A DNA stretch of 64,000 nt. Origin: Octopus vulgaris. Taxonomy: Eukaryota. Below the pieces are notes generated by a model, which was given only the letters and a program-made list of their open reading frames with translations, was not told where the DNA came from and did no database searches. A program made the position numbers and the translations under genes. The DNA is taken from positions 22,444,001-22,508,000 of the forward strand of contig OX597817.1 in assembly GCA_951406725.2 (NCBI GenBank). Direction: 5' to 3'. Of the stretch, positions 1-64,000 are shown piece after piece; position 1 is the first letter of the stretch, and every line of letters starts with the position of its first letter.

Positions 1-84
1 GCATAAATAGGAATATATATATATATATATATATATCATCATCATCATCATCATATATATATATATATATATATTATTATTATT

Positions 85-375
85 ACCATCACAGACCAGG
101 CTATCAGATGTTGCTACACATCGCTGGTCACAATGCGGTTCGCATTGTTTTAGCCTTCAAATGACGCTGCCCTGCTGGCTAAGCGAGCAGGCCAATAGAA
201 GAAAGAGTTAGAGAAAGTTGTGGTGAAAGAGTACAGCAGGGATTGCCACCACTCCATGCTGGAGCCTCGTGGAGCTTTTAGGTGTTTTTGCTCACAACGC
301 TTCGGTCAGGGAATTGAAACCACGATCCTATGACTGCGAGTCTGCTGCCCTAACAACTGGGCCATTGCACCTCCA
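85..375 (-). mobile_element. tRNA-derived SINE (family D-like)
   Basis: Minus strand begins TGGAGGTGCAATGGCCCAGTTGTTAGGGCAGC (A box) with GGTTTCAATTCC (B box). The body is shared with 13050-13360. Confidence 0.75.
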
Positions 376-388
376 CACATACACACAG

Positions 389-440
<52 letters not shown>

Positions 441-1036
441 GAACCATCTAAGTCAGGAGGTATAAGAGGTGATTATATATTTATTTAACCATGTGACATC
501 CTTAGAATTACAGCTGTTTTACACGCTTCTTCATGTAGTATTAATTTCAGTGTGGAAGAAATTAAGTTTACATGCTTAATGTGCATGCTTGGCATTTTAC
601 AATACAACTGTATATGCATGAACCAGTGCAAATAAAGAGCACTAGAACATCAGATCAGGGTCATCTGCTATTGAAGTAGTGTGCAGTTTATCTGTACATC
701 AACTGGATTTGTTTGTGGTGAATATGTAGAGATCATCTCTGCTGTCAATTTTTCTATGATAAATATACGTTTATTTTATCACATATTATGGCAAGCATAG
801 TAACTTTGTTTCATTCTCTGCTGAATAGCCAACCATAGATATTAGTGATGCTGCCTTCTAAGAATATTTCGTAAGTATTTCTTTGTCCTTGAAGAGTCTG
901 GCTTAAACATCCATCTTAACACTTGTATAAAGGACATTTCTAACTGCATCTCTTCAGATCTCTTTCCTTTTCATTATCTCAAAATTGAAGGTGCTAGCCC
1001 TAAAATTTTGCATCCAACAGGGAGAGAAGATTTTAA

Positions 1037-1256
1037 CCCTTTAGTTACCAACCCGGCTGAAACCAGCTCTGGCTCTGAGTACAAATGTCTTGTCTACATA
1101 AGTTTTGAATTAAAATCTTCCACCAAACCTTAGTCACAATTTATGTTCCTAACACTAGCTGAATGATAACTAAGTTATTTTACAAAATTCTTTGTTATAT
1201 TTAAAGTAATTGAAAGAAACAAAGAGCATCTCAAAATAAATACAGTAACGAAAGGG
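1037..1256. mobile_element. piggyBac-type MITE
   Basis: TTAA|CCCTTTAGTTAC...GTAACGAAAGGG|TTAA. Further copies at 31062 and 33403. Confidence 0.85.
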
Positions 1257-1564
1257 TTAAAGGTGTTTTGATTATTTGGGTCCATTTTCTGAATCTGAAC
1301 CACAGAGAGTTGGTGTAACGGTTTGATGACAATTTCTTACAGATGACTAAATATTCTCACTTTGTCACCACACTCCCATGTTAGTCTTGTATACACTATT
1401 AGTGTTGTTCATTGACTTGTTCGCATTGTTTTGGTCTATATTTCATAGGTGGATACCTTGCATGTTATCAAGATGCCCACACTAGGGAGTTCATCTGACA
1501 GAACTGAAAAACCCCTCTTTTCAATACTGCATTACTTTATATTCAGATGTACTGCTCACCTAGT

Positions 1565-1900
1565 GAAGGCTCATGGCTCAGTGGTTAGAGCATCGAGCTC
1601 ATGATCGTGAGGTTGTGAACTTGAATCCCTGACCGGGTTGTGTGTTGTGTTCTTGAGCAAGACACTTTATTTCATGTTGCTCCAGTTCACTCAGCTATAG
1701 AAATGAGTTGCAACATCAAAACTGTATCAGCCCCTTTGCCTTTCCCTTGGATAACACTGGTGGTGTGGAGAGGGGAGGCTGGTATGCATGGGGGACTGCT
1801 GGTCTTCCATAAACAACCTTGCCTGGACTTGTGCCTGGGAGGGTAACTTTCTAGGTGCAATCCCATGGTCAGTGTCGTGACCAAAGGAGGTCTAGACTGC
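1565..1900 (+). mobile_element. tRNA-derived SINE with Nin/Deu-like central motif
   Basis: TGGCTCAGTGGTTAGAGC head and CCAGTTCACTCAGCT...AAATGAGT core. Related to 55285-55540. Confidence 0.7.
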
Positions 1901-2992
1901 TCTCTTAGATGGGATGCACTCATCACAGCATATAAATTCTGTCTACTCCATGCAGATTTTTGTTTAGAGTTCTTGCTTTCTTAGATAGTTTGGTTAATCC
2001 AAACTTCAAATTCTGAAATACCTTCACTACAATATTATGCTAAATTCAATGAACCACCATGTTAAATATGCTATCCCACCTCATTGGATTTTTCGGAGAA
2101 GAAACTACAGAATGAAAGAGAGAGGAGAGAGAGAGAGAGAAAGACAGAAGGAGTGAGAAATGGAAGGATAGAGACAGAAGGAGAAATAGAGATGATGATG
2201 ATGGGAGAGACATGTGGGTGATGGAAAGAGGATGATAGTGACATATTGAGTGGTAGAGAGGTAGGAAGGGACAATAACAAAGAGAGGGAGAGAGAGAAGG
2301 AGGGAGAGAGAGAGAAATGTGTGATCAGAGAGCATAAATAAAATTTCTGGCAGTTAGAGATACCCTTAATAATAATAATGAAAGTGGTAGAAATAATAAT
2401 TATTGATTAGCTTAAACTTAGTTCTCTCCGTCTTGTGGCTTCCTTGAAAAATGTAATTATATGCCAAGTTCAGTGAGCCACTGTGTTGAACATGGCTGTT
2501 ACTTGTCTAAATGAATCTTCACTGAGAAACGAGGTGATTGGGTGAGAGACTGACCAAGAGAGAAAGAGATGGGGGGAGAGGAAGAGGAGATGGTGAGAGA
2601 AAGAAAAGTAGAGGAATAGAGACAGAGGTATATAAGGAGTGAAAGAAAGGCAACAACAGAGAGGGATGCTGTGATCAGAGAACTCATTTATATGTCATCA
2701 TCATCTTCATCATTACTATCATCATTGTTTAATGTTCATATTTCCATACTTGCATTGGTCAGACAGTATTTGTTTAGGCAGATTTTCTCTGGCCGATTCG
2801 GCCCTTCCAGTTGCCAATTTATGTTTCTGAAAGACCGCAAACTGTATAGATCGACGTGGGGATTAGTTATTTGATTTTGTTGAATTAAGTCAAATCCAAA
2901 TTTCTAGTTTTTTTGAGGATAAAACGGATTTGTACCAATACAGGGGATTGTTGGAAAAATGCAAGTCTTTTTGTATGCCATTATATCCAAAG

Positions 2993-3205
2993 TGGTGAGA
3001 TGGCTGAATTGTTAGCATGCCAGGCAAAAATGCTTAGCGGTATTTCGCCCATCACTACGTTGTGAGTTCAAATTCCACCGAGGTCGACTTTGCTTTCATC
3101 CTTTCAGGGTCAATAAGTTAAGTACCAGTGAAACACTAGGGTCGTGTAATCAAGTAGTCCCCTCCCCAAAAATTTCAAGCCTTGTACCTATAGTAGAAAG
3201 GATTA
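2993..3205 (+). mobile_element. SINE family A (diverged)
   Basis: GAGTTCAAATTCC B box and GTCGACTTTGCTTTCATCCTTTC core. Confidence 0.75.
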
Positions 3206-3589
3206 TATCAAATGCAGTTATAGTGAATCACAATTAATGGGACACTTCAACCGACACTGCTAAGTTAGATATAATTTCTAACAGTTGCAGATACCTTTAA
3301 GAATAATAAGAGCAGATGGAAATATGGTTGTCTCTATGGTTCTACATGTAAGATGAGAAATTCTTAGCTAAAGATTGACTTGTATAGTGGTGGTTTATAT
3401 TATAAATCAAATGAAGCAGGTTTTTTAATGCTTTGACTTTGAAGTTAGGAATTTTTCAACTTTAAAACTAAAAAATTAACTGTAAAACCAAAAACTATAA
3501 ATAATATTTGTAGCCACTCTAACATGACTATCCATTTGAGTGGACTCTACTGTGATATTTTAACCCCAAGTGGACATCTCCTCTAGCTG

Positions 3590-4030
3590 TGCAAACTTCA
3601 GAGAGCTCCTACCTCTGTTGGTACATAAGGGCCTCTCTTTCAGAGTGAAAGGCTTATTGTATTATGCCTGAGTGCAAACAGCCATGCTACGTAACAGTGA
3701 AACATGGGCTGTGACAACCAAGAACATGCATAGACTTCAAAGAAATGATGCTTGTATGCTTCACTGGATGTGTAATGTCAGTGTGCATGAACGAAAGAGT
3801 GTAAGCATCTTGAGAGAAAAGTTGGGTATAAGAGGCATCATATGCTGTGTGCAAGAGAGATGACTGAATTGGTATGGTCATGTGATGCATATGGATGAGG
3901 ACAGCTGTGTAAAGAAGTGACAGTCTCTAACTGAAGAAGGAACTTGTGGAAGAAGTAGACCCAGGAGGACATGGGACGAGATGGTGAAGCATGATCTTTG
4001 AATGGAGGCAATGATAAGTGACTGAGACCT
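3590..4030 (+). pseudogene. RTE-clade LINE, 3' RT fragment (decayed)
   Basis: Translates to ...SETWAVT...MLHWMCNVS...LREKLGIRGI...WYGHVM...GRSRPRRTWDE, with stops. Confidence 0.8.
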
Positions 4031-4660
4031 TTAGTGATATGCCATGCTTTAGCGATACACCATGCTTAAGAAGACCTGTGAAACCAAGTGAAATCATCGT
4101 CATGGCCAATGCTGGTGTCATTTAATTGGCACCCATGCTGGTGGCACATAAAATGCAACCATAAAACATTGGGCCTCACAAATGCAATGATAAGTGTCTG
4201 AGACCTTTAGTGATATGCCATGCTTTAGCGATACACCATGCTTAAGAAGACCTGTGAAACCAAGTGAAATCATCGTCATGGCCAATGCTGGTGTCATGTA
4301 ATTGGCACCCACAATGGTGGCACATAAAATGCAACCATCGAATATTGGGCCTCACAGATGCAATGATAAGTGACTGAGATCTTTGGTGAGAAGCTGTGCT
4401 TCAGAACACTGACCAAATCATAGTCATGGCCAATGCCAGTGTCACATAACTGACACCCATCCCAGTGGCATGTAAAAAGCCTCCATTTCCCTCTCGGAGT
4501 GGTTGGTGTTAGGAAAGGCATCCAGCCACATAGAAACCATGCCAAATCAGATTGGAACCTTGTGCAGCCTTTGAGTTTACCAGTTGCAATCGAACCGTCT
4601 AACCCATGCCAGCATGAAACGCAGACACTAAAAGAAATGATGATGGTGATGATGATGAAC
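4008..4660 (+). repeat. Tandem ~176 bp duplications at the LINE 3' end, followed by a family C end with (GAT)n tail
   Basis: GCAATGATAAGTG.CTGAGA unit at ~4008, 4184 and 4360. AACCCATGCCAGCATG...GATGATG tail. Confidence 0.75.
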
Positions 4661-4739
4661 ATCAACTTTTTGCCAAAGAATGAATATGAAAAGAGACTGA
4701 AGCCTTGTATCTGAATATTCATGGAGTTCTAGAACAGGA

Positions 4740-5080
4740 ACTTTTGATCTTCATGCAGGCTATCAATTTCTAGTTGTGAAGAAAATTACACATTTGGACA
4801 GTACAATTTCCAACAAAAGTAGCCAAGATACAGAGGTGAATCTATAAATACAGTCAGACGTAGTCATTTTCAGAAAGCTCAATAATTGATTGTGAAAACA
4901 ACAATGCATAAAGCTGTCAACAGAATATGAAGTATATCAAGCAATAGTACAATTTCATGTGTGTACCGAGCTGTGACGTACGCACTGTTTCATAGGCTTA
5001 TCAAAAAGTTAATGTGCTTCCAGATGCAACAGCTATGATCTATATGTGGCAAGGCCATATTTGCAACTGTGAGGTTCTGT
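4740..5080 (+). pseudogene. Highly decayed RTE-like RT fragment
   Basis: Residual VV..ITHLDSTIS...DTEVN...FRKL pattern resembling the RTE 'F.YLGS.IS...EV..RI' region. Confidence 0.4.
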
Positions 5081-5090
5081 TTATATACCT

Positions 5091-5320
5091 ATTTCTTTAC
5101 TACTCACAAGGGGCTAAACACAGAGGGAATAAACAAGGACACACAAACGGATTAAGTCGATTACATCGACCCCAGTGCGTAACTGGTACTTAATTTATCG
5201 ACCCTGAAAGGATGAAAGGCAAAGTCGACCTCGGCAGAATTTGAACTCAGAACGCAACGGCAGACGAAATACCGCTAAGTATTTCGCCCGGCATGCTACC
5301 GTCCCTGCCAGCTCGCCACC
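5091..5320 (-). mobile_element. SINE family A
   Basis: Full ~230 bp copy, the reverse complement of 5604-5835. Confidence 0.9.
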
Positions 5321-5603
5321 TTATATACCTAATGCTTATATACCTTATATACCTAATGTTTATATACCTAATGCTGAGTGTATCCTACAGGAATTGCAGG
5401 GGTGGTGGGTGAGATACCTGTCCTATATGTTGTTCTAGTTTCCCTAAGGACAAACTCTATGGTGAGTTGAAAGGAAGAAACTATTGACACGAGCATCCAA
5501 ATATCCATTATGAAGATATTATCAAACAATATATTAAAGAGAGTGTGGCTTGATTGCGAGTGCATGTGAGAAAACAACAATTGACTGCATACAATACAAT
5601 ACT

Positions 5604-5835
5604 AGGCGGTGAGCTGGCAGAAACATTAACACGCCGGGCGCAATGCGTAGCCGTATTTTGTCTGTCGTTACGTTCCGAGTTCAAATTCCGCCAAGGTCGA
5701 CTTTGCCTTTCATCCTTTCGGGGTCGATAAATTAAGTACCAGTTAAGCACTGGGGTCGATGTAATCGACTTAATCCCTTTGTCTGTCCTTGTTTGTCCCC
5801 TCTGTGTTTAGCCACTTGTGGGTAGTAAAGAAATA
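5604..5835 (+). mobile_element. SINE family A with TSD
   Basis: GGCGGTGAGCTGGCAGAA head and GTTCAAATTCC B box, flanked by the direct repeat AATTGACTGCATACAATA. Confidence 0.9.
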
Positions 5836-7924
5836 AAAATTGACTGCATACAATATTGGGTGGGTTATAAAGAAAGGGGGTAAATGATACAGAGTCAAAA
5901 TGAAGGAAATAGCTAGAAGAAAAGAAAAAAGTTAGTGCAATATCCATTACAATAGCCCTAGTAGTAGTTTTCTGCGGTCCATGAGAGTAGAGTTATACTA
6001 GCACCTCTGGTCTACAATCTCAAGAAATAACAAAGCATCACTAATAAATTTTCTCCACTACATTTACAAGAAAAAACAAACACTGCCTCTCCTACTATCA
6101 AGTCATAAATGGTTTCATGTGGCTGCCAAGAGGAACAGACACATACTTACATGCTCACTCATGTAAACATGATGCTCACAAACAACATACATACATGCAC
6201 ATACATGCATATGCAAGTAAACTATTTGCAAAAGCCAATAGGCAAACAACTATTTGGTTGTTCAGTCTGCTAGTAATAGCAATAAAATATACTTACGGAT
6301 CTGAAAGAGCAATGTAAACCTAAATAGAGTGTGTCAGCAATAAAATGTCTTAGTCAAGGCTGGTGAACATTTAATCTTAGGTTTGCGGAATCTGAGGGTT
6401 GACCTAGGTAAAATGGTATTTATTATTTAAGTTTGTATATAATGTTTTTGTGAAGTTTCTCATATAAACACTTATATGTAAAATATATACAAAGATAATG
6501 TTTATAAAATATACCACTATCACCACAAAATACATAAGCACATCCAAGACCTGAATGCTATTTAAACTTCACATTAATTGCTTTCTTTAAAACATTCCAG
6601 ACAAACGAATTTTACATGTCTATGTTTCTGTAAAGACCAGCGCTATGCTTGAACGAACAAAAGTAATAACATTTGGGTGTAAGATACAGTGACATATAGG
6701 GTTATTGAATTAGCTACCATCTGAAACATTATTATCAGGCATTTAACCAATCCATGGCTAATAGCAGAAAGGATTTTGGAAATCAGTGAGGATTATTTAC
6801 CAAAAATTTAGTCGTTGGAAAAACATTTTTAATGAAATAAATAATTCTGAATAAAATCATTCACAGTAATATGGAAAATAAACATTGCATATATTTTAAA
6901 TCACTTTTTCCATTTCTTTTTGAGATACTTTTAAATGTATTCACACATACATGCTACTCCCTCTTTCTCTGTCTCTTATATATATATGTACATTATACAC
7001 ACACACACAGATAGATAAACAAATGCAGAGAGAGAGAGAGAAAGGTGGAGAGACATTATGTACCTATATTTCTTGTTTATGAAAATTGCACTGAATATTT
7101 TTTAAAAATATTTTTACCATGATCAATCAATAAATATTCAATCGATATTTATTTCACACAAGTGAGATAAACAGAGTCAACTATCTGACTTTTCCCATCA
7201 AATGTTGCAATCAAAGAGTGATCAAATCTATTCACTTCATGAGAGAGAGGGAAAGAGAGAAAAAGGAGAGAGAGAGAGAGAGAGCAAGAAGAGAGAGAGG
7301 CTCACAAAACTATACTCAGGAATCAGGGAAATATTTGGTTTTTAAACAAATTTAATAATCCAAATGCTCGCCATCATCACTGTCATCGTCATCATCAACA
7401 TCAGTGTCATCATCAGTATCATTAGTAGTGATAACAGCAGTGACGCTTTGTCAGCGTCATCACAATCATTATCTCTTTACATCTGTTCACCATATAGACA
7501 TTTCAGAAGAAATATAGTCAATCATGGCCATCATTATGCAGAGTCACAAGTTATAGAATCAAAAATAGATCACTCTTCTCTACTGACTTCAGCTTTGGCT
7601 CTGAGCTGCTGTAATCCAGTTGCTGATATGATTGCTTAATCTCCTCATTTGGCATTTAGGTACAGCCTTGTATCTAATGAGAACTAATGAAAAACCTACA
7701 GCTCTTATATCCATTGCTACCTCCTATTATTATATGCGCAATGCAATATATAACTATATACTTAATACACCAGAGCAAACTGATTTACATTTTCCAAATA
7801 CAGTCAGAGGTATTTTTGAAAATTTGTAATACATTCCAGGGATTCTCTATTTTATGTTCCAAGGATGAACAAAGGTACACAACATTATTTACATTATTTA
7901 CATTGGTACTCTTGTTTTAGATTA

Positions 7925-8205
7925 TGAGAATTCCAGCTGATCTGATCAATGGAACAGCCTGTTTGTGAATTTAACTTACATGTGACTGAGCACTACACAG
8001 GTACATGTACCCTTAATGTAGTCCTCAGGGAGGTTTTGTGTGACATAGAATATGACAAGGCTGGCCCTTTAAAATAGAGGTACTACTCATTTTTGCCAGC
8101 TGAGTGAACTGGAGCAATATGAATTAAAGTGTCTTGCTCCAGAACATAACATATCACCAGGAATTGAAATCACAACCTTATGATCATGAGTCAAATACCC
8201 TAACC
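7925..8205 (-). mobile_element. Diverged tRNA-derived SINE
   Basis: ACTCATTTTTGCCAGCTGAGTGAACTGGAGCAA is the reverse complement of the core in 55285-55540. Confidence 0.65.
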
Positions 8206-8604
8206 AGTGCTAGATACGCAAACAATCACCATGGAGATGATTGACTTGTAATGCAAAGCAGATGGAGGGACACAGGCCAGTATAATTTATCCTGTTTGTT
8301 TTATATATAAATAGTAATATATATACAGTCTTTTGGAACAAGCAAAAATGCTAGTTCTAAAATCTCTCGAAGCGATCAACATGGTAGTTGTACTGACAAG
8401 TAATACTCATAGCAACTTTAACATGGTTGTTCGTTCAAGTGGACTCTATTGTAATTTTTTAATCTCTAGAGGACATCACCTCTAGCTGGTTGGCGATGTA
8501 CAGTCCAGTACTGAGGAATGGCAGAAATAGCCCCAAACCAGGACTGGTCTACTGGTCCCATTGCTAGGAGATGGTAGGGGTTCACTCCCGTGCTTGCTAT
8601 TTTA

Positions 8605-8748
8605 TTGGCGTTAGGAAGGGCATCCAGCCGTAGAAACACTGCCAGATCAGACTGAGCCTGATGCAGCCTTCTGGCTTCCCAGACCCCAGTTGAACCGTCC
8701 AACCCATGCTAGCATGGAAAGCGGACGCTAAATGATGATGATGATGAT
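8605..8748 (+). mobile_element. Family C 3' end with (GAT)n tail
   Basis: TTGGCGTTAGGAAGGGCATCCAGCC...AACCCATGCTAGCATGGAAAGCGGACG...GATGATG. Confidence 0.85.
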
Positions 8749-8759
8749 GAACTTGCACA

Positions 8760-9350
8760 TATCGCTAAAGGTCTTAGTCACTTGTCATTGCCTCCATTCA
8801 AAGATCATGCTTCACCATCTCGTCCCATGTCCTCCTGGGTCTACTTCTTCCACAAGTTCCTTCTTCAGTTAGAGACTGTCACTTCTTTACACAACTGTCC
8901 TCGTCCATATGCATCACATGACCATACCATTGCAAGCATCTCTTTTGCACACAGCATGTGATGCCTCTTATGCCCAACTTTCTCTCAAGATGCTTACACT
9001 CTGTCGTTCATGCTCACTGACATTACACATCCAGTGAAGCATACTAGCATCATTTTTTTGAAGCCTGTGCATGTCCTTGGTTGTCACAGCCCATGTTTCA
9101 CTGTTGTATAGCATGGCTGTTTTCACTCAGGCATAATATAATAAGCCTTTCACTCTGAAGGAGAGGCCATTAGGTACCAACTGATTGGCTGTACCCAAGG
9201 AGCTCTCTGAACTTTGCCCAGCTTATTCTTATTCTAGCAGCTATGCTCTCAGACCATTCACTTCCACTACTGGCTTGGTCACCTGTATGATGGAAGCTAT
9301 CGACTACCTCTAGCTCCCTACCACAGCATTTGATGGAGTCTATGTTGTGC
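8760..9350 (-). pseudogene. RTE-clade LINE RT fragment
   Basis: ORF track shows LEVVDSF...SIAARIRISWAKFREL. Its 3' part is a near-identical reverse complement of 3630-4030. Confidence 0.8.
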
Positions 9351-9789
9351 ATTCAAAATAGTGTATCATTCTCTGGAATGTTCTAGGAACGGGCCACTGG
9401 TACTGAATCATTAGTGCAAAGGAGTTCCTGAATACACGCATTATGATCCTTCCGAATAAATCTTAGCCTAGATATACATGCAAAAACATACACTTTACTT
9501 GTGATTTGTTTGCTACTCTTTCAGGACTGGCGCCCAGAAATAATGCAAATAGACTTCAAGGAAGAAAAAAGCACTGTTTAACTTCATAGCTGTGTAGATA
9601 TAGGACCAATCTGTCAAACACAAAAGAGAATATAGCAGATATATTATCATGAAACTGATTGGCTGTACCCAAGATTTGCTTGGATAGTCATATCTTTTAG
9701 GCAAGGTTCATAATTCCTCCTTCTCTTTCTCTGTTGTTTAAATCCTTTAGAAAGTCAATGAATATGATGAAAAGTGATGTATAGTTTTT

Positions 9790-10293
9790 TTCTTTTCTCT
9801 CTAGTTTCAGCTCAGAGCTGCAGCCATGCTGATGCACCGCCGTTTTCCTACACTGTTATTACTAAGAGCCTCCTCTAATATGTGGCACTTGGTGAAGAAT
9901 GGAGTTTGATTTAGCTACCCTCATTTTCACCTCTTGCCATGAGGTAGGTTGATCTGGGACTCTCGACAGGAAGAGGTCCAGCTTTGATTTAAAACCCCCT
10001 ACATCTACTTTGTGCAAGTTCCTCAGACTCTTTGGGAGAATATTAAAAAGCTGTGGGCACTTGAAATCCAGGCTGTTGCAGTAACTGGTCCTGAAGCGTG
10101 ATGGCAATGCTGGGATCTTTGGCACTATGCAGTGTCGTCCCATTCTGGCATTGGTGTAGCTTTCAATGCCAAAATTTGGCACACTTCCTCCCAGGATCTT
10201 CCAGACATATATTACTGCATACCTCTCCCGTCGTCTCTCCAGGGAGTAGATTCTTAGCTGTTTCAACCTTTCCCAGTAGCTGAGCTGTGGCAA
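9790..10293 (-). mobile_element. CR1-clade LINE 3' fragment with 3' UTR
   Basis: LSYWERLKQLRIYSLERRRERY...LFNILPKSLR...FKSKLDLFL, followed by a stem-loop tail CAGCTCTGAGCTG. Confidence 0.85.
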
Positions 10294-10581
10294 AGAAATG
10301 ATCTTCTTTGTGAATCTTCCTGAGTTTTCCTGAATTTATTGTTAGATACAAATCATCACTGTTTTAGCATATTTAAGTGTCTATGCTCTTACAAGGACAT
10401 ATAAGCAGAATGTACCTGAAAGTTAAATTAAATTGGTATTTAAAAGATATATTCGGAATATCTGTGGTTATTGGTGGAACAAAAATTACTTGTCACTCCA
10501 CTCAGTTCATAAATCTGAGTGGAGTAACTGGATGGCTGTTCAGATATGGGTTGTAGGTAATATCTCATCTGAGTGTTCATG

Positions 10582-10603
10582 CACACACACACACACACAC
10601 ACG

Positions 10604-10668
<65 letters not shown>
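10582..10668. repeat. (CA)n microsatellite
   Basis: Read directly from the sequence. Confidence 0.95.
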
Positions 10669-10670
<2 letters not shown>

Positions 10671-11854
10671 TTAACTATTAGATCTGATGATAGCTGTCTA
10701 TTTCCTGATCATATGCTGTTATGTTGGATTTTAGCACCAAACAGCCTTCACCTCATTGTAAATTTCCTTCACATAATTAGTTATAGTAAATGCAGTATGG
10801 TGAAAGATATAATGATTGTCTATTCCATTCTCTACACATTTATATTCTCACAAATATATATTCTTTTCACTGTCAGTTTTTCATAGAATTTATTTGCTGG
10901 ACTCTTTGCTGAAAAATTCAGTTTATATGTCTTCTGTTTTAATCTATCACGTACCACTTTTCCCATTGTTGTATATATTTCATACGAGACTGTTTAGTCA
11001 ATTAAATGCATGAAGAAATTATACTGGTGTTTATTACTCTGCTTGCATTCGTTTCCTAAGCTGTCAACAGAAGCAGCAGGTATTGTATGGTTCATTGAGT
11101 AATTAATTATTGGGTAAAATATGTCATTGTTCCATCATGCTTCCATGGAAAAAAGGATTATACAGAAGAATAGAAATGTCTGTATAATTAAATGACTCTG
11201 TGTGTGTTTGTGTGTGTGTGTGTGTGTGCTGGTTTAGATACCTCTGTATGTAAGCGTGCATGAATAAATATGCATATTTTAATTTTGAAATATGAATTTA
11301 TTTCAGCAATACATTTGAATATATTAAACTGAGCATACAAGTACATTGAAACACAATGAGTAAAAGAAAAAAAATATTAGCAATTTGTTTAACTTCTTCT
11401 CAGCCTGATATAACAGGTCCGTGATTAAAATTTCATCATTTCAGCACACATGGTGTACCTAGGCTTACATAATAAAAATGTGTCCTTCCTTTTTCTGAAA
11501 CAGTAAATTATGATATAAGGAAGTTTAGATTAATATTTATAGCAGGCTTTGCAAATAAAAAATGGAAGGGAAAAAAAAAGACCATGAATACACCATGGCA
11601 TTTTATGAACATTTCTAAATAGTAAGCTTGCTTCTTCAGAACCAGATAACAAGAATGAATACTGATGATAGCAGCCAGAATTCTGAAATACTTAGATTTC
11701 TTTCTCTTGGTTACAATGTGAGAGCAAATGTTAGTTAACACTGAATATTTTCTTGCCAGCTGATGCATTTAACACTACTGTTAGTTATGCTATAAAGAAT
11801 GAAAATAATATCGCACATCCTTTTATTACTTACATATGTGAGTCAGTCATTATC

Positions 11855-12290
11855 ATCATCATCATCATCGTTTAACGTTCGTTTTCCATGGGTTGGACGG
11901 TTCGACCAGGATCTGGGAAGCCAGAAGGCTGCACCAGGCTCCAGTCTGACCTGGCAGTGTTTCTACAGCTGGATGCCCTTCCTAACACCAACCACTCCGT
12001 GAGTGTAGTGGGTGCTTTTTACATGCCACCAGCACAGGTGCCAAGCAAGGCTGGCAACGGCCACGATTGGATTGGTGCTTTTTATGTGCCACCAGCACGG
12101 AAGCCAGTCAAGGTAGCGCTGGCATCGGCCATGTTCGGATGGTGCTTTTTACATGCACGGAAGCCAGTCGAGGCGGCATTGGCATTGGCCACGTTCAGAC
12201 GGTGCTTTTTATGTGCCACCAGCACAGGGATCACAACTACAATTTCCATTGATTTTAGATGTCGATGTACTTGACTCAATAGGTCTCCCT
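11855..12290 (-). mobile_element. Family C element with internal ~60 bp tandem repeats
   Basis: (CAT)n tail, the family C body, and repeated GGTGCTTTTTA.ATG..CCACCAGCAC units. Confidence 0.85.
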
Positions 12291-13049
12291 ATTTCTTTAT
12301 ATTTAGTTCAGAATCCAGTATCAATAAAACAGATCTAAAATGCCTAACTGAAAATTCTTTTTCTGCAAAATAGGGGTAGTTTATCCTGTTCATGATATAT
12401 TATTAGCATTATCCTGCCTTTGAGAATAAAAAAAAATAAATTCTTTAACTTTCTAAGACATCTCAAACATTTCTAAAACAAACTTCGTTTGTTTGTTTAC
12501 TTATTTTTCTATTTTAGGTTCGTCTTTTCTATCTTGACCATCATCCTCATCCTGTGTTTATTGCTGGTCTAAATTTAGGTCTTTATCATTGAATTTAACA
12601 CCTACAAGTCAAGAAACATTTAGACTTTATTGTCATCTATTCTAGACATTGCAATATGTCAACTAAGTTAAGTGACTTCTGCTATGAACTTCACCTCTAA
12701 TTTATAAGAATTATTTACACAAAGAATTATATTTTCCCAGACATCTCTCATGTTGCTAGCTATTACTTCATTCTGTACATAACAAAATATTTAGTAATAC
12801 ATTCTTTGATAAAGTTCTAAAAATCTGTATGATTGATTGCATTTTCTCCTGTTGCTTTTCAAGAGCCTGGACAAACATTTTGAACGTCTTCAACTTGAAA
12901 TATTGTTATTTGGTTACCAACTCTGTGGTGGCAATGCTGTCATATTGGGTGGCAAATATACAACTTTAAGTAACTAGAATCACTAAGTACAGTTAGGTGA
13001 CTAACTCTTTTCTAGAATCTAGATTTGTATAATTACAATATCTATTTTG

Positions 13050-13360
13050 TGGAGGCACATGGCCTAGTGGTTAGAGCAGCAGACTCGTGGTTGAGGGATC
13101 GCAGGTTCGAATCTCAGACCGGGCGACGTGTGTGTTTATGAGCGAAACACCTAAGCTCCACGCGGCTCTGGCAGAAGGTAATGGTGAAACTTCTGCTGAC
13201 TCTTTCACCACAACTTTCTCTCACTCTTTCCTCCTGCATCTTGCAGCTCACCTGCAATGGACCAGTGTCCCATCCAGGTGGGGAACCTATACTCCAAGAA
13301 ACCGGGAAACCGGCCCTTATGAGCCAGGCATGGCTCGAGAAGGAACAAACAAACAAACAA
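13050..13360 (+). mobile_element. tRNA-derived SINE family D
   Basis: TGGCCTAGTGGTTAGAGC A box, GGTTCGAATC B box and (AAAC)n tail. Near-identical to 58185-58485. Confidence 0.9.
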
Positions 13361-13699
13361 TATCTATTTTGCTCTTTTTACAGAAATATGTTTTGAACAA
13401 ATCTTCAAACAACAATTTGTTAGCCAACCTTTTCTATCAGATTACTAATAAATTGGAAAGAAATGCTTGATAAATGCTTGAAAATCATGCGGACTTTTTA
13501 AAAATTCATGATCAATATTGGTCTTAAATTTAAATAACAAGTAGCATCTCCACCTAATATATGTGTTAGATGATTATTAGCCTCTTGAATCTATGTTACA
13601 AAGTTTTATGCACCAAAGAAATTTTAGTAGACATTTTCTTTTAAGTAATATGCAATTTTTAAAATTTGTTCATCAAACTAATCACTATCTTTTATCTTT

Positions 13700-13910
13700 T
13701 ATTGTTTACTTGTTTCAGTCATTTGACTGTGGCCATGCTGGAACACCAACTTTAGTCGAACAAATTGACTCCAGGATTTATTCTTTGTAAGCCTAGTACT
13801 TATTCTATTGGTCTCTTTTGCTGAACTGCTAAGATACGGGAACGTGAACACAACAACATCGGTTGTCAAGCGATGGTTGGGGGACAAACACAAACGCACA
13901 CACATACACT

Positions 13911-13966
<56 letters not shown>

Positions 13967-14093
13967 CGATGGGCTTCTTTCAGTCGGCCCAAGGCTATAG
14001 AAGAAGATACTTGCTCAAAGTGCCATACAGTGGGACTGAACCCAGAGCCATGTGGTTGGTAAGCAAGCTACTTATCACACAGCCACTCCTGCG
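13700..14093 (-). mobile_element. tRNA-derived SINE family B (internal CA/TA tract)
   Basis: Matches the multiple copies at 24370, 31938, 48802 and 62865. Confidence 0.88.
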
Positions 14094-14339
14094 TGTATCT
14101 TCAATATTTTTTTTTTTCAATTCAACATGTGTGTGCACAAACTACTTTAGAACACTAAGGTTTTGGATTTCAGATCATTTTCTAAATCTGTTGAACATTC
14201 CAGAATTTCCAGACTGATGGTTTTGTATTGTTGACCATTTGATTTAAAAGTATCATGTTTTTAGTTACAATCTTCAATCCAAATTGATGAATAAAATTTT
14301 ATTTCCATCACTGCAGGGCTTGATTCTTGTTGTTTAGAA

Positions 14340-14730
14340 TTTCAATGATGAAGTAGCTTGTAGTTTGCATACCAGACCTCTATTGCCCAAAGAAACTTAT
14401 ATGGTGAACTTCAGTAAGCAAACACTTCCAAGGATGCCAGAAAAAACTATTTTGAAGACACTTGAAAAGCTTCTCTAAAGGCCTTCAACATCACATGTAT
14501 AACATGGAAACAGATAGCCCAGGACAGAGGCAAGTGGCAATCAGCTGTCTGCAAGGGCATGCTGGTCTGCTAAACCAACAAAATTGCTGTAGCTGGGCAA
14601 TGTAGGCAGGTCAGAAAAACCAGTGTCTTATAATCTCCAACTACTGCTACCATTCTCTGCCAACACTGCCTGAGAATCTTTTGGTCATGGCTTGACTTGA
14701 TCAGTCACCAATGTACACACAAAGCCCAAC
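14340..14730 (+). pseudogene. RTE/BovB-like LINE C-terminal fragment
   Basis: Residual LPK..IYGEL...GCQKK...DTLKASLKAFNI...W.QIAQDRGKW.SAV pattern across frameshifts. Confidence 0.65.
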
Positions 14731-14818
14731 TCCAGCTTCAACCCTAGGATGACTAGATGTTCATCACTGTCTTGACAGATGAATAACAGCATTATGAACC
14801 TGCATGTCTTATATCATA

Positions 14819-15448
14819 CTAGCAGTATCGCCCGGCGTTGCTCGGGTTTGTAAGGGAAATAACTATAAAGCATTTTTAGAGAGTTATAGCCAAAAAATAG
14901 CAAAAAAATTCATTAAAAATGGAAAAATATGATGGTAAATTTTTTTTTAAATCGTTGACTCATCCTAGACATTTTTAGAGAGTTACTTCCCTTTAAAAAA
15001 ATATGCATTAAAATGGAAAAAAATTATGGTAAATTATTTTTAAAATCGTAGACTCATCGTAGTAGTATCACCCGGCGTTGCTCAGGTTTGTAAGGGAAAT
15101 AACTATAAAGCATTTTTAGAGAGTTATAGCCAAAAAATAGCAAAAAAATGCATTAAAAATGGAAAAAATATGATGGTAAATTTTTTTTTAAATCGTTGAC
15201 TCATCGTAGACATTTTTAGAGAGTTACTTACCTTTAAAAAAATATGCATTAAAATGGAAAAAAATGATGGTAAATTATTTTTTAAATCGTAGACTCATCG
15301 TAGACGTGCGCTAATACCCAGAAGGGCTCGATATGAATCATGACTATAAGATACCCGGTTTTGGTTAAACTGCACTGCAAAATGTGGGAGTAGTTAGCAA
15401 TCTAAATCGGAGTAGACAGACACACAACCTTACTTTTATATATAAAGA
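14819..15448 (-). mobile_element. Non-autonomous Helitron with internal ~240 bp tandem duplication
   Basis: Minus strand has a 5' TC start (A|TCTTTATATATAAAAG), a 3' hairpin CCCGAGCAACGCCGGG and a CTAG|T end. Units at 14820-15060 and 15061-15302. Confidence 0.85.
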
Positions 15449-16013
15449 TTTTGCACTGGTCAGTTGCTGAATGTATGGTTTCAGCCTATTTTAGCTCTGG
15501 TAACACCACTTATATGTTTACAAAATATAACTAAATATTTCTTTCAATCATATACTTTACAATTAGCACTTTGCCCATTTTTATTCACAGTACTCACTTG
15601 TTTAGAAGTCAAGAAAGACTCATGATAATTAACTGAGTTTTGGGGAATATAGTAAACACCCAATTAACACAGCTTTGAATAGCAATGTTCATGAATTAAT
15701 AGCTTATAGAGTGATCTCATATCCTGATAAACACAAAATATTTATGCATAACATGTGAAGGAAATAGAAAAAAAAATTCGAACAAACATCATGCTGTGAA
15801 ACAATTCAGAGCAATATATTTGGTAGCAACTGAAAGCAGAAAACAAAGCTTACAGAGAAATAATACATCAGTCTTTTTCCAGTTCTTATGTGTACTGTGT
15901 AGTGCTGTAAATCCAATTCTTACATGCAGTCTTCAAATATTTGAACTTATGGTGACTGGGATATTCTTGTACTTAAAAATATAAATATAAAGACATATAT
16001 AAATATATAAAAA

Positions 16014-16245
16014 GGCGGCAAGCTGGCAGAAATTTTAGCACGCCGAGCAAAATGCTTAGCAGTATTTTGTCTGCCGTTATTACGTTCTGAGTTCAAATTC
16101 CGCTGAGGTCGACTTTGCTTTTCATCCTTTTGGGGTCGATAAATAAAGTACCAGTTGTGCACTGGGGGCGATGTAATCGACTTAATCCCTTTGTCTGTCC
16201 TTGTTTGTCCCCTCTATGTTTAGCCCCTTGTGGGCAATAAATAAA
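16014..16245 (+). mobile_element. SINE family A
   Basis: Full-length match to 5604-5835. Confidence 0.9.
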
Positions 16246-16876
16246 TATATATAAATATTATAGGTACACACATACACACACATTTACAAGCGTACACACA
16301 GGTAATCACAAATTTAAAATGTTGTATAGTAGACATATATATATGCATGTATATATGTATAGATATATGTATATATGTATGTGTGTGTGTGTGTGAGTGT
16401 GTGTGTGTGAAAGTTTCTTTGTGATGGACAGCAGAAAAGTCACTTACCCCATCTCTCCTAAAAGTTATGTATTCCTTGCACCCACCTTTCTGTGTGTGTA
16501 TGTGTGTGTGTGTGTGTGTGTGTGTTGTAGCTATGTATTTACAAAATCCTATATGCAGTGTGGAATGCATATGACAACTGTATTAATGCATTGTCACCAC
16601 TCTTCTTGCTTTCATTAATATAAGTAACCCTCTCTCTACTGTTACCTTTCCCTCAGACTTGTATTTTTTGTTAGCATTTCATTTTATCATATAAATCTAC
16701 CAATGCTGCTGGGAGGCACATTATAAATTTTTTATTAAGATCCTAATTAGCCTATTATTGAAGTGGATGTTTAGAGTAACATGTATGCAAAGTTTTGGGA
16801 ATATTGGTTGGCTGGTTTAGACACTAAGGTGGTAACAGACAGACAGAAATTGCCATTTATGTATTAAATAGGTTTT

Positions 16877-17150
<274 letters not shown>

Positions 17151-17807
17151 GTGTGTGTGCATATGTATATAAATACATACACATACATGCATTGCATGCA
17201 CACACTCTCATACATCCATACTCATTTTATTGCTTTATATATGTGTACACATTTGCTCTAAAGTTGAGAACATGCTCTCACATCACGGCACAAGACATAA
17301 TAACATATAATAATAATATATATATTCATAGAAATAATTTTGTTGTCAGTACTGGCATATGTTGTATGTATTTGAGCAATAGACCATCTCAAGTTGTCGC
17401 TCTTCTTATTTCTATGACTAGTTAATCAAACTTTGTTTCTTGATTTGCTCTGAGCCATGTCATCATAGCTTTGTTTATTCTTCTCGCCTCTGTTTTTTTT
17501 ATTTACATTTTGGCTAACCAATTTCTAAGCAAACAATGGAAGTCTGCAGTTATTTATAGAAACCAGCCAAAAGTTAGTCAGACACACTGCCAATATACAA
17601 TATTCTGGTTAGTTTTCATCTCAACCAGGTAAAGCATTGAAGGTCATATATACGTGTGGTGTACACTAAAGCCTGTCAGAAAGAAAAAAAAAACAAAACA
17701 ATAAAGAAACACTTGTAAAAGACGAATAAACTTATATTGCGTAGATTAAGTATATCAGAGAAACAGCACATTACATAATAATGACACATGGTATTCAGGT
17801 TTGGTGA

Positions 17808-18240
17808 AGGCGTTGAGCTGGTAGAATTGTTGGTACATGGGGGAAATGCTTTGGGGAATCTCATGTTTTAAGTTCAAATACTTTTGAGGTCAACTTTGTC
17901 TTTCATCCTTTTGGGGGTCGATAAAATAAGTACCAGTTGGACACTGAGGTCAATGTAATTGACTTACCTACTCCCATGAAATTGCTGGCCTTACTCTTTT
18001 TACTCTTTTACTTGTTTCAGTCATCTGACTGTGGCCATGCTGGAGTGCCACCTTTAGTCGAGCAAATCGATCCCAGGACTTATTCTTTTTAAGTCTAGTA
18101 CTTATTCTATCGGTCTCTTTTGCCGAACTGCTAAGTTACAAGTATGTAAACACTCCAGCATCGGTTGTCAACCGATGTTGGGGGGACAAACACAGACACA
18201 CAAACATATACACACACATACATACATATATATATATATA
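17808..18240. mobile_element. Diverged family A SINE (+) abutting the 3' half of a family B SINE (-)
   Basis: Family A core at 17870-17960 and family B tail from 17992. Confidence 0.75.
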
Positions 18241-18999
18241 TATTTATATATAAAGGTTGTTGTTGAATATAGAAAGACCTTTTATGACAGAACTCTGCTT
18301 AGAAGATACTGTTTCAAGGATTACTGCATGAAAACAAATCCATTTTTGATTCCATTTTAAATGCTAAAGTACCTCAGGACTTTTGAGCATCAAATTCATT
18401 ATATGGGGTTGAGGGAAGTTTTGTTTTTTGACTGTTTTAGATTTATTATATAGGTTTGATATTTGCAATATTTACACACTGTAAGTAGATTACCACTGAA
18501 GCAGCAGGATTATGAACTACTGGTAACCTTTGCACTAAAGTGAACAAACAAGCCACTAAACAATTAATCAAAATGTACAGGCAGAGGTTTGTACATTTGC
18601 ACCTGCATGATAGAAGTGATACATGAAAAAGAAAAGCAGGCACTAGAAACGATAATTAAATATTGTCAAAATAATAACATTAAGCAATAATCCATCATTT
18701 GATAACATTATCAAAAAAGAGAAGTCAATTAGATGTTGCTTAACGAAAATGATCACAAACCATTTTTTGAATGCTTAGTTTGTAAAAGGTGAGCTGAGCA
18801 AAAGGCAATCAGTTATAGAGTTCTCCGATCCTTGCACTTTTGTAGGCAGGTGGATGATTCTCACACTTTGTTGATAGAGTTTAACACTCTTTTTATTTCT
18901 TACTTTCACTTTCTCATCTGTCACATGAGCATTCTCTTGTTCTGATCTATTCTCCATTTCACTTTCAAATTTTCATAACCAAACTTTCTCTGTTCTTTT

Positions 19000-19580
19000 A
19001 TTCTTTTATTCTTTTACTTGTTTCAGTCATTTGACTGCAGCCATGCTGGCCATACCTTAAAGGTTTTTAGTTGAAGAAATAGACCCCAGGATTTATTCTT
19101 TGTAAGCCAAGTACTTATTCTATCAGACCCTTTTGCTGAACTGATAAATCATGGGGACATAAACACACCAGTGTCAGTTGCCAAGTGATGGCAGAGAGAG
19201 AGAAATACAGATAGAGATGCACACACACACGCACTCACGTGGTCACACCAGTTGATCCTGTCTCCTATCATCACCCACGAACTTCTCCACTGGACTTTCT
19301 ACCTCTCTACCCTTTACAGATTCTCTTTGGGACTTTCTACACTCCAGCTGCACCTCTCCTGCCTATGGATTACTCTGGACTCTTCTGTTGATAAAAAATT
19401 GCTCATATATATATATGTATATATGATGTGCTTCTTTCAGTTTCTGTATACCAAATCTACTAACAAGGCTTTAGTCGGCCTGAGACTATTGTAAAAGTTG
19501 CTTGCCCAAGGTGTCTTGCAGTGGGACTGAACCTGGAGCGATGTGGTTGGGAAGTAGGCTTCTTACCACACAGCCATGCA
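19000..19580 (-). mobile_element. SINE family B, interrupted at its central microsatellite
   Basis: Family B tail at 19000-19230, an unrelated C/T-rich insert at ~19240-19405, and family B head at 19425-19580. Confidence 0.75.
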
Positions 19581-19589
19581 TGTTACATA

Positions 19590-20520
19590 GAATTTCTTTA
19601 TTCCAAGTACCTGACCAAAAGCTCTTTGCTGCTTAAGCCTTTAGCACATCGTTTCCCTTGTTGCTAATTTTTGTTGTTGAGCTGTTGATAATATTTTCTT
19701 TCATCGTTTCTGAAGAACCTGTTCTGCTAACACTGGTTTATTCCTTGTTTGTATCTAATTCTTTACCCTACTGTTGCCTTAGCTTTTTTGTCTTAACTCT
19801 TCTTCAGGTAAGTGTTATCTGTTTTTTCATGTCCTTTCTTTAGAGCTCATTTCTATGTCTTTCCTTTAACAGCTTCTTCCCAGTAAATGCATTTATCCTT
19901 CTAAAATCTCTGTTGAGCTGTTCAACATGGTTTTCAAGTCTCCATTTCCATCATGTCTCTTTGTCACTTGCTTTTCCTGGATTATTAACCCTAAGAATTT
20001 CCACAGTAACAGAAAGTGTGCTATATATGGTCATTTGAATCATTTATATTTTTAACAGAGTTTTTTTAACTGGCCATCCAGCTCCTTTATTATTTTATGT
20101 AAATTTTCTTTTATAATTCCTATCAAAGGTGATAGTTTCTTTCTATCGCTAGTTTGTGTCTAATTAGCCACTGTACTAAGCTGCTTTCCTTTCCTTCATA
20201 AAATAAAATTTGTGTTTATCTTGGCTGTTATTTAATGCACTCTCTAAATAAGATTTCTTGTCCAATTTCCTCTTCTTTTTCGTATTCTATGTAACCATAT
20301 TCTTCCCATTTCAGCTGAGATAGCCACTGTCATTTTATGCTTAAATTTTTCTGGCCTAGAAGTCATTGCTTTGAAATGGAACATACCTTTCACCATCCAT
20401 ATTTTAAACATTCTTTTCCTGCATCCTATTTTGGTAGGCTCACTTCTGTAATAACACCCCATCACAGTCCTAATGTCATTTTGAGACCCATCTTCTCCTA
20501 ATCTTTGCAGCAGCAGTTGG
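19590..20520 (-). pseudogene. Decayed R4/Dong-like non-LTR retrotransposon, N-terminal region
   Basis: NDIRTVMGCYYRSEPTKIGCRKRMFKIW, and downstream W..RLENHVEQL...EELRQK...QNRFFRNDERKYYQQL, resemble the pre-RT region of R4/Dong-type elements. Recognised from memory; multiple stops and frameshifts. Confidence 0.6.
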
Positions 20521-21109
20521 ATAATAACCAGGTGCATTCTTCTACTTAGTGGGACACTTTCTGTGCAACAGACCTTTACTTGGAGATCCAGTTTCTTGAA
20601 CACTGTCGTGATTACACTTTTATTTGGCATTACACTAATAAAAATCACTATGGTAGTAAGACATCACAACCAGAAGAGTTGTGACACTTTATCTAAAGTA
20701 CTGCTAGGCCAGCCAAGGCTAAAACACCCTCCTTCCCTTGTAGAAGACATAAACTTGAAAGGATGACCCCCTACTATTTTTAGTCTCAGGGTACACATTA
20801 TCATTTTTGCAACTCTCATGAACTGAAAGTGGCATCATTAGCAGCAATACTATAAAAAAAAATGCTATTTGTGGAGCTGTTGATTCTCCTGAGTTCATCT
20901 GTTCTTTGATAAATTTTGCTTTTCATCCTGTAAGACATCCAAATAGAAGAAACTCTCCCTCTTCCCTGAAAATGTGCTGTGGTGTTGATGGTTTTTGTGG
21001 ATATTGACCTGATATCTTCAGTCGCACTGTTGTGATTTCTTGCCTCCAATCATGTTAGCAGAGGAGAGGTGAACATTATGTGCTAGTCATGAAAAGGTGC
21101 AAAAAAAGA

Positions 21110-21159
<50 letters not shown>

Positions 21160-21173
21160 CATTATTATTATTA

Positions 21174-21215
<42 letters not shown>

Positions 21216-21260
21216 ATCATTATTATTATCATTTATTATTTATTATTTATTATTTATTCT
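21110..21260. repeat. (TTA)n microsatellite
   Basis: Read directly from the sequence. Confidence 0.95.
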
Positions 21261-22163
21261 GGTTCTTTATGTTCTGTGTTCAAATTAACTTTGCTTTTCA
21301 TCTCCCACCCTCAACCAGTAAACTGTGCTGCATCAGCGGTATTGCCTAAACTCCATTCCACCAAAATTTATAAACATCTGAGAGAGCATGAAATAATTTT
21401 GGTTGGGAAGAGTGAATCTCAAAGCACAAAGCTATAAGTAACAGCATGTAAATATTGGGTTGAAAATCCCATTTGAACAGAAAAAGTAAAATTAAAATTC
21501 CAATGGTAGAACGTCTGTCATGTATAGAGAAGATGTGAATTTGTCCCATATGCAATTTCTTGATCTTTTTCTATCCCAGAAGGTTTTCAACCCAATCTAC
21601 ATGCTATTATCCATAGCTTTATGTGCTTTGAGATCCACTGCTCCAAAAATGAACTAATAACTGTGACTATTACTATACTAGTGTAACAGAGAATATTCAA
21701 ATTCTATTCTTATTCTTTTTTACTCTATATTTTCTAAATTAGTTCACTCAAAGACATTTTTTGCTTGGGTAATTTCCTGAACAGATTTTTATATTTTGTT
21801 ATAATTTATAAAATTGTGCTTTTTTCCCAATGACAATATGAAAATGTTCGTGGAGGGGAAGTGTCAACCTTCTCAACAAATCAACTACTGGCATAAATTA
21901 ACAGCTAATTTCCATAAGAAAATGCAAACCTCATAGTGTGTGGAAACTCAGTTTAGTTGGTGCATATTAAAATTTTCAATGCACTTAATTTTTTGCTTCT
22001 GTGTATTATACTGGGACAAGATTATGAAGTTTATGACGAACATAAACAGATTGTCATGTCTGAGCACTGTAAATGTTCATTCAGTTAAGGTGCCACTTTA
22101 AGGTTAATTTGTTGGCTTGAAAGAGACCCTGTGTGGCTCCTCGCCCCCAATAACCCATATTTC

Positions 22164-22583
22164 TTATTTCTTTACTGCCCACAAGGGGCTACACACAGAG
22201 GGGAAAAGCAAGGAGAGACAAAATGGATTAAGTCGATTATATTGACCCCAGTGTGCAACTGGTACTTATTTAATCAACCCTGAAAGGATGAAAGGCAAAG
22301 TCGACCTTGGTGGAATTTGAACTCAGAATGTAGCGGCAGACGAAATACCTATTTCTTTACTACCCACAAGGAGCTAAGCACAGTGGGGACAAACAAGGAC
22401 AGACAAAAACAGATTAAGTTGATTATATCGACCCCAGTGTGCAACTGGTACTTATTTAATCGACCCTGAAAGGATGAAAGGCAAAGTCAACCTCGGTGGA
22501 ATTTGAACTCAGAATGTAGTGGCAGACAAAATACCGCTAAGCATTTCACCTGGCGTGCTAATGTTTCTGTCAGCTAACCGCCT
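22164..22583 (-). mobile_element. Tandem dimer of SINE family A
   Basis: Two units joined at GAAATACC|TATTTCTTTAC (~22350). The left unit is 5'-truncated. Confidence 0.85.
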
Positions 22584-22969
22584 TTCTAACCCATCTTTCT
22601 AACACCACCCCCTCCCTCATTTTGGATTCATCACTCTCTGTATATCTCTCCCTTCACACCCTCATGGACCTACCTGCCCACAATACATCCCTGTCGAATG
22701 TCTCCCCCACCACAAAACATCCTCCTAGCACCTCCTCCCTCTGCTTGTGACCACCTACTACTTCCATCCCTACTATCTTCCACCCACTTACCCTGTGCAA
22801 TTCTTTGTTCTTCTTCACTTATATACACCTCTTGGTAAATTGAGTGTACTCCTATTTACATCTTCATCATTCCCTCTCCTTCCCCTCCTCTCTCCCCCTC
22901 CTTTCACTCCCTCTCTTTAACTGAGATAGCCATGTGTCTCCTCTGCTGCAAGATATCTATTTTTGTCTC

Positions 22970-23415
22970 TTTACTCTTTACTCTTTTTACCCTTTTACTT
23001 GTTTCAGTCCTTTGACTGCGGCCATGTTGGAGCACCACCTTTAGTCGAACAAATCAACCCCAGGACTTATTCTTTGTAAGCCTACTACTTATTCTATTGG
23101 TCACTTTTGCCGAATTGCTAAGTTACAGGCATGTAAACACACCAGCATCGGTTGTCAAGCGATGTTAGGGGGACAAACATAGACACACAAACATTTACAC
23201 ACATGTATATATATATATATATATATATCTATATATATATATACATACATATATACGATGGGCTTCTTTCAGTTTCTGTCTACCAAGTCCACTCACAAGG
23301 CTTTGGTTGGCCCAAGGCTATAGTAGAAGACACTTGCCCAAGGTGCCACATAGTAGGACTGAACCCGGAACCATGTGGTTGGTAAGCGAGCTACTTACCA
23401 CGCAGCCACTCCTAC
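22970..23415 (-). mobile_element. SINE family B
   Basis: Full-length copy. Confidence 0.9.
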
Positions 23416-23539
23416 ACCTCTCTACATCTCTCTATTCATACTTTACTTCTCATCACCCGGCACTAACCCACCCACTTCTGTATTATTTCCTGCTCCTGCA
23501 GTTGAGGGGTTTTGTTCTGCATGTTACTTGGCAACTTCA

Positions 23540-23771
23540 CTGCTGCTGGTGCCATGTAAAATGCATGCACTACCCTCTGTTAAGTGGTTGGCATTAGGAA
23601 AGCCATCCAACCATAGAAACCAAGCCAAAGTAGACAAAGTAGACTTGACACTGCCTTCTGACATGCTAACTCCTGCCAAACTGTCTAACCCATGCCAGCA
23701 GAGGAGTACTTTAAATAATGATGATGATGATTGTGGTGGCGGCAGCGGTGGTGGCGCAATGGAGGTGGTGG

Positions 23772-23830
<59 letters not shown>

Positions 23831-23965
23831 TTGATGATGATGATGATGATGATGATGTTGATGATGTTGATGATGTTGATGATGATGATGATGAGGAGGA
23901 GGAGGATGATGGTGATGATGATGATGATGAAGAAGAGGAGGAGGGGAGGGGGAGAGGAGGAGGAG
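23540..23965 (+). repeat. Diverged family C end followed by an expanded (GAT)n/(GAG)n tract
   Basis: AACCCATGCCAGCA at ~23690, then ~250 bp of triplet repeat. Confidence 0.85.
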
Positions 23966-24369
23966 GAGCCAAATTTTCTGTCTCCACCAAGAGTGGTCAT
24001 TTGCTGTTTGAAGTGATCTGGACACGCTCCGTCTGCTGAGACTGATCATAACCAAGTAAGTTCTGAGATTAACTGTAAAAGGGTGAAGAATAAAATCCAA
24101 TGATGCCCATTTTCAAGAAAAAGAATCAAGCTAAATATTTCAGGTTTTATTATCTGATTATTTTTTTTTGATTTCTGCTACACCAATGCCTACTACAATT
24201 ACCTCAATACATCAATTAACTACTTCCATTTTTTCTTTGTTTGACACAAAAACCATGCATATAATACAACCAATTTGGTTAAACACCAGTATATTGTTGA
24301 TTTTTTTATTGTATTGGTCCCAGAGAAGTCAATCATTTTGCAGGAAGAGCAAGGCACTGCACTCTCTCT

Positions 24370-24762
24370 TTTACTCTTTTACTCTTTCACTTGTTTCAGT
24401 CATTTGACTGCGGCCATGCTGGAGCACCGCCTTTAGTCGAGCAAATCGACCCCGGGACTTATTCTTTGTAAGCCCAGTACTTATTCTATTGGTCTCTTTT
24501 GCTGAACCGCTAAGTGACAGGGACGTAAACACACCAGCATCGGTTGTCAAACAATGCCAGGGGGACAAACACACACACACATATATATATACATATATAC
24601 GACAGGCTTCTTTCAGTTTCCGTCTACCAAATCCACTTACAAGGCATTGGTCGGCCCGGGGCTATAGCAGAAGACACTTGCCCAAGATGCCACGCAGTGG
24701 GACTGAACCTGGAACCATGTGGTTGGTTAGCAAGCTACTTACCACACAGCCACTCCTGTGCC
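24370..24762 (-). mobile_element. SINE family B
   Basis: Full-length, low-divergence copy. Confidence 0.92.
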
Positions 24763-25127
24763 TGTATACATGGTAAAATAATTGGTAGATGAGTAATTCT
24801 TCCTTTAGTATGTCTTGCCATGGACTATTCAGCCTCTTTAGTGTTGATGCTATGAGAAAATGCATCCAGTTCTGCCTATAAAATGGTTGGCAATATAGTA
24901 GGGGAATCTAACCACAAAATCCATGTGAAATGCCATGTACAAATACCAGTCTTTGGAAGCATCAGTACCCACTAAGAAATGTCTCTGACCATGATGGCCC
25001 ATCCATCCCATGCTGACATAGAGAGCAAATGATGATGATGATGATGAAGATGGCATTGGTGATGGTGATGATGCAGATGGCAGTGGTGATGGTAATGGTT
25101 TTGTGACAATATTTCTATTGAAATTAA

Positions 25128-25335
25128 GGTGTTGAGCTGGTAGAATCATTGGCATCCTGGGTGAAATGCTAAGTGTGATTTCATCCATCTTTGTGTTCTG
25201 AGCTCAAATTCTGCCATGGGCCACTTTGCTTTCAATCCATTTAAGGGTCAGTAAAATAAATACCAGTTGAGAACTGGGGTCAATGTAATTGACTTCCACT
25301 CTCCCCCAAAATTCATGACTTGGTGCCAAAATTTC
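25128..25335 (+). mobile_element. Diverged SINE family A
   Basis: GAGCTGGTAGAATC head and TAAAATAAATACCAGTTG core. Confidence 0.65.
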
Positions 25336-26639
25336 AAAATCGAAATTTCAACTGAAACTCTCTGTGCCAGTGTGTTTGAATTAACTTTGAAAATATTTAA
25401 GAATTTGGCAGGATTTGGTAAAACAATTATTTCTGTTTTTTTATTTATCAAGAAAGAATTCTGGACATAAATTAACAAATGGTTCATTCATAAAACAAAA
25501 GCTATGATAGACAGGTCTCAATTTAGATATGAACATAACAAAACAGCTGGCTTTGAATCACAACACTAAACAGTCTCAAGTGCATTGGTATGAAAAGGGT
25601 TTAAGGCACAAAGCAATCTGTTGGGTTTTCACCTCTAAATATAGTCGTGTCATGACAGAATATGGTAAACTATCATGTCTATATTTTACTGTTTCTAGTA
25701 AAACACCACTGATTCCGTAGAAAAAATTTCATTTGCGAATATTGGCACAATGACATATGTTTCGAATGGCGGCCTATATTGAATACACCCCAGTAGTTAT
25801 GATTTGCAATGTCAATCCCAAGTGATGTTAGCATAGAAGACAGAAAGAGAGAATTAAATATCGTGAAGCATTTTGTCCACCATTCAAATGTTTACGTCAT
25901 GCCACCAACTTTCTCTTTTCAGTTAGAAAATATTAATCATATAACAGAATTATGCATAAATATATGGTCTATCAATGAAATATAGTTTTTTTTTTTTTTA
26001 TTATTATTATTCCTATGGAAAATACACCTTGTCCCTTTGTTGGAAAACTCACTTCTGTAATATACATGCACACGCACAAACACACACACACACACACACA
26101 CACAGAGTTGCATATGTGTGTGTTACCGAAACTTATTGTTCTGTATTTATTTGTGTGTTTCGGTAGATTCTGTTTTTGCAACAAAGGACAAGTATTATCA
26201 GAAAGCCTACAGCTGGTTAAATAAAGTCATCTGACTGCCATGTATAATACGGTGTGATGCAATATAATAAGATATAACATATAAATATGATATAGATATA
26301 ATATTGGTATATATATATATATATATATATGCAAACATGCATACAAAAGTGGGTGTGCAGTAGTCAAATAAATAAAATAAATGCATTATATCTATCGAGA
26401 GGTATCTATGTGAAATATGTGCACACACACACAGAGAAGCACACATATATACATATACTTACATACATACACATACATATATTCACCTTTTGTTCTTTCT
26501 TTTGTGAGTGCAGGTGTGAACTCACACATACACACATGCACACATGCACATATGCCTATATATATACATTTATATGTGCTTATACATACATACATACATA
26601 TATATATATACATATACACATATATATATACATATATAT

Positions 26640-26684
<45 letters not shown>

Positions 26685-29422
26685 CACACATATGTATATA
26701 TATATGTATGCACATATTTATATATACACACACATATATATAAATGTTTATATATATGTGTGTGTGTGTGTATAAATAATATAGTGCAATATATAACATA
26801 ATGGCTGTATTAGTGTGTGAGAGAGACCATGCTTACATATAAATATACATATATCTTTGAGATTCTATATTTGAACAGATAGCTATATGCTCATACACCG
26901 ACACAAACACACACACACACACAGAACAAAGTGACACAGACTACGTATAGAAAATGAATTCATTGAAATTAAACACTCAACCATGAAAATTCCTTTATGT
27001 TGCGATGCTTTGAGGCAAGATATGGAAATTTATGGAAGTTCCTGAAGAGTGAGGATAACAAATGGACAATTTCTTCTTTGCAAACAAGCAAAGAAGAAAT
27101 AACATAGAAGGTAGAAATGATTCTTTTGTTAAGACGTCGCACAATATCAGTTATGCATATTCTTATTAGCATGTGTATAGTATGGTTTAGTTGACATATA
27201 ATACTGATGTCATGCAATGTTGTATGAATTCACAACTTACTGACACCAGTGTAGACTTTAAATATAATTCTGGTGAGTTAGCAGTGATAAAATGTTTTCC
27301 AAATTAGTTCTGAAGCTCTAGGAGTAAAGTAATATTATGTATTTATTTGTTGTCTGTGGTTTTCTCTTGTATAGTCAGAACTACAGAGATTTTAACATTC
27401 TAAAGAACTAAATGAAGTTGACAGTGGCAAATTTGAATTTGAATAAAATTATTAATCCTCTGAGTGCTGATGCAAGTATTTCTAATGTGGTCTACAAATA
27501 ATATCAAAGGAAATGCAAGCTCTTGATGACACTATTTCAATACCTGGTTGTGCCTCTTTCAGTTTTGCATATCTACTAAACACGAGAAAGTCATGAACAT
27601 CATGTAATCCTGTTGAAAACATGTTGATCATAATGTGTCTATTTAGGTGCTTTATTACAGATACATATGATTTTGTTAATTCAAATACAGTCAGTGCTAT
27701 CATTTGATTTTCATTTTTCCTAGATCAATAAAACGTGTACCAATAATAAACTGTGGTTAACTCATTCAAGGGCACCTTTACTATTATAAAATTTGTCCTA
27801 GTACCTTACCATCTTGTAGTAATATGTTCATTTTACTGAATTTAGTAATTTTTCTTTTGTTGTTGATTAGCCCAGTTGAATAATTGAATTGAAATCATTA
27901 ATGTCCTATGTTCTGAACATGCTCATTAAAAGAAAATTTGCTTAATTTTATATAAAATTTTAACCTAGAATTTAGAACTTAGTTAAAACTTAGATATGTT
28001 TCGACCAAAGATTGGTCCAGGCCATGTCTAACTTAATAGCACCACCTGATAGGATTATTCGAATCCTGTTTAAGTCAAGTTTTGTTTATGGTCCATTCAA
28101 GTAGTGAGTTCTTGTTGGCTGAGTTGTATCCAATTATGGGTGGCTTATCTGGTATTCTTTGAAGGAATCTATCCAGACTCCAAGTTACTAATTCAGTTTA
28201 GTCCTGTGTTTTTCAAGGTGAGGCCCACATCACACCATGGCAGTATTTCAGTGGTATGTGGAACTTCAGAACATGATGTAAATAACAAGTTTAATAAAAC
28301 TGGAAATAATGCTTTAGTTAAAACACTTTCTGAATATAAATATGCTATATACTTTGTTCATTTAGTGTAGGGTGCTTGAAATAAGTCACAGAAAAAGAAA
28401 GAAAAAAACCCCAAAAGTTTGAGAAACACTGCTTTAGCCATTGGAATTTATCCTTGAAGTAAGAAGTCATGATCAATGACTTCTTACTTACATTAGTAGT
28501 AAAGGTTCTGCTGACCCATCAGCAATTTTTGTTAAGTCACTTGTTTCCTTTGTTTGATACAAAACAGTCACTTTTTTCTAGAATAGACAATGGCTAAGAA
28601 ACTAATATCCAAATTAATTATAAAATATACTGTACTGAATAAAAGTCAATAATTTGTTTTCGTTTTGGGATCCTCTTTCTAATTTCCAAGTTACCTTCAA
28701 CTTTCAATTAAGAGAGATATCAACAGCCCACTGTTTTGCAATATTGGTGAAGTTTTATTACACATTTAACATTACAACTTTAATCTTAATGCCATGAATA
28801 GAAGTGTTATGTTACTTTTATGTATCTGAGGAAATTAATTTTTGGAAACATAGTAGCAGAAGAGAGAATAAAAGACCTGGAAATTGATTATTATTTTATA
28901 TAAAAACATAAACAGACTAGAAATTTTAAAGATGGTTGGGTTCTTATCTGATTAAATTTAGTGTAGCTTAAAGTTGAACAACAGAGAATGTGTGAACATC
29001 AGCAGTATAATAATACAAAATGTCACAACGTCCTCAATAAAGATATAGCTTACAAAATGTCGAGAGTTGTCAAGTTTTTCAAATGCTTCTTCAGCCTGAA
29101 GTAAATATGTACATAAAAACAGACAATTCAAATACTACGACCATTGGTGAACATACAGAGTAATTATAGTAGGTTAAATTATCAAGGAAGGAAAATTATC
29201 TGGAAGTTCACAATTATTGTCCTGACTTTTGCAACCATATCAGTGACTGTCTTATACCAGCAATATCTGTTTGATTGCTTGATATTACTCTGCCTGAGAG
29301 CTAGTGTAAAGTTACAAGCTGAAAGTTCAAGATGAAGTCAATGGTTAAGGGGAACCATTGAATAAACCATTTATAGAAACTTTTGAAATCATGCCTTTCT
29401 CCAGAGTTATCCAAATTTTATA

Positions 29423-29660
29423 TATTTCTCTACTACCCACAAGGGGCTAAGCATAGAGGGGACAAACAAGGACAGACAAAGGCATTAAGTCGATTACATC
29501 GACCCCAGTGCAAAACTGGTACTTTATTTATCGACCCTGAAAGGATGAAAGGCAAAGTTGACCTTGGCGGAATTTGAGCACAGAACATAATGACAGATGA
29601 AATACCGCTAAGCATTTCGCCTAGTGCGCTAACGTTTCTGCCAGCTAACGTTTCTGCCTT
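29423..29660 (-). mobile_element. SINE family A with TSD
   Basis: Full copy flanked by the direct repeat AGTTATCCAAA. Confidence 0.9.
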
Positions 29661-31061
29661 AGTTATCCAAACTTTATAATTCCCAAGAACACACAGAATG
29701 GCATAATATCATTACTCTATCAAGGTTAATTAATTATCAAGTAAGAACAATTAATTAAGTTCAGTCACTTGATTTATAATGGAGTTTCAAACAACTCTAC
29801 TAAAGTCAATTTTTAAACTGACTTGAATAAAGACTTTTGTTTTTTTTCTAACTCAGAATAAGTGGGAGAACATTAGGGTTTCAATTAAAAACACGATTGT
29901 TACATCACAACAGACCATGAGATATGTATCCCAGCATTCTATGTTGCATCAGATATGCAGAATCAAAGATTTATCAAGGCGTATTAAAAGTGTTACACCT
30001 CTGCGGATATTTTAAGATATTAACTATTCTACTCAGAAGCACTCAGTGATTTGCATACCTCAATAACCACAGTTATGATATATTTGTGCATTTGTATGTA
30101 TATGTTTGTGTGTGTGTGTGTGTGTGTGTGCATGCATGTGTATAGCATAGGTTATCTAGAAAAAGGCTAAAACATTATTGAACCACATTTAGATCTCAAG
30201 AAAGTGAACCTTATTAATCACAGTTGCACTGTGATTACCATCTGACATTTAAAACGAAAGTAATTCCCACCTCTGTGTCCTTAGGAAATATTAACAAACA
30301 TAGCCTGCCACCACCTCTGATAACTAATCCATTAGCATATACTTCTGTTTTTTACTTTAAACACTTACTTCTTCATTTACAGCATTTTATTTTTTTATAT
30401 ATATATAACATCTTTGTATTCTCGTAGCTTTTGTTGTTTCTCCTGAACTATTGGAGCAGTTATTTTTATAACTTTTATCAACCTATGAAGTAGGACTTGT
30501 GTGTATTTTCCACCTAAGTAGACTGAAACAAGTAGTCTATTTGATATTGTACAAAGAATTGAATTCATTGATGTTAGGAGGATTTTCTTTAATGATATTT
30601 ACAGAAGCAGTCCAGCCTTCAGAACAATTCAATCACCATGTGTACAGAAAAGAAATTTCTTTTACACAGAATCGTTTTACTAAGCTTTCAATACAGCACC
30701 ATCTTTTGTTTCTTTCACTGTAATCCTCTTGTTTCTTACCTTCAACACTTTCATTGACTGTCTAAATCTATTTCAGTGAAAAACATCCTCAATGTAAATT
30801 TGTAATTTGATATTATATAACATCAATATATTATTATTTGCTTTAACATTGTTGGAGCAGCTATAAAAGACTGCAAGCAAGAAGGTAAATGGTTCAGTCA
30901 CTACACCGGTATGATTTTGTGTCCATGGCCAAGACAAGACCCTCAGTGCTAAAGGCAGAGAATTCACAATACTTGAAGTAGTGTCAACTACAGTGGACTA
31001 CTGATCTCTGTTTGTTGAATGACTCCCTGCTGATTGTTCCTCTGGCTGAACTGCTGTACAA

Positions 31062-31282
31062 CCCTTTTATTACCAACCCGGCTGAAACCGGCTCTGGCTC
31101 TGTTGTTCAAATGTCTTGTTTTCTTAAGGTTTCAATTAAAATCTTCCACCAAACCTTAGTCACAATTTATGTTCCTAATACAAACTGAATGATAACTAAG
31201 TTATTTTACTAAATTCTTTGTTATATTTAAAGTAATTGAAAGAAACACAGAACATCTCAAAATAAATACAGTAATGAAAGGG
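31062..31282. mobile_element. piggyBac-type MITE
   Basis: Homologous to 1037-1256. The TTAA sites are mutated. Confidence 0.8.
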
Positions 31283-31937
31283 ATAAAAACCAAGATCAGG
31301 ATTACCGACTTACCCCTACTATTTTGTAACTATTGCTGGCCAAACAGTTTGGTTCTTCCAGCAGCCATGAATATATATGTAGCTTCTTCCATACACTAGG
31401 ATTAAGCTTATTCAAAAGTGGCCAAACTTGCCTTGCCACAAACTCATTATTGGAATTGAGAGTTTTCATGAACCAATTGTGTCACCTGCTGACACTTCTC
31501 CTCAGAGTAAACCTTCAGCTGTTGGCCTTTGTCAGCTTATTTGATTGTGACCTTTTGAAGCTAATCCTCATATTTGAAAGCAACTCTATTTGCCAACTGC
31601 GGATGTGCTCCGCCATCAGTCAATTCCAGTTCTTATAGTGAGATACTCAAGAAAGGGGCAAGCTGATTCTAAATTGTTATCGGAGGTAAATTTTATAGCT
31701 GTAATTAACAGAAATCAAAAGAACTATTTGACTTACAAGGTGTATTATTAGCTTACAGTGCTGAGTTAATGTTCAATAAACCTGAAAAGGTAATATCAAG
31801 TCTTCAGATTAGAGTTTCTTTTCAATTCAATCTGACTTGAGAAATGCTATGACTGATATTTGTCTTTGTTATGTGTTGTTTGTGAGTACAGCAACTCATT
31901 CTATATTTATTCTTTCTAAGCATCCAAGTTATTTTGT

Positions 31938-32164
31938 TACTCTTTTACTCTTTTACTTGTTTCAGTCATTTGACTGCGGCCATGTTGGAGCACCGCCTTT
32001 AGTCGAGCAAACTGACCCCGGGACGTATTCTTTGTAAGCCTAGTACTTATTCTATCAGTCTCTTTTTGCCGAACTGCTAAGTGACAGGACATAAACACAC
32101 CAGCATCGGTTGTCAAGCAATGCTAGGGGGACAAACACAGACACACAAACATACACACAAACGC

Positions 32165-32195
<31 letters not shown>

Positions 32196-32322
32196 TATTA
32201 GAGACAAAACCACTATTTTGCAAAACGTCTCTAATAATATTTTATAATATTTTACTATAAAATTGGATTTAATCCTAAATCTGATTTTTTTCCCTGTAAA
32301 GTTGGATTTATTCCCTAATATT

Positions 32323-32365
<43 letters not shown>

Positions 32366-32531
32366 TACGATGGTCTTCTTTCAGTTTCCGTCTACCAAAT
32401 CAACTCACAAGGCTTTGGTCGGCCTGAGGCTATAGTGCGAGACACTTGCCCAAGATGCCACGCAGTGGGACTGAACCTGGAACCATGTGGTTGGTAAGCA
32501 AGCTACTTACCACACGGCCACTCCTGCGCCT
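31938..32531 (-). mobile_element. SINE family B carrying the mini-PLE insertion
   Basis: Family B tail and head flank (TA)n-insert-(TA)n. Confidence 0.9.
32186..32327 (+). mobile_element. Miniature fold-back insertion of the same PLE terminus
   Basis: 32186-32226 equals the outer start of the left arm (37380-37420). 32227-32327 is the reverse complement of 37300-37399, including the tail. It sits in the (TA)n of a family B SINE. Confidence 0.9.
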
Positions 32532-32739
32532 ATGTTGAAGAATTGTGCTGTTGTGAAGAATTGTGAAGAAACTTCATACTGTGGAGACGAGTGTACCGAA
32601 AGCATTTAAGTTAGGCTAAGGTAGGTTGGAAAATATTCAGTATAGTATTATCTTTGCTGATGCAAAAGAATTATTTCTCTTTTAGAGTGAAAGGGAGAGT
32701 GTACGTTGCTTTTAAAGGAAGTATGATGCTGCAGTAGAG

Positions 32740-33140
32740 AAACGTGAGCTTTGAATGCAGAAGATTTGTGAGGAGTAGAAAGAAATGAAACAAACATGCT
32801 CTGTTGAGTGTGTAATGTTTGTGTGCCTGAATGAGAGAAGAGAAGTGAACGAAGAGAAAATCTGTGTATAAGAGGAATCCGATGTAGTGTTCAAGAGAGA
32901 CAACTACGATGGTACAGGCATGGCATGTGATGTATATGGAGGGCGTTAGTTGTATTAGAAGCCAAGCACTCAAAATGAATGAAACCAGTGGAAGAAGTCA
33001 ACTAGAAGAAATGGAATGAAGTAATGAAGACAGATCTAAAGATGCTGTACCACAAGAAGTAGAGGCCAAGGACTAAGACACATAGGGACGTGCAGTACTG
33101 AAGGAAACCTAATCATTCATGCAAGCATGGAAAAACATAC
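32740..33140 (+). pseudogene. Decayed RTE LINE 3' fragment
   Basis: Diverged match to 3700-3990 (AGAAATGA..ATGCT..GTGTAATGT..GGCATGTGATG.ATATGGA). Confidence 0.6.
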
Positions 33141-33402
33141 ATAAATATATTAGAAGTGAGGGAGGCTTGGATGTATAATATATATTTACATCTCGGTTTC
33201 TTGCAAATTATTTTTCTGTTAAGTCTCTGTTACTACCCTCTCTTCATTATTCACTCACTGTCTCTTTCTCTCCTGTTCATTGTACCATGCAGCCTGTGTA
33301 TTGATGAATGACATTGGATTTGTATGTCTCCACTCTCGTTAATGTACCTCCCTCTGATCATAATACCTGCCAAATAATGGCTGGTATTGGATCTCTCTTT
33401 AA

Positions 33403-33624
33403 CCCTTTTGATACCAACCTGGCAAAAACCGCCTCTGGCTCTGTAGTACAAATGTCTTGTTTTCATAAGTATTGAATTGAAATCTTCTACCAAACCTTAG
33501 ACACAATTTATGTCCCCAACTCTAACTTAATGATAACTAAGTTATTTTACTAAATTCTTTATTAGATTTAAAATTAATTGAATGAAATACAGAGCATCTC
33601 AAAATAAATACGGTAATGAAAGGG
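33403..33624. mobile_element. piggyBac-type MITE
   Basis: TTAA|CCCTTTTGATACC...GGTAATGAAAGGG|TTAA. Confidence 0.85.
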
Positions 33625-33779
33625 TTAATGAATTTACCCCATCTTCAGCATTCTGTACTGCTAACTATAACTCCACCTCTCCCAGCTCCTGCTAGCTATC
33701 ACTCCATCTATCTCACCTGCCTTGCAATTGACACCAATCAGTCTTTCTCTTGCAATCATCTTTTTTTACTATCATCCAT

Positions 33780-33978
33780 AGTGCCGGTGGCATGTAAAAA
33801 ACACCCACTACACCCATGGAGTGGTTGGCGTTAGGAAGGGCATCCAGCTGTAGAAACACTGCCAGATCAGACTGGAGCCTGGTGCAGCCCCTGGCTTCCC
33901 AGAACCCGGTCGAACCATCCAACCCGTACTAGCACGGAAAACGGACTTTAAACGATGATGATGATGATGATGATGATC
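33780..33978 (+). mobile_element. Family C 3' end
   Basis: Family C body and (GAT)n tail. Confidence 0.85.
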
Positions 33979-35069
33979 CATGTGTGCTCTCTCTTGCACA
34001 TCATTACCCATATTGTTATCCATTGCTCTCTCACATTACATCCCACCTAAGTCTCATTGTTGAAATACTCTCTTGCACCACACAATCACATTTCAAATAC
34101 TTTCTTTACCACTACCTCCCAACCTTTCTTTCTTTTTCATTCTCTCTTCCCCATTATGCTACCCACGTTGTATTTTTCTTCACTCTCATTAGTCAATGAA
34201 AATGGTGTAGCTGTAATTATTGTGTCTCTTCTAATACACCCTCCCCTTGCACTCTCATTCCTACTGTGATGTTTCTTCAACCATGCTCTCATTCTTACTA
34301 TTTCATTGCTATACTTCTGTCTCTGAGCTCTCTTCAATTAATCCTCTTGGTCTTGTCTTAAATGAAGAGAGAGAAGATAGAGTGTATATACAGACATTCA
34401 TACTCAAAAAGGATTATGTTCAATGACAAATATGGAAGGCAGTGTACTGATTTGGTTGGACCTTTTAGGCTTTAATGAAAGTATGTAAAAAAACGAGGTG
34501 GATAATAATGTATTTTCACTAAGTAAGTCAAAGAATGTAAGAACCTTTACATCATAATTATAGTCTCTTAAAGATAAGTAAGATGGATAATGTTTTAATA
34601 TCTTTCGATTAATTTCATTAGGAACAAATTGGCTGGGATAGAAGGAAACAGTATTTTGTTCCAATGGTGCACAAGCCAGAAAGTGCCCTAGATTATTAAG
34701 GGTGTGTGTGTGTAAGAAAAATATGGCTGCATGGTTAAGAAACTCATTATGTACCCATGTGCTTTCAGGTTTAATCACTCTCTGTGGAAAATAGAATAAG
34801 TGTCTTATACTATAACTTTAGACTAAACAATGTTTTGTGAGTAAATTTAGAAGATGGAAACTGCGTGGCAGCCTGTTGTGTATATGTATGTGTGTGATTA
34901 TGTGAGCATGTATGTTTTTTGTGTGTGTGTATGAGTGTGTTTTTATGTTTGTTGGCCTCCCCACTGACTGGTGTTGGTTTGTTTACATCCCTGTAATTTA
35001 GCAGTTCAAGAAGAGAGAGAAATACAGTAAGTGCTAGCATTACAAATAAGTCCTGTTATCAATTTGTTT

Positions 35070-35505
35070 AACTAAAAAGCACCAATCAATTGTGGCCGTT
35101 TCCAGCCTGCCCTGGCACCTGTGCCGGTGGCACATAAAAAGCACCATCCATATGTGGCCGATGCCAGTGCTGCCTTGACTGGATTCTGTGCCGGTGGCAC
35201 ATAAAAAGCACCATCTGATCGTGGCCATTGCCAGCCTCCTCTGGCACCTGTGCCGGTGGCATGTAAAAAGCACCAACTGATTGTGGCTGTTGCCAGCCTC
35301 CCCTGGCACCTGTGCCGGTGGCACGTAAAAAGCACCCACTACACTCACGGAGTGGTTTGTGTTAGGAAGGGCATCCAGCTGTAGAAACACTGCCAGATCA
35401 GACTGGAGCCTGGTGCAGTCTCCTGGCTTCCCAGACCCTGGTCGAACCGTCCAACCCATGCTAGCATGGAAAACGGACGTTAAACGGATGATGATGATGA
35501 TGGCG
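35070..35505 (+). mobile_element. Family C element with ~60 bp tandem repeats, nested in an old family B-like SINE (34760-35580)
   Basis: Repeated CTGTGCCGGTGGCA..TAAAAAGCACC units. The host SINE tail CCAGCATGGCCACAG...GACTGAAAC resumes at ~35530. Confidence 0.8.
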
Positions 35506-36218
35506 ATGAAATAATCCTTCAAGGCAACTACTCCAGCATGGCCACAGCCTAATGACTGAAACAAATAAAAGAAGTAAGATGAAGTTATTAAAGAGGATGC
35601 TGAGGACATATCTTACACATGAGATGACAAACATCAGAACCAAGTTGCGATATGTAAATATGGTGGAACCATCCAGAATAATCTAGCATATAGAATTGCA
35701 TGTTATAACATTTGATAATATCGATGATTATGATGACACTATTTATACATACGTAAACAGGCAATTTCATATACTCTTATACAAAATTACCCTCACCTCA
35801 CAAACTGACACGCATATGAATATGCAGACACAAACTCCTGCACAAACTTCTGTTTTGGAAGATGTATGATAAGTAAAACTAGAAAATACTACAAAAGAAA
35901 AATGATAAGAGATTGATTTCCGATGTTTACAAAGTTGTTATAGACAGATTTGATTTTTCTTTCTAGTTATTCTTTTTTTTCTTTTTTTTTTTTCAGACAA
36001 TAGGACTAATGAAGCACTAATAGGAATTATGGAAAGAGGAAGACAATTCTAAAGCCAATTGTCTGTGCACTTTTATTCCTATATTTCCGGAAGCTTTATT
36101 ATTATAAATATATATTGTATTTGGCAAAGCATTCAACATATGTGAATATATATGTATGATAATGATGATGATGATGATGATGATAATGATGATGCTGATA
36201 ATGATGATGATGATGATG

Positions 36219-36252
<34 letters not shown>

Positions 36253-36928
36253 TGTGTGTGTGTGTAAAATCAATTATGTATATATATATATGCTATAGAT
36301 TAAGTATATCTTTGTTATAGATTAGGCATTATATGTATATATACCTGTATAAATGTATATAAATGTGTGTGTTTCTGTATATTCTCCTTTATATAACTCA
36401 TAAACACAGACACACACACACAAATATATATATATACACACACATATATATATGCATGTATGTATGTATGTATGTATGTATGTTTGTAATTGTTCCTTGA
36501 TACAAGCTTGGCCGTGTGGTTAAGCAGCTTGCTTCACAACAACATGGTTTTGGGGTTCACTACCATATTGTGGCTCCATTGTCAAATGTCATCTTCTATG
36601 GTCTCAAGTGAAACAAAGACACACACATACACATATATACACAGAAGGCTGCTACACAGTTTCTATCTACTAAATTCACTCACAAAACATTGGTTAGATT
36701 GAGGCTATAGTATAAGACACTTATATTGCATTTCATATAGTTGGATTGAACCTGATAGTACATGGGTGCTTAAAGAGCTTCTTAACCATACAGCCATGCC
36801 TTTCTTGCACACATATCCTTCCTGAATAGTCTAGGGTGCTTTCTTGCTTAAACTCATCATTTTGGTTGATGAAAACCTGTATGTGTGTATATATATATAT
36901 TATACGTATATATATATATATATATATA

Positions 36929-37198
36929 CGTATAATAGGGATAACCACTAAGTGGACATCCAATATGCTAGAAGAAGATCACTTATGAAAAGAATGTTCT
37001 CTTGAGAACATTATTTTTTGTAGTTAGATTGTAAGTGATCTTCCTCTACCATATTGGATGTCCACTTAGTGGTTATCCCTATTATACGCATGTATAGAAA
37101 TTTTTCTGAATTTTCAGATTTTTCTGTATGCTAGGCTACTGGTTTTAAATTGATGTTAATTAAATCAATATTCAATTTATCACCCTCATTATTTAAAT
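36929..37198 (+). mobile_element. Hairpin-plus-tail insertion in (TA)n, second family (probable PLE terminus)
   Basis: Inverted arms at 36929-36985 and 37032-37088, followed by a ~110 bp unpaired tail homologous to 48558-48672. (TA)n on both sides. Confidence 0.7.
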
Positions 37199-37226
37199 AT
37201 ATATATGTATATATATATGTATATAT

Positions 37227-37302
<76 letters not shown>

Positions 37303-37379
37303 TAAATATTAGGGAATAAATCCAAATTTACAGGGAAAAAATCAGATTTAGGATTAAATCCAATTTTATAGTAAAATAT

Positions 37380-40300
37380 TATAAAATATTATTAGAGACA
37401 AAACCACTATTTTGCAAAACAAACAAGGAAAGACTTAATCAATACATAAAATTTTAATAAATAGTCAAAAAAACCGCCACTACAATTGTTTCTTGTCTTG
37501 ATCGACAATCTTCAGGTGGACTTCCAATCTAAAATATCAATATTTTAAAATATAAAAATAATAATTTTAAAATAATTAAAGTATGAATGAAAAAATATAA
37601 ATATATAATCCATATATAATCAATATATAAACAATATATAAACTAAAATAAACCTATCAACAATTAAATATAAAATATAAAATATAAAATATAAAATATA
37701 AAACAAAACAAAAAAATAATAATATAATAATAAACTATATATACACCCATACACATATACCTAATTATATATAACCATATCTAACTACATACACTAAATC
37801 ACACACCTATATATATATCCCTATACATACACATAAAAACGTCTAGGCAACTATAAATAAATAAAATAGCTAAATACTTCAACACAATACTTATTCATAC
37901 TCCCACACACACACACATACAACCCACATTCACGCTCTAGAAAACGGACATCACTTAAAATTATGAACGGAGAAATGGAATAAATGGAATTAAAAATTAT
38001 ATTCACTTGGTAAAACGAACACTACTTAAAAATTATGAATGAAACAATGCAATAAAACAACAGACATCGCAAATAGACACAAATTACTACGAATTCCTTA
38101 ACAAACCTACCATGATAAACCAAAACTCATAAAAACATATAATGATAACATCTCCCTTTACTAAACTCTATAACATACCTATATAGCAATCCCCCTAACC
38201 TAAACATTCACACACAAATACACACACATAAACCACACACCCACGACATATACAAATACCCACACCACTTACACATACCTATACATACATATAAACCTCA
38301 ACATATACTCCAAAAACCCACTCAACCCCACACAGACAAATAAACACAAAAATTATGAATGGATTCTTTTATAAAACTACCATGATAAGCTAAAACTCAA
38401 AAAACATAAATGATAAAACCTCCCTTTACTAAACACTATAACATACTTATATAGCAATCCCTTTAACCTATACATTCACACACAAATACACACACGTAAA
38501 CCACACACCCATAACAAATACAAACACCCACCCCACTCACACACACCCACAAGTACATATAAGCCTCAACATATACACCAAACAAAATTACTTTACCAAG
38601 GAACTTAACATATGTATAAAAAATATATAACCGCTCTGGAAACGAACATCTTCAAAATAATGAATGGAGAAATGGAATAAATGGAATTAAAAATAATATT
38701 CACGTGGCAAAACGAACACCACTCAAAAATTATGAATGAAACAATGTAATAAAACAACCAACATCGAAAATAGACAAATTACCACGAATTCCCTAAAAAA
38801 AAACATGATAAACCAGAACTCTTAAAAACATATAACGATAAAATCTCCCTTTGCTAAACTCTATAACAAACCTATATAGCAATCCCCCTAACCTAAACAT
38901 TCACACACAAAAAAACACACACGTAAACCACAGACCCACAACTTATACACATACCTATACTAACTTATAAACCTCAATATACACCAAAAACCCACTCCCT
39001 CCCCACACAGACAAATTAACACATACATCCCAAAACCTAAATAATAAACCCATATACACATTCACACACAAACACACACACACGCAAAACACACACACAC
39101 AACAGATACATATACTCCCTCAATATACGCATATACATACTCACTAAACTCGATATATACAACAATATTTACACACCCACACTCATACAGATATATAAAT
39201 TATACAACTAAAAAGTCACACACAATCTCATATACATAAACACTCCAATAAAAAACAACATTAAATACATCGTAATTAACCAGAATATCAAAAATAACAA
39301 TATGACATAAGGAGAAATAAAATACATACTTACAAGTCAGTTTCAAATTATGAAGTGAAATTAAATTCTTAGCCGTTAAAAAAATCAAACCAAAATTACG
39401 TTACCATAGAAATATAACTTATGTAAAAAAAGAATACGTGCCATGGAAAGTAAACGTCATTTAAAATTATGAATGGAGAAATAAAATAAATGGAACTAAA
39501 AACTATATCCACGTGGCAAACCATCACTACTTAAAAAAATTTTATTATGAATGGATTCTTTAATAAAACTACCATAATAATAAATTATTATATACATTTA
39601 TGAGCTTTAGCTCATCTTAGCAGCTCTAACAAACAACTTGCAGTAACCCAAATCTATTCTCGATGCCTGCCTTACTACTACACTATTCCATTCCCAATTC
39701 CAAGCAACGCTAGCCCACCACCCGGTTACAATTCCCAACTCCACCCATTCATTCACAATTTCAACGACGTTCACCTCCACAGCTCTACATATAAGCCTCA
39801 ACATATACTCCGGAGATTCGCTTTCACATCCGTGCGGATGGGTGAGAGTATACATTAAGTGTAGTGATGGGGCTCCCATTACTATACACATTTGTACCTG
39901 TGTGGTAGTCTCCATGTGTATATTCACGCACGGGTATAAATGCAGGGGGTACACGCGCACGGCATGTACGTGTACCCTCACATGTACATATGCATGCTAG
40001 TTTGGCTCGATATGTGCAACAATGTAATCGCGCCCGCATACATGCATATGGGCGAGTTGCACAATCAAAATACGCACACGTGTGTGTGCGTTCCCTGGTT
40101 GTGCAATTCACCCATCTGGGTGTGAGTGGGTGTATGCGTATTGCTGTGGATGTCGAGCTTAATACGTATGTATATGAGTGTGTATTGGGGGGTTGTACGT
40201 ATTTATTGTGTGCATGTGCTTCACGCACGTGCGTCCATGTATGGATGAATATATTGGGATTGCTATGTGGGTGTAAATTGGGTATGGAGGGGGGAGTTTT

Positions 40301-40883
40301 GTCATTGTAAGGGTGTAGGTTTCATTTGTGATGGTTGTTTGTTGGTGATTTTTAATATGTTCTGTATATTTGGGTTAGTTATGTATTATTCTAGTGTGTA
40401 TAATTGTATACATATGATTGGTGTAAGTGGGATTAAACCCATTTTTGGGGATGTATGTGTTTATTTGTCCGTATGGGGCGGGAGTGGCCGTTTGGTGTAT
40501 ATTTTGAGGCTCACATGCAATTCCAGGTACGCGCGAATGAAGTGGGCACTTATATTTGTTATGGGTGTGTATACTTTATTATAACAGACAATACCCAAAT
40601 AAAATCTGTCAATTCAACATACCAAATGAAAAACAAAAAACAAAGGGATCGTAAACATTCACACATACATACAAAACTCAATAAAAACACCACTAAATAA
40701 CACCCATCAACATATAAATATATCCTCCAAAATACATATAATAAATGCATAATAAAAATACATAATAAAATAAAATTTAAAAAAAAAATATATAAATAAA
40801 GAAAATAAAAAAAATCTAATATAAATTATTAAAGTTTTAACATACCATAAACTGTTATATTAATATACATTAAAAATGAACTA
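37380..40883 (-). repeat. Left inverted arm of the PLE (~3.5 kb)
   Basis: Reverse complement of 43572-47100. It starts TATAAAATATTATTAGAGACAAAACC and ends ...TACATTAAAAATGAACTA. The ORF track shows mirrored spurious ORFs (39200- vs 45068+, 40455+ vs 43755-). Confidence 0.95.
37477..37519 (-). ncRNA. Minimal type I hammerhead ribozyme (left arm)
   Basis: Exact reverse complement of 46961-47003. Confidence 0.88.
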
Positions 40884-40938
40884 TTATATAATATTGATAA
40901 TTTTGTATATTGAGTGTAATACCTCAATTTCGTAAATT

Positions 40939-43458
40939 ATGGATTTTACAGGTAAGATAGAACCGCTGTTTTGGGATTCATCTTTGAAAGATATTCCTAT
41001 TCCTTCTAGAAAGGAATTTATCTTGAAACTTGTTAATAATGTTAAGGATTTTATTTCTAGAATTAAATGGAAAGCTTTTTACTATAATTTTTATTTATTT
41101 AATGATATTGATAGTAGGAATGATAATTTTACCTCTAAATTTAAATCTAGAAAGGAACCTCCATTTAATAAAGAATTACAATTACTTGAAGATAGTATAT
41201 GGAAGGTGGTAAAAAATATTGAATTCCATAAATACCCAAATAGAAATAATGAATATTTAAGGAATTTAGCAATTAAAATTAAAGATATGAGAAATATGGA
41301 TGGTATTATAGTACAATCTGATAAAACAAGGAACCTATATAAATTAGATGTTAAATTATATGATAAACTATTAGGAAAAGAAATAATTAAAAAATATAAA
41401 ATTGTTCCAGATGATATTCTTTATAATATTAATAAGGCCTCTAAAGCAGTAATGTTAAAATATGAGTTGGATAATAAAACTGAACCTTATGTACCTTTGC
41501 ACCCCAGAATTACTCTTAAAGACCATAAAGATAATTTTTATTCAGACCCTAAAGTTAGATTAATTTGCCCATGTAAATCGGACCTAGGTAAATTAAGTAA
41601 ATTTATTTTAGATAAATATATTGATAAGTTAAATAAACTTAATTATTTAAAATTATGGTTTAGTAATAATAATACATTGAAATGGTTTAATAATATTAAA
41701 GATAAAAATCGTTATAAATTTATTCAAATAGATATAGATAATTATTATTCTTCTATTAATGAAATTGTATTTAATAAAGCGCTTATTTTCGCAATGAATA
41801 AAGTGGGTATGTCACGGGAAGAAGTTAATGTAATTAAAATGGCTAGGAAATCGCTAATTAAATATAAAAATAAATTATGGGCTAGGAATGATACTAGAGA
41901 TTGTTTTGATATACCTACGGGAGCACCAGATTCTGCACAGGCTACTGATTTAGTAGGTATTTTTCTTTTATCTGAACTCCAATTAGAAAATCTTAAGATA
42001 GAGGGTGGTTTATATAGAGACGATCTTCTACTAGTTACAAAGAATTGTACTAATAGGAATCTAGAAGTATATAAGAAAAAACTATATAGTTTCTTTAAAA
42101 GATATGGTTTAAGTATTACTATATATAAGGAGAATTATAATGTTAATTATTTAGATGTTAATTTTAATCTTATTACAGGTAAAACACAACCATATCATAA
42201 ACTTAATGAGAACCTTAGATATATAAATGTTAATAGTAATCACCCATTTTCTATTAAAAAATCGTTGATTAATAATATAAGTAAACGTATTTCATTACTC
42301 TCTTATGATATAGAGATTTTTAATAAACATGCTAATTATTATAATGAGGCCCTTAGAGGGGCAGGTTATAATAGGAATATTAAATTTTATAATATTAGTG
42401 ATAAAGATTTAATTGATAATTTTCGAGATACTTCTAATAATAATTATAATTTTGTTAGGTTTAGTGGTAAAAATAATAGATATTATAAAAAAAATAATAA
42501 AAATGATAAAAATATAAATAAGAATAATAATAATAATAATAAATATAATAATAATAATAATATAAATAAGAATAATAAAAATAAAAATAAATTTAATAAT
42601 TATTATAATAATTATATTGATAAAATTAATAATATTAATAATTCCTTAAATGCTGTACATAGATATAATTTTGATAATAATTTTAATAAAATAAAGAATT
42701 ATAAATATATTTATAATAATGATAATAATAATAAGGTTAATAAGAATAAAATTTGGTTAATAGTTCCTTATGGAGATCAAGTAAAAACGAATATTATTAA
42801 AGAGATTTTAGATGTTATAGAACTATTTATTAGAGATAATCGTAAATATAGAAACATTTTCTCTTTTAATAATTTTGGAGTTGGTTATTCTACCACTAAT
42901 AATGTTGGTAACATTATTTCTTCATTTAATAAATATAAACTGAATAATTTTTATAAAAAGAAATTATTTGATAATAATATTAATAATGATAAAACTTATA
43001 TTAATTGTACATGTAGAGATAAATCTAATTGTATATTAAATAATAATTGTGATATTAACGATGTAGTGTATAAATGTATAGTTACATTACATGATAATAA
43101 CTTTAAGAATAATAATTACCCAAAAGCGGTTTATATAGGTTCTACTTCCTCAAAAATAAAACTAAGAATCGCACAACATATGAATTCTTTTAAAAATAAA
43201 AACTTAATCAACTCAACCGGACTTAGTAAGTACATTTGGAGTCTTAAATCACTAAATATTAATTATAGTTTAATTTGGGAAATAATTTGTAAAACTAAAT
43301 CATATACTATAGGAGCTAATTGTTGTTATTTATGCTCTAATGAGTTTAAAGAAATTTTATTTTATAAGTATGATAATTTACTTAATACTGGTGAAGAGCG
43401 CAAAATAAAATGCAGACATAAGTTACTTTACCCATATAATAAGTTTCATGATAAATAG
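40939..43458 (+). CDS. PLE polyprotein: reverse transcriptase, Asn-rich linker, Cys-rich motif, C-terminal GIY-YIG endonuclease (839 aa)
   Basis: RT motifs FIQIDIDNYYSSI (A), IPTGAPDS (B), GLYRDDLL (C), NYLDVNF (E); PLE thumb YINVNSNHPFSI; linker CTCRDKSNC; endonuclease VVYKC...VYIGST...RIAQH...E...LLN. This is the only long, complex ORF in the window. Confidence 0.95.
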   Translation: MDFTGKIEPLFWDSSLKDIPIPSRKEFILKLVNNVKDFISRIKWKAFYYNFYLFNDIDSRNDNFTSKFKSRKEPPFNKELQLLEDSIWKVVKNIEFHKYPNRNNEYLRNLAIKIKDMRNMDGIIVQSDKTRNLYKLDVKLYDKLLGKEIIKKYKIVPDDILYNINKASKAVMLKYELDNKTEPYVPLHPRITLKDHKDNFYSDPKVRLICPCKSDLGKLSKFILDKYIDKLNKLNYLKLWFSNNNTLKWFNNIKDKNRYKFIQIDIDNYYSSINEIVFNKALIFAMNKVGMSREEVNVIKMARKSLIKYKNKLWARNDTRDCFDIPTGAPDSAQATDLVGIFLLSELQLENLKIEGGLYRDDLLLVTKNCTNRNLEVYKKKLYSFFKRYGLSITIYKENYNVNYLDVNFNLITGKTQPYHKLNENLRYINVNSNHPFSIKKSLINNISKRISLLSYDIEIFNKHANYYNEALRGAGYNRNIKFYNISDKDLIDNFRDTSNNNYNFVRFSGKNNRYYKKNNKNDKNINKNNNNNNKYNNNNNINKNNKNKNKFNNYYNNYIDKINNINNSLNAVHRYNFDNNFNKIKNYKYIYNNDNNNKVNKNKIWLIVPYGDQVKTNIIKEILDVIELFIRDNRKYRNIFSFNNFGVGYSTTNNVGNIISSFNKYKLNNFYKKKLFDNNINNDKTYINCTCRDKSNCILNNNCDINDVVYKCIVTLHDNNFKNNNYPKAVYIGSTSSKIKLRIAQHMNSFKNKNLINSTGLSKYIWSLKSLNINYSLIWEIICKTKSYTIGANCCYLCSNEFKEILFYKYDNLLNTGEERKIKCRHKLLYPYNKFHDK

Positions 43459-43571
43459 CAATAATAGTTCCCTATTAGATTACTTTAGTTTAGTTTAAAT
43501 AATATATTTTTTGGTTATGTAGTCTAGGCTTTAATTATAGTTAGTCTTTATTGATATTTCTTTGTTTTAAT

Positions 43572-46500
43572 TAGTTCATTTTTAATGTATATTAATATAA
43601 CAGTTTATGGTATGTTAAAACTTTTATAATTTATATTAGATTTTTTTATTTTCTTTATTTATATAGTTTTTTATTTTTATTTTATTTTAGTATGTATTTT
43701 TATTATGCATTTGTTATATGTATTTTAGAGGATATATTTATATGTTGATGGGTGTTATTTAGTGGCGTTTTTATTGAGTTTTGTATGTATGTGTGAATGT
43801 TTACGATCCCTTTGTTTTTTGTTTTTCATTTGGTATGTTGAATTGACAGATTTTATTTGGGTATTGTCTGTTATAATAAAGTATACACACCCATAACAAA
43901 TATAAGTGCCCACTTCATTCGCACGTACCTGGAATTGCATGTGAGCCTCAAAATATACACCAAACGGCCACTCCCGCCCCATACGGACAAATAAACACAT
44001 ACATCCCCAAAAATGGGTTTAATCCCACTTACACCAATCATATGTATACAATTATACACACTAGAATAATACATAACTAACCCAAATATACAGAACATAT
44101 TAAAAATCACCAACAAACAACCATCACAAATGAAACCTACACCCATACAATGACAAAACTCCCCCTCCATACCCAATTTACACCCACATAGCAATCCCAA
44201 TATATTCATCCATACATGGACGCACGTGCGTGAAGCACATGCACACAAAAAATACGTACAACCCCCCAATACACACTCATATACATACGTATTAAGCTCG
44301 ACATCCACAGCAATACGCATACACCCACTCACACCCAGATGGGTGAATTGCACAACCAGGGAACGCACACACACGTGTGCGTATTTTGATTGTGCAACTC
44401 GCCCATATGCATGTATGCGGGCGCGATTACATTGTTGCACATATCGAGCCCAACTAGCATGCATATGTACATGTGAGGGGGTACACGTACATGCCGTGCG
44501 CGTGTACCCCCTGCATTTATACCCGTGCGTGAATATACACATGGAGACTACCACACAGGTACAAATGTGTATAGTAATGGGAGCCCCATCACTACACTTA
44601 ATGTATACTCTCACCCATCCGCACGGATGTGAAAGCGAATCTTCGGTGTATATGTTGAGGCTTATATGTAGAGCTGTGGAGGTGAACGTCGTTGAAATTG
44701 TGAATGAATGGGTGGAGTTGGGAATTGTAACCAGGTGGTGGGCTAGCGTTGCTTGGAATTGGGAATGGAATAGTGTAGTAGTAAGGCAGGCATCGAGAAT
44801 AGATTTGGGTTACTGCAAGTTGTTTGTTAGAGCTGCTAAGATGAGCTAAAGCTCATAAATGTATATAATAATTTATTATTATGGTAGTTTTATTAAAGAA
44901 TCCATTCATAATAAAATTTTTTTAAGTAGTGATGGTTTGCCACGTGGATATAGTTTTTAGTTCCATTTATTCTATTTCTCCATTCATAATTTTAAATGAC
45001 GTTTACTTTCCATGGCGCGTATTCTTTTTTTACATAAGTTATATTTCTATGGTAACGTAATTTTGGTTTGATTTTTTTAACGACTAAGAATTTAATTTCA
45101 CTTCATAATTTGAAACTGACTTGTAAGTATGTATTTTATTTCTCCTTATGTCATATTGTTATTTTTGATATTCTGGTTAATTACGATGTATCTAATGTTG
45201 TTTTTTATTGGAGTGTTTATGTATATGAGATTGTGTGTGACTTTTTAGTTGTATAATTTATTTATCTGTATGAGTGTGGGTGTGTAAATATTGTTGTATA
45301 TATCGAGTTTAGTGAGTATGTATATGCGTATATTGAGGGAGTATATGTATCTGTTGTGTGTGTGTGTGTTTTGCGTGTGTGTGTGTTTGTGTGTGAATGT
45401 GTATATGGGTTTGTTATTTAGGTTTTGGGATGTATGTGTTAATTTGTCTCTGTGGGGAGGGAGTGGGTTTTTGGTGTATATTGAGGTTTATAAGTTAGTA
45501 TAGGTATGTGTATAAGTTGTGGGTCTGTGGTTTACGTGTGTGTTTTTTTGTGTGTGAATGTTTAGGTTAGGGGGATTGCTATATAGGTTTGTTATAGAGT
45601 TTAGCAAAGGGAGATTTTATCGTTATATGTTTTTAAGAGTTCTGGTTTATCATGTTTTTTTTTAGGGAATTCGTGGTAATTTGTCTATTTTCGATGTTGG
45701 TTGTTTTATTACATTGTTTCATTCATAATTTTTGAGTGGTGTTCGTTTTGCCACGTGAATATTATTTTTAATTCCATTTATTCCATTTCTCCATTCATTA
45801 TTTTGAAGATGTTCGTTTCCAGAGCGGTTATATATTTTTTATACATATGTTAAGTTCCTTGGTAAAGTAATTTTGTTTGGTGTATATGTTGAGGCTTATA
45901 TGTACTTGTGGGTGTGTGTGAGTGGGGTGGGTGTTTGTATTTGTTATGGGTGTGTGGTTTACGTGTGTGTATTTGTGTGTGAATGTATAGGTTAAAGGGA
46001 TTGCTATATAAGTATGTTATAGTGTTTAGTAAAGGGAGGTTTTATCATTTATGTTTTTTGAGTTTTAGCTTATCATGGTAGTTTTATAAAAGAATCCATT
46101 CATAATTTTTGTGTTTATTTGTCTGTGTGGGGTTGAGTGGGTTTTTGGAGTATATGTTGAGGTTTATATGTATGTATAGGTATGTGTAAGTGGTGTGGGT
46201 ATTTGTATATGTCGTGGGTGTGTGGTTTATGTGTGTGTATTTGTGTGTGAATGTTTAGGTTAGGGGGATTGCTATATAGGTATGTTATAGAGTTTAGTAA
46301 AGGGAGATGTTATCATTATATGTTTTTATGAGTTTTGGTTTATCATGGTAGGTTTGTTAAGGAATTCGTAGTAATTTGTGTCTATTTGCGATGTCTGTTG
46401 TTTTATTGCATTGTTTCATTCATAATTTTTAAGTAGTGTTCGTTTTACCAAGTGAATATAATTTTTAATTCCATTTATTCCATTTCTCCGTTCATAATTT

Positions 46501-47100
46501 TAAGTGATGTCCGTTTTCTAGAGCGTGAATGTGGGTTGTATGTGTGTGTGTGTGGGAGTATGAATAAGTATTGTGTTGAAGTATTTAGCTATTTTATTTA
46601 TTTATAGTTGCCTAGACGTTTTTATGTGTATGTATAGGGATATATATATAGGTGTGTGATTTAGTGTATGTAGTTAGATATGGTTATATATAATTAGGTA
46701 TATGTGTATGGGTGTATATATAGTTTATTATTATATTATTATTTTTTTGTTTTGTTTTATATTTTATATTTTATATTTTATATTTTATATTTAATTGTTG
46801 ATAGGTTTATTTTAGTTTATATATTGTTTATATATTGATTATATATGGATTATATATAGGTTATATATGGATTATATATTTATATTTTTTCATTCATACT
46901 TTAATTATTTTAAAATTATTATTTTTATATTTTAAAATATTGATATTTTAGATTGGAAGTCCACCTGAAGATTGTCGATCAAGACAAGAAACAATTGTAG
47001 TGGCGATTTTTTTGATTATTTATTAAAATTTTATGTATTGATTAAGTCTTTCCTTGTTTGTTTTGCAAAATAGTGGTTTTGTCTCTAATAATATTTTATA
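43572..47100 (+). repeat. Right inverted arm / long 3' region of the PLE (~3.5 kb)
   Basis: Starts TAGTTCATTTTTAATGTA, 113 bp after the stop codon, and ends GGTTTTGTCTCTAATAATATTTTATA at (TA)n. Mostly G/T-rich with internal subrepeats. Confidence 0.95.
46961..47003 (+). ncRNA. Minimal type I hammerhead ribozyme (right arm)
   Basis: CCAC-CTGAAGA-TTGTC(gatcaa)GACAA-GAAA-CAATTG-TA-GTGG: stem I, CUGANGA core, stem II, GAAA, palindromic mini stem III and a GUA cleavage triplet. Confidence 0.88.
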
Positions 47101-47101
47101 T

Positions 47102-47133
<32 letters not shown>

Positions 47134-47345
47134 CGCTATGGGCTCCATGTGGGCAGTCATCTAAAAGTTTTTGTGCATTTTGATGCTGACATAAGTTCCT
47201 TGTTTTTCCTGATGAGAAGGTGGCATAATGCACCCCTTATTCCTTCGAAATTAGGAATATGCAGCCTTCGAAACTTATGTTGAAAATAAAGGAATTTTGT
47301 TAATTCATCGTTCAACTCCATTTTTTCATTTATCTATATATACAT

Positions 47346-47384
<39 letters not shown>

Positions 47385-47849
47385 TATATACATAACTAGA
47401 TAGATAGCTAGATAGATTGATTCATTTAAGCAGCTTTTGTATGAGAGGATTTTCTTATTGTGAAACCTTATTCCAAACAAGGTAATATTTCCCCATAGTT
47501 TCCTGGAAGACTGGAAATAAACAACATCACTACTTTGGTGGACATGCTTGAATACAATCATCACGTAACGTCAAAATATCAATCGTTAAAACAGAACTGA
47601 AACACAAAAAGAAAAATAATCCACCTTTTTATTATTAAGGACACACATCTACATGCTCACACACATTCACATTCTCATGTGCACGCGTGCACATGCACAC
47701 TCTCACACACACACACATCAGGTGCAAAACCTGATGAAAATACTAGATGTGGACTAAAATGTGATTTTTATTGCAGCTGAAAAAGTTTCACAAACTGTTT
47801 CTCAGTGTTTCACATAAAGGTTTGTCAAACAGTCATCTATCTATCTAAC

Positions 47850-48189
47850 ATATAACAATATTGACCGAGGTTACCGTGGTCTTTTTCGTAGGCTCTTCTT
47901 CCCGCGGATAAACCTTATCTGCTTCCCCCTTTACACCGTACATCATGACACTGTGATACACGATCCCTATTGATCGTTTTTTTTCCTCTTCCCCTTTTTT
48001 TCCTCTTTTTTCTTTTTTCGTTTCTTTTGTTTCTTTTCCTTTTTTTTCTTCTTTTATTCTTTTTTCCCTTTTACGATCCCTTTTGATCGAAAACCTACAC
48101 CACTTTTTTTTTTTTCATCCCCCAAAAGAAAAGCTCTACCTTGTAATTTGTCCCATCTGTGTGCAGCCCTGTGTGGCAAATAAAGAAAC

Positions 48190-48190
<1 letters not shown>
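47850..48190 (+). mobile_element. L1/Tx1-like LINE 3' UTR fragment in (TATC)n
   Basis: Homologous to 52470-52772. (TATC)n on both sides. Confidence 0.8.
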
Positions 48191-48265
<75 letters not shown>

Positions 48266-48270
48266 ATACA

Positions 48271-48672
48271 TATGAGAGGAATGATCACTATGTGGACAAC
48301 CCTTATGCTAGAAGTAGATCCGCTATGGTCTTACCACTAAGGAATGTTCTCAAGAAAATTTAGCAAATACCAGAACGTTAACTGTTAATAGTGAAACATG
48401 TTTATGGTTAATCTATATTTTTTTTACTTTTCATTTGTCTTGCTCGCTTACGTTCTGGTGTTTGCTAAATATTCTTGAGAACATTCCTTAGTGATAAGAC
48501 CATAGAGGATCTACTTCTAGTATAAGGGTTGTCCACATAGTAGTCATCCCTCTCATACGTATGTACTACAATTTTCTGAACCTTCAGATTTTAATATGCT
48601 AGACCACTGGTTTTAAATTGAATGTTAATGAAATTAATATCCAATTCTTCACCTTCATTTTAAATTTAAATC
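48271..48672 (+). mobile_element. Hairpin-plus-tail insertion, second family
   Basis: Inverted arms at ~48271-48378 and 48450-48557, then a tail TTTTCTGAA..TTCAGATTTT..TATGCTAG..ACTGGTTTTAAATTGA shared with 37089-37198. Confidence 0.7.
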
Positions 48673-48685
48673 ATATAAATATAAA

Positions 48686-49976
48686 CATAGGGTCTGGTGA
48701 ATGAATTGTCGTCTAAATCATGCAAAATGAAAATAACACTGACGTCTCATTTTAGCAGGTATATTTACCAAGATTACATAGAAATATCTTGAAATACTAA
48801 AGAGGTGCAGGAGTGGCTGTGTGGTAAGTAGCTTGCTTACCAGCCACATGGTTCCGGGTTCAGTCCCACTGCGTGGCATCTTGGGTAGTGTCTTCTGCTA
48901 TAGCCCCGGGCCGACCAATGCCTTGTGAGTGGATTTGGTAGATGGAAACTGAAAGAAGCCTGTCGTATATATGTATATATATATATATATGTGTGTGTTT
49001 GTCCCCCTAGCATTGCTTGACAACTGATGCTGGTGTGTTTACGTCCCCATCACTTAGCGGCAAAAGAGACCGATAGAATAAGTACTGGGCTTACCAAGAA
49101 TAAGTCCTGGGGTCGATTTGCTCGACTAAAGGCAGTGCTCCAGCATGGCCGCAGTCAAATGACTGAAACAAGTAAAAGAGAAAAGAGAGAGAGAGAGTAA
49201 ATTTATTCAATAAAATCACTATTGGCTTCAATTACGGCCAATAGACGAGTTTGAAATCTTCTGCAACTCTTCTGGAAGGTCTCCTTGTTTAAGTTGGGGA
49301 ATGCTGACATAATGCTTGCCTTCAGTTCATCTTTGGTATAACAAGGAGATTTGTTGGTCTCTCACTCAAATGCATCCTACACATAGTAATGAAGTGGTTT
49401 GCAGTGCGAGGAGTTATGTGGCCAGATGTTAGTGGTGATGTGGTTGTAGAAATTGTCTGATAGCCATGAATGTGTTCTCCTACTTGTGCGGCTTGGTGTA
49501 GAGTCCTGTTGCCAGACACAGGGTGTTCCAGCAGCCACCTTCTTGATCCAGAGCAGCACTACCTACTCCGGGCACTTGATGTAGGCCTCCGTGTGGAATC
49601 TGAGACTCTGTATAAAGATGAATGGAGGCAAAACATCGCCATCGCTAGTGATCACTCCAAACATCATGATGTTGAGTGGATGTTTGATTTTTATCACTCT
49701 CGATCACTCTCGGTACATGTGTTGGGGACATAGCAAACCAACGGTTGTTCTGTGTCTTCATCTGTTTGTAGTGGAGCTTCCAGCATTAGTGCCAAGCAGC
49801 ACAGCATATCGTTTCAAAATTTCTGGCAGAGTGAATTGCATCATAGTGCTGTTTTTCTCACAGACAGTGCCCAACTAACCCTACTTTACTGTGTAGTCAA
49901 TAAAATCAAAAACAAACAATATGCACGTGTGAAATTAAAGATAAAAATGGCAACAATTTACCGATCACACTCTGTA
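48686..49976 (-). mobile_element. Tc1/mariner (maT, DD37D-type) transposon relic interrupted by a SINE
   Basis: VWQQDSTPSRTS...IWPHNSSHCKPLHYYV has 37 residues between the second catalytic D and the (mutated) third position. Imperfect CAG.GT.TG..AATTGT termini. Confidence 0.75.
48802..49195 (+). mobile_element. SINE family B
   Basis: GGAGTGGCTGTGTGGTAAG A box, GGGTTCAGTCCC B box and GACTGAAACAAGTAAAAGAG tail. Confidence 0.92.
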
Positions 49977-50014
49977 TATACATGTACATAGGTATGCATG
50001 TATGTGTGTGCATA

Positions 50015-50058
<44 letters not shown>

Positions 50059-50061
50059 CGA

Positions 50062-50286
50062 GCGAGCTGGCAGGAACGTTAGCACGCCGGGCGAAATGCG
50101 TAGCCGTATTTCGTCTGCCATTATGTTCTGGGTTCAAATTCCGCCGTGGTCGACTTTGCCTTTCATCCTTTCGGGGTCGATAAATTAAGTACCAGTTACG
50201 CACTGAGGTCGATGTAATCAACTTAATCCGTTTGTCTGTCCTCGTTTGTCCCCTCTGCATTTAGCCCCTTGTGGGTAGTAAAGAAA
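50062..50286 (+). mobile_element. SINE family A
   Basis: Full-length copy. Confidence 0.9.
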
Positions 50287-50619
50287 TATATATATGCACA
50301 TACACACACACACACACACATATATAATGAATGAGGGAAATGGAAAATGGGGTTTGCAAGAATCTTTATTCAACACAATGGTTGTTTTCATTGATCATGC
50401 ATTTGACCATTGAAGGTGCAACATTGTACAAGTAGCTGTGTTGACGCAACCAGTGCAGAATGCATCTCATCAGGTGTCTCATTCTAAATAAGATAACTTA
50501 CTAAATTCGTATGGTATGTTTGTGTCAACCACAAGTTGTTGGCTATATGGATGGAGGATGGATACAATTTCCATGTTATAACCAGTAAACAAATCTGGCT
50601 ATAGTTTACAATGAATGCA

Positions 50620-50854
50620 TGAGAGCTTTTTTTTCTTTTTTTCCTTTTTTTTTCTTCTTTTTTCCTTTTCCTTTCCTTTTGTTTCTTTTTTCTCCTTTTT
50701 TTTTCCCCTTTCACGATCCCTTTTGATCGAAAACCTATGCCATTTTTTATGTTTCCTTTGTTTTTTTTTTCTTTTTTTTTCATCCCCCAAAAGAAAAGCT
50801 CTACCTTGTAATTTGTCCCATCTTGTGCAGCCCTGTGTGGCTAATAAAAAAACA

Positions 50855-50855
<1 letters not shown>
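50620..50855 (+). mobile_element. L1/Tx1-like LINE 3' UTR fragment
   Basis: Ends CAGCCCTGTGTGGCTAATAAAAAAACA then (TATC)n. Confidence 0.75.
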
Positions 50856-50919
<64 letters not shown>

Positions 50920-50920
50920 G

Positions 50921-51580
50921 ACATGTGGGACGAGTCGGTTTATCAGCCGGGTCTATTGTCAATATTGTCACGGCTCCTTCCTTCAAATGGGAAGAGTTAT
51001 TTTCATCATCCTTGTGGCTATGGCGAAAGAATGTATCTGGTGGACGCGTCTGAAAGGATTAGAGACAAACACTTTCCTCTCTGGACAATCTCTCATCAAC
51101 TTTTTCAAGTATCACTTGAAAAGGAAAGTGAGAGTAGAGAGGCAAGTTTTGTCTAGCGGATGTTTAAAAAAAAGATGGGTAAATGTAGCAAGGATGGCAC
51201 GTTTGAATGACGAAGCCACCTTGAGCATATTCCTATGAACCCAGAAAATTTAAAACAGAGGGTTACCTACTTGCAAACAAATGTGGTAACATGTAACATC
51301 ATTGACCAAGGTTACCGTGGTCTTTTCCGTAGGGTTTTCTTCCTATGGATAAACCTTATCTGCTTCACCCTTCACACTTTACACCATGACACTGTGATAT
51401 ATGATCCCTATTGATCGTTTTATTTCCCTTCCCCCCCCCTGTTTTTTCTTCCTCCCCATTTACGATCCCTTTTGATTGAAAACCTAACCCACCTTTTTGT
51501 TTTTCTTTTCTCTCCCCGAAAAAGAAAAGCTCTACTTTGTAATCTGTCCCGTCTGTGTGCAGCCCTAATAAAGAAACATA
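50921..51580 (+). mobile_element. L1/Tx1-like LINE, 5'-truncated copy
   Basis: Duplicates 52085-52772 (IFIILVAMAKECIWWTRLKGLE...). (TATC)n on both sides. Confidence 0.85.
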
Positions 51581-51667
51581 TCTATCTATCTATCTATCTA
51601 CCTATCTATCTATCTATCTATCTACCTACCTACCTACCTACCTACCTACCTACCTACCTACCTATCC

Positions 51668-51701
<34 letters not shown>

Positions 51702-51702
51702 T

Positions 51703-52772
51703 TGTGTCGCGTTGCTCTCAAGCAACTCTGCCGTCCTGGGTCGACCTTAAGTGACTTCAACACAACCAAAGCATTCTATAGGGGTTTAGTGGAGGGGAGG
51801 TACGACGACGAGCTCGGGGCGAACCTGGACGTCGACGAGGAATACCTGACCCGCCTGTTCAGGTCGACTTTCGGGCCAGGGCCCATGGACAACTTCCAGA
51901 GATCCCTGGCCTGGCATTGCTACCGAGAAGCGCTACCCGTTCGGGATAAGCTCTACAGACATGGCTCGAGAAACACGGGGCCGACCTTCCCGAGATGCGG
52001 TCAGAGCGACGAAACCGTTCTGCACGCACTCGTTCAGCGTCCAACAATTTCCGACCTGTGGGCTTATGTCGAACAACTGCTGTCACGTGTGGGACGAGTC
52101 GGTTTATCAACTGAGTCTATCGTCAATATTGTCACGCCTCCTTCCTTCAAACGGGAAGGAAGAGCTATTTTCATCATCCTTGTGGCTATGGCGAAAGAAT
52201 GTATCTGGTGGACGCGTCTGAAAGGATTGGAGACAAACACTTTCCTCTCTGGTCAATCTCTCATCAACTTCTTCAAGTACCACTTGAAAAGGAAAGTGAG
52301 AGTAGAGAGGCAAGTTTTGTCTAGCGAATGTTTAAAAAAAGATGGGTGAATGTAGCAAGAATGGCACGTATGAATGACGAAGCCACCTTGAGCATAATCC
52401 TATGAACCCAGAAATTGAAAACAGAGAGTTGCTTATTTGCAAAAAAAAAAAAAAAAGAAATATAAAATGTGACTTCATTGACCGAGGTTACCGTGGTCTT
52501 TTCCGTAGGCTTTTCTTTCCACGGGTAAACCTCATCTGTCCTCCCTTTACACTTCATATTGACATTTCTGTGATAACATGATCCCTATTGATCATTTTTT
52601 TCCTCTCCCCCTTTTTTTAACCCCCTTTTTTGTCCTCTTTCTCTCCTTTTACGATCCCTTTTGATCGAAACTCCCCCTTCCATTTTTTTTTTTTTTTAAA
52701 CCTTCAAAAGAAAAGCTCTACCTTGTAATTTGTTCTATCTGTGTGCAGCCCTGTGTGGCTAATAAAGAAACA
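51703..52772 (+). mobile_element. L1/Tx1-like LINE, 5'-truncated, encoding the ORF2 C-terminal zinc-knuckle region
   Basis: TTKAFYRGL...LAWHCYREALPVRDKL...FPRCGQSDETVLHALVQR...LW is a degenerate CxxC-ET-H-C (zf-RVT-like) domain. GC-rich, with a T-rich 3' UTR and AATAAA, then (TATC)n. Confidence 0.85.
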
Positions 52773-52854
<82 letters not shown>

Positions 52855-53904
52855 CATGTCTGTTGGTCTGTCAGACGGTCTACCTATCTGTCTATGTGTC
52901 TGTCGATCTATCTATTTATCTATTCGTCTGTCTGTTGATCTATTTATTTATCTATCTGTCTGGCAGTCTGTCTGTCTATGTATTTATATGAAATTGTATT
53001 GTTGTTGCTTTTTAGAAAATTAACAAGCAAAAGCTTTATACATTTCATTTCATTGACAAAATAAATTCCAGAAATGAACATTACAGGTAAAATATCAAAG
53101 GCAGTGTATGTGACGTGGGCAGAAAACGTTCTAGTTTATTTTGGCTTTGTAAATTACTACTGCTTAAGACACTATATAGTCACTAATGCATCCTTTGTAA
53201 TATATTTCAAAGTGTGCTTGGTAAATACAGGATATGTATGTATAGATAGAATTGAAAAGGTTCACTGTGGAAATATAATAATCTGAATCAAAGGGAAAAT
53301 AGTTTCCTTTGCCATTAGTGTGCATGTGTGTGTGTATGTGTCTGTGTGTATGTTTGCATGTGTGTGTGTGTGTGTGCTCGTGTGTGTTTGTATGTGCATG
53401 TGTGAGTGTGAGACATCAAAAAATGAGAAAATCAGAATGTATAGTGGTATAAAAATTTGAGGCCAACATGAAAAATGGATTCATTTAGCCAAGGAAGTGT
53501 TTCCTGTCAGATAAAAAAAAAAAAAAAGTAACAATCAACTATTTACTTTCGGTGAAAAAAAAAAAATTAGTCTCCAGAATTTGATTTTGCACCAAAAGTT
53601 AATATAATACGCGATTGGTGAACAATGACCAATGGGATTTCAAAGAAAAAAAAAAAAATCAGTCAATATCAAGCTGAAAGCATGGTCATGCTTTTCAGCT
53701 GCTCTTGTCAAAAAAAATCTCATTGAAATTAATGATGTCATTGTTAATTTATTTAGCAGAGTGGCATCTGCTGATGACCTTATAGAAGGTACCAAATCTA
53801 TACAGATATGCATTCACATATGCCGGCATAGAATCATTCATGTATATTTACACATGTGCACATGGGTGTGTGTATATATATATATATATCGCTCTCTCTT
53901 TTAA

Positions 53905-54106
53905 ACTCTTTTTACTTGTTTCAGTCATTTGACTGTGGCCATGCTGGAACACTGCCTTTAGTCGAGCAAATAAATTCCAGGACTTATTCTTTGTAAGCCT
54001 AGTACTTATTCCATCAGTCTCTTTTGCCGAGCTGCTAAGTTACGGAGATGTAAACACATCAGCATTGGTTGTTAAGTGATATTGGAGGGACAAACACAGA
54101 CACACA

Positions 54107-54180
<74 letters not shown>

Positions 54181-54460
54181 TACAACGGAAACTGAAAGAA
54201 GCCTATCATATATATATGTGTGTGTTTGTGTGTCTGTGTTTGTCCCTCCAACATCACTTGACAACCGATGCTGGTGTGTTTACGTCCCCTTAACTTAGTG
54301 GTTTGGCAAAAGAGACCAATGGAATAAGTACCAAATACACTCCCAAGGCTTTGGTCGGCCCGATGCAGTAGTAGAAGACACTTGCCCAAGGTGCCACGCA
54401 GTGGGACTGAACCCGGAACCATGTGGATGGTAATCAAGCTACTTACCACACAGCCACTCT
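53905..54460 (-). mobile_element. SINE family B with internal inverted duplication
   Basis: 54186-54332 is in the opposite orientation and pairs with 54000-54150. Confidence 0.8.
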
Positions 54461-55284
54461 TGTGCACAAACATATGTAATTCAATTAATTGTATAAAGTT
54501 CTAGCAAACAACCCACCTGAGTCAAATCTTCAAGTAAAGTCTAACCAAATACATAGTGTTGATCAAATTCAAGAATATTATATTATCACTGTTTTATGTA
54601 TTAAATTCTCTAAAAATAATACTGGTAAAACATTGTTACAATCTAGCATAAACTAAAAAGACTGAGATGTGTTTATGAGGAAACACAATGATAAGAGATG
54701 CAGCACGGAATTTTGTCAGTGAACTGGTTGCAGTCACAAAGCGACGAAAATATTTTGACAAATTAAATTTAAATGTTGAAGTGAATCTAATGGTTTTTTT
54801 TTGTGTGTGTTTCGTAAATGGCTTATAAACACCTTCCACGCTGCAATTGTTTTCGTTCCAGCACACGATCTGAGATCAGGTCACTTGCTATGCAAGTACA
54901 TCTCCGTCACAATGATAATAATATTAAGAGAAGGCAAAATATTTGACGTAAATTTATGTAATATTTGGGTGAGTTAGTCAAAACTATTTCGAGTCTGAGA
55001 AATACTTTTTCACACTACTGAATGGTTAGCCAAGTATGTTTACAGAATGTAGAAAAGCCTGGGTGAAAAGTCAGCCTATCTGTGAGTAGTTAGTGTGTTA
55101 TAAATGACTTCATGTCACTCAGTTGAGTGACCTTACTCTAGTTGTTGCATTGACTGATTAATTAAGATACAATATCACTAGCCTTGGAGTGGCAAGAGTA
55201 CTCCAATGGGAAATTCACCTTTCATTGATAGAGAGCAACAATTTGATGGGCTAAAATATTTTCTTGCACTGAAGAAAAAATGCG

Positions 55285-55540
55285 TGGAGGCATGTGGCTT
55301 AGTGGTTAAGGTGTCAGCATCATGATCATAAAGATTGTGGTTTCGATTCCTGGACTGGGCGACGCGTTGTGTTCCTGAGCAGAACACTTCATTTCACGTT
55401 GCTCCAGTCCACTCAGCTGGCAAAAATGAGTAACGCTGCAATGGACTGGCGTCCCATCCAGCTGGGGAACACATATGCCACTGAAACTGGAAAACTGGGC
55501 CCATGAGTCTGGCTAGGCTTTAAAAGGGCGTATTTATTTA
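55285..55540 (+). mobile_element. tRNA-derived SINE with Nin/Deu-like motif
   Basis: TGGCTTAGTGGTTAAGG A box, GTTTCGATTCC B box, CCAGTCCACTCAGCTGGCAAAAATGAGT core and (TTTA)n tail. Confidence 0.8.
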
Positions 55541-55789
55541 TTTATAAGAAAAAATGCCTGCCTTTTAGATGTAGTTTTTGAAATGCCAAAGATTTGTGGT
55601 GCTCTCAAGGAGAGATGATCAGTGATTGTAGGCTGTACATTTCAAGCAACTCTGATGACTCTTGTTGTGTGTTGCTCATGTTTACTGAGAATACAATAGA
55701 GTTTTCTTGATATGTGTAGTGATTTTGATTTTCCTGTTGAATGAGGCAAGACTGTCATGACCCCAACTAATAATGCTTTGCCCTTGTGT

Positions 55790-55975
55790 CAGTGCCACAT
55801 AAAAATGCCAAGTACATTTTCTACAGTGGTTAGCATTAGGAAAGGCATCCAACCATAGAAACCATGCCAAAATAGACATGAAGCCCAGGCAGTTCTTCAG
55901 CTGGTCAGCTCCTGTCAAACTGTCAAATTCATAGCAACATGGAACATGGATGTTAAATGATGATGATGATGGTAA
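55790..55975 (+). mobile_element. Diverged family C 3' end
   Basis: TTAGGAAAGGCATCCAACC...GGATGTTAAATGATGATG. Confidence 0.7.
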
Positions 55976-56474
55976 TGAGCGTCAGTGCAGATTTAGGCTC
56001 AGGTGTGTTTGTTACAAGTGGATGACACTTGGATATAAAAAGTCATGGTGGAAGAAAATATAATCATCTGTGTAGAAGTTGACATTGTCAAAATTGATGG
56101 CAAGTAGAATGTTGTTGCAGAGGTTGAAAATAGAGGGGAGAAAATGGAGTTCATTGGCAGGTAGTTTTTACAGTATACTTGCATGCTACATAATGTCGAT
56201 AGCTGCACTGATGTTGAAATCAGTGTTTCTATTTTCACCAAATTTTTAAGGGCAAAAGCTCACCAGTGAGTGACAAAGGAGAGCATATCTACAGTAAATC
56301 TGAAATACAGAACAGTGCAAGTATTCATAGCATTATAGAAGAGTGCTACTTGGCTGAGATTCCATCACCTTTGAGATATTAGGAGAGCTATAGAGCACTG
56401 GACAGTAGTTGGTCTTGGAAATTGAATACACTTTAGTCTGTTTTTAAAGATTATGGGAATATTTCAGGATTTAT

Positions 56475-56810
56475 CATCATCATCATCATCATCCTCATCA
56501 TCATCATCATCATCGGTTAACGTCTGTTTTCCATGCTAGCATGGGTTGGACGGTTTGACTGGGGTCTGAGAAGCCAGGAGGCTGCACCAGGCTCTAGTCT
56601 GATCTGACAGTGTTTCTACAGTTGGATGCCCTTCCTAATGCCAACCACTCCGTGAGTGTAGTGGGTGCCTTTTAAGTGCTACCAGCACAGGTGCTAGGTG
56701 AGGCTGGCAATGGCCACAATTGATTGGTGCTTTTTATGTGCCACTGGCATGGAAACCAGTCAAGGTGGTGACAGCATCAGCCACGTTCGGATGGTGCTTT
56801 TTACATGCCG
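56475..56810 (-). mobile_element. Family C element
   Basis: (CAT)n tail, and the body matches 11855-12200. Confidence 0.85.
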
Positions 56811-57377
56811 AATACAGTTTTGATGGGAGGATGCAAGGATGGTAGGAATAATCTACCAAGTGGCTGGTCACTTAGATATTAAAGTGGGATGTGGGCAGGT
56901 AAAGGAAAGGAAGAACTAAAGAGCATGATAGGTGGTAGAAAAAAGAGACATAATGAGTTGTCAGTGTTTGTGTAGTGAGAAGGAGGTCAGGACTGTCTAC
57001 AACATTTAGATTTGGACAGTGATTCTCAACTAGGGTTCATATGGTTCCTAGATTTTTAGGGGCTCACACAAGAAATAGTAAATTGGGGATCCACAATAGT
57101 ATCTTAAGGGCTGAAAAAAATGTTGGTTTAGTTGTATGTATTGGTATGTATTGCAAGAAACAGCTATGTTTCTTTCTCAAGTATTTTACATGGCTGTGTG
57201 ATAAGTAGCTTACTTACCAGTCACATGGTTCCAGGTTCCAGTCCCACTGCATGGCACCTTGGGCAAGTGTCTTCTACTATAGCCTCGGGCTGACCAAAGC
57301 CTTGTGAGAGGATTTGGTAGATGGAAACTGAAAGGAAGCCTGTCGTATATTTATACGTGTATATATATATATATGTA

Positions 57378-57436
<59 letters not shown>

Positions 57437-57442
<6 letters not shown>

Positions 57443-57766
57443 GAGTGTATTTTTACCTTGTTAACAATTAACACGGAAAAATAAATAAATAGTTACCAGG
57501 GCAGCAAAAATCTCACAAGTAAAGGTGTTGTAACTCCTTGTTTATAAAGGTAGAAAATTCGTGTTTACGTTGAATATTTTGAATATGAATAAAAAATGGA
57601 GTTAACGCAGGTGTAAACAAATATTTTTACTTTCGACACATGTTTCGAAAATTCCACTGATACTATTCAAAAGAATAAATGGTATAAACAATGCAATCTT
57701 CTCCTCAGGAAAGTGAAAAAAGCGAAACTCGTCAATAAGACATTTTAGCAAAAAACAATGGATTTG
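57437..57766 (-). mobile_element. Hammerhead-containing insertion in (TA)n (probable truncated PLE end, third family)
   Basis: A ~330 bp non-SINE block interrupting the central (TA)n of a family B SINE. It contains a complete hammerhead core on the minus strand. Confidence 0.7.
57629..57714 (-). ncRNA. Type I hammerhead ribozyme with enlarged stem II loop
   Basis: Minus strand reads ACTTTC-CTGAGGA-GAAGATT...AATTTTC-GAAA-CATGT-GTC-GAAAGT, giving a 6-bp stem I, a 7-bp stem II (one G-U pair) and a GUC triplet. Confidence 0.75.
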
Positions 57767-58184
57767 TATATATATATATATAAGTATATGTGTCTGTGTT
57801 TGTCTCCCTAACATCGCTTGACAACCGATGCTGGTGTGTTTATCTCCCCATAACTTAGCGGTTCGGCAAAGAGACCAATAGAATAAGTACTAGGCTTACA
57901 AAGACTAAGTCCTGGGGTCGTTTCGCTCAACTAAAGGTGGTGCTCCTGCATGGCCGCAGTCAAATGACGGAAACAAGTAAAAGAGTAAAAGAGAGTAAAG
58001 AGTTCAACATGCACAAGTTAAAATGTGAAGAACAAAATTGGAATTTTGAAAGAAGTTTTTATAAAACTAGTTTTTTAAGCATCAAATGGCTATGGGGTCC
58101 ACCGGAATAAAATAGTAATCAAAGGGGTCCACTGATGAAAACAGTGGTTGAGAACCTTAGGGGAAAAAGCGAGGGAATAGGGAG

Positions 58185-58485
58185 TGGAGGCACATGGCCT
58201 AGTGGTTAGAACAGCAGTCTCGCGGTCGAGGGATAGCAGGTTCGAATCTCAGACCGGGTGATGTGTGTTTTTATGAGCGAAACACCTAAGCTCTGAGCGG
58301 CTCTGGCAGAAGGTAATGGTGAACTTCTGCTGACTCTTTTGCCACAACTTTCTCTCACTCTTTCCTCCTGCATCTTGTAGCTCACCTGCGACGGACTGGC
58401 GTCCCGTCCAGGTGGGGAACCTATACGCCAAGGAAACTAGGAAATCGGCCCTTATGAGCCAGGCGTGGTTCGAGAAGGAACAAAT
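58185..58485 (+). mobile_element. SINE family D with TSD
   Basis: Matches 13050-13360 and is flanked by AGGGAATAGGGA on both sides. Confidence 0.9.
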
Positions 58486-58902
58486 AAGGGAATAGGGACA
58501 CATTCTTAAGTCACAGAATAAAGGATTAGGCCACTATATCTACATACCTCACAGAGTTATTGCATGTTTCTAACTAGGTGTGATGGGGAAAACTCAACCT
58601 GTCTGTATTCCTCTTTTCTTTGAGCTACCTCCCATTGACTTCAATATGTACTAGATGACCATTTATTAGTCAACTACTACAACTGACAACTACCACCTCC
58701 TATTGAAATCCTATCCTGTCCGCTGACTTATGTCTTGAACTTCTATCAAATTTAATGCACTTTAAGAAACTCTGACGAGGAAATGAGAGTAGTATTCTAA
58801 GAAGCACTGGGTTCCTAAAGATGAAATACTCTGTACCTATACGTTGAGTGCTTTGCCTAATGTTTTTTTCCCCTCATTGTTTAAAAAGAAACATACAACA
58901 AT

Positions 58903-59637
58903 AACAACTACTCACATATATTGCATGTATAAATATGTGTGTATTTGTGCCTATATATGTCTACACACACACGCACACACGTACACATACACACACATAT
59001 ATACACACATGCACATATGATGTTATATTAAGTTTCTGTTAACACACTCTTTCTCAGACACACACATACAAACACTCACACATACCTGTTATATAAGAGC
59101 ATATATATGTTTATAAATATATACATATATATATAAATACACACACACACAACAACTACACACCTATATTGCATGTATACATATGTGTGTATTTGTGTCT
59201 ATATATGTCTACACACACACACACACACATACACACATGCATATGTACACACGCACATGCACATATCATGTTGTATTAAGTTTCTGTTAACACATTCTTT
59301 CTCAGACACACACATACAAACACTCACACATACCTGTTACAAAAGAGCATATATATATATGTTTATAAAAATATACATATATATAAATACACACACACAA
59401 CAACTACCCACCTATATTGCATGTATACATATGTGTGTATTTGTGTCTATATATGTCTACACACAAACACACACACACACACACACATATGTTATATTAA
59501 GTTTCTGTTAACACACTCTTTCTCAGACACACACATACAAACACACACACATACCTGTTATATAAGAGCATATATATATATATATTTATAAAAATATACA
59601 TATAGATAAATACACACACACACACACACACACACAC

Positions 59638-59640
<3 letters not shown>
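58903..59640. repeat. Three tandem ~250 bp units built from CA/TA microsatellites and unique spacers
   Basis: TATTAAGTTTCTGTTAACACA.TCTTTCTCAGACAC recurs at ~59025, 59275 and 59495. Confidence 0.9.
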
Positions 59641-59671
<31 letters not shown>

Positions 59672-60039
59672 CAGAGTTTTGAATATTGATACAATGAATC
59701 TCATTTTATAATAAGTAAAGAAACTAGTCTATATGATCTATAGAAAACAAGTTTTAGAAATTTATTCCTTTATGTGTCATAGGTGATTTTCTGTAATTGT
59801 TACTTCTTTTTAAACTGGGGTCTGGTAAAAATAAAGAAGGAAATAACATTATATACAAGGTATATTAATTCAAATCAATAATCTTACTTTGCATTGTTCC
59901 TAGGACAGTTAATGGAATGAAGTTTTTCACCATCTAATTCTAATGGCTATGGGTTTTGCCTAATCTTTTATGATGCAGCATTAATGTTTTTTTTTTTTAA
60001 ATCTATAATACTGCTTGAAGTATTTGCCATAGCTACCTT

Positions 60040-60344
60040 GTACACACACACACACACACGTGTGCACATATGTGTATATATGTATATATATATGCACATG
60101 TATATATGCATATATATATGCATGTATACATATATGTATATACATATATGCATGTGTGTATATATGTGCATGTGTGTATGTATATATACCTATCTATCTA
60201 TCTATCTATCTATATATGTATATATATGCATATATGTATATACATATATGCATGTATGTATATACATATATGCATATATATATATATACATACATATATG
60301 CATGTGTGTATGTATATATACCTATCTATCTATCTCTCTCTCTC

Positions 60345-60411
<67 letters not shown>

Positions 60412-60653
60412 CTTACACACATACACACACACATATACATATACACATAGATATATAAGCCAGGAATGGTAGATGTATGTTAAACAATGATGATGATGAT
60501 GATATATATGTATATGTATATATATATCCATCTATCTATCTATTCCTATATATTTTACATATACATGCACATGCACACACACACACGAATATGTATATAT
60601 ACATGCATGCATATATTTATATATAAATATGTGTGTGTGTGTGTGTGTGTGTG

Positions 60654-60687
<34 letters not shown>

Positions 60688-60750
60688 TATATACACACAC
60701 ACACATATATATATATACATGAGTATATATATATATATATATACTCTTGT
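60040..60750. repeat. Compound TA/CA/TG/TATC low-complexity tract
   Basis: Read directly from the sequence. Confidence 0.9.
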
Positions 60751-61689
60751 GTGAGTTTTTGTGCTAATTTAACCCTTTCAAATTCCTGCTACCAGCAGTA
60801 CTCTTAATAAGTAAGTCAGTATCTATCATAAGTGTAAAACGTGTTATTAAATTGTTAAAAGGAGAATAGAGACACAAATATTATTAATAGAATAATACCT
60901 TAGGGAGGGCTGTTGTCATATAGACATATATATATGTGTGCACGCCCACACACGCGCGTGTTTTTGTGGTGTGTTGATAGTATATAATATGGCCATATAT
61001 GTTTATTGTATACATGTATATAAAGTACTTTATATATTATGTGTATGTATATAATTCAAATGTAATGCATATGTATAATGTAAGTACATATATGTATTTG
61101 TTGAAGACAAATAGTGTAACTTCATCTGAGTTAACAACTATCAATGAAAACCATCAACCACTAAGTGCAAGGAAAAAGAATGTACTGCTAAGGACTTGTG
61201 ATGTGAATGGCTGAAAGTTGATTGTAAAATAAGATGTGTTGTGATGGTGACTGATGAAAATACCTATGGGGAATTTCAACCGTGTTTTGTGGTCTGCTAC
61301 CACAACAGCTCCTTTATAGGATCCAGATAGCTCAAGACATCATCAGGAGGAACCACATCCAGTTTCGGCCCCTAATCCTCTACCGTTTTGATGTGGTGGG
61401 CCCCCCATCCTTTCAGAAGTGTCTTCAGCTCTGGTGTTGGGTGCATGTCTTCTTTCTCCTTCTTTCTTCTGTTCCCTGGCCTCTTCTATGTAGCATCAAC
61501 GAGTATCAGCAGGCGACTGACTGCCTTGTCAAATTTTTTTCCCTTCAAATACCTGCTACTAGGCTCCAGCAGGCAGCCTTAGCAAGTTGTCACGTGACAC
61601 TGCCTCAACTTTAACTGACCAATGAAGATTGCCTCAGTGCAACCGATAGACTACTATACCAAGTACTATACTAAGAAGATTGCCTCAGT

Positions 61690-62410
61690 GCAACAGATGG
61701 GCTACTAGGAGAGGCTAAACGTACTGAGGATCTACTCCCTGGAGAGGAGTCAGGAAATGTTATATATATGGAGGATCCTGGAAAATCTAGCACCAAACTT
61801 TGGGACTGAAAGTTATATCAATCACGAGACTTGGCCCCCATTGCATTGTTCCATGGATATTCCTCCTAGAGTAAGAGCCTAATACTTTAACAGCTTAGCA
61901 TTGAAAGGTCCCCAGCTTTTCAGTACATTGCTAAAAGGCTTCAAAGATCTATGATGTGTAGATATAATTGTCTTCAAACAGGCAACTGAACAAATTTTTA
62001 TTTGATATACCAGATGAACTCACATCATGGAAAGAAATTCAAAGAGGGACAGCTCTGTCCAACTCCCTACTTCCTTGGGGCTAATTGTGGAGACAGCACT
62101 AGGAAGTGAGTTTAAGATAAATAAGCAGTCGCATTAATGTATTTCACTACTGCCCACAAGGGGCTAAACACAGAGGGGACAAACGGATTATGTCGATTAC
62201 ATCGACCCCAGGGCGTAACTAGTACTTAATTTATCGACCCCGAATGGATGAAAGGCAAAGTCAACCTCGGCGGAATTTGAACTCAGAACATAACAGCAGA
62301 TGAAATACGGCTACGCATTTCGCCCGGCGTGCTAACGAGTCTGTCAGCTCGCCGCATTAATGGTTGTGCCCCAGCATGACCGCAGGCTCTGGCTGAAACT
62401 GGTAATAAAA
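61690..62410 (+). pseudogene. Decayed CR1-clade LINE 3' fragment, with its UTR split by a SINE
   Basis: Y*ERLNVLRIYSLERS...IWRILENLAPNFG, homologous to 9862-10293. The tail CCCCAGCATGACCGCAG..CTGAAAC is at 62370-62400. Confidence 0.75.
62141..62353 (-). mobile_element. SINE family A with TSD
   Basis: Flanked by the direct repeat GCATTAATG. Confidence 0.9.
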
Positions 62411-62762
62411 AATAAGAGAGAAAGAGAGAGAGAGAGAGAGACTAGGAATGTAATGGGAGAAAGTATTGCTTTAAGATCTCAGGTTGTTTGTTATTCTTTA
62501 CAAAACATATGAAGTAGAATCAAAGGAAGTGGCAATCTACCATATTATATACCCATTCAACTCATACCTCTTTATATTAAAAACTAAAAATGTTGAGCTT
62601 ATTTCTGAGATGATATTTGATATTTGAGTTTCATTTTCCACAGCTCTCTACTGGTTAGACATATCTGAGAAGATCTGTAACAGTGGACATCCTTTATGTG
62701 CTGATGATGCTTACTTACAACTATCACATGATGTCAAGGAAAGGAGACTGTAACACACACAC

Positions 62763-62797
<35 letters not shown>

Positions 62798-62864
62798 GTG
62801 TGTGTGTGTATGTATTATGTATATATACATATATACATACATATATACATTCATGTATATATAC

Positions 62865-63292
62865 TCTTTTACTCTTTTACTCTTTTACTTGTTTCAGTCA
62901 TTTGATTGTGGCCATGCTGGAGCACCGCCTTTAGTCGAGCAAATCGACCCCGGGACTTATTCTTTGTAAGCCCAGTACTTATTCTATCGGTCTCTTTTGC
63001 CAAACCGCTAGGTGACGGGGACGTAAACACACCAGCATCGGTTGTCAAGCAATGCTAGGGGGACAAACACAGACACACAAACACAAACACACACATACAC
63101 ACATATATATATATATATACATATATACGACAGGCTTCTTTCAGTTTCCATCTACCAAATCCACTCACAAGGCATTGGTCGGCCCGGGGCTATAGCAGAA
63201 GACACTTGCCCAAGATGCCATGCAGTGGGACTGAATCCGGAACCATGTGGTTGGTTAGCAAGCTACTTATCACACAGCCACTCCTGCGCCTA
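62865..63292 (-). mobile_element. SINE family B
   Basis: Full-length, low-divergence copy. Confidence 0.92.
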
Positions 63293-63539
63293 TACATATA
63301 TATAATACATACAGATATGCATTCATACATACATACATATATACATACATATATATATATCAAAATGGAACAAAAACGCAATAGAAGGCATTAAAACGCT
63401 TGGACAGATAGATGACACAAAAGCAGTCAAGAGAAACAACAATTAGAAGGACAGGTAAAAAAAAGACAGGTCATTCTTGGCTTTCTGTCATCAGTCAAGT
63501 ACCAGAAGTCATGACCATTTTGGACATATATATATACAT

Positions 63540-63745
63540 ACACACACACATATATATATATATGATTATATATATACACACACACGCACAAAGTTTTCTT
63601 TCAGTTTCAATCTACTAACATCACTCACAAGGTTTTGGTCAGCCAGTGAGAGCACTGGAAGACATTGTCCAAGGTGCCGTGCAGTGAGAGTGAATCTGAA
63701 ATCGCGTGGTAGGAAGCTAACTGCTTAGCACACTGCTACACCTGC
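63540..63745 (-). mobile_element. Diverged family B head
   Basis: TTTCAGTTTC..TCTAC...CACTCACAAGG...AAGACA.TGTCCAAGGTGCC. Confidence 0.65.
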
Positions 63746-64000
63746 TACTAATTGCTATGCCTGCACTTATGGTTAAGAAATAAAAAGGTAAGATACTTTC
63801 TTTAAAACTGCAAAGCTTCAGGTCAATGGATCTGTAAAAGGGATAAGTCTATCCGAGCATAGATGGAAAATAATTTGTGGTGGTACATTAGAAAATAATA
63901 CTGGTATTCCTTTTGCCATAAATTTTTTTCCCTTTAGTTATAAAAACTTTCTTAGCTCAATCCGATGAACAGTTCTCAGTCAATATTTACTATCCAAATT

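Follow-up and report, generated by a model that had tools for sequence, protein, structure and literature searches.

In an octopus family of Penelope-like retroelements, both inverted arms are likely reverse transcripts of one sense RNA, made on either side of the same DNA cut

A 64,000-nt stretch of the Octopus vulgaris genome (the window; assembly GCA_951406725.2, contig OX597817.1, positions 22,444,001 to 22,508,000) contains a Penelope-like retroelement (PLE) whose ORF is enclosed by a long inverted repeat, which raises the question of whether the repeat is a fixed part of the element or is made when the element inserts. Self-BLAST recovered one long inverted match (37365-40883 vs 47116-43572; 98.4% identity over 3547 columns, 28 mismatches, 7 gap openings), so the 3.5-kb repeat described in an earlier note, made from the sequence alone, is real. 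As that note had it, the uninterrupted ORF of 839 aa fills the loop, with its ATG 55 nt past the left arm and its stop 113 nt before the right arm, and there is no direct pseudo-LTR ahead of the ORF, only an inverted one. Both termini adjoin (TA)n, in keeping with the proposed priming at (TA)n at both ends. The arms are not symmetric: the left arm reaches ~85-90 nt further outward (to ~37293-37298), a segment corresponding to the PLE ‘tail’, and the right arm stops at ~47097-47100. Divergence between the arms is 0.64% (22 scored differences, all private, 8 left and 14 right) and the ORF has 0.23% private changes, rates that suggest a similar age for arms and ORF.

Table 1. Features of the window copy and its surroundings (positions in the window).
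Feature	Position	Strand
Tiny stub of this family, separate from the window copy, with two ends in (TA)n: inverted short end and direct tail end	32189..32330	
Left (TA)n target	37197..37292	
Left arm: inverted, 5'-truncated copy of the 3.6-kb non-coding 3' part; long (‘tail’) terminus	37293..40883	-
Tail, ~85-90 nt, left arm only; joins the 55-nt leader directly in other copies	37293..37382	-
Left-arm hammerhead motif (type I, minimal); cut predicted after 37481	37477..37519	-
Putative intron, retained copy, left arm (1805 nt)	37529..39333	-
Putative exon 1 and start site, left arm; directed away from ORF	39334..39356	-
Native 5' leader, final 55 nt	40884..40938	+
839-aa ORF, RT and GIY-YIG	40939..43458	+
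3' region, first 113 nt; no duplicate in left arm	43459..43571	+
Right arm, formed by the 3' non-coding region native to the element (pseudo-LTR sequence); short terminus	43572..47097	+
Putative transcription start (initiator-like TCA+1CTT) and 23-nt exon 1	45100..45122	+
Putative GT-AG intron (1829 nt; second donor 45127), retained in the window copy	45123..46951	+
Right-arm hammerhead motif (type I, minimal), 9 nt past acceptor; cut predicted after 46999	46961..47003	+
Right (TA)n target	47098..47133	

Sequence searches of PDB and Pfam did not identify the encoded protein. The nine best Foldseek rows for its predicted model (pLDDT 82) are telomerase RTs, and in a structure comparison of this model the I-TevI catalytic domain matches aa 707-819 (Z 10.2, rmsd 2.6, 90 residues aligned). 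The ORF comprises a telomerase-like RT (~aa 10-490, with YRDD at aa 359), an Asn-rich disordered insert (aa 493-601, 44% N), a CxCx5C linker at aa 690 and a GIY-YIG endonuclease (aa 707-819, with VVY at aa 709 and YIG at aa 732); these structure comparisons and motifs support the earlier identification as a PLE with both activities in one ORF. The Hydra clade of PLEs, which includes Penelope-13_HM and Hydra-1_Obim, is described as having RWK, DKT, a CxCx5C linker, CxxC and CxH, with no CCHH (PMC8557442). Apart from the linker, the octopus protein has KWK at aa 43 (mostly RWK or RWR in homologues), DKT at aa 128, CxxC at aa 796 and CxH at aa 825, and the motifs would place it as an endonuclease-bearing PLE of Hydra-clade type. 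It resembles that clade in its RT/endonuclease motif set and in (TA)n insertion, and is set apart by the Asn-rich insert (~110 aa), by a hammerhead unlike that of Hydra-1_Obim, and by its family unit of ~6.27 kb (ORF plus 3.6 kb of non-coding sequence), compared with 1.1-3.0 kb across the 27 Hydra-clade families listed in PMC8557442, where ‘generally <3 kb’ is a descriptive statement.

The window locus is ordinary for its class, and more can be learned from the family as a whole. At ≤1 mismatch the left arm/ORF junction (40883/40884) has no second occurrence in the genome, and all 20 other mapped copies carry, upstream of the ORF, a direct pseudo-LTR 20 nt to 3.2 kb long. Sixteen of these copies have a terminal inverted piece, none of which breaks where the window copy does, and the inverted-arm breakpoints span unit position 482 to 6250. 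Multi-kb arms, which the earlier note considered unusual, are ordinary here (5.7 kb in L047). The window copy has its own version of a known Penelope layout and is not an element with fixed ends; the one-off 5' inversion that had been offered as an alternative was closer to the truth, except that inversion is a routine product of insertion and no accident. The family is young, given that 7 of the 20 other copies have ORFs >800 aa. It had also been suggested that the left arm supplies a promoter for the ORF, which is unlikely since the putative start site in that arm (39356) is directed away from it; the window copy lacks an upstream sense promoter and is probably a dead end.

Inverted-repeat PLE insertions have been published for Penelope of Drosophila virilis (PMC2377424) and Pen2a of Adineta vaga (PMC3846280), with a scheme in PMC8557442. 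As far as the available text of these accounts goes, the octopus family resembles both elements in its partial tandems with a direct pseudo-LTR and an inverted 5'-truncated copy upstream, in inverted repeats whose size depends on the copy, and in a tail at one end. The tail is longer (~85-90 nt vs 30-40 nt in published PLEs), and the window copy departs from the published layout in having no direct pseudo-LTR.

Outer ends throughout the family use two fixed sites ~85 nt apart, giving a short or a tail end. One end of each kind was found in 38 of 40 two-ended insertions with relaxed partners (P ~7e-10 assuming independence at 0.5), in 29/29 exact pairs and in 18/18 of a second set, the exceptions being a tail/tail pair (L101) and a short/short pair (L102). 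Among the first 100 of 1970 terminal-motif matches, neighbours were head-to-head in 29 cases and tail-to-tail in none. TA runs follow 40/40 tail ends and 59/62 short ends. Many insertions are one-ended, because 20 of 28 fetched unpaired matches had no partner arm within the 7-10 kb fetched; this counts against the model that we favor below.

A 1.83-kb arm segment with precise GT-AG boundaries is missing from 543 genomic matches (502 with donor 1 and 41 with an alternative donor 2) and retained in 433. Nearly all of the segment-less matches end at an initiator-like site 23 nt upstream; 4 of the 100 matches listed extend past 45100, and the upstream motif is kept by only 1 spliced match vs 72 unspliced ones. 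Five hammerhead haplotypes all occur in spliced and unspliced matches alike, and the direct pseudo-LTRs that cross the acceptor are unspliced in 16/16 cases. The segment-less matches are likely copies of spliced sense RNA, and their ends suggest run-off at a fixed RNA 5' end, with a putative start at ~45100. Three or four clear cases carry an extra G at the start site (others are attributable to the partner arm), which is at most suggestive of a cap-derived base. A start site and a 5'-UTR intron ending beside the hammerhead are also reported for published PLEs (PMC4209133), whose intron is given as 75 bp vs 1.83 kb in the octopus family; the published PLE accounts, in their available text, describe intron retention, whereas hundreds of intron-less genomic copies are present here. 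In the literature searched, which was mostly non-subscription and excluded the 1997-2006 Penelope papers, we found no report of spliced or intron-less PLE copies or of PLE twin priming.

Hammerheads facing outward at the end of each arm, as first noted, are borne out as motifs, with an identical type-I core in both arms (4-bp stem I, CUGANGA, 5-bp stem II, GAAA, palindromic stem III). Because Rfam gave no hammerhead at E≤1 within 35000-50000 and MFE folding is unremarkable (z ~ -0.3), the prediction of a ribozyme is based on the motif together with stem-II variants in sister subfamilies, which preserve pairing. Among 100 matches of another listing, judged by eye, ~45 ends lie at a U-run immediately 3' of the ribozyme (46-55 nt into exon 2), ~18 at or just beyond the predicted cut and ~17 at ≤8 nt upstream of it, with additional copy ends within the ribozyme. 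The absence of a pile-up at the cut counts against the favored model, and the idea that hammerhead cleavage is recorded as cDNA run-off was dropped as unsupported by this distribution. A non-LTR retrozyme was also rejected: such elements are head-to-tail ORF-less units each with a hammerhead, whereas the window copy contains an ORF, its two hammerheads face opposite ways, and the 250-nt unit repeated in tandem at L132 does not include the hammerhead.

The two arms of an insertion have the same splice state in 46/46 pairs (20 spliced, 26 unspliced; 22.6 mixed pairs expected), and donor 2 was used in both arms of 13/14 informative donor-2 insertions; this agreement argues for one RNA template. 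Against it, the junction differs between the arms of L167, and 3/11 donor-2 pairs differ at a one-base marker. In nine insertions (the window copy, L031, L088, L096, L097, L111, L118, L120 and L149) each arm has sequence missing from its partner, which points to two separate cDNAs. Microhomology of 1-5 nt is often found at the joins, although this count is noisy (18/38 and several of 39 junctions are poorly resolved).

The two arms of an insertion are likely to stem from one sense RNA that was reverse-transcribed on either side of the same DNA cut. We put a probability of roughly 0.75 on the inverted arm being made at insertion, with both (TA)n strands cut and each priming RT on the same sense RNA, at the two sites ~85 nt apart. 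The RT-endonuclease, probably a dimer, would nick both target strands, with one 3' end priming at the short site and the other at the tail site; both cDNAs would extend toward the RNA 5' end, halting independently, and their 3' ends would join head to head, often via microhomology. For the window copy, priming at the short site would have given a cDNA of 6.2 kb that takes in the ORF, and priming at the tail site one of 3.6 kb. Three of ~16 two-ended copies, window included, end ≤20 nt from the other site, a hint that colliding cDNAs could be the reason the window copy starts at the tail site. Spliced RNA would leave just ~170 and ~260 nt between the priming sites and the 5' end, and its products would be ORF-less stubs of ~400 bp. 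ORF-bearing copies would need a longer RNA, either linear or circular, on which priming takes place at the downstream repeat of the sites; they would keep the intron because this template was unspliced.

A common splice state and a single tail are likewise predicted if one cDNA or antisense RNA copies itself by fold-back or self-priming, with a nuclease trimming the tail off one arm. Antisense self-priming was proposed for inverted structures in PMC3846280, the available text of which leaves a sense template possible. Many stubs are near-perfect palindromes with nested arms, and L036, L043 and L047 each have one private allele common to inverted and direct pieces, all of which would suit self-copying. 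However, neither arm contains the other in the nine insertions listed above, and sense-strand GT-AG ends with two alternative donors are unexpected from an antisense template. The intron-less copies with two donors point instead to a sense template, and arms that are concordant yet non-nested point to two primers on one RNA; we consider self-copying of one strand improbable.

Some head-to-head junctions are recurrent: two of them account for ~10 and ~14 insertions among the 100 matches listed for the start site, as would also be expected from self-amplifying stubs. The spliced stubs could stem from a few old splicing or deletion events and have since multiplied as a non-autonomous family that copies itself, in which case they would reveal little about the template of each insertion; tandem and non-autonomous pLTR derivatives of PLEs have been described (bioRxiv 10.64898/2026.07.22.740005). 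The five hammerhead haplotypes common to both classes and the use of two donors argue against this, and the junctions mostly differ, with recurrence expected from microhomology at a fixed 5' end. Our estimate for such a stub family is as low as for self-copying of one strand.

Long palindromes are a known long-read artefact, but a chimeric or misassembled origin is very improbable for an inverted repeat whose arms differ at 22 scored sites, whose tail is restricted to the left arm and whose layout obeys the rule of dozens of other insertions. Least probable of all is the constitutive panhandle of the earlier note, in which fixed long terminal inverted arms would always flank the ORF and serve as promoter source: it suits the close fit of ORF to loop and the hammerhead and (TA)n at each end of the window copy, and is refuted, on that note's own criterion, by the unique junction and by the direct pseudo-LTRs and variable breakpoints of other copies; the outward-facing putative start site and the unlike termini with a tail on one also count against it.

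In LINE-1 twin priming, both target strands prime cDNA on one RNA and the cDNAs join head to head through microhomology. The scheme proposed for the octopus family would share these features. The second L1 primer anneals at a variable internal site, producing an inversion without a repeat, whereas both octopus starts lie at fixed sites near the same end, which would produce an inverted repeat. For PAc, a PLE of the Poseidon clade, in vitro work showed that both strands are cleaved and extended, with two neighbouring start sites that mark the limits of the tail (PMC11167929). The octopus family is similar in its two adjacent RT start sites bounding the tail, its probable use of both target strands and its AT-rich targets, and differs in having the priming sites upstream of the ORF rather than inside it. 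The available text of the PAc study (PMC11167929) neither assigns the two sites to the opposite strands of a single insertion nor deals with splicing.

A comparison of 16 insertions yielded no recurrent differences between pseudo-LTR and 3' region, which fits a circular template and also a young linear master. A broader reading, which we offer tentatively as somewhat doubtful, is that the family records a full PLE cycle: one RNP would copy a single sense RNA from two fixed sites into both (TA)n strands, spliced mRNA would yield only dead palindromic stubs, and full-length copies would come from an unspliced RNA circle that is excised by the ribozyme and copied through more than one round. If true, this would explain the inverted arms, the one-sided tail, the variable direct pseudo-LTRs and intron retention together.

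The family bears on the origin of head-to-head inverted structures and on the reason for intron retention in PLEs, the significance of which is called unknown in the available text of PMC8557442. Two-sided copying would help explain both inverted ends and intron-bearing full-length copies, and since the family is young and its putative start site, splice sites, ribozyme and two priming sites are located with single-base precision, these steps are directly testable. Among individual loci, L133 was ruled out as a rolling-circle product, its 41 units having variants in common, and L065 was ruled out as a cryptic splice, its joint being a 3-nt microhomology.

The element is a new example of the Penelope-like retroelements (PLEs), a known type, and probably belongs to the Hydra clade; its interest rests on family-level evidence for a mechanism more than on this locus. 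In a search of the open-access literature, bioRxiv 10.64898/2026.07.22.740005 and PMC13282606 among it, neither abundant spliced PLE copies nor double priming on a single RNA turned up. In the window copy, self-comparison confirmed the long inverted repeat described in an earlier note (98.4% across 3547 columns). The ORF in the loop and the (TA)n adjoining both termini were recovered as that note described, as was the outward-facing type-I hammerhead in each arm, predicted by motif search; Rfam did not detect the hammerhead motifs of the arms.

Features of the window copy and its surroundings (window positions), and of three other loci bearing family insertions
Feature	Position	Description
Left arm, inverted	37365-40883	
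Right arm	47116-43572	
ORF, 839 aa	40939-43458	
Predicted start site	45100	
Predicted intron	45123-46951	
Second predicted donor (donor 2)	45127	
Diverged internal direct repeats	43885-44356 and 45257-46525	up to 419 nt at 84%
Separate hairpin, left of element	36916-37101	arms of 70 nt with 91% complementarity around a loop of 46 nt; TA runs on both sides
Direct repeat with ORF pieces	50600-52900	800 bp; (TATC)n interspersed
L132, head-to-head array	G000:C9:50396400-50399600	unit includes the two priming sites and the start of the ORF
L133, tandem array	G000:C5:119297400-119301000	~42 copies of 85-nt tail plus leader piece; variants shared
L152, two-ended stub	G000:C5:64451450-64452080	three tandem units of ~108 nt, each with donor-2 spliced junction and hammerhead; switch at a U-run

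The same note proposed a constitutive panhandle and a check of its inner junctions. Run in the source genome, that check placed the left inner junction in the window only (one occurrence in a pattern search with one mismatch), and the window alone spans it among 40 scored matches. Since this junction is unique and inverted breakpoints differ between copies, a constitutive panhandle is refuted. All 20 copies mapped from the junction matches, with ~9.5 kb on each side, have a direct pseudo-LTR (the repeated non-coding part; 20 nt to 3.2 kb) directly upstream of the leader, and 16 have an additional inverted terminal piece farther upstream, up to 5.7 kb long and with a breakpoint individual to each copy. 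Genome-wide, a direct tail precedes 34 of 38 non-array leader matches; 40 further matches, in two arrays, are outside this count. The element unit is ~6.27 kb. A layout with variable inverted repeats is already published: large inverted repeats of varying size are the commonest Penelope form (PMC2377424), and Penelope-13_HM, of the Hydra clade, has an inverted copy joined to its 5' end (PMC8557442 File S1).

The left arm of the window copy is ~85-90 nt longer than the right at its outer side, forming a tail end opposite a short end. In the genome, 1970 sites match a 29-nt terminal motif exactly; the first 100 listed include 29 head-to-head and no tail-to-tail neighbours, and each head-to-head pair (29/29) combines one tail end with one short end. 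The surroundings of 28 of the 36 unpaired matches were inspected: 8 proved to have a partner that the exact search had overlooked, and for 20 no partner arm lay within the range covered. Counting the 29 pairs, 8 rescued partners, one extra stub (a small two-ended insertion lacking the ORF) and two complex loci, 38 of 40 insertions have one end of each kind (exceptions, L101 and L102), as do 18/18 in a second set. A single-ended tail is already known in PLEs (PMC8557442), and reverse transcription by PAc, a Poseidon-clade PLE studied in vitro, begins at two tail-delimiting sites, on both strands (PMC11167929).

Most short two-ended insertions break at 46952 and continue with ≤23 nt matching 45100-45122 of the element. 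The absent 1829-nt segment has GTAAGT at its 5' end and a pyrimidine-rich tract plus AG at its 3' end; from such genomic DNA we infer splicing, an exon and a start site. Exact genome matches number 502 for the spliced junction, 41 for the second donor (4 nt later) and 433 for the unspliced acceptor. Spliced copies nearly always end at 45100 (the motif upstream of it occurs in 1 spliced vs 72 unspliced), and 4 of 100 listed matches read beyond this position, the context of which agrees with the initiator-like TCACT of A. vaga pseudo-LTRs. The order of start site, short exon, intron, hammerhead and ORF is identical in D. virilis Penelope (PMC4209133, PMC2377424). Five hammerhead haplotypes each occur in both spliced and unspliced copies, suggesting that splicing took place repeatedly. 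Older subfamilies (L129, L146, L070, L150 and further matches) have the hammerhead core in common, with stem II and loop altered; in one, changes on both sides preserve stem pairing, and L129 resembles a spliced stub of an older subfamily.

On the predicted spliced RNA, only ~170 and ~260 nt would separate the two priming sites from the 5' end, which would make its products short stubs; ORF-bearing copies would require priming at a downstream repeat. The intron is nearly always kept at that repeat in ORF-bearing copies, and upstream pseudo-LTRs crossing the acceptor are unspliced in 16/16 cases; thus, the template of full-length copies was probably not spliced mRNA. A possible template is a ribozyme-excised circular RNA (probability about 0.4), as proposed earlier (PMC4209133). 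The acceptor, 48 nt from the predicted hammerhead cut, would fit such a circle, and more than one round on it would yield a variable direct pseudo-LTR. Two structures lend this indirect support. In the two-ended insertion L132, a candidate rolling-circle product with a short end on one side and a tail end on the other, a single 250-nt unit is repeated ~3 times in inverted and 9.6 times in direct orientation, and none of the 10 whole units shares a substitution with another. Both arms of L140 carry an identical novel junction. However, copy ends show no pile-up at the hammerhead cut, and nascent linear read-through RNA may instead have been the template.

The arms of an insertion agree in splice state: within the range common to both lists, 20 pairs were both spliced, 26 both unspliced and none mixed (22.6 expected). 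The second donor, ~8% of spliced matches, is present in both arms of 13/14 informative insertions. Differences within an insertion amount to 0.31-0.45%, almost all private, and between insertions to a median of 1.8%; head-to-head joints frequently overlap by 1-5 nt, a modest excess over chance on a noisy measure. We propose that two cDNAs would be made on one RNA, one per arm. Fold-back copying, with one arm templated on the other, likewise predicts concordant splice states, but in the window copy and in L031, L088, L096, L097, L111, L118, L120 and L149 the short arm has no tail and extends beyond the 5' limit of the tail arm, and therefore neither arm can have templated the other.

The window palindrome is unlikely to be an artefact, because each arm separately carries private changes. 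This copy starts a few bases from the tail site, has no sense promoter upstream and is probably inactive. The inverted arm had been suggested as the promoter source; its predicted start site faces away from the ORF, which argues against that role, although a GC-richer arm stretch could work bidirectionally. As for the fit of ORF to loop, chance is the best explanation at the right side, and at the left a collision between the two cDNAs is possible.

Pfam and PDB sequence searches with the ORF protein gave no matches. A homologue search returned 40, of which 39 have 31-42% identity, and the named homologues among these 39 are from the cephalopod Argonauta. For a structure model (alignment of 24 sequences, pLDDT 82), the top structural matches were telomerase RTs, and modeled residues 707-819 resemble the I-TevI GIY-YIG domain (Z 10.2, rmsd 2.6, 90 aligned). 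The motifs KWK, DKT, CxCx5C, CxxC and CxH are present and CCHH is absent, in agreement with the Hydra clade (PMC8557442). Residues 493-601 form an Asn-rich disordered insert; comparable inserts are described in A. vaga. Among 19 aligned copies (2 with internal deletions omitted), shared ORF polymorphisms are 15 synonymous vs 4 non-synonymous and private ones 28 vs 60 (most diverged copy omitted from the sum). Five of the changes seen in the window copy are private to it, 1 of them at an RT column invariant in all others.

The internal direct repeats, together with an old inverted piece (71-85%), indicate that the non-coding region probably expanded as tandem and inverted copies formed earlier became fixed. 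An additional 512-nt segment or a 1.76-kb duplication is present in other subfamilies. At L134, L140, L142, L144 and L065, an ORF 5' piece is fused directly with either the hammerhead or the terminal region, and the position of the joint differs among these copies. L133 is a minisatellite grown from the element after insertion. The separate hairpin, unrelated to the element in self-comparison, may represent a MITE or else a stub from a different family. The ORF pieces at 50600-52900 show a possible resemblance to the zinc-binding C-terminal portion of a LINE protein.
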